From NCBI GenBank assembly GCA_009602735.1, contig WELA01003449.1, positions 481,647-540,071 of the forward strand: 58,425 nt of DNA. Reading direction: 5' to 3'. The notes below the pieces were generated by a model, which was not told the origin of the DNA, searched no databases, and saw nothing but the letters and a program-made list of their open reading frames with translations. The position numbers and the translations under genes are program-made. The DNA is from Mesotaenium endlicherianum (Eukaryota). How positions within the stretch are numbered: the stretch's first letter is position 1; every line of letters begins with the position of its first letter. This document shows, in pieces, positions 1 through 58,425 of the stretch.

Positions 1-424
1 CTTATCCCCGCCCCCCCCCCCTTCCCGCCCTCCACATCACTGTGTTATTTTCCACACGCGAGGTGGGCCTTGGCTCTAAGGACGGCAGGGGCAATGCCGT
101 GGCAAAGTGTCTGCTGTCGCTGCGCGCTGCCTAGCTCCTTCTTTTTTCGCTCCTTATTTCCGCAGTGGCAGTCTCGCGGATCCTCTGCTTGGGCCCTGTG
201 CCTCCTCCCATGCCACAATAATTTCCTCTTCATGACATCTCATCCTCACCTCCATCTTGTCCTCTCGTCTCCTTCTTTGCCTTTGCAAGTTCACTCTCCT
301 GACGTTTCTTGTTCTCCTTCTTCTTCCCCTTCTGTTCCTCCTCCTCCTCCTCCTCCTCCTCCTCCTTCTGCTTCTACTTCTGCTTCCTCTGCTCTATTTT
401 CTTTTGGTTGGGGAGGGGGGGCAG

Positions 425-2209
425 CTGAAGGCGATGGGCGTGGACAACATCATGCGCTTCGACTGGCTGTCGCCGCCCGCCCCGCAGGCCATGGTGCGCG
501 CGCTGGAGCTCCTCTTTGCGCTGGGCGCGCTCGACGCCGACGCCAAGCTCACGCGCCCGCTGGGCGTTCAGCTGGCAGAGATTCCCCTGGTAAGCGTGTG
601 CGTGTGTGAGGGTCCCTCCAGCTGGCCGCCAGCTGGCGCCAGCTGACGCGCGGGCTTATCGTAACTGTCGCAAAGATATGAGGAGTGTTCGACGCGTTCT
701 TATTCTGCAACGCTTGCAAGTCAAGCATCACAATGCTCGTGTCACCATGTCTATTAGGCTAAGATTTTTCCTCTTCCTTTCCGCTGCTTGAAAAAGTGTG
801 CTCATATACCCTACCTTCCCAAAAGCCCCTTCTGTTGGTAAGAATACTATCTGACATCGGTGCCTATGTATTATTTCCCTTATCTTCTTGGTCGAGGTCC
901 GTGAGCGGAAGGCTTGCTCTCCTTCTTCTACGCGTGCCAGCTGGCAGGGCGGGATTGGGGGAGGGGACCCGCATGGCAAGCCATAGTCCGACTGGAAGGC
1001 TTTGACGCATGCGGACACATCCACACCTGCTACTCTCTGCACTCTCGCATAGACCTCATGTTGCATCCTTTAGGCCGTCGTACATACGTGTGTGAGCCCG
1101 AAATCGAGAATGTTTGAGCATGCCTTGCCGTGGGCCACCGTCAGATGTCATCGCCCGAGCACTTGCCGGGGGCGGCAACACCCGCGAGCTGCAGGCATGC
1201 CTTCCCTCAATGTGGCATGCCTTCCCTGTGTATGTGGGGCCGGGGGGAGGGGAGGGAGGGGGGCGGGTTTCTGATCGGTGGGCAGGAGCCAATGGTGGCC
1301 AAGATGCTGTATGCTGCGGGGGACCTCGGGTGCTCCGAGGAGGCGCTCACGGTCGCCGCGTGCCTCTGCGTCCAGGTGCAGTGCACCTTTCCCAGCCTCT
1401 CCCGCCTTTGCGTCAGGGTGCAGCAAACGTAAGCAGCCTCTTGTGCCTCTCCGTCCGGGTGCAGCGAACCTAAGTAGCCTCGTGCATTTGCGTCCGGATG
1501 CAGCAAATCTGAATAGCCTTGTGCATCTAGGAGCATTGGACCTCACCTCCGTGGGTGACCAGCTGCCCCTCTTCCCTCTGCTCTCTTCCCTCTGCTCTCT
1601 CTCAGCTTGTTCGCCCGCAGACCCTGTGCTTGCTTGCGCTTGCGCACGTGCGCAAAATCACCTGCCCGCATATGCGGCTGTTCCACCGTGCTGCTGGGTG
1701 CGGCTGGGCCCGCCAAACGCGTACGACCTTGACTCGCGCCTGGCGGCGCTGCCGGCGACACGGAAAACCGGACACCCCGGACCGCAATCCAGGGGCGGTG
1801 GCTGGCCTGCTGGTCTGCGCACTCGTTGCCTGGCGTAGAGATGTGTGTGGAGGGAGCGGTTGAGCCCATCGACAGGCTGGCCAATCCAGCACTCGCCGCT
1901 CAATAGCAGCATTGCCAGCGGCGCTTATGGTGTTTGTTTCGCCGCCGTGTCTGCCCTCATGAATGTTGCGCCACAAAAGTCTCGGCGAGGTGATTGCGCG
2001 GTTGGTTTTTGCACGCGAGTTTGTGGCACGCTTTTTTGGTGAAACGTGCACGCAGCCCGGCACTCTCCAGAGCCCTGGGGTCCCGCCGCTCGAAGTGCGC
2101 AACATCCGCGTTGCAGCTGTGTCTGTCTGTGTTCTGCTCGTCTCATCCCTCTTCTCCCTCCTTCTTTCCCCCTGTGTGATTCCTTCCTTTTTCCCATCCT
2201 TTTTTTCGT

Positions 2210-2247
<38 letters not shown>

Positions 2248-5200
2248 TCTTCCTGCCTGTGCCCGGGCAGAGCGTGTGGACAAGCAGCCGCGGCCGAGTG
2301 AAGGAATTTGACGAGATCCGCGAGCGCTTCGCTGTCGCCGAGGTCAGCCCACGTTGCCGAAGCCCGTTACCTGCCACCCCCGCCTGTTCACGCCTGTCAC
2401 ACATGCCTGCACGCCAGCTGTCCTTGATCCCATTGATGCCCCAAGGCAGAGCCGGCCCGCTGGCGTGCTGGCCCCCTGCGGTGACGACAGCTGGCAGGCT
2501 TGTGTGTGCAAGAGCCCTTCGTGCATGTGTGCGAGTGTAAGTGCGGTGTGTCCGTGCGTGTGTGTGCGTGTGTGCTCTTGCTTGTTGGCAGGTAGCACGG
2601 GTACATTGTAGTTCCCGCCCTTCTTTGTTGTGCGGATATATTATTGTTGGTGGGGTTTGCATGCCTCTCCTGCAGCACTGCTGGCTTGTTGGCGCCCCTC
2701 CCCCTCTCTCGCCCCTTCCCCCCCCTCTCCCCCTTTCCCCTNTCCCCTGACGCAGCTGTCTCTCTTCTCCCGCTCCTTCGTTATTCTTTGAGAGGGGCTG
2801 CAGGGGGACCACGTGACATACCTGAATGTTTATGCCGCGTACATGCGCGCCTGCAGAGACAGCGCCAGCAAGGTGCCCCGATGGTGCCACGACAATTGCA
2901 TCAACTACCGGGCCATGGTGACGCGCCCTCTCTTTTTTGTATCTCTCTCTCGCTCTGTGTGTGCGCGTGTGTGTGTGCGTGCGTGTGTGTGTGTGTGTGC
3001 GTGCGTGCGTGTGTGTGTGTGTGTGGGAGTCCATATTTGTGTGTATAAATTGCACATGTATAACTGATTTGTTTGGCTGGACAGACATGAATTACATGTC
3101 AACGTAAGCTTCATGTATGCTATGAAGGGCAGGAAATTGACTGTGTGTCTGAGTCGGGGCTGTGCTACAAATAGGCTGCTAGGGTGATGTGACCACGCCT
3201 TTGTGAAGGGGAGGAGGGAGGGAGGGGCTGTGGCTTCTTTGACTATTTTCCTTCAGCTCCGCACAAAAAAAGGGAAGGGGCAAGCACTTTTGTCTTCTTT
3301 GGGGGAAAGATTGTGAGCCATGGAGAAAGTGGACATAGGGGGAGGCGGAGGCGGAGGTGGAGGCGGAGGGGGAGGGGGAGGGAGAGGGAGAGGACGATAA
3401 AGCGGGAGCAGGAGCACAGGAGTGGAGGAGGAGGCAGAGGGAGTGAGGTGCAGCGGGGGAGAGGGAAAGAGAACAAGTGAGGGAGGGAGCAGCAAGAGGC
3501 CGAGGCTGCTGGTTGCTGACTGCATGCTGCTCGTCGTCCGTGTGTGCCTGAAGGCATGCATGCATGCCTGAATCTTGCCTAGCGCTGTTGAGGGATACTC
3601 GTTGAGCTGCCTTTGCTCAGGCCCACTCTCTGCCTCTGCCTCTGCATCCCGCCCTGAACATGCGCGTGCGTGTGTGTGTGTGTGTGTGTGTGCGTGTGTC
3701 TGTGTGTGTGCGCGCGCTCTTGTGTGTGGGAGTGCAGGTGAGAGTGGCAGACACCAGGGCGCAGCTGCAGCGGCTGCTGCAGCGGTTGGCCATTCCCGTT
3801 AGCTCCTGCGGCCGCGACACTGTGGTAAGCACAAAATGCTCTCCCCTAACTTCCTTTGGCTCTTGATTCCTTGAGGTTGAAAATTCTGTCGATGTGCTCG
3901 ATGCCTGCGGTTGGGGGCCTACGTCCAATTCACTTGTGCATCTGTACAACAGATTGGGTGCACCAATCGGGCAGGCAGGCAGGCCGGCAGGCAGGCATGC
4001 AGGCCAGCAAGAAGGCAGGCAGAATTAAAAACAGGTGGACAGTTGCCAGACAGACGGAGGCATAGCTGGATGGATTGACATACGAAGGGACAGACGGGCG
4101 GACGGAAGGACAAACAGAAGGAAGGACGGAGGGACGGGCAGATGAGTGGATGCGCGGATGGTGGACAGACAGGGGGACAAATGGGAGTACAGACAGCGGG
4201 ACTGACGCGCGGACAAACGGACGGATGCACTGATGCAGATGGGCGCGCACTCAATTGGCGACTGGGGCTGCGCAACTAGGGCTGGGCACGGTTGGCGGCT
4301 TGGGTTGCGCTTATGAGCGGGTTGGGTACATGCGTGACTTGCACTCTCTTGAAGTTGTCGGTGTGAGGCAGCCAGCAGTGCGCGCACACGTGGGGTCCTT
4401 CCGGCCTGCACGAGCTGACATCTGTCTGTTCTGCTGGAGAGCAATGATGCACGAGCACACGCTGTGCGCGCCGTCGTGGCTTGTGCTTGACGATGCTCTC
4501 TCGTCTTTCCGTCTGTGTGGGCTGCAGCCAATCAGGAAGGCCGTGACAGCTGGCTTCTTTGCAAATGCCGCCCAGCTGCAGGTATGTAGGCAGGCGTGCG
4601 CATGCAGGCAGTCAGACTTGCGTGCACACACACTCGCATGCACATACTCTCGCGCACGCGCTTACACACACACACGCTCGCGGGCGCGCGCGCGCGCACA
4701 TGCATACAGATAGTGCTCAAGCATCTCAGGGTACTCGGCTGCTGGTCGACGCTTCCCTTCATCTTGTAAAGCGCGGAAGACGTAAGCAGGCTTGCAACCA
4801 CTCCTTTCTTGTGGCTCGCCGTGCTCTGTGCAAAGAGCGCGGCGAAAGTTCCCGGTCCAAGTGACGTGACGAAGAAGGCTCCAGAACACCTTGGTGACGG
4901 TTTTCCTGGCTCTGACGTGTGTTTGCCGTCGCGAGTGGGACAGCTGTCAGCACGGGTGCAGTCACTCATTAGGCTCGTGTGAGACAGTCGAGATGCCAAA
5001 GGAATGTGTGATACTCAGAAGGTGTGCTGCTGCTTCATATGCCTTACCATCCGCATCTCTGCGGGGCTGTGCAGTACTTGATTAATTTAAGGGCATGACA
5101 GGCTATTCAATACTGGGACCATAGGTTGTATTCGGAATCAGAGAGAAAAACGAGAGGGGTAACTTTTTTCTCCAATCATGCCACTGCCAGCTTGACCTGC

Positions 5201-6059
5201 GGGCCACACTCTGGGGATAAATTGATAAAATTGTCGGTGGGGTCGCGCTACCTGGCAGGTGCACGGGGACAACGCCACGTATGCGACAGTGAGAGGCCAG
5301 CTGGCGCTCAAGATCCACCCGTCCTCCGTCCTCTTCAGGTTGTTGTCAAAACCCGAGTGATGTGCTTCTTGCACACATCGCTGGCGTGCGCTCTCTCTGG
5401 GGGGGTTTGATGCCGGCAAAGAGATGAAGCGTGTCACTTCAGCTCTGAATTTGATCCTGCATGTGACGTGGCAATCTCTTGTTTTCCTGTCCGCACCAGT
5501 CCGCACCGCCACCACTAAATCTGGAGAGCTGGCACGGGTAGTACAGCTGGCGAGCCCGGCTCCCAAATGCTGCTCGTGTGCATGTGCACACGTGCTGCGC
5601 CAGAGGCAAGACTTGCTGGTAGCTCATGTATCTGCAAACTTCAGAATGAGCAGACTTGCGAAGGGCTTCGATTGGAGGTGCATCATTCAAGCCAGGAGCT
5701 AGGTCTACGTTAAAAGAAGCAGCACAGCAGCCCATGACTGGTGGTGGAGGAAAGGCAAGAACCCCTGCTGCAGGCAGCCGCGTCAAGACACCAAGGGCAC
5801 GTATCGTTTATGCTTTGTGTGAGTCAGACTAAGTGTTGATTGACTATGAGTTCATGTGAGGCGTTACCATCACAGACTTCTAATTGTTGATCGCTGGTTC
5901 TTATGGGTTGCCTGCAGAGCAACGCCTAAGTGGGTGGTGTTCAACTCCATACGGGCGATGGGGCATGTGACCTACATGCAAGAGGTGGCTGCCATAGATG
6001 CCAGTTGGCTTACTGAGCTAGCTCCCCACTTCTACCAGCATCAGCCTCCAAGGCGATAG
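425..6059 (+). CDS. DHX35: DEAH-box RNA helicase, DHX35/DEAH9-like (3' part: HA2 and OB-fold domains; 5' exons lie upstream of the window)
   Basis: Eight GT-AG exons with matching phases: 425-589, 1286-1375, 2271-2342, 2804-2917, 3738-3824, 4528-4581, 5259-5338, 5918-6059 (TAG). They translate to LKAMGVDNIMRFDWLSPP..ALELLFALGALDADAKLT..LAEIPL|EPMVAKML..LGCSEEALTVAA..|GDHVTYLNVY..|IRKAVTAGFFANAA..|KIHPSSVLFR|PKWVVF..IDASWLTELAPHFY, typical of the DEAH helicase C-terminus. Confidence 0.88.
1360..1530 (+). repeat. ~40-bp minisatellite (about 4 diverged units) that starts inside a helicase exon and runs into the intron
   Basis: Units resembling gtgc(c/a)t(c/t)tgcgtcc(a/g)g(g/a)tgcagc start near 1360, 1403, 1443 and 1482. 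Confidence 0.7.
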
Positions 6060-6774
6060 TAGTATTCGTCTCGTATGTCCTTTCACTATATTGCACACAT
6101 AACCGTGCAGGAGGTAGATGGCAAAGTCTAAGAAAAGAATGTGTTCTGGACGCATGTCTGAACACTTATATCAAGGCAGGTCACTCGATGCAAGTCTGGG
6201 CACTTGCATGATGTCGAATCTTGAATCATCGAAACCAAGAGCTTCAGATCTTGTACAAATTCTGCACGCCTGGTTGATGACTGGTTGACAAAGGTGTGCA
6301 GAGTGTGCTTATGTTTTTTCTTTAGTAAAGGCAGTGGGTCCATCATCACAAATATAGGTGCTGAAAAATCAAGCAAGCCATTTGGCAAGTTCACGTGGTA
6401 ATATGCTCAGATTGGCAAGCAAGAAGTTTGAAATTCTGAAACATTTTACTCAGAAAAATGGGCCACAATTTGGCCTTTCTCAGACTAGCTTATTTTGGAA
6501 CTGCATGCATAACATATAAGAGGGGCTACGAGAATAAAAGCTGCACTTTGTATTGCTACAGACTTTTCTCTCCCTACTAGATTCCAACTCGCTCTGAGCT
6601 GGTATGTGAAGGTCAGATGATCTACATCACACTCCAGGCGTGCTGCAGCTCTACTTGACTTGCTAAAAGGATGGATCACTCACAAAATTTTAACATGCAA
6701 GGTGCACAGCACAGAAGTGGCTGCAGACTAAGCTCAAAGTCTCGACTGCGACAGCAAACTAAGTTCAAAGCCTT

Positions 6775-6980
6775 CTAACTGCGACCAAAGATGAGACCTC
6801 CGTGTGCCACAAAGAAGGGAGCAAAAACCAAAGACTCAACAGCCATGAGCTTCACGAGGATGTTGAGCGACGGGCCGGAGGTGTCCTTCAGGGGGTCACC
6901 AATGGTGTCACCAATGACTGCGGCCTTGTGTGCGTCGGAGCCCTTGGGGCCAAGGCTCTTGGCGTGCTCGCTGTTGCCAG

Positions 6981-7011
<31 letters not shown>

Positions 7012-10000
7012 ACCGCCGGTGTTGGAGGCTGAGATAGCAATCTGTACGCCTGACACGAGGGCACCGGCCAGAAGGCCAGCCAGCGTCTTCTTTCCAAAGA
7101 GCAGGCCTACGATGAGGGGACTGAGCATGACAAGGCACCCCGGGGCAATCATCTCCTGGAGGGAGGCGGCAGTGGAGATCTCCACGCACTTCTTGTAGTC
7201 GGGCTTGGTGGTTCCCTCCATGATGCCGGGAATGGTCCTGAATTGTCTCCTCACCTCCTCAACCATGGAGAGAGCAGCCTTGCCCACACTCTTCATGGTC
7301 ATGGCAGAGAACCAGTATGGGAGCATGGCACCGACCAAAAGACCAACGAATGTCTGCACAGACATCCAGCCAATAAGGCCGTCAAAACCAGGCAGCCCAG
7401 CCAACCATCCCCCCAGAAAACACATTGCAAAAAAACATCCCCACATGTATCTCACAGTGGAGTGTTCCTTCCACATGAGCCTCCACAGTCATAAGTCTTC
7501 TCATTGAAAGATAGCGCAGAGATGATGCAAGGAGAGTGATGCGGGTAAAATAACACCTTGCTATCCCTCATCAAGCCTAATAGCCACAAATTGCCCCACC
7601 AGACTTTACAAGGATGCAGGCCAGCAAGACGCATGCACCTTTCTTATACAACTTACACCAGGACAAACTCAAATGACATGTTCACGATTTGAGCTGAATG
7701 CATACCTGGGGGTCAATGACATCAACAGTGGCAATTCCAGCTCTCCTGACGTAGGCCCCAAATAGAGCAAGGGACACGAGAGCTGCTGACCCGATGGCAA
7801 AGCCCTGCATTGTACAGCACAATTAAGAAACAACAAGCCGCTCAGCTTACTGATGTTACACAACATGTTCCCTTAGCTAAACGTCCTCCACTTATGCTAC
7901 GCCATCCAACTTTCCTCGGGAGACCCGCAACGACAGGCATATGCAGAAAGCCACGTGAGTCACTCGATGCACAGGCAGCAGTAGTAATGGCCTTCGGCTG
8001 AAATCATTGCATGTCTCTATGTCCCGGAACCTGCTCTCATAGTCAATACCTTGCCAATAGCAGCAGTGGTGTTGCCGGCAGCGTCCAAGGCATCAGTGCG
8101 GTCACGGATCTCCTCACCCATACCAGCCATCTCAGCAATTCCTCCAGCATTGTCACTGATGGGGCCGTATGCGTCAATAGCCAAACCAGTAGAGAGAGTG
8201 CTGAGCATGCCCAGGGCTGCGACAGCAATTCCATACATGGCTGCCAGGGAGAAGCTGAGGTAGATGGCGATGGCAATGGCAAACACAGGGATGATGACTG
8301 ACTGGTAACCAAGAGCAAGTCCGAAGATGACATTAGTCGCAGCACCGGTCCTGCATGAGTCAGCCACATCCTGAACAGGCCTGCAGACATTTGAACAGGA
8401 CAAGGATAGACAAGCAAGTGTGTTTATATCAGAACTGAACCCAAAATAGAGGCTTATTGTGAGAAGTAAGTGGTCAGCCTCAGCAGGCTGTTCCATGGCA
8501 AACATATTCCCTCTGTATGGATGACAACGTCCTAATTATGTGTCATGTGCAACCATCAGCGGTGGAGCCATAAAAACCCTAACCAAAGCAACAAAAAAGT
8601 TTTCCTCACAAAAAATTGAAAAACAGCATTCATGTAGAATTTAAAATGCGAAGATCACACTCAAGCCAGTAGGATGAAGATAGCTTCAATACCTGTATGT
8701 GTTGCTGGTAAAGTACTCAGTCACAAAACCAATGATCAGGCCAGCCCACAGACCAGAGATAACGCAAATGAAGATGTGCCTGCACCAAGTTGACAAATGC
8801 GTTAGTACAAAACCTAAACAGAACGGACCTAGCTTTCGGCATGCAAATAAACGCATCACTAGCTAATTTAAGTGATTATAGAAAAGGATGACTAAACAAT
8901 ATCAGTTTACCACACCACCTATGCTAAATTTCTCATTAAACAACTTGCTTTGCCAGCGGTATGGTGAAGATGTGTAATAGCAGCATGCATGAACCCCCAG
9001 ACTAATTAAGAGGAGGAGTGTCTACACATTACATTCCCCTCAGCTTGAAAGGGCAGTTCTAAACCGTGATGGTGCTGGTGTGTGGGAACAGCAATCAAGA
9101 AGGCAAGATGCTGCATTAAGCCATACTGCGCTAAATGCGGAAATTGGAAAGGGAATAAACTTACCACCACTTAACAACCTTGTCGGGCTTCCCAACAAGG
9201 GTGATAGTGAAGGTGGTGGGCAGGGCAAGGTAGGCGATAAGCAGCACAACTGGGGTCATCACTATGGTGGAAATGACAAGCTGCCTCTTCAAAGCTGGTT
9301 CAATCTGGCTGTTCTCGGTAATTCTGAAGAAGTCGGTGGCAAAGAGAGTGGTGAAGAGGCAGACAAAGAGTCCAGATGCGCTGACAAGGAGGGGGAAGAG
9401 CATGGCGGTGAAGTTGTGCTCCACTCCAAAGCTGGAGAGAGATGAAATGACAAGAGCAGCGCAGGTAGACTCGGCAAATGAACCGAAAAGGTCAGATCCC
9501 ATGCCAGCAATGTCTCCAACGTTGTCTCCCACGTTGTCAGCAATGACCTGCAATCATAATGTGACTCTGATCAGAGGCAGAAATCACTGAGAGGAACACA
9601 GACCTGTTAAAGCAAAGATGCAAAACAGTGACTTAAAAGTAGCTCAGTCACGAGTAAGCTTCCAAAACATTCAGGTGGTTATCCTGAACAAGTGACTAAC
9701 GCTTTGAGAAGCTAGACATAATAAAGCTTATGGCTGAAGCTTGGTACGTACCGCAGGGTTACGAGGGTCATCCTCGGGGATGCCCTGCTCAACCTTGCCG
9801 ACCAAGTCAGCACCAACATCAGCTGCCTTAGTGTAGATACCACCACCGACACGTCCAAATAGGGCCACAGAGGAACCTCCAAGCCCGTATCCAGTGATAG
9901 CCTCAAAAAGGCCCTCCCAGTCATTCTTGTAGTACAGCTTGAAGAGAACAATGGTAATAAAGAGCACAAGGAGGCCAAGGGACGACAGAAGGAAGCCCAT

Positions 10001-11263
10001 GACTGCTCCTGAGCGGAACGCAACAATGAAGGCATAACCGACGCCCTTGCGAGCCTCCAGTGTGGTACGAGCATTGGCGTCTGCATGGACAAAGGCCGAG
10101 GGCAACAATCACAAAAGTTCAGAAGCTCTACATGCAGATGGAAGGTGCTCCGCTGCTGACTAGCAAGCAACATGCCCCTTGAAAACGAAACAATAGTTTT
10201 ACACCTGACCTCCTATGAGGCTGATGATGATTTTATACATAGCGGTTCATATGGGACATGAGTTTCAGCAGAGTAAAACATAAACAAAAAGGGAGGACAG
10301 ACGAAACAAAACAGCTCTCAATTTTCACCAATATTATACTCAACAAATTGCAATAAGCATGTCGCCGCATTGTTTCACATAGCAGAACAAAGGAAGAATA
10401 GGTAAGAATGCAATTGGTATGCACAAAGAAGGCTAGTATTCTTCAAATTTATAACATAATTCCAGCTTAAAACCGAGATGACACCGATACAGCACAGCAA
10501 CTTGCACACAGTCATTCAGACTTACACGTTGCAATCCTCATCCCGAAAAACCCGGAGATGGTGGAAGTCAAAGCTCCCAAGATGAAAGCAATGACACTGA
10601 AGATGGCGTTTGCCATGGCAGGGGCACAATCCTGATCGGGATCCTCAACACATGGCCTCCACTTGGTGTTGAAGCTCTCAACAGATCCCAGGAAGAGGAA
10701 GATGATGACAGCGAACAAGCTCATGAACACGGCCAAGTACTTGTACTCCGTGAACAAGAACGAGTTGGAACCTACATTCACAACGGCCAATGTCAGATAG
10801 TGAGTTCATTAAATTGATAAGGAAACAATGTGCTGTATCTGAATGAAGAAGTCATAGGCACACAAGCTGGAAATAATTGTGACAGCTTTGTCATCGCTAT
10901 GGGAACAGTTGACATAAGAAAAGTTCAATTCCAGCTGGTCGTACTGCTTGTGAGTTTGCATACGGCAGACAATCCTAGGGGAGCACGCATGGTGGGAATA
11001 CCCAGAGAGATGGCGTTCTGAATCTCAGCCACCAGCTGCGAGACGTTAGAGTTGTCCACTCCATCCTCCTCAGCAAGGACGTAGTTGCCGTCAGCTGCTG
11101 CCTGGTTTCCAACCTTGACCTTTGACACTAGATACCACTGGAAAAGAGCAAAGACAATACCGACGACAGCAGCGGCAGGAATGAAGACGGAGACAACAGA
11201 AACTCCAGCAACAGACTGTAAAGCCTGCGACTCAGCCATGGCGAGAGTTACTGTATCCGCCAT
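6775..11263 (-). CDS. AVP1: Vacuolar H+-translocating inorganic pyrophosphatase, type I (K+-dependent), complete
   Basis: Eight exons on minus: 11263-11002, 10771-10526, 10080-9752, 9547-9165, 8779-8693, 8380-8050, 7804-7706, 7353-6775. Motifs [60 protein letters not shown] (Ala form = K+-dependent), [12 protein letters not shown] and [11 protein letters not shown]. Confidence 0.97.
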
Positions 11264-13844
11264 AGTTATTACTAAGCTGTGAATAGCTCACAGCTGAAAT
11301 AACGGTAGCTGCTGAGCAAATTGACTTCCGAAAGCACTTCTAACGCCGCCGGTCGGTATATGAAGCAATTTTCTGAAGCATTCGCAAGCGGAATCGTGCA
11401 TTCCCAAGTTCGTGGGAGCTCTTGGGGTCCCCCGCGTATACTCTACTGCCACTTCGTCCCCACCTCCGTGTTCATTGATCATCTCCGTGCCGCAGATCAT
11501 CCCCCTAACCCACGTGGAGTATGTAATGTGGCCGTCCGATACAGGCAGCTGCAATCCGTCTATAGCTCGAGCGGTCCGATCTTAATCACAGCAGTCAGCA
11601 ACGCTGGCAGCAGCTGTATAACCTAGACTGCTCCCACTCCCGACTGCTCCCCGAGTCCCGAGTCACGAGTCCCGACTCAGATTCCTGACCAGTTTTTCCC
11701 AGATTCGAGTCGGAGAGAGTATGCTGGACTCGAGCAAAGTGCAGCAGATCAAGCACAGCAGAGCACGCTGGAGTCCGGACTGCCGCAGTGGTCCACACTG
11801 GACACGCCCCAAAATTGTCGAAAAAAGCCCGTTGTGCAGTTCAATGCAGTTCAATGCAGTTCAATGCCGTCATTCGAAGATTCCAAGAATCAATTTCAAT
11901 CCAAATGACATGTCACTGGCTGCCCTAACGCTCTGCTGGATAGGTGCTTGCCCGCAGCATCCTGAACTGCTCTCTCTCAAAAGAGCGACAGGATCTTTTT
12001 ACTCCCCAGATGCACCAAAATGCGTCTCTAATGGCGTCCTTCTCGACGTTGGTTACTTGTACACAGAGTTACGACTGTACGCCAATGTGGGCAAGCAAGA
12101 GGGCCCGGAACCGTGGGGTGGTGACTCGTTCGGGATTCCGGGTTGAATTATGTCACTTTTTGTATCACAAAAAGAATATGTTGTCATTAATTTTAGCTGG
12201 AGAAGTTAAACCAGATAATCTTGTGCAAGAAAATACAGAAAAAAAAGTGTTGTGGCCCGTCTTCCAAGTTCAACGATAGTTATCAATAATCTCAGAAAAT
12301 GTTGCAACAAGTAACACCCAATGTCTAAGACCATCCCCGATATGAAGAATGCACTAAGTGGACGCCTTTCTCAAGCCAACAATTTAGTCCAATCCTCAAA
12401 TGTCTAAGCGATTAATCAATTGAGTGATCTAGAGCCATCTTTCGGATACAAGTTGGTCCACAAATTATCGGTCGGCCAAATGAAGAAATGAAGACCTTAA
12501 ATTCTGATTTTTTTAGGGCTATAGCAGCAGGTTCATGTACAATTCTAGCTTGAGCTCTTTGTAAGCTACAACTAAACCTGCTGTTCGCACTCATGTCTCT
12601 ATAATCAACATCACCTCTAAGAACACTACAGCTATCAGTCATCGTCTGCTCTGCACAAGATTGAAGGAATGCAAAGAGCGTGTGCTGCGTGCGGCGTGCC
12701 CAAACATCCAAAAACTTTAGCCACGAGCGACACGAGGGTAATCTTAATCGATTATTGTTATAATGACAACACGTAAATGCCTCCTTGCCTTTCATTGGCA
12801 ACATTGAGACCTCAAAGATACCCGTTCAGTGTTGGCTTGGAAAAACCACATCTTGAATTTTTGTTTTGTTGATGCATGCAAAATGAAGAGATGTACTGTT
12901 CAGATAGAGCCAAAAGTATTACAATCAAATAGGATTATTTTTTCTTGCGAGCAGTCAATCAAAATTTGGCTTCTTGACAAAGAAGTTAAAAATCTTTTGG
13001 ATGGCTGCCATTGCTGTGCTTGGTGCAACTCTAGCCACACCAAAAAAAGAAAACGTGAAAAAATACCCCAAAGGAAAATTGTGGACTAGCCAGTAGTATA
13101 AAAGTACCAATTGTTAATTTCACTGACATACTGCAGGACATTCCACCAAGCCTTCAAATCAAAGGTGATTTGGCAACCGTGTTTGTAATTTTCTCCAGTC
13201 AATCCGGACCAATCGATCACCTTCAAGTTGTCTTGCCACGTGTATAGTGTTGCGCCCTATTGCTGCCAAGGGCCTTGGTTCTGGCATGTGGTACCTTTGG
13301 AAGAAGAATGCACGGGCAAGCGGCCTTAGATGCCGATGGAGAGCACTCGCACAAAATGTTGGACATTGTTACTCGACGTCCAGAGCTCATAACACATGGC
13401 AAATCGTAGGGTGGCCGTGTCAAGCTTCAGACCTAATGCAGTTGCTTCCAATCACTACTGTTCAAACAATGGAAACACAAAATACCCTCATTCACTTAGA
13501 ACATATGTGCTAGTCGTTTCCCTTGTCGCGTCAAGGTCCTTAAACAGAATTTTGATGGTAGCGGAAAAAACGAAGTTCACGAGTTACATACACAATTTGA
13601 AATTAAATAAACTAACAAGTCAAGAAGAAGAGTGCAAAAGCTGCAGCTTGCATTGTATAGCAAAGGGAAATTGATGGTTGTGCATATTTTGTGCAACAAG
13701 AGATTGACTGTAGACGTGATACCTGCTGCTATGTCACACGGCAAACTTGCAAGCCCCAACGGAGTCTTCCATTAACAAACTCCAAACCTACAGTGCACTC
13801 GACAATCACTACAAAAAAACTTTGACACTTTTCAAGGCCGCAAC

Positions 13845-14605
13845 TGAAAGGGGCAGAGTGCCCTAGTGGAAGCGTAGTGACTCACGAGGAAAGGAACTAG
13901 TTGCCATCATACTAGAGAGTGCAGCGGCATATCACTAACAAAGCTTAGGAAAATTACTCAACATTTTGAGTAGCAAGAAACTGCTCACAAATGATGTAGG
14001 ATGAAAGGCCTTGTCATTACAAACCCGTAGAAATTTACAGAAGTGAAAACTGATAAGAAACAAAGAAGTTATGCCTATTTATAATTTTCTGCCTAAGTGC
14101 TCCTCCCTAGGAGGAAGCTACGGATTTTCCTAAGTGTTCGTCAAATCGTCCCTTCCAGAATATTCGTGAGTAAGCCAGATCAGTCTAATCTGACGTGTCG
14201 GGCCGAATTGACGTCCACATACATGCATCGACATTACTAGAATATTCTATCTTAGACGCGCTAGGCTAAATCGAAACTTCTAGGTAAATCGACCTAGTCG
14301 GCACTCCGCGTCAGCCGAACTTACGTGAAGGTTCGAGTTCATTCTAACGGGCCAGATCGCTCGACGCTGTCGGTCAATCCGACGGTCCTGCTCACCGCGA
14401 ATTAAGGACAGTCGTCAACCGATCTCAAAACTAATTAAACTTCAGAAATCCGTAACTCTCTCAATACTTGACCAAATTCGATGAACTTTATATCAAAATG
14501 ACCANNNNNNNNNNNNNNNNNNNNNNNNNNNNTTACAATCANTATACAATCAAAACATACCTTCATGAAACTCAAAAATGCACTTTATAAACCTATGACC
14601 TTACA
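13845..14605 (-). repeat. 3' LTR of family A element (contains a short N gap)
   Basis: tgaaaggggcagagtg...atgaccttaca on plus; highly similar to 19261-20004; next to the polypurine tract. Confidence 0.93.
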
Positions 14606-17600
14606 TCATCCCCCTCCTCAAGATGCGACGTCCTCGACGCATTCTGCAGATAACGTCTCAACTTACTCTTACAATGAGTCAAGTTGGCCTCTGGCTCCCA
14701 AGTGTTGTCGTCCGCATGGTAGCCTTTCCACTTGACCAGATACTCTTGGACAAATCGTTGACCTCGCTTGACTCGTCGATCGCCGACAATCGCCTCCACT
14801 TCATACTCCAATACATCATCGATCTCGACCGGTGGTGGCGGTGTAGGTAGTCGTCCTGGATGTCCTTCATTCGGGTCAACGTATGGCCGTAGACAACTGA
14901 CATGGAACACATCATGGATACGCCATCCTGGAGGAAGTTCCAACTTGTAGGTCACTGGATTCACCTGCTTGAGCACTTCAAAGGGACCTGTAAACCGTGC
15001 CCGCAGTTTCCTCTTGCCTGTGAAAGGTAGGTTCTCTGTGGACAAGAGTACTTTGTCGCCCACTTGGAATGTCACTTCCCTCCTGTGCTTGTTAGCATGC
15101 TTGACCTGCTCTTGTTGTGCCTTCCGAATACACGTCTTCGCCATATCCCAAGTCTTGGCCATCTGCTCCATAAAAGCTTGTGTAGTAGGAACCTGAGTCT
15201 CCTTGGCCTTCTCCAACAAGATGTTCCCTGGATGATATACTTCTCTCCCATAAACCATAGCGAATGGTGACTGCTTGGTCGATCCCTGCATGCTGTTGTT
15301 GTAGGCAAACTCCAATCCTGGCAGCTTCTTGTCCCACTCTGAAGGGTCCTCCATAGTGAAACTCCTGAGCACCTCTTGCAGAGTTCTGTTGAGCCTCTCA
15401 CTCTGCCCGTCTGTCTGAGGGTGATAGGAAGTGCTCATACTCAGCTTGGTCCCCATCAAAGTAAACAATGACCGCCAAAAGTTGCTAGTAAACCTTGGAT
15501 CCCGATCTGAAACAATCACCTTCGGCAACCCATGTAGCCTGAAAATATGATCAAAGAATAGCCGTGCCACATCTGCTGCCGTAGAAGTCTCCTTCATGGG
15601 AATGAAGTGAGCCATCTTGCTGAGTCTGTCAGACACAACCCATACTGCATCGTGCCCTTGACCACTGACTGGTAACGATGTGATGAAGTCCATAGCAATC
15701 TGCTCCCAAGGATACTCTGGAATAGGCAGGGGCTGCAATGTACCTCCCTTCTTTTGATTTGGTGTCTTGTTTCTCTGGCACGCATCGCAACTCCTGATCC
15801 ACTCCTCGATGTCCTTGTCCATATTTCTCCAGTAGTATTCCCGCTTCAGCACGCTTGCCGTCTTCTCGCTTCCAAAGTGTCCAGCATATAAGCAGTCATG
15901 ATGCTCCGCAAGTAGTAAGTCTCGTAGCTCCTTGATGTCAGGTACCACCACTCTCTTGGAATCACCATAATACCATATGTCGTCCTTCTTCTGCATACTC
16001 GAGTTGAACTCAGCTGCTCCACCATCAGCAAACTCTGGGTCCTCCTCATAACCTCTTTGAAGCTTCTCCTTGAAGTCCATATTCTCCTTGATGACTGAGA
16101 CAGCTGCAAGGTCACACCTCCTGGATAAAGCGTCTGCAGGGTTGATCTTCCCAGGTAAGTACTCAATCTTGTGGTCGAACTGTTGCAGAAACTCCATCCA
16201 CCTTGCTTGTCTTGGTGTCAACGTTGGCTGCGTCATAAACTTCTCCAAGCTCTTGTGGTCGGTCTTGATGAACACCTTCCGGCCGTCCACATAACATCGC
16301 CAAATCCTCAAAGCCTGGATAATAGCCAACATCTCTCGCTCGTGTGCTGCATAGTTCTGCTCTGCAGGACTCAACTTCCTGCTCTCATATGCCACAGGCT
16401 GCAATCCTTTGCCCTGGTCCTGGAGAAGAATGGCTCCCACTGCAAAGTTTGACGCGTCTGTGATGATGGTGAAAGGAAGCTCTGGACTGGCAATTGCCAA
16501 CACAGGTGCCTGTGTTAACAGCTCTTTAATCTTCTCGAAGGCTTGCTGCTCCTTGTCACCCCATAGCCACTTCTCCTGCTTCTTCAACATGTCCGTGAGC
16601 GGTGCACACACCTTGGCAAATCCTTCAATGAAACGTCGATAATAATTCGCCATGCCGAGGAAACTCCTGAGTTGATGAATATCAGCAGGTACCGGCCAAT
16701 CTCTGACTGCTTGCACCTTCTTCTGCTCCACCTTGACTCCTTCAGCTCCCACTATGTGTCCAAGAAACTCGACCTCCTTGAGACAGAAGTCGCACTTGCT
16801 CATCTTCCCATACAGCTTCTGATCTCTCAAGACCTCCAACACCTTCCTCAGATGCTCCACATGCTCTTCCAAGGTCTTCGAATAGATCAGGATGTCGTCC
16901 AAAAATACCACCACAAACTGGTCCAAGTAGGGTCTGAAGATACTATTCATGAGTCCCATGAATGTAGCAGGTGCATTAGTCAATCCAAAAGGCATGACTG
17001 TGAACTCGAACAAACCATAGCGAGTTCTGAAAGCAGTCTTCTGAACGTCTCCTTCCGCAATCCGTACCTGGTGATAGCCACTCCTCAAATCGATCTTCGA
17101 GAAATACTTCGCCCCGACAAGCCTGTCAATCAACTCGTCCACTCGTGGAAGTGGGTACCTGTTCTTGATGGTGACCTTGTTGAGTGCCCGGTAGTCGACA
17201 CACATCCTCATAGTCCCATCCTTCTTCTTCACAAATAAGACTGGCGCTGCAAATGGAGACTCGCTGGGTCGGATGAATCCCTTCTCCAATAACTCCGTCA
17301 GTTGCTTCTTCAACTCATCCAACTCCGCAAACGATTGTCGATAGGCGGGTCTCACTGGTGGCTTGCTCCCTGGTTCCAACTCAATCTTGTGCTCCATAGC
17401 TCTCTGTGGAGGTAATCCTGCAGGTAGTTCCTCAGGAAATACGCACTTGAACTCCTCCAACAGCGCCTTAATTTGGGCAGGCATCTCAGCAGGCTTCTTC
17501 TCTTGAGCAGTTGGGCTCTGCTCCTTCTGAGCAAGGGGATCAGACACCACTACTTGCTCCTCCGGCGATGTACATTCGCCCAGGCTGTTAGGATTCACGC

Positions 17601-18276
17601 TTGCTCCATCTGATGACCTGGCCAGGGCCACCGAAACAAGGTACATCTCCTTCACCTGATTCGCCCTGCATAGCTTCTTAACTTGCAGGCTCGACAGAAG
17701 ACAGTTACTTGTGGTCGTATCTACCTCCACCTGTTTCGCTGTCTCCATTCGACCATCACGCCCTTGGACTTTCACTTGTCCTGTGCTCCAGTGCACTTGA
17801 GGGTTGGCTTTCCTTAGCCATGGTCGGCCCAATATCACCTCATGGTGACCCAACTCTGCCTGCTCCATAACTTCCTTACTCCGGTGCCCCGCTACTTCCA
17901 CGTGAATAGCTTCCGTAGGTGCACCACACTTGAGTCTCTGCCCATTTGCCAAAATTGCCTCCTTAGGCTCATAATGCTTCTGCACAGGGACTCGCCACTC
18001 TTTCACCAGCTTCTTGTGCACAAAGTTTGCACTTGCGCCACTGTCGACCATACACTTCGCATTGTTGCCGTCGACCACTCCTTCCACGATGATAGGCTTG
18101 TCAACGTCTCGTCCTTTGCTTCTCGGCAGGCTCCTGGGGATAACCTCCTTGTGAGTTCTCGTCTTCACGCCAGTAGACACCCCAGAACGACTTACTGGCG
18201 TCCTCCTTTTTCCTGCTGTTGAGGTTGCTTCGCCTTCACATGACAGTCTCGAGCCAGATGTCCAAGCTTGCCGCAA
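14593..18276 (-). CDS. pol: Pol polyprotein: aspartic protease, reverse transcriptase, RNase H, integrase, C-terminal chromodomain
   Basis: Uninterrupted 1227-codon frame with VDSGA (protease), [15 protein letters not shown] and FLDDIL (RT), [10 protein letters not shown] (RNase H), HH..H/C..C zinc finger, MDFIT, SDRD and QSERLN (integrase), HDVFHVS, and [21 protein letters not shown] (chromodomain). Probably expressed by frameshift from gag. Confidence 0.96.
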
Positions 18277-19223
18277 CTATAGCACGGTCCTCTCGGCTTG
18301 AAATTCTGCTGCCTGCGCTGGTACTGCACAAGTCCCAACTCCATGGGTACTGGACCTTGAACACTCGTGCTTGGCGCTTGAGATCCAAAGTGTCGATATC
18401 CTCCAAAGTTGTGGCTGCCCCACTGCCTCTGACTATACTCCACAGCGTCGACCCTTGTTGCCAATGCCATCATTTCTCCAAGACTGGTAGGGTCCTTGAG
18501 CGCCACTTCCTTGGCCACAGTTGGCTTGAGTCCCCTCTTGAACTTGTCCATCATCTCCGACTCGTGCATGGATGGACATTGAAGCACCAGCTCGTTGAAG
18601 CGCGATACATACTCCTGAACGCTTCCTCGCTGACGAAGGCGCACCAATAGATCTCGAGCGGTAGCCTCGGGTGCAATAGGTTGAAATTGCCTCTTCAAGC
18701 CTTCAAATAGCTGATCAACAGTAGCAGGAACTCCAGACAGCTGCTCTTCTCGTTCATACCAAGCTCCAGCACTCTTCTGCAGCAAAGTTATGACAAAGGC
18801 GACTTGCCTGTCGGGCGTGAGCGCAGAATACTCCATAAACTTCTTCACTCCAAAAATCCATTGATGAACAGGCGGCGATCCACGCTCTCCAGTATAAACT
18901 TCAGGCTTAGGCGCACGCACTCCTGATGCGGGTGGAATAACTGGTTGCACCACTGGGTTAACATGAATCGGTGGTACAACAGGTGCAGGTGCCGAACTCG
19001 TCGAAGCGGCGTTCCCCATAACAACTCGCACCATTCTCTCCACCTCCGCGCGCATATTTTGTTGAAACTGGGTGTAGACTTCTCCTCCAATTGCATTTGC
19101 CATTTGCCTTAGCATCGCCTGCATCTCTTGTTGCTCTCTGGTCATTGTTGGTGCTGCCTGCTGCCCCGCGCGCTCAACATGCTCAACATGTTCGCCTCCT
19201 CCAGCTGCCGGCTGCGACTCCAT
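18192..19223 (-). CDS. gag: Gag protein of family A element
   Basis: 343-aa ORF starting just after the [30 protein letters not shown] and zinc knuckle [14 protein letters not shown]. Confidence 0.94.
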
Positions 19224-19246
19224 AATATAATATGCAAACTAGCCCT

Positions 19247-19258
19247 GCTCCGATACCA
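19247..19258 (-). other. Primer binding site (tRNA-iMet type) of family A
   Basis: Minus strand reads TGGTATCGGAGC, 2 nt inside the 5' LTR. Confidence 0.85.
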
Positions 19259-19260
19259 GA

Positions 19261-20004
19261 TGAAAGGGGCAGAGTGCCCTAGTGGAAGCGTAGTGACTCA
19301 CGAGGAAAGGAACTAGTTGCCATCATACTAGAGAGTGCAGCGGCATATCACTAACAAAGCTTAGAAAAATTACTCAACATTTTGAGTAGCAAGAAACTGC
19401 TCACAAATGATGTAGGATGAAAGGCCTTGTCATTACAAACCCGTAGAAATTTACAGAAGTGAAAACTGATAAGAAACAAAGAAGTTATGCCTACTTATAA
19501 TTTTCTGCCTAAGTTCTCCTCCCTAGGAGGAAGCTCCGTTTTTTTCTAAGTGTCCGTCAAATCGTCCCTTCCAGAATATTCATGAGTAAGCTAGATCAGT
19601 CTAATCTGACGTGTCGGGCCGAATTGACGTCCACATACATGCATCGACATTACTAGAATATTCTATCTTAGACGCGCTAGGCTAAACCGAAACTTCTAGG
19701 TAAATCGACCTAGTCGGCACTCCGCGTCAGCCGAACTTACGTGAAGGTTCGAGTCCACACTAACGGGCCAGATCGCTTGACGCTGTCGGTCAATCCGACG
19801 GTCCTGCTCACCTCGAATTAAGGACAGTCGTCAACCGACCTCAAAACTATTTAAACTTCAGAAATCCGTAACTCTCTCAATACTTGACCAAATTTGATGA
19901 GGTTTATATCAAAATGACCACAAAAATGCACTCTACATTACTATACAATCAAAACATACTTTCATGAAACTAAAAAATGCACTTTATAAACCTATGACCT
20001 TGCA
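19261..20004 (-). repeat. 5' LTR of family A element
   Basis: tgaaaggggcagagtg...atgaccttgca; direct repeat of 13845-14605. Confidence 0.93.
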
Positions 20005-20349
20005 GAAAACTTAGCATTCAGGAGTTCCCAAGAGGGGATTTTGGCCAAAAGGATAGAGAGCTTGCAGAATAGAATCGGCTAGGATTGCTGGCCCAGGTTT
20101 GAGTCAAACACCACAAGCGTGCAGAAGGCACATAAAATGGTGAGTGTTGTTTTAATGTCTTAGTTCTCAGAAGTCTCAATTGTCGAATTGCTTTTTGCAA
20201 AAGCAAGATTAACAGTTAAAGCCCTCAACAAAGAGCTGAGCGAGCCCAGCCGCAATGGAAATTGTAAATGCGCGGTTGTGAGCGGAGAGCTCAAGCCAGG
20301 CCGGCATAGATGCTATAATTTTAGATCAATTTTACATCAAAGGTGATAC

Positions 20350-20605
20350 ACTGTTCACAGGTCGATTACTCGTCCAACCGGGACCGGTCCCCGCTGTCCG
20401 GGACGGCGATCCTGCGGAGTATGAGGTCGATGAGATTTTAGACGCTCGCTCGATCCGTCGATCGTCTAAATATGTCATGAAGTAACTCATCCGATGGAAG
20501 GGTTACGATGCCTCTGGGGACACTTGGGAATTTAAAGATCAGCTGACCCATGCCAAAGGGGCGTTGAAACGGTTCCACCTTCGGGCGGCTGGGGCACCTC
20601 CCTAA
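20350..20605 (+). pseudogene. Integrase C-terminus/chromodomain remnant of a second gypsy element
   Basis: Plus-strand translation FTGRLLVQPGPVPAVRDGDPAEYEVDEILDARSIRRSSKYVMK*LIRWKGYDASGDTWEFKDQLTHAKGALKRF aligns by eye with the family A pol end; one in-frame stop. Confidence 0.82.
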
Positions 20606-20919
20606 CAGTCGTTTCCGTTGACACGGGAAGGTGACAGGCGGTCCTGTCTCCATATAAGTTGGAGGGAGATGTGACAGTTGTGACAGGCAGCCCACCTTTA
20701 AATTTAAGTTGGAGGGAGTGGTAGTCTCTGATCACCATATTACCCACTCAACCTGCGCTCACACTCACTTGCTCTCCAACTCAATTTTTCCTTATATTCG
20801 CTCACACCAGGTATTCCACTCTTGGAACTCTCCCGATCGCGTCCCTCTTCATCAAGGGCACTCAGTAACGGCAAAATATCATGACTTCACTAACTGCATT
20901 GTGTTTATGATTGAGCAGG

Positions 20920-22587
20920 ATGACTCAAAAGTCGGAACTCAAGAGGAAGAGAAGGGCGGAAGAGGCACATGCAGAATACTTGCAGTTCCGTGGAGACATC
21001 GAATCATCTTCCATTACCGCTCGGGAATCACAACGACTCCAACAACAGCGGGAGGCACAGAAGAAGAAGGAGGAGGAGGAACAGGCCAGACTGAGGCAGG
21101 AAGAAATGGACAGAAAAGCTGCAGAGGAGGCCAAGAAAGCAGAGGAGGAGAGGCAAGCTGAGGAGAAGCGGAAGCAGCAGGCTGAAGAAGAAGAACAGAG
21201 GAGAATCAGCAGCTACCGCTACACGGTGCTGGGCAAGGGCTTTGATCTACTGGAGGAGGCCTTCAAGTATGCCCAGAGAAGTCGCAGTGAGTCGCAGAAG
21301 GAAATCCTCCAGAAGGAAGGGGAGACATCTGAAAACTTTGACAAGTATGTAGAGGTCGGCACAGGGCTCCTCCTCTACCACGATTACGCCAGGATGGTAG
21401 GATATACCATCGGAGAGGCCAAGGCAATGGCCCAGGTGAACGAAGCAGGAGCTGTCTCGATTCCTGGTATCTGGGGGGCAGATAGGGTCATCAGGATGAT
21501 CCCCATGGACGCGGACAGCTTCAAGGACTCAACACCCCACAACAGGTTCAAGGCCATGTACAATGAGGTGGAGAGGAGGAGCTGGGAATTCTTGGCCAGA
21601 GAAACCAGTCAGCTGGACTTTGCAGGGCACTGGTACCCTTGTACTCTCAAAAAGACAGACGCTGCCTTCTTCCAAAAGCCCACTGATTGGCGGTGGATGA
21701 CCATCAACATGAGGGACCAGCAGAATGACAGGGCGACGGATGAGGATTTCCTGACAGACCTAAACGGGAACATAGTATTGCCCCCTCACATTGCGGCTTG
21801 GGACCCAAGATTGGATGGAGTCAGAGACTGCATGAGCCAAGAGATGCAGGGGGACAGAAGCAGGGCCCGAGAGTCATTCTCCAAAGGGAAGCACGCTTAT
21901 GCCAAATGGGCAAGTAAGCAGGGGGAAAAGGACCTCTATGCGGTCCGGACTCAGCAGCCCCCACCAGCACCCAAAAGGGGAAGGTCAGTAGGATATTCTT
22001 TTTCTCGGGAAGAGCTGGAGCAGCGGACAGAGGAGACCCCAGAAGTCTCAGAGGAACCCGGGGACGGCGAGGAGGCGGAGTCGGAGGAAGACGAGGAGGA
22101 AGGCGAGGAGGAGGACACTAGCCCCGCCGTGATCCTGACACCTGCCACATCCCCTGTAAGGGAGAAGACGGGGTTGGCCCTGCAGCAACTCGCTGAAGAG
22201 GAGGATATCACTTGGCTGGGAACTGCCAGAGGACAGAGCCCATCTCCAGGCAAGGAGACCCAGTCAGACAGGGCAGACAGGAGGGCTGCTCGGGAGATAG
22301 CCAGAGGCCTGCCAGCATCTCCCTCGCAGAGAGGGCATGTACCCTTGGCTCATGTCATGCAACATCCTTCCGGGATGCCGGTATACGTACCTGTGAGTTT
22401 GAGGGCTGCCCAGGAGAAGGCTGCCTCCCTTCAGTTTCAGACTGTGCAGGAGGAAACGGCCCAGTTACTACGTTCTCCGCCGGGTCCTTACACGGAACCC
22501 CCTTCTCTGACAGGCTTCAAAAGACCCCAAGACAGGAGGAGGTCTAGCTCCCCTGAGCATAGGGCCTCAGGGATATCTCCCTCCTAA
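20920..22587 (+). CDS. Uncharacterised ~555-aa retrotransposon accessory ORF (charged coiled-coil N-terminus, globular middle, acidic low-complexity C-terminus)
   Basis: Long intron-less open frame (first ATG 20920) between the chromodomain remnant and the PPT; its 3' end is also present inverted at ~23700-23900 in the sister element. Confidence 0.72.
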   Translation: MTQKSELKRKRRAEEAHAEYLQFRGDIESSSITARESQRLQQQREAQKKKEEEEQARLRQEEMDRKAAEEAKKAEEERQAEEKRKQQAEEEEQRRISSYRYTVLGKGFDLLEEAFKYAQRSRSESQKEILQKEGETSENFDKYVEVGTGLLLYHDYARMVGYTIGEAKAMAQVNEAGAVSIPGIWGADRVIRMIPMDADSFKDSTPHNRFKAMYNEVERRSWEFLARETSQLDFAGHWYPCTLKKTDAAFFQKPTDWRWMTINMRDQQNDRATDEDFLTDLNGNIVLPPHIAAWDPRLDGVRDCMSQEMQGDRSRARESFSKGKHAYAKWASKQGEKDLYAVRTQQPPPAPKRGRSVGYSFSREELEQRTEETPEVSEEPGDGEEAESEEDEEEGEEEDTSPAVILTPATSPVREKTGLALQQLAEEEDITWLGTARGQSPSPGKETQSDRADRRAAREIARGLPASPSQRGHVPLAHVMQHPSGMPVYVPVSLRAAQEKAASLQFQTVQEETAQLLRSPPGPYTEPPSLTGFKRPQDRRRSSSPEHRASGISPS

Positions 22588-22672
22588 GGGCAGCAGGCTT
22601 GGGATAAGAGGGTCAGCACGCTGTTACTAGTGATAGTGTTGTCGAGGCGGCAACATGATAAGTTGGAGGGAT

Positions 22673-23391
22673 TGTAATGAATCAGTATACTGGTCGATAT
22701 AATATTCATTTAAATAATATAGTTAAATAAGTTCAGCCTGCTGAACTCTAGTTAATAATCAGTCTGCTGGACTTTATACTTAATATCAGTTTAATGACTT
22801 GGCCGGAAGTAGCAGGCTGAGGCCACCTTAAGTCAGCTTGCTGACACATTCTTTGACAGCCAGCTGACTTCCGTACTCGGTAGCAGCGAACTGCCTCAAT
22901 ATGCATCTAAGTGTGGTATGCTAGATGAATGGCCACATGACATCCCTATGATGGATGGCGATTCGGGATGACGGGAGATGGCGGTGGATTTGGTTAACCG
23001 AGGTCCTACCAACGTGGTTAACTCCCGGGTAGGCGGTGCCATCGCACTGACCGTTGAACAGTAAACTCATTCCATGTACATACGCTAGACATTGCTCTCG
23101 AGTTCGGCATTCGGAAACGAGGCCAACTCTCTTGTACAGCTTACTGAGAGAGATCTGAATCCAAGGCGAGAAGCCATTGATACGCACTGTCTTCTAACCT
23201 TGCTTATGTATGAGTTTACTGATTTGCATCATTGATGCTAGTATACTCGCATTTGACTTACAAGTGTTATTCCCTGCTAGTGTATTGTCCTTTGCCGTTT
23301 AACTAGTTAACGGAAATACCATAAGATTACTTGCTGATATAAAGATCTTTATTAATTGTTAATCGCCTATTTGGTAAGTCGATTCATTTCA
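22673..23391 (+). repeat. 3' LTR of plus-strand family B element
   Basis: tgtaatgaatca...gattcatttca with short inverted termini; matches the reverse complement of 25418-26131. Confidence 0.88.
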
Positions 23392-23905
23392 CCGGCTAAG
23401 TCAGTAAACTGATTATTTATAGAAAGTCCAGCAGACTCAATATCAACTAGAGTTTAGCAGGCTGAACTTATTTAACTATTATATTTAACTGAATATTATA
23501 TCAACCAATATAGTGATTCATTACAATTCCTCCAACTTAAAAGTTGTCGTCTCGACAACACTAACACTGGGTACATGGTTCCTCTAGCTGAAAGTGCTGA
23601 TCTGACTCCCAACACCTTTTGCATCAACACTGATACCTAACGGTGGGAATCACTAGTAACAGTGTGTTGTCCCTTCGGCCCTCAGCCTACTGCCATAAGG
23701 AGGGAGATGTCCCTAGGGCCCTATGGTCAGGGGAGCCAGACCTCCTCCTGTCTTGGGGTTTCTTGAAGCCTGGGGGGTCCGCGTAGGGGCCCCGCGGAGA
23801 ACGCAGTAACTGGGCTGTTTCCTCCTGCACAGTCTGAAACTGAATGGAGGCAGCCTTCTCCTGGGCAGCCTCAAACGGACAGGTACATATACCGGCATCC
23901 GACGT

Positions 23906-25383
23906 TTACTGACTGTTGCTGTCTTTTAAAGGCTGGTCTTTTCTCTCGACCTTTGGGAGGTGCTTGACTGGACACTGCTCTCTGAAGTGACCCGTCTGCT
24001 GGCAATGGAAGCAAACAGATTTTGCTGAGGCTGGTCTCGGCTTAGTCCTACCACCACCTCTTCCATAGCCGCCTCGAGAGAAACCACCTCTCCCTCTAGA
24101 CTGCATAGCATTATACTCATACTCATATTCATCACCCTGATCATCCTCAGCCTGGTCTCCTTCAATTGCATTGTAGGAACCGTGGGGCTTTTTGACAACC
24201 TTAGACACCAGAGCATTACGCTGGCGCTTGTGATTGAACTGCTGCTGATCCCAGGCATCAGCATCCTGGATCAAGTCAGCCAGTTTCTCATACTACTTTT
24301 CAGCAAAATGACCAGAGACTTTGGATTTCAAGCCATACATAAAGTATGCTATCCTATACCGCTCTGGCAAGTCTGGCTGCTTCATGTTGTTCTCTTAAAA
24401 CTTTTGAGCAAGCTCAGCAACTGAAGTGGTCTGCTTCAGTGTCAAGGAGATCATTGCATAAATAGCTTTCTCCTGCTGATTGATCACATCAAACTTCTCA
24501 TGCATTTTCTCGACAAACTCTACCCAAGTAGGGTCACCAAGTTGTTGAGCCTTACGCTCTCCTTTCCAATACAGCCACCAATCTGCTGCACTGCCTTTCA
24601 GTAGAGCATCATTGTGCCTGACCTTCTCGTAATCCTGCAATTCTGGGTAGTTCTCCAGCCACTGCTCAATATCAGCGAGAAACTTGATCAGGTAATACTT
24701 TTTGTTCCCCTCAGGATCATAATCCTCGGGAGGTTTTGGCTTGGGCTTACTAGGCCCTCTGCCACCACCACCAGTGGTTTGGGAACCCAGTTGGTCTCTG
24801 TCCCGCAGCAGAGACATTGTGATTCTTTTGTCCTCCTGTTGGGACTGATACATGCTCGCCATTTGCGATTGCATTTGCACAAATAATGCTCCCCAATCCA
24901 CAGTCTGAGGTGGGAGTCTAGCAAATGTAGCAGTAGCAGTGGCATCGACTCGCTGAGTAGTGTCCTCAACAGTCCCTCTCGCTCCTGCAGCAGCAATTCC
25001 TGCCGCATTCAGCCGGTCACAAATTTGACCTTGGGGCACATTGAGTTGTACAGCAGGAGGTGGGTTCAGAACATTGGCCCTTGGTGCCATACGTTCTTCG
25101 ACAGTGCGCTCGTTCGCTGACTGTCCTTCCCTCCATCTGTATCTTCAACAGCCTTTGCTAATCGTTCAACTTCTAATCTAGCACTCTCCTCCTCGGCCTG
25201 CTGTGCTGCGACTGCGGCAATAGCAGCTGCCTCATCTGCAGCCTCTCTAGCTGCAGTATCTGCCACTGCTTCAGAATAGGTACGGGTTCCCGCTACATGG
25301 CTTTCAGCCTGATTTTTGACATTCCCGTTATCCTGGTTCTCCATGTCTCGGGAGTTGCTAGTTTGAGACCTTGTCCTTACCAT
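23906..25383 (-). pseudogene. gag: gag of family B with one frameshift and two in-frame stops
   Basis: Fragments 25383-25066, 25090-24395 and 24274-23906; LKGSAADWW, PTWVEFVEKMHEKF, LKQTTSV and zinc knuckle CFHCQQTGHFREQC. Confidence 0.85.
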
Positions 25384-25417
25384 ACAAAGAAGACTGTGAA
25401 AACTGCTCCGATACCAC

Positions 25418-26131
25418 TGAAATGAATTGACTTACTAAAAAGGCGATTAACAATTAATGAAGATCTTTATATCAGCAAGTAATCGTTATGGTATTTTCTG
25501 TTAATTGATTAAACAGCAAAAGACAACACACTAGCAGTGGACAATACTCGTAAGTCAAATGGAAGTAAACTAGCATCAATGATGCAATCAGTAAACTCAC
25601 ACATAAGCAAGGCTAGAAGACAGTGCATATCAATGGCTTCTTGCCTTGGATTCAGATCTCTCTCAGTAAGCTGTACAAGAGAGTTGGCCTCGTTTCCGAA
25701 TGCCGAACTCGAGAGCAGTACCTAGCATATGTACATGGAATGAGTTTACTGTTCAACGGCCGGTGCGATGGCACCACCTACTCGGGAGTTAACCGCGTTG
25801 GTAGGACCTCGGTTAACCAAATCCACCGCCATCTCCCATCATCCCGAATCGCCATCCATCCTAAGGATGTCATTTGGCCATTCATCTAGCACACCACACT
25901 TAGATGCATATCTAGGCAGTTTGCTGCTACCGAGTACGGGAGTCAGCTGGCTGTCAAAGAATGTGTCAGCAAGCTGACCTAAGTTGACTTCAGCCTGCTG
26001 CTCCCGGCATTAAATTGATTATTTTTATAAAGTCCAGCAAACTCAATATCAACTAGAGTTTAGCAGGCTGAACTTATTTAACTATTATATTTAAATGAAT
26101 ATTATATCAACCAATATGCTGATTCATTACA
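25418..26131 (-). repeat. 5' LTR of minus-strand family B element
   Basis: 714 bp, TG...CA ends, adjacent to the PBS. Confidence 0.88.
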
Positions 26132-26143
26132 GTGACATAAACC

Positions 26144-26577
26144 TGAAGCGATACGAACGAAAAGGTAGCTCGAGGTACTTAGATTGCGCGCCAATTGTAC
26201 TTATACAATTCAAGCCGACACTTCCGGTCGCATCCGCGACGTATTGCACGCGTTGCATCCGGCCACGCCGCGGATCGCTACACTCCTCCCACCTACAAGT
26301 GTGCACGTCCCAAGCACTCAGGCCTCGGCAATGCGAAGGACGTTGTTTTGGGATAGTGTCCTTTCTTTGTACAATCCAAAGATCGCCGTAGGGTTGTACC
26401 ATCGGCGAGTTTCGCACCCCGCGGGATTTGAACCCTCGTCTCTTGGACACGGTTGCATACGTTCGCGCTCCGATACCAATTTAGCGATACGAACAAAAAG
26501 GTAACTCCAGGTACTTAGATCGCGCGCCAATTGTACTTGTACATTCAAACCGACACTTTCAGTCGCATCCGCGACGT
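26144..26577 (-). mobile_element. TRIM-like miniature LTR retrotransposon
   Basis: 139-bp 3' terminal repeat 26144-26282 (tgaagcga...tcgctaca inverted ends), PPT 26283-26293 (minus GGTGGGAGGAG), PBS 26467-26478 and a truncated second repeat ~26480-26577; no coding capacity. Confidence 0.8.
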
Positions 26578-27339
26578 GTCGAAAATAAATCAAAAAATAT
26601 GGTCATAGGCGTGTTACGAAGTATGAGGATACGGAGCATTACAATGCGTACGATTTAGCCAAAAGAGGCTGTACGGGCGTATTTTAAAATTAGGCTAGCA
26701 ACTATCACCTAGCTGGTGATGCCAGGTAGAAATATTTATAATTCTTTCGGATACCAAATCCCACATAAACTATGAACAACTCATTTGGGCAGATCTTACA
26801 AAAATCTCTTATTTAACAAATATTTACCAAGTGCGCACATGCACACATTCAAGATTCGCCACATACTCTCACGAGGCAAATCAAACAAGATTTCCAAACA
26901 TCGTAATGTTCTTCCATAACCAGTTGCCAGCTTCAAAGCTTGATCAAAGGGTGGGGGCCAAACGGCAAATGGTTCACTCAAAAAGTTCTCTTTTCAACCT
27001 TTAGCAATCTTTTTGGGACAATCAAGTCGCCCCCCAAGTTCATCTTCACTCGGGACGAACTATGTCTCCTATCCACTTTATACAGGAAAAAAAAGTAACC
27101 TCAGTCTAATGCAAAGTCACGTATAGAGCTCTAGCATTGACCCGATACAATCACCAAGTATGCAAGCACAACACACTCAAATCTGTACTTAACAAGCATA
27201 CATTTCACCTTAGACTCAATACCAAGTGTTTGTACAAGTATATTCTTAGACTTAGTACAAGTATATGCTTACTCTATATGCAAACCCCCATACAATATCA
27301 CTCATTGCATGAGTACTAACCAACTACTAAACCCTAAAG

Positions 27340-28670
27340 CGCATGACATACTCCTGAATGCTTCCTTGAAGGCAAATGGATCTCAAGCGGTAGCCTCGAG
27401 TGGAATAGTCTAAATTTGCCTCGTCAAGCCTTGAAAGAGTTGAAATTATAGCAGAAAATTCTAACGACTACTCTCGCTCATACCTAGCTCCATTACTCTT
27501 CCTCAACAGAATGTTAACATAGGCAACTTGCTTGTCATGCATGAGCCAAAATATTCCATAATTTGAAAATTTCAAAAAATCAGAAACAGGCGGCAATCCA
27601 CGCTCTCTAATATAAAATTTTGGCTTGGGCGCCCTCACTCCCAATGCAGGTGGAGTAATACCAGATGAACATGGATTGGTCGCATAGTAGGTGCAGATGT
27701 CAAACTCAGTTTCTCCAAACACAGCTAGCACTACTCTTTCCACTTTCTCTTTTTCCAATTGCATTTGTCATCTCCCTTAGGATCGCCTGCCAATCTCTCC
27801 ACTTTTTTTTTCTCCACATGCATTTGCTTGCATCTCCTGCATGTTGCTCACTTGAAAATTGTGGCACTTTCTACTCCACACATCCAACTTGCTCGAGGTG
27901 CTCGCGTCCTCCGATTGCCGAATGCGACTCCCTAAATATAATATGCAAACCATTCTGCTCCAATACAAAATAAAAGGGGCAGAGTGCCGTAGTGGAAGCG
28001 TACTAACTTACGAGGAACCAAACTAGTTGCAATTTCACTCAAGAGTGCAGCGGCATATTAGTAAGGAAGGTTTGCAAAAATACTGAAAGTATCAAGAAAG
28101 TGCTCACAAAAGAAATAGAGTAGAAAGTGCTTACGTTAGGAATAGTATAGAAGGACTTGTCATTACGTACCCGTAAAATTACATAGAAGTGAAAATTGAC
28201 TAGTAGCGAAGAGCTTATGCCTATTCATTATTTACTACAACGACCACTCACCTTGTGCGGGGGCCCGCTTAGCGGTGAAATTTTGAAGAGAATTGGTCAA
28301 TTTGCCCTCTCATGAAATTTTGAGAATTTGCCCAATCAGTCTAATTTAACGTCTCGGGTCAATTTAACGTCCACATACATTGTACAAACTTTTCTAGATA
28401 GTCTATTTTAGGCGCGCTAGGCTAAAGTGGAAATTCCAGGTAATTCGCCGAACTTCACGTTAGCCAAACTTACGTGAAGGTTCAAATTCAGTCTAGCGAC
28501 CAAGATCGTTCCTCGCTGTTAGTCGATCCGACGATCACAATCACCACAAATCCACGAAAGGCGTTAGACGACCTAATAAGTAAAACTTTAAGAACTAAAA
28601 CTTTCTCAACGTTTATCCAAATTTGAGAAACTTTTTATCATATTGAACATATAAATGCATTGACCTTACA
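27340..28670 (-). mobile_element. Decayed 5' fragment of family A (LTR 27971-28670, mutated PBS, gag remnant)
   Basis: taaaaggggcagagtgccgtagtgg...tgaccttaca is a diverged LTR A; gag remnant GVRAPKPKFYIRERG matches [15 protein letters not shown] of the intact copy. Confidence 0.88.
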
Positions 28671-29368
28671 GCTAGTCAATAGACATGCTAGTACACTAAA
28701 TATATATGCGTGTGTGACTAGGTAGACCATGGATCATGACCCCGTGCATTGAATCCGCGCCTAACCCGCTGCTTTTTCAGGAGTAAACATCCCATAGAAT
28801 GCATGTAGGAACCTTCAAAAAGTCCTTTATGGCAAGTTGTAAGAGTTATCATGTATTTTTTGAACCATTTGTCTTTTTGAGTAAAGCAATCCGGCCTCTT
28901 CCAGGCCGCTTTCTAGGCACTTGAAAAACTTCACAATTGATGAGCAAAGTCACAGCTTACTTCCCTTGCGGGGACTACTCTAAAAAGGTCATACCGCTAT
29001 TAGTGTTCTTTAGGGTTGGATACCTCATTAGTTGTTCTTTTACAAGTTTTTTTCTTGAGGTGCACACTTTAATTAGTACAAATTTTTTGATAGGAGCATA
29101 TAAACATTTGCCCCTGTTTTTGGCCACAAGGCCACATGTATTTCAGACCTCATTGCAGTAAAGCCTGCTGACCATACTTGTATTGCCTAACACTGCTGAT
29201 GCACGCCCAACCTCTTCACGCACGACACCACTGCCAACTTGGCCAGCCAACTCATGCCTAATGTACACCGGTTTTAATTTTACCCAACAACCATTGCCGC
29301 CTTCCTTGCTGGCCAATGACTCCACTGGTACCGTCCTGCTCACTAGCCGTGCTCACTAGCCATCCAGG

Positions 29369-29480
29369 CTCCACTATTGTGCATTTGACTAATAAGTGAT
29401 GGGAACCAGGTACTTGCTCAGGACTATTGTGCATTTCACTACATGCATGGTGGGAGCCAGGTACTTTCTCAGGCTCCAGT
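29369..29480. repeat. ~50-bp tandem duplication
   Basis: actattgtgcattt...ggga(a/g)ccaggtactt(g/t)ctcagg occurs twice. Confidence 0.6.
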
Positions 29481-30268
29481 ACCACTCCCTAACATGGTCA
29501 GCCCTGCCTACACTTAGCCACGCTGTTCCCTAGCCAGGCCCTACTCCCGTCTCAGCCAGTCAACCAATATTCTACCCTACTATGCATTGAATTACACGAC
29601 TCTTAACACGAGACAATGACTCTTATGGCTACTGACAGCCAGTCTCTCAACTATTACACACAACTAAAAGAAAGGACAATCATAGATTGCCTATGAACTC
29701 AAAAGTTTGCCTAAAACTATTGTCTGTATCAAAATTTTGAACTTTGAGTTGACTACCTAACAAGGATGTGGCCACAACAATTCAACTGAGTTTGCAAAAT
29801 TGGGCGCTGTGTTGCATTTATGTCTTTGCTCGTCAGCTTTACTTTCAATTGGAAGCAAGTTGTGCTTTTTGCATATTAGAATACCTCAAGTGCTTAAATT
29901 TGTGGGGGCACGCCAAGACTCGTATAGCAACTTCGTGACAAGTGTAGATTGCGTGCAACAACACGAGGTTGCAACCGCAATCTATCTATTGTTAGAAAAC
30001 ATGCGTACGCGAAGGGATGGGGCAAGAGCAGAGAAGAAGCACCCCTTATCTTCGCTTTCGCGTGTTACAAGCTCCATATGCACCGCTGGGGAGCAGCTTA
30101 TCACGGCACTCGGCCCAAGCAACTCGCACTAGAGTTGGGGCCTTGAGGGCTGTAGGGGCAACGTGCAGCTTGCAGGTGACCAATTTGAAGAACTTCCAAC
30201 ATCATTGGAAGAGGCTACAAATTACTTAGTGTAAGACCTAAAGGCCTAGAACCTCCCCCCCTTGGCGC

Positions 30269-30980
30269 CTACTGTAAGGAGGTTGTTGCAAGGTCGGCTG
30301 ACATGGCCGACGAGATGCCGTGCACTTTTAGAATGTCGGGTGTGGCGGCCTTGGCCCTCTGCGTCTCCAGCACCACCACCTGTTGGAAGGGCACCACGCA
30401 AGCGGAGAGTGAGCATGCCACCTATCGGAGTTCGCTGTTCATACGCGTCCCGTCTCCCAAGTGATCAGCATAAAATCACATTCATATAAATTTCAATGTC
30501 ATCAGCCTAGGTTTCTTAAAAAAGTGCAGACAGGGTATGAATGTGAGAACAAAGGTCCTGTTGAGGTCTACTTTTGGGGCTTAGGGGTTGAGCGTTAGGA
30601 GTTGGCGGACGACGTGCACGTCCCTCCCCTGGCACTTGTGAACCTCAAGTAACTGGGCATATGGTAGGCCGCGTGTGCACATTGCTGCGAGAGAGTAAGA
30701 GTGCAGGTCAAGAACTACTAGTGCCATGGGTTGGTCGTGCCAAGTCCCAGCAGCACACACACACACACACAGGCACACACACGCACACAGCTGGGAGTCG
30801 TGGCTACAAGCAGCAGGGGAAAGCGCCACTTGGCAAGAGCCAGCCTGCAGTACCTGCTGGTACTCGAGCTCGAATTGGAGAAAGGGCTCCGTACACGTGT
30901 CCACCATGGACACCAGATGCCTCAGGTTTCTGACAGGTGTCCCGTTGAATCCTAGGAGCTGCACACCGGGGGGGCGAGGG

Positions 30981-31064
<84 letters not shown>

Positions 31065-31078
31065 NNNNNNNNNNNNNN

Positions 31079-31127
<49 letters not shown>

Positions 31128-34100
31128 GTCCAAATGAGGTTGTGTGAGCATTGGCTGGCTAGAGCGCCGCTGCGTGCACCATGACGTCCTGCATGTTGGC
31201 ACATTTGAGAATCTGAGGTACTCAGGCGCATTGGCGTGGTGACTTGGAAGGACGCTCACGTGGAGTTCTTCTACAATCGAGCTCGTCAAAAGTTCTCATG
31301 AAAAAAACATGAAGCACACAAAGGTGAAGGAAAGAAAAGCGCGCACACGTGCGCCCAAGTGTGCGTGCATAGCTAATACTGACAGCGCTGTCAGTATGCC
31401 AATGCCATTTGCAAAGGCGAGGGGACGTCCTCCTATCTTGCAGCAGTGCCAGTAGAGCACCGCAAAAAGCTTATAATGGGGATGGGGGGGCAGCATGCAG
31501 CGACTGACAGGTGTCGCCACCAACACCACCATTGACAACCAGCTCAGCACCCACACGGACCTGCGTGTTGACGATATCCTCGTATCCGATATTGACGTCC
31601 GACACAAGCACCTGAAGGGACCCCCCCCCCCCCCAAAAANNNNNNNNNNNNNNNNNNNNNNCCCCCAAAAAAAAAAAAAACCACACACACACACACACAC
31701 AGGCGGCCATGTTAAGAGAGGTCCCCGATCTCCTCCCGCTCCGCAAGAGGAGAGAAGAGAGGCAAGAAGGCAAAAATAATGAACAGCCGATGCAGGCACC
31801 CTCTGCAGGGAGGGCTCGGGCAACGGGACCGAAACCGCCCAGCGCCAGGTGGCAAGCCCCGCGGCAGGCACCGTGACAGGTGGCACGCCGGCTTCCCGGC
31901 GGACGACCGGCAGCAGCATCATCATCACCGTCATCATCGTCATTTGCAACAGCAGCAGCAACACGGTAGCAGGAGAGACAGCGGCAGCAGCAGCAGCAGC
32001 AGCAGCAAGCAACAGGGAGTGGGGGCCTGTAGGAGGGGGAGGTAAGGGAGGGGAGAATAGGTACAGGGCCCAGGGGGCCGGGACGGGGAGCGGGGCGGGA
32101 GAGCGGGGAAGGGAGACCGAGCACCTGGGAGACGACAATGACTTGCTCGTCGTCGAACTGTGCCATGGCGTGCATGAGCTTGTCCAGCAGCTTCACAGGC
32201 GCGTCGTAGTCGTACTCCTTCCCGTACTGCTCCCACCCTCCCCTCAGGAGAGAGGAAAGAAGAGGCGAGGTAGGAGAAGAGACAGGAGAGCAGAGGAGAA
32301 AAAGGAGCACGCGTTTATCAGCACGCAAGCAACCACAGCTTGCCACATCGTCTTCGTCGGCAGCAGCACATCAGCCACCGCAAAAGGGTCACAGGAGGAG
32401 ACGGCAGGCAAAGCTACAGACTTCAAGGTCCTCCTGGGTCCGCTGTTGCTACTTAAGATACTGAAATATCCTGTGCCAAAGTGTTAAAGACACGCGGCGT
32501 GTTGTCATGCATCCTACCAAACGTGGTAGTACAAGTCCCCTGTGCAGACAAGAAAGCACGCGCGCCCATGTGTGTGTGTGTGTGTGTGCGTGTGTGTCTG
32601 TGCGCGTGCGTGTCCGAGCGCCGCCCCGTGTGTGCATGCGCCTGTGAGTGCGGGACATTGCAGACCATGGTGAGCATCAGTATATCCCAGGAGGGCGCAC
32701 CTCCGCACGCCCGCGCGTGCAGGTGCCACTGCGTGCATGTGTTTGTGAACGCGTGGATTGTTTCAGCCAAGGTGAGCGTAAAGGAGTTCTAGGAAGGGCG
32801 CACCTCTGACTTCAGGTAGGGCACGGACACGGGTGTGAACACGACCCCGGCGACGATGAAGAACGAGGGCGGCCGGCCCCGCGTGTGCACGGGGATCAGC
32901 CGCCGGTGCGCTGCCAGCTGGAGCTCCAGGCTGACGACACGCGCACGCCTCAGCACCCTCAGCGTGGCCCTGTCCCCCACGTGCTTCTGGGACACCAGGT
33001 AGCTGAAGTTGATGCGCTCGCCATTCCGAAACAGCACTGCGCTCCCATGCCAACACACACATCGTTCCCCGGCCCCCCCTTGAATATTTCTGTTAAGAAG
33101 AGAGAAGATCCAGACCCCATTCCAGCCACAGGGGGGGTACTGAGGGCGCCCCTCATCGGTTGTGAATTGTTTTTTTTTGAAAAAATTGAGTAAGTGCAAA
33201 GAGGGTTCTTGTTAAAGACTGAGTACGAACTGTCTGTGCGCAGGCATGGACGCGTTCGTGCCCGAGTGTGCGCGTGCAGAAATACACACGCATGCAGCAA
33301 CACGCACACCTGCACGCAGGCACACGGGCACACGAGCACGGGAATACAGGCTGAAAGGGGAGAGACAGAGCACAACAAAACGGGCACGAGCCACACCACC
33401 ACCACCACCACCACCACCATTGCCAGCCCCCATCTCCTGGCAACCCCCACCCATCGTAAGCACGGGCAGCCAAAACCAGCAATAGCCAGGAGGCGATGCA
33501 GCGCAAGGCGAGGCGAGACGACACGAGCGCTCCTCCCCCGCTTGCTCGCCCCCCGGCTTGCTCGCACGCTGCCCTCACACACTTGCTTGTGGCTTCCAGC
33601 GCACACTCCCTTGCTCGCTCGCTCGCTCGCGGGGCAACACCTGTCCCGTCGTCGGCCACGTTGACGCCGTCGAAGCTGAGGATGACATCGGACGGCTGCA
33701 GTACGGCCGCCGCGGGCGCCGTGGGCTCCACGCGGCGCACGCGCACGCCCTTCTGCTGCGGGGCCAGCCCCAGCGCCTTCTTCAGGTCGGGGCTCTCCAT
33801 CTTCTGCCACTCCACCCCCAGGATGGGAAAGCCTGCTCCCCCTTGCAGCCCCCCCCCCCCCNNNNNNNNNNNNNNNNNNNNNNNNNNNNNNNNNNCCCCC
33901 CCCCCCGGGGAAAAGAAAAAGCCCAAAGTTATGGATAAAGAGATCGAGAGAGGACCGAGATTAGTTTCAGTATGAGGGCTTGATTAATTGCAAGTGCAGC
34001 GCCCCCAGAAGAGAAGAAGAAGGAGGAGAAGAAGGAGAAAGAAGGAGAAGGAAAAAGGCTTCAACAAGATACTTGAAGCGGGATGGAGTAGGTACATGCA

Positions 34101-35085
34101 GGCACGCCGAGGATCAAAAAGCACAAGACAGGAAGGGAACAACAACAGCAAGAAGAAGGAAGTGACCAGCCTAGGCCCCTGTCGCTCCCCCACCTGTGTA
34201 GCTGCCGTTGCGGTCGACGTCAGCCGTGAAGTGCAGGATGACGGGCGTGGGGATGATGTACCCGATGTTCTCCACATCTTCGTGCTTCAGCGACTGGAAG
34301 GCGATGCCCACGCACCGCCCGCGGTCGTTGAACGCCGCGCCGCCCGAGTTCCCTGCGTTCACCGCCGCGTCGATCTGCACACAAGCGTGCAAGCACGCAT
34401 GCGTGTTTGTGTGAGCATACGTGTGTGCGTGCGTGTGCATGCCTGTGGGCATGCATATGTGTGTGTTTGCATGTGATGTGTGTGCGCGCGCGCGTGTGTG
34501 TGTGTGTGTGCGCGCGTGCCCGCGCGCTTGTGTGTGTGTGTGTGTGTGTGCCTGTGTGTTTCACGCAGATGCGTGTCTGCATCTGTACAGCCTGCGTAAT
34601 GTATACGTACACACGTGTAACTACACATATTATTGAACACATAAAAAATCAGAGGAAGGCAGGCAGGGGAATGGTCGGGCACTCGTTGTCTTGTTGTGTA
34701 CGTTATGCTGGATTGGCAGCGGAGCCTTTTTCTGAGACACCTGTCACCATTGCATGCTTGCTGACCTGGCACAGCTGGTATGCCGTCTCAAGCGTGCACA
34801 TGCACCTTTGTTTCAAATGGTATTCTCATGGAGTAGTTTTTGTCACTCAAGATATGCGTTTGTCCGAGTACACGGCAAGGCCGTTGGTCTAGCTGTGAGG
34901 CACGAGAAAGCGAGTAGATATACAGGCCTAGACTCACAGCATGCGCACACACAGCACATGCCCACACGTGCGCAAGCACACCCACATGCACACGCATGCA
35001 CACACAGAACACACGCGCAAACGCACTCACACATACACACACATGCACACATACACAAATGCACACCCGCACACATGCGCGCGCG

Positions 35086-35132
<47 letters not shown>

Positions 35133-36429
35133 GCACGCCGAGCAGCTCTGTGGCGCCGTGCACATACGCCGTCACCTCGATGCGCGACACGACGCCACTT
35201 GTCACCGAGATGGTGTCCCCCCCGACAGGGTAGCCCACGACAGTGACGGCGTCCTGCAGGCGCGGCAGCGCGCCCAGCTGGAGCGGGACCACGTCGCTCC
35301 AGAACGCGTCATCCTGCACCGTCAGCATCGCTGCTTGCCAGCTCGTGCGGTAATCCCCACGACGCAGCCCCCGCGCAGCCCGTGGCAAAGTTTGAACAAT
35401 TTTGTTTCATTCCGCCCACATCCCAATGCCAGGTTCGGATTCAAATCCCATACTTCCGTTCCTCGGACTTATCGTGAGGGTACACCCAGCCCCCGAGCCT
35501 GGGGGATAGGAATCCGTGTCTGTGGCTATGTGAGCAGCTATGTGCAGCAGCGTGTGATGATGCCAGGTGTCGCTTGCTGACAGGGGGTGTGACAGCAGAG
35601 GGCGTGCACACGTCCCCCTAGAATCTCGTTCGCGTAAAGCTGCAATGTGATAAGCTGATGCAAGTGGTCAGCCAATTGGATACCGTCAAGGTGTCGTCAA
35701 GTCAAATACAAGATTCCCATGTGTTCCATCCAATGCATAACAGAGGAAGCTTTAGGAATCAAGCGGAATCAAATCAGCAGAATTCAAGCCTTATTGGGGC
35801 CAGTCGTACTTCGTCAGGAATAAATGATGACGTTGACGTCCATTGGCGACTTCCTGGAAGGTTTAATTATAGAAGCATACAGAGGGCAGCAATGCCGAGT
35901 GTCACTATATCGAGGTCCTTCCCATCCGTAAGAGTGCAAGCACGTACTCGAACAAAGTGCGTGAAGGCTGCGACACACGTGTGTGGTTGTGTAAACACAG
36001 GTGGCCGGGAGCGCTAGCTACGGCTGCCACATGGCGGCACCAGGCTTAACTGAAGGCATCAGCCTGGTCTTAAGGGGAATCAGTAGCAGCCACCATGGAG
36101 CATTCTTTTGAGAGGGCCAATCCGAGAAGCGTGTATGTTTGTGCATATATACATATGATATACATTTGTATATGCATATGATATACGTGTATTTATGAGA
36201 ATCTATTTATTGGTGTACATCCACATACATACAAAATATGAATCAATGGCAGGTGAGTTTGTGGTATAAAGGTAGATAGTAATTCTTACACAACAACATA
36301 GTGAATAATCCACACAGGCATAGACACACACATCACTATACAGACACACATACATGTATGCATCCAAATACATACAGACGCACAACACGTACAACTACAC
36401 GTAGACATTTACATTGACAGAGAGAAAGA

Positions 36430-36488
<59 letters not shown>

Positions 36489-36532
36489 CTGCCTCCCCNN
36501 NNNNNNNNNNNNNNNNNNNNNNNNNNNNNNNN

Positions 36533-36610
<78 letters not shown>

Positions 36611-37099
36611 ACAGCGACAGGCTCCGCCCGCACCTATGTCGCACTCGGCCCCCACCGCCAGCACCGTGGCCAGGTACTTGGTGTCGCACCCGCGCCGCTT
36701 CACCTTTACCTGCGACTGGTGCTCCACGCAGTGTGCGCTCGTCAGCACGCGCCGCCCCGCCACAATGAAGCCACTGCTGCTCGAGCTGCTCTTGCTCTCC
36801 CTCCCACAAGCGCGCGCGCGCACATGCCAGTTGCACCACGCACAGAGAGGCCCAGACAAGCAGCGCAGGGGGGGGGGGGGGGGNNNNNNNNNNNNNNNNN
36901 NNNNNNNGGGGGGGGGGGGGGGGGGGAGGGGATGTGTCATGAGCTTTGGTGCTCTCTGGACGGAGGCGGGCTACTGAATATTTTTGTATCTATATACATG
37001 TACATATGTATGCATACTATGTATATGCACACGCACACATACATATGTATACATACATTCATACATGTAAGGAACATGTACAAGCACATGTGTGCGCAT

Positions 37100-37137
<38 letters not shown>

Positions 37138-38267
37138 CGCGCGCGCACACTGCACATACATCACGCGTGCCCAAGCACACCCACCCACATGCAGACGCTC
37201 GAGAAGGCCGAGCAAAGCAGGACAAGCACGGCCACCTTTTGAGCCAATTCTGCACCCACGCATGTCCTCAAAATCGGGAGTCTGATTGGTCCCTTGCGAA
37301 GGTCCTCTTCGAGACAATCTCGAGAAGAAAGGCTGGTGAGGTCATCATCGACTTGTAGTGCACATCATCTCCCACGCGGAAGTGCTCCTCATGTGTGTGT
37401 TCTTCTTTGTCGGTTGGTGTATTTGTTCATATATATATATACATATACATGTGTGTATGTTTTTTTTCCCCTTTTCTCCCCGCAGACGAGGAGCATGGCT
37501 GCCAGGTTTGTTTTTGGGGCAGCTCTCTGGAAGTGATGGTGACTGTCTGTTTGACCGCGTGTTGCGGGCAGCCCAGGGAGCGCTGCAGGGGCAAGCTAAG
37601 CGCGCGAGCCCACACAAATTGATCAAAAATAAACGCGGTCTTAAGATGGTTGGCATTGGCCCGTAAAGTCACCAGCTGACAGATTGTAGACGTGCAACAT
37701 TTATGGACGGAAGCATAATATGTAAGATAAATTGACTCCAAAGGCAGGTAATATCCCCGTGACGAAACAGCTAGTGGTTCTCCATCCGTTTCAATGATGT
37801 TGAAACTGTCTACTTTTTATGAAGTTGTGTACTTGTGATTGTCCTCCGGGATGAATACTACAATCAGTAAGGAGGAAGGAAGAGCCACAGGAGGGGGAGG
37901 GGGGNNNNNNNNNNNNNNNNNNNNNNNNNNNNNNNNNNNNNNNNNNNNNNNNNNNNNNNNNNNNNNNNNNNNNNNNNNNNNNNNNNNNNNNNNNNNNNNN
38001 NNNNNNNNNNNNNNNNNNNNNNNNNNNNNNNNNNNNNNNNNNNNNNNNNNNNNNNNNNNNNNNNNNNNNNNNNNNNNNNNNNNNNNNNNNNNNNNNNNNN
38101 NNNNNNNNNNNNNNNNNNNNNNNNNNNNNNNNNNNNNNNNNNNNNNNNNNNNNNNNNNNNNNNNNNNNNNNNNNNNNNNNNNNNNNNNNNNNNNNNNNNN
38201 NNNNNNNNNNNNNNNNNNNNNNNNNNNNNNNNNNNNNNNNNNNNNNNNNNNNNNNNNNNNNNNNNNN

Positions 38268-38312
<45 letters not shown>

Positions 38313-39851
38313 CCGCCATCCTTGCTCCAGAAATAAGAAAATATGTATGAGTACACCAGACGCTTGTCAGAATGGGGAGAACGCTTATAAGTAGCGACCA
38401 ACACTCAGGCACTCAGCCCGCCACAGCCCAGACCTCATTCTGTAAGAACACATCATTTTCCTGTAGCTTGGTGGAGAGCATAGAGCTGGAGGTCACGCGC
38501 TCAAAGTTCCACAATCGAACACTTGTCGAGTTTCCGCTTCCCACGCCCGCCATCGAAGGTGAGCAGGAACGAGCCCGAAGGCAGAGCACAACCTTTCCTA
38601 AGAAGTAGCTGGGGAAAATTGCCATGATGGGGCCATGGATAAGATGAACTCGAGAAGGGGGGGCACGCACACACACATGCGCACACGCATGCGCGCACAC
38701 AAACATTAACATACGCATGCACACTCACACGCACGCACGCACGCACACTCTCACACAAAGGCACATGCACACGCATGCACGCACACACACACACATGCAC
38801 ATACGCACAAATACGCACACGCGCACACACACACACACACAAACACAGACACACACACACACACACACACACACCCGCACGAACGAACGCACACACACAC
38901 GCACTCACACACCTGTACTGCCGCTTGCGCTGCCAGGGCAGCGAGTAGTTGGGCTCCGTGTGGATGCACAGCACCTTCACCACCGCGTCCAGGGCGGCCT
39001 CTCGAGCGCCGTCCTCCTCCTGGCCCAGCTCCTCCTGCTCGCGCTCGCGCGCGCTGACGTGGCTGCGCGTGAGGCTGCCGGGTGGCGGCAGGGCGAGGGC
39101 CGCCTCCGCCGAGGAGGCGCCTGGCTGAGCTGGCGGCAGCGGGGTGGCCGGGGAGGGGGACGTACGCACGCGGGGCGGGCGGCCTGGGAGAGGTGGCGGC
39201 GACAGGTGGCAAGACACAGCGCCCGAGAGGGGGTGGTGTGGAAGGTGAGTGCAGGACAGAGAAAAGAGGCGTGTGTGATTTGCACGTGTACGACTCAGGG
39301 AGGTCGCGACAAATGTCAGTCTGGATTCAGTGACTGCAATTTAGAGACTCGAACTCGGATTCATCGAGTGAATCTTAGGACTGAAGCATTGAACGACGAG
39401 AGAGGTAGAGATCTAGAGTGCGGAGGATGATGGCGGCAGAACTGACCACGCAGAGAGAACGTAGAGGATAAAGAATCGGGGCTGAGAACGAGCACGACAA
39501 AGCAGCAGGGCATGGAGTGTCTCTTAGGGGCATAAAAACTTGGGTGTTCTCTTTATATCATATTACAATACTAATACTATATTAACGTATCAATGATGAG
39601 CCTTATGAAGAGGAAAGATTCGAAACAGGAAGGGAACAGCGAATAGAGGAAAAATATGGCCCCACACACCCCCCTCACAATACATATTCCCTCCCTCTCT
39701 CTTCCCCCCCCTCTCCCCTCCGCCAAAAAAGGCATATATGCGAAAGCATCACAAGTGTCTCCCACTCTGTCACTATGTTAGAGCCTGCTTGTGTCTCTAT
39801 ATGGACCTCTCCCTCCCTCTCTCTCTGTGGGGTAGGGGGGGGGGGCGATCT

Positions 39852-39900
<49 letters not shown>

Positions 39901-40559
39901 CACGCACACGCCCTTGCACTGCAATTTCTTTTATTTTTTGTGAGAAACGTGCACTACAATTCCGCAACATACCAAATATGTCGAGAGACACTGTCTACCT
40001 GGCACGAATGTGATTACTTGTAGACATATACGCGCGCGCGCGCGTGTGTGTGTGTGTGTGTGTGTCTAAATGCATTGCGTGTGCATGTGTCGTGCTGCAG
40101 CGATGCGGCAACCTCCACATCTCCCATCGTGCTACAACGCACCTTAATAACACAATACATACATGACACTACCAAACGAATTCAAGCCAAATCTTTGAGA
40201 GAAGAAAAACTCCCCCACATTTTGTCCCTTCACCTACACCCGAATAATACTTCACACATAATCTCACCAACATCGCAAAATGTGCAATGTTTAAAAAACC
40301 CCAGCTGGATATACCCAGGTTGAAGGCAGTGCAAATGAAATGTCGGGCACTAAGCCCATAGAATTAGATAAGTGTTATTTTGTGCGAGCAGTCCTTCCGA
40401 GAGTAAGGAGCGTCTTCCAAGCCCCCCCACTCATCTTGCAACGCTCTGACATGAAAAGTTCCTCGCAATTTCCATTTCACAGCCCAATTCAACACTCCAA
40501 CTGTCTGTCTGCAATGCTTTGATATTTGGAAAATCCCTATGTTCTGATGTTCACACAGA

Positions 40560-40590
<31 letters not shown>

Positions 40591-40888
40591 GCGCACATTG
40601 CACACATGCACACACAGACTTACACATACATGCACATGCACACACGCGTGCACGTATATATTTGCATGCACGGAATAGTAGCAAGTTAACAGTAAGTCTC
40701 ACCATTATAACTGAAAAGATGACCGGCGCACTTGCTTAATATAAACACATACAAACATATGTAAGGAATCACAACATCCATTGATGTATGTTGAGTGAAA
40801 AAACCATGTGTAGCATCTTCAAGATAGATACATAGGGAGATAGATGAATAAGTAGATATATATATATATTATATAATATACACATTAC

Positions 40889-40963
<75 letters not shown>

Positions 40964-43046
40964 NNNNNNNNNNNNNNNNNNNNNNNNNNNNNNNNNNNNN
41001 NNNNNNNNNNNNNNNNNNNNNNNNNNNNNNGGGGGGAGGGGGGAGGAATATGGAGAGGGCGAGGGCAAGGGAGAGGGAGGGAGAGAGGGAGGGATAAAGG
41101 GAGGGCGAGGGCAAGGAAGAGGGAGAGGGAGAGGGAGGAGGAGGGAGAGAGGCAGAGAGCACACCGCGGCCTCGCTTGGGCGGCCGCACCGACAGCTTCC
41201 TCTCAAGAGAGGAGCCCACCTGCCCCTCCACCTCGCCTTGCCTCTCTGTTGCGACGCCATCTGTCGCCACAGCGCCACCTGTTGCCCGGTTCGCACCTGC
41301 CCCCTTCCCAGTACCGCCCAGAGCCGCCCGGCTCCCCTTCTTCGCAGGCCTGCCCCTTCTTTTCGGTAGCACGACAGGTGGCACGTACCCCTCATCCTGC
41401 TGCTCTTCCCCCATGCCCTCGCTAGTGGCAGCACTCAGATTCTCCGCCCCCGGCTGCCCCTCCCCTTCCCCCTCCTCCGGCTCTTCTTCCTCCTCCTCCT
41501 CCACCGCCGCCTCCGCCTCTACCTCTGGCTCTGCTGGTTGACTCGATCGGACTCGCAAGGCTCTCTTCGCACTCCCGCTCCTCCAGCCAGCAACAGCACT
41601 GCCGCTTTGCACCCCACCCCCCTCGCTCTTCGCACGGCCCCTTTTCCCTGCCGCCTTGTCAGCATCCGCAGCGGCGGCGGCAGCATCGACGTCGTCGTCC
41701 TCTCTGCCGCCCGTCCTGGCCCCAGCAGCGGCCTCCTCGTCGGCCTCGGCCACCGCGCCACCTGCCCTCACAAGCTCCTCCCACGCGCCACCATCCTCAG
41801 GCGTCTTGCCAGGTGTCGCCTCCTCGTCCGCCGCACCACTCTCTCTCTCCACAGCTGGGACCACGACCCGGGGCGTGGCCCCTGCCCTTTCCACCCCCTC
41901 CTCTTCGTCGCCACCTGGCTTGCCCGTAACTCCCTCTTCAAGAGCCTCCTCTGCTGAGTCAGCACCCAGTCCCCTGGGGGGTTCCAGAGCTTCTCGCCCA
42001 ACCTCGTCCCTCTCCTCCTCGCTGTCCGCAACCTTGCCCCCAGCACCCCTGGCCAGCACACCTGGGGAGTCTTCGGCCACCATGTCAGCATTCAGGTGTT
42101 CTCGCTCGGCTCGGAGCCTGGCCAGGCTCTCTGCTCCAGCCTCCACGTCATCAGTGCCCTCCGCCACGGCAGCAGCCGCCACCTCAGCAAGCCCTTCGAA
42201 GCTTGTCAGCCGCTCTGCAGCCACATCAGCAAGTTCGTCATCCCCTTCCCCTCCCTCTTCATTCCTGTCCATGTCAGTCCCTGCCCCCGCCCCCACCTTC
42301 TCCCTCTGATTAGTCTGGAGGAGGTCAGGCCCAGCCAAATCAGGCCTCTCCTGGGAGGGTTCCAGCAGGGCAGGTACATCTGGGCCAGGCTCCATCTGAT
42401 TGTCCCCATCGCGGACCTCTTTAGTGTCCGGAGCAGCATCGCCTGATCTGCCGTCAATCTCCATAGCCTCTGCTGCAGTCACCTGGCGGGGACCACCTTC
42501 GCCACCTGGCAGGCTCTCAGCGTAGCCTGCCACCTCAGCGGTAGGCCCGAGGCCAACCTCACGGGCAACTTCCTCGCCCCCCTGCGGATCCGGGTCACCT
42601 CCACCTACCACCTGGCTCTCAGCCACAGGCTCCTCTGCTTTTGGGGGCAGTGCCTCCCCTCCAGCTGTCGCCTCCATTGCTGCTTCGCTATGAGATTCAG
42701 CAGCCGCCCCTGCTGACTCACCTGGCTTCTCAGCCGGGAGGCCGTTCCCGTCGGGCCCTCCCGCAGGCTGGCCCACTCTGGCCCTCTGTGCAAACGCTCT
42801 CTTAGCGCTGCTGCTCACTTTGCTTCGAAGGCCTCTGCTTCTACCAGGTTGGATGCCCGCTGCAAGATATGCTTGCTCATTGGTTGCGGCTGTAATCTGG
42901 GCAGCAGGGCTGAGGTTGGGAGAGGGGGGAAGGGACTGGGAGGATGTGGCAAGCTGGGACTCGTCTGCCTCCTCTCCTCGTGTTGCCTCTAGCTTGGCTT
43001 TCTTGGGAGGGCGCCCCCTCCTCTTCGGGGTTCCTGTGTCGGACAT
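30269..43046 (-). CDS. DEG9: Deg/HtrA serine protease, Deg9-like (trypsin domain and two PDZ domains) with a long acidic AT-hook N-terminus
   Basis: Eleven in-phase exons on minus: 43046-41165, 39183-38913, 36785-36634, 35330-35131, 34374-34194, 33832-33641, 33036-32804, 32226-32125, 31611-31561, 30958-30854, 30379-30269 (TAG). Motifs [29 protein letters not shown], triad LTSAH / ECDIA / [18 protein letters not shown] and [16 protein letters not shown]. Joining of the first exon is inferred from phase. Confidence 0.9.
30983..31124. repeat. (GA)n microsatellite with assembly gap (representative; many (GT)n, (GA)n, (AT)n and poly-G/C tracts occur in introns)
   Basis: Direct reading; similar tracts near 2956-3025, 35086-35130, 36434-36606, 38268-38309, 39856-39897 and 40890-40962. 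Confidence 0.95.
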
Positions 43047-44766
43047 CCTTAATCTTTACTAATGTATTGTAATTAAATTAATCTGCATTTTTTTTCTATT
43101 TCTACAGGTGCCAGCAAATTTGATGCCCAGACGCTCCAAACTGGTTGATGTTTTTTGGAGGGAGACGAAGAATCTGTCTGGTCGACCGGTGGCTTTGGCG
43201 AGGCCTGCCAGCTGATGTACTGTGGCATATCGAGGAGAAAACTACGGATTTGATGCCGCAGTATGCTCAAATTACATTCTTGTGATAGTCCTAATTGGCA
43301 ATTAAAGAGTATTCATAAAACTCAGACAGGAACTCAGAATGACATGGCCTGCTAAAGTTTGTCTGCGGTTAATTAAGATATCATGCCGCAGCAGCCAATT
43401 ATTTCTGTTAGGAAGAAATTACGGGGAGTAACACCAATCACAATAGGATGTTGGCGACATAATGTGCATCTTATAAAATGAAGACGTATTCATTCATACT
43501 CGACACCAACACCTGAGCTGCAGGTTATCACGAAGAGGAAAATCTGCTCATGGGAATTGAGGCCGAGAAGAAGAAAAAAAAGAGAGCGAATCTAGATGTA
43601 CCAACAAACGCAAAGGTACAGACTATGCCATTTTCCTATGTCAGCAATTCAATATTCAGTACAATTTGACAAAGGGTGAAATTACCAGACTGCCAGACAG
43701 TAGGGAAAACAACAGGATGTACAGTAAATGCAGACAGTACTGGGTTAAATTGTGGCTCAACTCTCATCACATGGTTATGATGTCCATGTAGCTCGTAGGC
43801 TGCGTCTTATTTAAAATGTCACGTACAGAGGACGACCCCAAATTTTTGAGAGAAAAAACGTCTTCGAGCTTGGGGAGCAGGGCCGTGCACGAGGCATGAG
43901 CTTTGGTGTGCACCAAGTTCAGAAATAATACGTTGTTGGACCTCAAGGATTAATGAAACATTTCGGGTTATCATATCAAAATATGATATCGATATCACGG
44001 TCCACGACATGGCACAGGGTTGCTCGATCAAAGTTGTTTCGGGCAAAGGTCTTTGATGCGAGTTAGCGGCGAAGAGGATGCTGCAGCATGCTGCAGAGCC
44101 AATTAATTTCAGCAGGAGATCATTGCAGGGAGCCAGATGTACAGTCAAGGAACAATTGCTCCCTTTTCAGCCTGATACTTTGAACATTGTGGTTAGCTGT
44201 GCTCGTGACTCTATGCAATGCTTTCGACATATTTTTTCTGAGGAAGCGGTGCTGACATGACTACATGTGGAATATTGGAAGGAAGAAGTGCTCCTGGGGG
44301 TATACCATGTGGCTGAAATTTGATAATTAGTGCTCAATTGTAGATTAAGGATTTTTTGAGCTGCACAAGCACGTTAAAAGTTGCGCTTTTGTCGCTTCAC
44401 ACATTCAACTCTCTTTCCTGACGCAGCATCAGTCCATGTAGTGCATGCATCAAGGCGGATTCGAGTGACACCTTATCTAGCCCGAAACGCCAGAACCGCA
44501 GCTGTAATGCGCATGGATGCTAGAGCTTATAGTTGTTACTAAACACGTTCACCTGATGTTTTACTCAGCTTCTGCAGGGGACCGCTTTGTCTATTCGTTC
44601 TCCTGGCCACTTAGGAGGAGCACTGTCAGAATATCTCTGCGATAGTTCTCAACAACAGCGGGCCTTCATGATTCCGAGCTAGTGTGAAAACGCCTTGTGG
44701 CTGACCAGGGAGGGGTAAAATACTTCTAGTTTATAACACTAGCCTGTGCCGCTGAAACGAGAAGAG

Positions 44767-45358
44767 ATGTGGTACTCTGACAAGCCCACCGTTGAGCTGG
44801 AGATCTTCGGACAGAAGCTGAGCATAGTCCAGGACAATACGACGATGCATGTGGGGACCACAGTATGGGAGGCCTCCCTGGTGATGGCCAAGTGGCTCGA
44901 GAAGAACCACAAGAAGGACGGGGAGTTCTCACCCCTCAACCTCCGGGGGAAGCGGGCCATAGAGCTTGGCGCCGGCTGTGGCATAGCAGGTGACCCTTAG
45001 ACATATTTCGTTCCGGATGTCTTTGGCTGCTCTTATCGTGACCTTGCCTCAGCTCGTAAGCTGCCCCTGCTGAATTTGAGACACTTGGTGCATGCAGATA
45101 GACCCACCTACTTTTGAACAGGAGTTTTCATGGGACTATGTGCTGCCAGTTGGTGTCAGCTAAGATGCATGCATGCAGGCTAGCACAAGTTTTAGGTTGG
45201 GAATCTGGGTGTATGTTTGGCACCGTTTCAAGTCCTTGCGCAGGCAATGGCATGCACACAACACACACACAGACACACACACACATGTACAGTGGTATAT
45301 CATATCTGTTTATGTAGACGATATATACACATGATTTGCATCCTTGTAACATATATAC

Positions 45359-45409
<51 letters not shown>

Positions 45410-46618
45410 CGTATATATGATACGCATGTATATGTGGATACATATACATATACGTGTCCTGTTACTGCCATATAGTTGGTTAACTCTCATCAGTGAAGCA
45501 AAGGCATGACACTTAGACACCTTTTTCATCTTTAAATGCTTTATTAGCATATTCAGGGAGATATTGAATATATTAAATTGTTGATGCATGTATCTTCTGT
45601 TATAATATTTATGGCGAAGCACTCCAAGTGGCGTATCTAAAAAGTTTCACATCAGCTGCAGTGGAGGAGCAGTGTGGCATTGGCTCTTTTGGGATTGCTC
45701 TTGATCAAACACCCTGCCCCCCTTCCTCCCCCCAACCCCCAACTCCCCTACTCCCTGCCCTCCTTCGCCCTCTTCTTAATGCTTGTACTTGCACACGCAC
45801 GCGCACACATGGGAAAATATTTCAATACATATTTTAATACACAAGTCTGTATACTTCTGTATGCACACAACGGGGTTGATCTTTTCTGCCTTAAAGTAAG
45901 GCTCGTATGTTCCTGTGATTGAACCACAAAAGAGAACGTGGAAGAAGGGCCGGCAGTCGGCAGGCTACTACTATTTTGAGTCTAAGAAAGGGGAGGGGGG
46001 GCGTAGGTGTGGGGGGGTGCCCTTGGCGCAACCGTGCACGCCCTGCCACTTATCAATGAGCTAGAAACCTCCGGCAAAGTATGTGCTTTGAACCATCAAA
46101 TTCAAGCGGGACATTTCTTGGTTCCCAACAGCTGCATGCTGGGTGGGGCAAGGCAGGGCAACGAGGGGGTATTCCTTTCAGTGGACTGCTTCAACCTCTC
46201 CCCACTCTCCCTCTCACTCCTCCCCCCCTCCACCTCCCCCCCTCACCTCCTCACCTCCAGGGGCTCCCCTCCCCCTCTGCCGCCCCCCTTTGTGAACCTC
46301 AAGTACTTCTGAGCATTTCTAATTTACCCCACCATAGTGTCTTCTGCCAGCTGTCGAGCGTAACTTTCTCGGTGGTGCTGCTTGTGGGCGGCAGCACCTA
46401 CTGTGTCTACTCCTCGTGTTATGCTGCAGTGCGTTTGCCGAGTGCCAGGTGGCGGATGAGCCTCCCCCGTCTTTCCTGGCCTCCCGTCCCTCCCCTGACA
46501 GCAGAGACACAGCAACTGGCTGAAGCGCCCTCTTGGCTTTCATCCTCCCGCCCTNGCAGAAACCTGATATTGGCTTCCACGAACCCAAATCAGCGGCGCT
46601 CTCTGCCCGCGCATGCAT

Positions 46619-46649
<31 letters not shown>

Positions 46650-47695
46650 CGCGAGCGTGTGTCTGCGTGCACGTGTGCGTGCGAGTGTCTCTTCCTGGGC
46701 TTACGCTTGGCGCGCGTTTACCATGTCTAAGCAGTCGCACTCTTTGCTTGTGTGCGTGCGTCTCTGTGTGCGTGCACGTGCGTGTATGCACGACACGTGT
46801 CGCCCGCCCAGGCATGGCGCTGGCGCTGGCGGGGTGCGGCAGCGTGACGATGACAGACATCCCGGCGGTGCTGCCCATCCTGAAGAAGAACGTCAAGCGC
46901 AACCTCGCCAGCCTCAACCCCAAATTCAGGGCGGCGGCCGGGCCAGCTGGCGTCTTCCCGGAAGTCGGCAAGCTGAAGACGGGCCTCCTGTACTGGGGCA
47001 ACCCCAAGCACATCGCCAGCTACACCGACGCCAGCAAGGGTGCAAACCAGGACGCCAGCGAGGACGCCAGCAGGGATGCCAGCAAGGGCGCCAGCAAGGA
47101 CGCCAGCAAAGTCGGCAGCAAGGGCGGCAGCAAGCGGGCTGGCAAGGGCGACGCGGGAGGCAGCAGCAACATCAGCGGCAACAGCAGCGGCCAGGGCGTG
47201 GGCGGGGGTGGAGGGGGCGGGGNNNNNNNNNNNNNNNNNNNNNNNNNNNNNNNNNNNNNNNNNNNNNNNNNNNNNNNNNNNNNNNNNNNNNNNNNNNNNN
47301 NCGGGGGCGGGGGCGCGGGTGGGGCTAGGGGAGCATTTGACGTGGTGGTGGTGGCGGACGTCGTGTACCTGGAGGACATCGTGGAGCCCCTGATATCAAC
47401 GATGCGTGCGCTCGTGGACGAGCGCTCGGTGGTGCTGCTGGGCTACAGCCTGCGGCAGGCGGAGGCGCACGCGCTCTTCTGGGCGGCGCTGCCGCGCGTC
47501 TTCGACGTCGTTGCGGTGCCGCGCGCGGAGCTGCACCTCGAGTACGCGTTTGAGGGCGTGGATCTGCACATCCTGCGGCTGAAGAAGACCGACGCCGCCG
47601 ATGCCGCTGCGGCTGCCGCCGCTGCTCCTGCTGATGCTCCTGAGGCTGCGGCTGCGGCTCCGACTCCGACGTCGGCAGCTGCGGACCCAAGATGA
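44767..47695 (+). CDS. METTL21-family (Methyltransf_16) protein-lysine methyltransferase
   Basis: Exons 44767-44989 and 46812-47695 (N gap inside exon 2). Motifs HVGTTVWEAS, IELGAGCGIAG, VTMTD, LYWG and FDVVVVADVVY. Confidence 0.88.
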
Positions 47696-50504
47696 GGGGC
47701 CGTGCTGCATGTGAAACATGAAGGCAGACGAAAGGTCGAAGACGTGCTGCGTAGCCCCTTTGGTCAAGATGGGGGCCCCTGTTCTGATTGATTCCGTGCG
47801 CTTGTTGCAATTCGAGGCAAGGGTCCAGTCAGATGCAGCACGCAGGCTTCCTCGACCGAGCTAGCTTCTGGCAAGGCTCGACGGGCGCCACGAGGGCCTT
47901 GCTCGCATTGGCCGACGGTGGGAAGTCTTAGCTGTGTCGGATACATGTCTAGCGAGAAAGTGCTGGGTGAGCTGACATTCAACCATGGGTACGAATCATT
48001 CTTATCAGCTAGGCGCAAGACCCTCCTTGCCTTCCCCCTTCCGCTTCCCCCGGTTATATCTTTTCCGGCTGCTTCATCCTCCTTGGGGCCACCCCAAGTC
48101 AGCGATGGCAGAAGCCTTGAACTCCGAGGGACAGTCTCTGCCAACGCGCTCACCACGCCTTGCAGATGCTGTTGCTGGGCAAAGCCAATCGCCCGATGAG
48201 AGTGCGCATGCAAAACGTGCGGCAGTAGATATGGCGGCCCCAATTTTCACGTTTGATTGATAGATTTTTATGAGAACTTAGCCTGTGAGGAGAAGTTAGC
48301 CTGTGTCCAAGGTACTCACAGGCTCGACGTTTGGATCGTGTCAGGTTCATGTCTAGTTGCTGTTCTGAAGGAGAGGTTCTTGGAAGGAGCTGCCCCGGGA
48401 GTGCATATTGCACCTGAAATGTGGGCATGCTGCCAGGCTGGATTGGCTTCTCACTCCGCCCCGGTGGAGGCTGCAAGCACGCTCCGTAGTGCTTGCTATG
48501 AGTTGAGCACGTACCCCCACACAACACACTTATGTACCTGGGTTGCACACGTCAATTGTGATTAGGTCCGTATTTAAGCGTGTGGAGTTGTGACTGAAAG
48601 TTTTGACCTGATTTTAGTATTCTCAGCAAATTCTGACATCCATACGCAGTCGCTTTGTGCCTAAACATCTGCCGCCCAGACATGCACAGGATGACTAGGG
48701 GAGTGCATATGCCACGGTTAGATACTCAGATAAATAACATGAGCTTCGAAACTCCCGACTGAGTGCTCGAGAACATGTGCAGATTGAGCTAGGTCCTCTG
48801 AACAGCACTTCTCTCACAGCAACAAGAGACAACAAGGACTAGCTAGCTGTTCCACGTGCGGCATGCAGGTAGATTTATTGAAAGTACACAATACTTGCAA
48901 ACAATCTCGACTACATCAAAGCATACATGTGCACTTTGTGGGCTAAACAAAGCACACATCTAATATTGAAGGGCACATGTATCGATCCACATTTCAAATT
49001 CATAATAACTCGCTATTCCTACAGGTACTTGGTGAAGTAATTGCCAGGTCCACATGCACCCCTAAGTGCCTGTTTGTAGACACTTAAATAATATTTTGAA
49101 CAAAAACCGCTGTTTTTCTTCAGAATTTGTTGACAATTGTTAGAATGGGTAACTATCTGTGTTACACCCACTTACTCGAAGTTTCAAACTGTAACATGCA
49201 TTATTCCGGAAGATATTCACTTTTTTCACTTGAATGACCAAACTGGTGAAAATTGATAAATTCTACATTTTGTGCTTTGTGCAGCTCTCACTACAGATAC
49301 CACCCCTACTCAATACATGTCGAAATGAGATACAAATTGGTGAGCTTGCAGGTGACCCTAAAACAAAAACATGGGAGGTAAAAAAAGTAAATTTTATTAA
49401 AAGAGGAAGAAGTTATGTCCTCTCAAAGTTGGACAGGTGTCCAACTTCACACGCTTTAAGCTGGTGCGTCCGCAAAATGCGGCAGAGGTGTTGGAACAGC
49501 AAGGAGTTTGTGCAATGACCTTTATAAGGTTCAAATTGATGTACTCACAAAATTTCACACTTGTTCAAAATGTATTGGCTGAGACATGCAAGTTCTAGGG
49601 GTGACATTAAATCTGTCGACAACGCGCAAAAGTACCAATTCTTGTGTGACTTCAGCACTCATGGCAGGTTGCCCCAAGAGTACCACAATGATCCAATGGG
49701 GGTGAAATCTTGTAGGTGAGTGCAGCAATCTTTGATGAACACTCCAAAACTTGAAAAATTGGTTTTCAATATTAAATAGATAACTTATGACCCCTCAAAG
49801 TTGGACGCGTGTCCAGCTTTGCACACTTGAAGCTGCTATGTCGGTAAAATCCGGAGGCTTATGCATTTATTGGTCACCACTTTACATGTATTGGTTCCTA
49901 AGGTGTAAAAGTAAGTAAAGTCAAAGTCTTAGACCTGTTGAATGAGTATAAATTGAATAGTGCAATATCTGAAGTGCTTGAAAAAATCTGCGCAAGAAGT
50001 GCATTTTTCCAAATCAGAGTCTTTTTTTCACAACTTCATTGCACTGTAGTTTCTCACAGTAGGGTCTAATACCCTCATTGTTGGTCCTACATCTCCTGGG
50101 CATACTACAAACACCTCAGGATCTGCAATACTACGTTTGGTGACATATGTGTACCACTTACGTAAGAGAAAAATGAAGTTTTAGAAAAGCAATACTGCAT
50201 TTTTCTGCACTCTTGTACATTGCTTGTGGACATTGGAAGTTAAGGTTCTTATTGTTTCTACATTCTCATGCCTGCTTCCTACACAGGTACGAGCAAAGAA
50301 ATCACTCTTTTTTTTTCCGGACAGTAATTGATTAATCACATTTCAGTGAAGACAATTTAAAAAAAATGGAAATCTTATCTTGGATTGCCTGTATAAGGGA
50401 CACCCTCCTATCTACCATCTACCAGGCTGGGTACTTATACCCCCTAAAACCCGAAACATACAAAAGTAATGGGACTGTAAAGTGGGCTCAGCTATAATGT
50501 ATAG

Positions 50505-52156
50505 GCTAGGGCTATCACAGGAGAAATACAGCTTCTGCTCAACCTCCTCTCTAAGACCTACAGTCCAGAGATGGGACTATGGAATCCCAACGTTATATCA
50601 GACAGCAGCTCCCTAGAGATGCCCAAGCTGCTATTGCAAAAATGAAACCTGATGTGTATGCAAAGCTGGATCCTTGACAGGAAGCAAGAGAAAACAGAGT
50701 GACTCTATCCTTGGGGGAGACAGTAAGACAGAGGATAATTACTCTAGGTTTATTGTGCCCAGAGGGCCGTGTGGTAAGAGTGCAGCTAATAGGAGATGCT
50801 TCAGAATGGTATCGGAAAGTCATTCAGACCACTATGGCATGCAAGCTACTGACAAAGGACAACAGGTCTATGGCAAATTCTGCATTCAACAATTGCACCA
50901 TCCTAGTCTTTAAGGGCGACGACGACTACGTTAGCATTGCCACTCATGCGGAGAGACTCTTAGACGAGATGGAGCTACTAAGGAAAAACGGTGTGATGGT
51001 TGGAGGCGTGAAGTACATCATAAAGTTCTACCAGGGAGGAGACTATAAGTTCAGCAATGGACTCTTTGGGTTGAGCGGAGCTAGCTAAACATACCCGTGC
51101 CTCTGGTGTTATGTCACAAGTGATGACATCAAGGAGAGATGCGAGGCCGACCAAGCTCGCACATTGGCTGAGATGCAGGTTGCAGCCCACTGTGCAGATC
51201 ACGACAATCTTCCAATGACCTGCCCACACTGTGCGAAGACTTTGAGAATTGTATCAGACCTGCAACAAGATACAATGAAGACAACACGAGGCAGACCAAA
51301 AAAGGAGAGCACTCATGCGAGACTACAATATCAGAAGGTCACAAAGGACAGCGCCATAAGAAGGCACCATTGCTAAAAATAGAGCCTGCTGATTGTGTGC
51401 CGTGCAGCTTCATGTGCTACTAAGAGTAACCTCAACACTTTCTGAAAGAACTATTCATCCACATATTCCACCAGGAGCAGATGCAACTCAACAATTTTTT
51501 GAAGTACTATAGAAGGAGGTGGGAGTGACTACGTCTACAACTGCAGTTGCAGCATATGCAAAGACAGAGACCAAAAACAGGGCCCCAAAGCCTACCTTCA
51601 TAGGTCGAGAGTGTCGCCTATTCATAGAGCGGGTGGAGAAAGTGACAAAGGACCTCCTCTCTTCTCCAGATGATGTTGCGTTGAAAAACGCAACAAGACA
51701 TACAGAAGACATGGGATTGCTATCGTGAGTGCATGGGAGGGGGCACTATTGGATCCTCTGCCAGAGACAGACTCGCATGAAGCGAGGGAAGCAAAAGCTG
51801 CAAGGGTCCAACACCTGGCAGTGGAGTTTGAAGAGGCATATGTGAAAGCGGCAGCCGCACATCACATCACAAAGTACATGCACATCTGAAAAGCACACAG
51901 ACCAGCGATGATAGTAAGGCATGGAGACTTGGATCAGTTTAGTGGTGAGGGCATTGAGGCTCTACATCACTGGAGAAAAAAAACCAACACTAATAGAAGG
52001 AAATATGGAGTGGACAAGCTAGGCAGGCGATACACATTGGGCAGGTTAGCACAGAGTACAGGCCAAGAGGCATGTAGAAGGGCCATAGTAGGTATGGTAC
52101 CTTTGTCCAGAGATGAACGACAAAAAAGGAAGAGGGCACAACTTGGTATGCAATAG
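50505..52156 (+). pseudogene. RAG1/Transib/Chapaev-type DDE transposase, disrupted by stops and frameshifts
   Basis: Ordered motifs VRVQLIGDA (D 50795), FYQGGDYKF (D 51041), GLSGAS*TYPCLWC (51098-51109), HKGQ..PLL, PCS-HVLLRV, FIGRECRLFI, ITKYMHI*KAH (51881-51898) and HGDLDQFSGEGIEALH (E 51956). The start is uncertain. Confidence 0.8.
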
Positions 52157-52269
52157 CTACTTAGCAAGTATGGAATCGAAGCTAGCTAGGAGCAGCACAT
52201 ATGCAAATGTTACTTAATCTAAATTATGATCAACATGGTCATTCATGCATTTGTACATACATACACAAG

Positions 52270-53330
52270 TTAAGCAGGCTGGATATTTACCAGTGATATA
52301 GTTTTAGCTCTCTTCCTTGTCTTGCTCCCCGTACATGAGAAGCATATTTGATGAGGAGCTTTCAAAGAGTACTTTGCGGCAACCTTGGCCCGGACCTCTT
52401 TCATCATTGCCCTTGCTTCTAAGTTAGCAACTCTAGCAGCTGAGAGAGGTTGAGGTTGCCACATGAGAGCCCTCTCTGCTGCCTTCTCCTCATCACTCAC
52501 AAGTGCCCTCCTCTCATCTGCTTCTAAGTCCCTGGCAGCCCTTCTTTTGGCTTCCGCCTCTTGTGCTTCAAGCACACCCCTTTCTATGCTCTCTTTTTCT
52601 CTCTGGAGACCCTCTATTTCCAACTGCAGTAAAGAATGCTTAGCCGCAGATCTGCTTGTAACATATGATCCTTAACTTGTACCCCATGCTCTAGCATTTG
52701 CGCTGGATAATGAGCCAATCTAAGCACTATATGCCTCCTGCAATCGCCTATATCATGGGAGGCATGCCACTTCATACTGTCATAACAATGATCAGGTCCT
52801 AGAAGGACACATCCCCCTCTATCTAAAAGGGCAGAGGAAAACTTAAATGTAAGACTTACCTGACCAGATTCATTTTTCCTCCAGTCCATATAAAATGGAG
52901 GAACTATCCCCACTATCTCTCCAGATCCTCGAAATATCTTAGCAGCACCCCACCCAACCCCTCTTTGTACATGTTGAAACTCACAAAGACTGTTCAGATC
53001 CTGCAGTGACTAGCACACTCTCCTAATTGATCTTGAAATAAAAGGGTCACTCTTAAAATTTTGGTGAGCAACCTCTTCACCAAAGTTTTCAAACAAGCCT
53101 TAAAATAGCTCTTGTGGGACATTCTTGTATTCTAACGTTACTCTGGGGGACTGCATCTATTCTCTTGAACAATCTCTTCTGGTAGTTCTTAAGCCACACA
53201 TGGGGGTTCACCTCCACACATAGGGGTTCACCTCCACGGCCGTTGTGAACAACTTACCACAATCACAACTTCTAGCCTCTAGTGCTCGCTGAACTCCACA
53301 GTTGCTGCAGAACTTGGGCACTTTAGCCAT
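52270..53330 (-). pseudogene. Second transposon gene of unknown function (N-terminal CxxC..CxC motif, C-terminal coiled coil)
   Basis: ATG at 53330 gives MAKVPKFCSNCGVQRALEARSCDCGK; a 20-bp tandem duplication (~53194-53237) breaks the frame; coding-like fragments 52913-52614 and 52623-52270 follow on the same strand. Confidence 0.55.
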
Positions 53331-54545
53331 GAGTGGAGAGCAACTATGATCTCGAGTCGCTCAAAAACCTACCTGCTGGGTGAATAAGAGTCTCTTATGG
53401 CATATACCTAATTTTGATACCCCAACTACTTTTTCTGAATTTATATGACTGCTTGCAAGAGAAGTTACAAATGATTGTCCGTAGCACACACTACGTACCC
53501 CTTCCTGATTACAAGCTAATTGCGGTGTACATAATATTGTTCAATATACCGTTCGGCACAGGAGGGAAGAACTTTATGAGGAAGCTTTTGAATCTAAGAG
53601 TTTAGACCATAATAAACAGCAACTAAAGTTTGTATGTGAGGGAGATGAAAGAAACGCCATGGCTTCCACTCTCACCTAAGATTCTATCTTAATCCGCCTT
53701 CCTCTGGCTACTACTATGAAACGTACAAAGAACCTTAATTTATGCCAAGAGTATGTAGACGTGCACAGAAGACTGTACTGTTAGGACGACAAATTTAAGA
53801 GCCCTGCTTAGAACAACCAGTAAGTAATTAGAATTTAATGAAAAAAGAGGGGGAGGAGTTCCTAACGCGTGTGGCGCGGAAGTGTTTGATTGTCATGAGA
53901 TGTACGTCCGGACGCGAAAATCTGGTGTCCATAATTTGGCCCGCCTGGGATGCATGTGTCAGAAAATTAGCATGGTATTGAGTAGCTTCTACAATTCAGC
54001 AATGACGTTGGTTGCAGGTTGATCCAGCATTGGTCCATCTTGCAGAATATTGAAATATCCTCACGCTGCGAAAGTAGACCACGAATGCGGAACAATAAGG
54101 GTGACGATCCATACCATTTGAAATCAACTCATGGTACTTTGATAGCAAGCGGGGATAAAAACGCCTCCTTTGAGGCGAAGAAGATATGACTCATGTTATA
54201 ATGCAACGGCAAGGACCCCTTTACACCCCAATCAGAATTACATTTGCAATTTTCGCATACCTCCAAAAAGAAGAAAGAACAGTGCGCATACACCACTGGC
54301 AGTCTGACTAGCTACACTCCCGGTGCACGCCTTCCTCTTGGATTTGAAGGCCCAAAAGCAAAGGAACCCCTTGGCAGAAAGAAAACGTAATATACTTCCT
54401 CTCCGTCCCCCCGGTTGCACCCTTAACTTGCTGCTCTTCTTTCTCCTGCTTATGCATCTCCACATCTCCCCGGCCCTCCTCATGTCACGACTTCTGCATC
54501 TGAAATGTCTCTTACTTTCAATTTCTCGGTTCACGACTCCTTCCC

Positions 54546-57503
54546 TCACTTCATCACAAAGGACTTGGACCACGTCTTGCCGCCCGTGCTGCGCAATCCG
54601 ACACGGGGCAGCAAACAGCAAGGACGAGATAAGGTGAAGCTCTCGCTGCATGCACACGACGGAGGCCTCCGGACCCTGCTCGAAGATTCGGTGGGAAATC
54701 TCATGCTTGACATTCATTCCTGTCGTTAAGCCTCGATAACAGAAGCCTCTTCCTTCCGCCTCGGCCGTTTTTTAGAGTTCATGACTTGACGCCAACGCCA
54801 CAAGTGACGCTTACATATATGAAGAGGAGAAAACGCTAGGACGTCAAGATTTATCACGTCGGGCGTCTACTCGAACCGCACACGAGCAGCTACAAGCTTG
54901 GCGCGCGAGGTCGAGCCGACAATGGGCACAGACAGGTGCCAGGGTGGCGGTGCAGGCAGGAGAGAGAGCAGGAGAAGAACAAAGACTTGTGGAAAAAGCT
55001 CTCAGTAGGAATGCAAGCCCCCCACCCCCCCCTCCCCCCNGCGCTCCCCCCTGGCGCCCCCCCCTGCGCCCCCTACCTCCTTGACAGCACAGGAGCCTGA
55101 GAGAACTCTGAGGAAGGCAGACACGCTATACCGCATCACAGCATCGGGGAAAGGGAGGGCAAGCGCAAGCCCTCTCACGTGTAGTCGAGCCGGATGTCGA
55201 GGAAGCGGTTGAGCTCCGTGTTGCGCGTGACTCTGATGGTCCCCTCCACCACCTGGTCCTGGTCCAGCCCCACGGGCTCGTCGATGTACAGCACCGTCTG
55301 TGCGCGCGACAGGTGGGCCCCAGCCCCGCACCGCAAGCGCAAGACCGGCCGGGCGGCGTCAGATGACAGGCGAAGCGGGCGACAGGTGTCAGTCAACAGG
55401 AGGACCATAAGCCGGGCCGATTGGATTAGTCCCTTAACAGGCAATTAAACAAGCGCATGAACACCCCTCTCGCAGCCTGATCTGACAGCAGGCATACCCT
55501 CGCAGCGGGACTCAAATCTCCCCTGATTACATTCACCTTGGCAGTGGCGAAACGTGAGACGTGTGCAACATTGCAATTACAGCACCAGAGGAAAAGCTCC
55601 CCTGCCAGAGCTTTAACGCATCTGGACGCAGAAGACGGAGGGCGAGGAGATCGAGGGGGGCGTAGGGACTTATTCAGCGTACCTGGACCCAGTGGGTGGG
55701 CTCTTCCTCGGGCGCCGTCGTCAACACAACGCACTTCTTATCCCCCTTGCCCTTCCCCCCGCTGCCAGCTGGTTTGCCGTTGAGCTTGGGGCCCTGGGGT
55801 GTGGACGCGCTGCCACCTGTTGCGCCGCCGCTTCCTGATGCTGGCTCCTGTGCCGGGCTCGCACTGCTGCCAGGTGTCGCATCGGCGCTCGACACCGCGG
55901 AGACCGCGGGCGCCGCCGCTGCGGGGCCGCCCGGCGAGGGGCCCTCGAAGGAAACGTCGAACCAGAGCGCAAAGCCGTGCAGGGGGGCTGCGCACACGCG
56001 CGCGCGCGCACAAAGAGTGCGAGCGGTTTGAGGCGGGGACGTCGCAGACGACAGTGTCCCACGTGTTGTGGTGCGTAAAGGTGAGCGCTAGCAGGCCTTG
56101 GTGGGGATGTTGCAGAGAATTGAGTGTTCTTTCTGAATTGGCATGTGAGTGTGCATGTCAGCAAGGAGAGTGACGAAATACGCATGCATGTGCATGCAAA
56201 CGTCCGCACACCCTCATGCATACGCACACACGCGCACGCACGCACGCACGCACATGCACACTCCTCAAAGTACAGGCATAGAAGCACGTACGAGGAACAG
56301 GAAAGAGAGGACACACACAAACACACACATACACACAGAGTGAGAGACACACACAAAGAGAGGAATAGAGGGTGAGAGTATTGCGCACCCATCATCATGG
56401 ACGAGACAGAGAAGCTGGTTGTGATCTCGCTGATGTCCTCCACCGTCACCGTCTTGCAATCTATGGTCTTGATCTGCACACACACACACACGCATGCATA
56501 CACGCACCCCAACACACAGGCCCACAAACACGTAAGAATACAGAGGCACACCGACACAGGCTCACACACACACACGCGCAGAGAGACACGCAAAGATGTA
56601 TGACGGTCAAGGGAAAAGCGAGGCCCTCACATTCATACACACATCGGCATTCACGTGCAGGCACACAAAGACGTAGGCTGGAGACGGCAGCAGCGCCGTC
56701 AGATGCGTCAGGTGGGCTGCCTTGCTGGCAGCAGCTGGACTTAGTCGGCTGCCAGGTGGCCACTCAGAAGCTGCTGCTGTGCATATCAATGGCCAGGTGG
56801 CCAAATGGCCAGTTGGCCATGTGAGCACTCTGATGTACTCCCAAGAGCTCACGACTGAAGCGGTGGAATGCATGCGCCCCACTTCTCCAAGCAAGCAAGC
56901 ATAACAACAAGCCAGTAGGTGGCTTTCTGAGTCTCATCACTTATCAATAAATGATGATGATAAACGATGGAATGATTGAGGGCGGAAGCACAAGAGAGAT
57001 GGAGTTGGTACGCAAGTGGGAGAGGAGCAGGAAGGAGAGTGCTGACGCCCTGTAGGAGGTAAGAAGCCCCCCATCGCCCATAAATGTAGCGCAGTGTCTG
57101 GAGTTGAGGAAAAAGAACTCAATTCTGATAACTCTGCAAGCAAAAGGCAGAGCAAACAAAACAGCTGCTGCAAGGCGCAAGTGCAGGACGAGAACAACGG
57201 CAGGAGTACCGGGGGGGAGGAAGGAAGAGAAGGAAGAGAAGGATGAGAAAGAGGGGGAGAAGGAGGGAGAGGAGGAGGAGGCCAAGGAGGAGGATGAGGA
57301 GGGCGAGGATGAAGCATGAGATGAGGACGATGAGGAGAGAGAGGAGGAGGAGGACGATGAGAAGGGAGAGGAGGAGGAGGAGGAGGAGGAGGAGGAGGGA
57401 GTGCTCACGAGGGCGGGCCACGAGAGGATGTTTTCGGTTGCGACGCTCTCCACGCACGGCTCGCCAAAGAAACACTTCTTGGCCGCCGGAATCATGGCCG
57501 ACA
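54546..57503 (-). CDS. PRMT6: Protein arginine N-methyltransferase 6-like (3' part; 5' exons lie beyond the window)
   Basis: Five in-phase exons on minus: 57503-57409, 56473-56389, 55987-55683, 55297-55179, 54588-54546 (TGA). Motifs EPCVESVATENILSWP, APLHGFALWFDV, LTTAPEEEPTHWVQT (THW loop), NRFLDIRLDY and KSFVMK*. Confidence 0.9.
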
Positions 57504-58425
57504 CTGCAAATCATGGTGCACACATGCACAGGGCCCCCCTCGCTGTCAGTTGTGCAAGGCGCAGGCGCAGGTGCGGGTGAGAGGGAACGCATTCGCGGCC
57601 CCCATCACCTCAGTCGTGCAAGCTGCAGCAGGGGGTGGGAGAAATAACGCATCCACCACGAGAAGCTCATTGTTTCTGCCTTGCACCAGCCGTCGCTGTC
57701 ACCGTGCGAGGGGCCGCAGCACGGTGAGAGCAAGTGCGTCTCCGATACAAGTTCAGCCTTGAGTCTGAGTTCCCGCGCGCCTGGCTGTCAGCTGCCAGGC
57801 ACCAGCAACATCAACAGCAGCAGCAGCAGCAACAGCCCTGGCTGTCTGCGGGGCAGTCAGATCGCAGGCAATCTCAGGAGAGGCATGAGTGTTAGCAGGT
57901 TAAGCTTTCAGGTATAAGACATTTAATAGGGGTGTAGGGCTTTGGCTGCATGATTTTGGCTTTTTAAGGCTTCCAATTAGGGTGCAGCATTTTGGATTTT
58001 GCTTTGGCGATTGGCACGCAGCCCCCTCTCCTGCTTTGCCCGTGAGGCTCCATCCATGTGAGCACGCACGATTGCAAAATACGCAGACTGCAAGAGAGGG
58101 AGGGCAAGAGAGCGAGATTCTCTTTTGAAGCAGAGCCACAGCAAGCTGTGCCCCTGCACAAGAACCCACGAGAGAGACAGCTGTACTCGTCTACATATCC
58201 TCTTCCCCAATGAGCAAAGGAGCTAGGGCACAGCTTCCCCTCTCAGTGTGGTCTTTGAGGACAAGTGGCACCGCTGTGAAAGGGACGTAAGTCCGCACAA
58301 GAGAGGAAGAGCGGGCCGCGCCTCGGGGTGCACAGGTGGCGCCTAGTCAGCAGAGCGCGTTCAGAGCGCAATGCCACTTTCCGGATGATGAGGAGAACCA
58401 GAGCTTTGGTCCCCCCTCCCCCCCC

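What the first reader, a model, noticed from the sequence alone, without database searches (positions are those of the whole stretch)
50505..52156. RAG1/Transib-like transposase relic in a plant-lineage genome
Seen: stitching the broken plus-strand frames gives, in order, VRVQLIGD, FYQGGDYKF..GLSGAS.TYPCLWC, HKGQ..PL, PCS-HVLLRV, FIGRECRLF, ITKYMHI.KAH and RHGDLDQFSGEGIEALH. Known: this parallels the RAG1 core series SCDG (D600), GYDEK..GLEASGSVYICTLC (D708 + CxxC), KGV..KPF, DALH, MNGNFARKL, ITNYFHKTLAH and DGSIGAWASEGNES (E962); the same signature is shared by Transib and Chapaev transposases. Inference: these clans are described mostly from animals plus a few fungi and protists as far as I know, so a copy between plant-type genes may be an undescribed lineage. 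The ORF track shows only short fragments, so annotation would probably miss it.
Basis: partly seen in the sequence, partly recalled or inferred. Interest (0 to 1): 0.9.

Follow-up and report, generated by a model that had tools for sequence, protein, structure and literature searches.

The report
Two-gene RAG1-like transposon in green algae
This is a decayed 4.9-kb jumping gene whose intact green-algal relatives are predicted to fold like RAG1, the enzyme that shuffles antibody genes, and which carries a second, facing gene of no known family that likely helps it move, a likely undescribed parallel to the RAG1-RAG2 pair.

Summary
Observation confirmed and extended. The motifs are one broken transposase gene (about 50452-52156, +) inside a 4,908-bp multicopy element (49051-53958) ending in CACATGCAYCCC inverted repeats; host-gene flanks are joined to it in public contigs, so it is no contaminant. 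Its closest relatives (about 30% identity) form a supported clade; the 5 of 17 clusters looked up that carry an organism name are green algae (Pterosperma, Cymbomonas, Mesostigma). An intact member folds like the RAG1 core (Z 24; ProtoRAG and HzTransib Z 21). The clade has an extra H-CxxC-H zinc finger in the insertion domain and no Chapa domain hit; grouping with Chapa-bearing proteins is rejected (AU p 0.004). RAG1, Transib, CACTA, Plavaka and Lanisha sequences were not in my trees, and plant Transib-like proteins, Plavaka and Lanisha are already reported. The scan noted a different algal CMCT element on other DNA. Verdict: likely new two-gene lineage of the CMCT/RAG1 clade.

The parts
49051..53958 (+). 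whole element, 4,908 bp, decayed, multicopy
   Evidence: DNA run X12 depth about 70 in both flanks and 203-1292 inside; X10 45-47 versus 266-894; termini
49051..49062 (+). left terminal inverted repeat CACATGCACCCC (inferred end)
   Evidence: 11 of 12 bases match the right end; depth rises only from the bin starting 49082, and no loose ends were listed at 49051, so this end is not pinned independently
53947..53958 (-). right terminal inverted repeat CACATGCATCCC
   Evidence: 3 contigs run on into unlike flanks (agreement 0.56) exactly behind 53958 in X10 and X12 (one sample)
49049..49050 (+). candidate 2-bp target-site duplication TC (left copy; right copy 53959-53960)
   Evidence: 3-, 4- and 5-bp duplications do not fit; one site only, 1 in 16 by chance
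49100..49108 (+). exact RSS-type nonamer ACAAAAACC, 42 nt behind the terminal CACATGC; possibly chance
   Evidence: only match in the window, 0.36 expected window-wide; reads of another copy show a different second letter (X21); no counterpart seen at the right end
49382..49854 (+). two subterminal direct repeats of about 100 bp (49382-49482, 49754-49854; 71% alike)
   Evidence: (family D13)
50452..52156 (+). transposase pseudogene, RAG1-type core: D 50795, D 51041, CxxC 51098-51109, LH near 51408, HxxxxH 51881-51898, E 51956; broken by stops and frameshifts
51188..51342 (+). clade-specific extra zinc finger (H...CPHC...H) inside the insertion domain
   Evidence: H/C/C/H in 40, 41, 40, 41 of 41 clade rows; the two C in 1 and 0 of 23 other rows; this part of the profile hits C2H2 fingers, best E 4e-7
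52270..53330 (-). second gene (ORF2) pseudogene, convergent with the transposase: N-terminal CxxC..CxC, alpha/beta middle, helical C-terminus; start and end inferred
   Evidence: profile of five relatives' ORF2 matches 53138-52653 at E 8e-12, 40 bits, shuffles at most 4.1 bits; frames
51229..51595 (-). 367-nt CT..AC joint, read as a GT-AG intron of a minus-strand transcript that runs antisense over the transposase
   Evidence: contigs of X1 and X17 (kind not on record), not listed for DNA runs X10/X12; polyA run X21 has first mates mostly on + here and over the neighbouring minus-strand gene

Best explanation
The stretch is a decayed copy of a two-gene cut-and-paste DNA transposon whose transposase is predicted to have the RAG1 core fold and whose second, convergent gene likely encodes a helper for transposition. 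Shown: multicopy 4.9-kb element with CAC..GTG ends, a DDE/CxxC/HxxxxH transposase gene, an extra zinc finger shared by its clade, and a partner gene conserved in place in relatives. Inferred by analogy with RAG1 and Transib: a transposase dimer binds the CAC ends, nicks, leaves hairpins on the donor flanks and inserts the element with a short stagger (perhaps 2 bp); the extra finger adds DNA contact. Inferred for ORF2 (about 0.5): a zinc-ribbon plus alpha/beta protein that binds the transposase or the subterminal DNA, as RAG2 does for RAG1 or the Myb protein for Harbinger (recalled); alternatives are an anti-silencing factor (0.25) or a role through overlapping 3' ends (0.15). This copy is dead: both genes are broken and CpG is depleted.
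For: Motifs and profile; 433 relatives at E<=0.001, best 2e-31; relic aligns over 423-467 columns at about 30% to P0018/P0019; clade of 47 of 98 rows with support 100, 41 of 64 rows SH-aLRT 95 with the finger columns removed, 20 of 34 rows 99/95; fold of P0019 pLDDT 83.5, Foldseek E 2e-16 and Z 24.1, rmsd 3.7, 455 residues to RAG1, Z 21.4 BbRAGL, 21.1 HzTransib, 11.2 P element; termini and depth; ORF2 faces the transposase in L001-L005, 3' ends overlapping by 31-96 nt, and matches the window; Cymbomonas holds several near-identical transposase genes on different contigs.
Against: L001-L004 share one accession prefix, so ORF2 linkage rests on about three independent sources (that assembly, L005, the window). 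L012, a likely clade member by motifs, has a convergent ORF that is not shown to be homologous (hhalign E 0.17). No termini were found in the 18 related loci, so TIR and duplication rest on one insertion. The left end is not pinned by loose ends. The fold is of a relative, not of the relic, and the PDB holds no Chapaev or CACTA hit to compete with RAG1.
Confidence: 0.8

Rival explanations
1. It is an ordinary Chapaev element that has lost its N-terminal Chapa domain.
For: The best word-index hits of the catalytic region were P0002/P0003, which carry RAG1_imp_bd (read as Chapa, per PMC4411706) and DUF1280; the three Chapaev motifs C(2)C, LH, H(4)H of PMC4079192 and CAC..GTG ends are present.
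Against: AU test rejects a tree joining the relic with P0002, P0003 and P0144 (p 0.004); 0 of 61 relatives scanned hit RAG1_imp_bd; 3-4-bp duplication does not fit; extra finger absent from these proteins. Only three Chapaev-type rows were available, and their label is my inference.
Confidence: 0.1
2. It is a Transib or RAGL (ProtoRAG-type) transposon, with ORF2 a diverged RAG2L.
For: Best profile and fold hits are RAG1 and BbRAG1L; convergent two-gene layout as in ProtoRAG (PMC9435367); CAC end and a nonamer-like sequence; its sister group in my trees shares motifs, by eye, with the 'bacterial Transib' CthTransib_0091 that PMC9435367 puts at the root of RAG1L plus Transib.
Against: Only 12-16% structural identity to RAG1 and 10-12% to HzTransib; HzTransib not among profile hits at E<=1; no 5-bp duplication; CTT1-like tail in 0 of the clade proteins checked versus 8 of the others; ORF2 is about 300 aa, modelled as a small alpha/beta domain with helices, and RAG2 is not among its matches.
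Confidence: 0.1
3. It belongs to a plant CMCT lineage already named (Lanisha or Plavaka) or already filed in Repbase under another name.
For: Lanisha (moss) and Plavaka (algae, moss) are CMCT lineages of the green lineage (PMC12730594, PMC8245031, PMC13519894).
Against: No Plavaka or CACTA Transposase_21 Pfam hit in 61 relatives at E<=0.01; Bostrychia Plavaka are 17-19 kb with three other accessory genes (10.1101/2025.02.11.637652). Lanisha's sequence and description could not be read.
Confidence: 0.15
4. ORF2 is a passenger or part of another element, with no role in transposition.
For: No family, no fold, no binding test; few independent loci; the sister group carries a different convergent gene.
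Against: Kept in the same place and orientation beside transposases that are only 25-46% identical, itself 24-38% identical between loci, and inside the same termini in the window.
Confidence: 0.12
5. Contaminant join or chance motifs.
For: None found.
Against: Contigs with no differing letter span the left junction (47500-49240, one sample) and the right junction (53780-55000; also 52933-54588 in another study); inner parts are identical in three further studies; 19 listed holders from 6 studies are one organism label; shuffle controls.
Confidence: 0.01

Closest known systems
RAG1 / RAGL (ProtoRAG, AanRAGL) transposons
   Same: RAG1 core fold (Z 21-24), DDE + CxxC + HxxxxH, CAC ends, two genes; convergent as in ProtoRAG
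   Different: 12-16% identity only; partner is not a kelch-PHD RAG2L; extra zinc finger; no CTT1; no 5-bp duplication
Transib (HzTransib; subgroups I/II and 'bacterial Transib' of PMC9435367)
   Same: same fold (Z 21.1) and catalytic series; CAC ends; the sister group in my trees resembles CthTransib_0091 by motifs (by eye)
   Different: canonical Transib is a one-gene 3-4-kb element with 5-bp duplications and CACAATG..AAAAAAATC ends (PMC1131882); different first-D and second-D motifs; extra finger; second gene
Chapaev / Chapaev3
   Same: very similar second-D/CxxC region (44-51% over 39 aa), C(2)C, LH, H(4)H, CAC..GTG
   Different: no Chapa/RING N-terminus (coiled-coil instead), grouping rejected (AU p 0.004), second gene, duplication of 3-4 bp does not fit
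Plavaka and Lanisha (CMCT lineages known from algae and moss)
   Same: CMCT clade, green-lineage hosts, accessory genes in Plavaka
   Different: no Plavaka Pfam hit; different size and cargo; Lanisha could not be compared

Membership tests
CMCT clade (PMC12730594) | DDE with C(2)C and H(3-4)H between second D and E | tested here: met
   all present in the relic and in 38-41 of 41 clade rows where aligned
CMCT clade (PMC12730594) | 5'-CA..TG-3' termini | tested here: met
   CACATG..CATGTG, right end pinned at 53958
CMCT clade (PMC12730594) | 2-5-bp target-site duplication | tested here: inconclusive
   TC on both sides, one insertion, left end inferred
Transib | RAG1-core fold | tested here: met
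   relative P0019
Transib | 5-bp duplication (PMC1131882; exceptions of 2-3 bp in 10.64898/2026.08.26.747230) | tested here: not met
   AGGTC versus TCAGA; one old insertion, and the feature has published exceptions
Transib | heptamer + 23-bp spacer + nonamer TIR | tested here: not met
   only 12-bp repeat; nonamer on one end at 42 nt
Transib | nests among Transib transposases in a tree | not testable with these tools
   no canonical Transib sequence could be fetched as a stored protein
RAGL / ProtoRAG | linked RAG2L (kelch-PHD) gene | tested here: not met
   ORF2 about 300 aa, no kelch Pfam hit, model is a small alpha/beta domain plus helices, not a six-blade propeller
RAGL / ProtoRAG | CTT1 C-terminal tail | tested here: not met
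   pattern absent from the clade's stored proteins, present in 8 of the other rows; pattern is mine
Chapaev | N-terminal Chapa zinc finger (PMC4411706) | tested here: not met
   0 of 61 relatives hit RAG1_imp_bd, P0002/P0003 do; P0019 model has a long N-terminal helix
Chapaev | groups with Chapaev transposases | tested here: not met
   AU p 0.004 with three Chapaev-type rows only
Chapaev | C(2)C, LH, H(4)H motifs and CAC..GTG termini (PMC4079192) | tested here: met
   shared with other CMCT lineages, so not diagnostic
CACTA/EnSpm and Plavaka | Transposase_21 or Plavaka Pfam domain (families recalled) | tested here: inconclusive
   no such hit for the relic or 61 relatives; no reference sequences for a tree
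Lanisha | similarity to the Lanisha transposase and structure | not testable with these tools
   supplements and Repbase report not readable

The most novel reading that the evidence does not exclude
Green algae carry their own ancient branch of RAG1-fold transposons in which an unrelated, new-fold protein encoded tail-to-tail with the transposase acts as an obligatory second subunit: an independent invention of the RAG1-RAG2 arrangement, on a branch next to the group placed at the root of RAG1L and Transib, with intact two-gene members still available for reconstitution.
Probability: 0.25. Interest if true: 0.85.

Novelty: new variant of a known kind. Interest (0 to 1): 0.62.

Why it matters
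The origin of V(D)J recombination is read from a few RAGL and Transib elements, and the step at which a RAG1-type transposase gained a partner gene is open. A diverse green-algal clade with the RAG1 fold, its own zinc-finger insert and a conserved convergent partner that is not RAG2 adds a missing branch for rooting that tree and a natural test of what a second gene does for such an enzyme. Intact members (Pterosperma transcript P0019; loci L002 and L004 with both frames open) make it testable. It also marks many 'hypothetical proteins' in prasinophyte and streptophyte algal annotations as transposon genes.

Tried and rejected
No whole genome is held, so no genome-wide copy consensus, copy count or empty site. 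Single-sequence searches of the relic were weak: Pfam DUF1280 E 0.03-0.19, PDB RAG1 E 0.5, word-index search 0 hits, 2 hits for one region, profile word-index search only itself. Viral contigs: nothing in 3 scans. Prokaryote genomes: nothing for P0019 (close relatives only). I first read ORF2 as Myb/SANT-like with an intron at 52823-52859; rejected, because that stretch is coding and aligned in the ORF2 profile and Pfam shows no Myb. ORF2 family or fold: none in Pfam, ESM Atlas best 0.80, PDB profile E>=0.4, Foldseek PDB and BFVD no match at E<=0.001, VIA wide best Z 6.8, with WRKY-type domains at Z 5.2 and 4.9 as a weak lead; model mean pLDDT 64.8 from 6 sequences, core about 50-220 above 70. 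The complex prediction of transposase with ORF2 was not available, so binding is untested. The convergent gene of the sister-group loci (weak chromo/SAWADEE, E 0.1-0.17) is not detectably related to ORF2. No terminal repeats found in L001-L018. No listed holder run is on record as RNA. Literature: 'RAG1-like + transposon + green algae' 0 papers, 'Transib + streptophyte' 0, 'Chapaev + algae + genome' 9, none describing this clade in the three read in passages; judged from listings except for the papers cited. PMC3093488 not held. Repbase, the Lanisha supplement and the plant entries after Capsicum in the PMC9435367 supplement (file cut) could not be seen and may bear on novelty.

Full report
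Host context. No genome is held for the window. Neighbouring genes are of green-plant type: a vacuolar H+-pyrophosphatase exon matches the solved plant enzyme at E 4e-103 against 2e-56 for a bacterial pump, a Deg protease exon matches plant Deg9/Deg2, and a PRMT-like gene lies right of the element (weak). Repeat-rich introns and 40-66% GC suggest an alga; a streptophyte alga is my inference, not tested.

The observation. All 16 motifs searched are present once and in order over three + frames with two internal stops in the main series. Alone, the relic scores weakly: RAG1 at E 0.5 in two collinear pieces, DUF1280 at E 0.03, ESM Atlas clusters with RAG1_RNase_H at 0.92 and DUF1280 at 0.93. A full HMMER scan gave 433 proteins at E<=0.001, best 2e-31 (the best 150 returned). 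A profile of 43 of them, without window sequence, covers the window collinearly from 50452 to 52141 with 188, 100, 40, 14 and 6 bits; 100 shuffles reach 1.5. Both D, the E, CxxC, LH and HxxxxH are retained in the relic.

The element. In DNA run X12 contig depth is about 70 in both flanks and 203-1292 between about 49.1 and 54.0 kb; X10, the same sample, shows the same step. Depth is a sum over contigs, not a copy number; up to 16 contigs cover single sites, so ten or more related pieces is a fair reading. 333 of 522 contigs laid are under 95% alike and C>T plus G>A make 359 of 1009 changed places; CpG observed/expected is 0.2-0.6 inside against about 1.0 in the gene to the left: an old, likely methylated family. 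Three contigs run on into unlike flanks exactly behind 53958. The reverse complement of that end, CACATGCATCCC, matches CACATGCACCCC at 49051 in 11 of 12 bases; these are the only two matches in the window, although the pattern was chosen after the fact and 0.99 matches are expected window-wide with one mismatch. The left end was not pinned by loose ends. TC lies on both sides; longer duplications do not fit. Contigs without a differing letter join host flank and element at both ends, and other copies carry indels at the frame breaks 51339, 51406, 51685 and 51735.

Relatives. The closest proteins are about 30% identical over up to 470 columns. Of 17 clade clusters looked up, 5 carry an organism name, all green algae: Pterosperma (transcriptome, 762 aa), Cymbomonas (two clusters, several genes on different contigs) and Mesostigma (two clusters); 12 are unnamed metagenome or assembly proteins. 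Trees: one search used 98 rows (28 near-duplicates or repeats skipped first; of 153 with a hit, those covering 70% of the core) and gave a 47-row clade with the relic at support 100. One search dropped 41 rows (long branches, gappy, subsampling), added 7 locus proteins and removed the finger columns: 41 of 64 rows, SH-aLRT 95. on 34 rows gave 99/95. The other side holds three Chapaev-type rows (P0002 and P0003 have RAG1_imp_bd and DUF1280; the label is my inference from PMC4411706, passages) and a group with a Nematostella protein, often with a CTT1-like tail. Joining the relic to the Chapaev-type rows is rejected (AU p 0.004). The trees are unrooted and lack RAG1, canonical Transib, CACTA, Mirage, Plavaka and Lanisha, which I could not fetch. 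The clade marker is an inserted H..CxxC..H finger in 40-41 of 41 rows, with the cysteines in at most 1 of 23 others; that part of the profile hits C2H2 fingers.

Fold. The clade profile hits RAG1 at E 1e-12 and BbRAG1L at 6e-11; HzTransib is not listed at E<=1. The model of P0019 (pLDDT 83.5) matches RAG1 (Foldseek E 2e-16; Z 24.1, rmsd 3.7, 455 residues), BbRAGL (Z 21.4), HzTransib (Z 21.1), then P element (11.2) and Hermes (7.7). No Chapaev or CACTA structure appeared, so the fold places the clade in CMCT/RAG1 but does not make RAG1 its nearest kin.

The second gene. A metagenome scan gave 18 loci. L001-L005, of the relic's clade (L002-L005 on the tree, L001 encodes P0022 by its length and start), each have an open frame of 200-320 codons facing the transposase, 3' ends overlapping by 31-96 nt; these proteins are 24-38% identical to L004's. 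Their profile finds the window's minus strand at 53138-52653 (E 8e-12, 40 bits; 200 shuffles at most 4.1), inside the termini and downstream of the transposase. L001-L004 share one accession prefix, so there are about three independent sources. L012 has a convergent frame that is not shown to be related. L006-L011, L013 and L014 (two near-identical sets, sister group) have a different convergent gene with a weak chromo-like part; L015 ends too early, and L016-L018 showed none within their contigs. ORF2 has no Pfam, Atlas, PDB-profile, Foldseek or VIA match above background; its model is a cysteine-rich N-terminus, a five-to-six-strand alpha/beta core and helices, not a RAG2-like propeller. Binding to the transposase is untested.

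Expression. In polyA run X21, 93 reads were laid (78 at 99% or more), first mates mostly on +, as over the neighbouring minus-strand gene, so the RNA is likely minus-strand; contigs of X1 and X17 skip 51229-51595 with CT..AC ends. A weak spliced transcript thus runs in ORF2's direction and antisense over the transposase; it may start at ORF2's promoter or run on from the PRMT-like gene. X24 shows both mate directions.

Mechanism. Shown: anatomy, catalytic residues, fold of a relative, linkage of ORF2. Inferred: RAG1/Transib-type cleavage with flank hairpins (expected for Transib in PMC1131882, passages), short duplication, extra DNA contact by the finger, and a helper role of ORF2 (about 0.5).

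What is in print. PMC9435367 (whole text; supplement first part and passages, file cut) reports 39 plant Transib-like proteins, naming angiosperms, RAGL in a pelagophyte, and roots its tree on 'bacterial Transib'; its CthTransib_0091 protein shows, by eye, the motifs of my sister group. PMC12730594 (passages) defines CMCT. PMC8245031 and its preprint (passages; supplements unavailable) name Lanisha in moss. PMC13519894, 10.1101/2025.10.09.681428 and 10.1101/2025.02.11.637652 (passages) report Plavaka in algae. PMC4079192 and PMC4411706 (passages) define Chapaev; 10.64898/2026.08.26.747230 (passages) shows Transib duplications of 2-5 bp; 10.1101/2021.09.26.461848 (passages) found few Transib. 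Searches gave no paper; searches listed none on a green-algal two-gene RAG1-fold element. Repbase could not be checked, so I put the chance that the lineage is undescribed at about 0.65.

Verdict. A real, dead copy of a CMCT/RAG1-fold transposon; likely a new lineage marked by an extra zinc finger and a conserved convergent partner of unknown family. New variant of a known kind; interest 0.62.

Noticed in passing
window 13845-20004: Ty3/gypsy LTR retrotransposon with 92.6% identical LTRs, an open 1227-codon pol frame and a gag frame on the minus strand.
   Followed up: no
window 20900-26130: Second gypsy-like relic: Ty3_capsid hit at 24398-25144, a 124-bp direct repeat 23402/26008, and an unexplained 558-codon + frame at 20911-22587.
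   Followed up: no
L006-L014: The sister group (AT-rich metagenome loci) also has a convergent second gene, with a weak chromo/SAWADEE-like N-terminal part, not detectably related to the algal ORF2: possibly a second, independent partner gene.
   Followed up: partly
PMC9435367 supplement, CthTransib_0091: The 'bacterial Transib' used to root RAG1L and Transib has, by eye, the motifs of a group that includes a Nematostella protein (P0038) and comes from a short contig of a metagenome-assembled genome; an animal-host origin of that contig is worth checking.
   Followed up: no
P0180 (Mesostigma gene model): A 2844-aa model joins leucine-rich repeats, a transposase of this clade and a guanylate cyclase domain; likely an insertion fused by annotation.
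   Followed up: no
L002:2-1306 (-): A further 435-codon frame upstream of the transposase, divergent, no Pfam match; possible third cargo gene.
   Followed up: no
window 49100-49108: Exact RSS-type nonamer 42 nt behind the left terminus; another copy differs at one letter.
   Followed up: partly
window 53194-53233: 20-bp tandem duplication in this copy that breaks ORF2's frame; absent from 2 contigs of other copies.
   Followed up: yes
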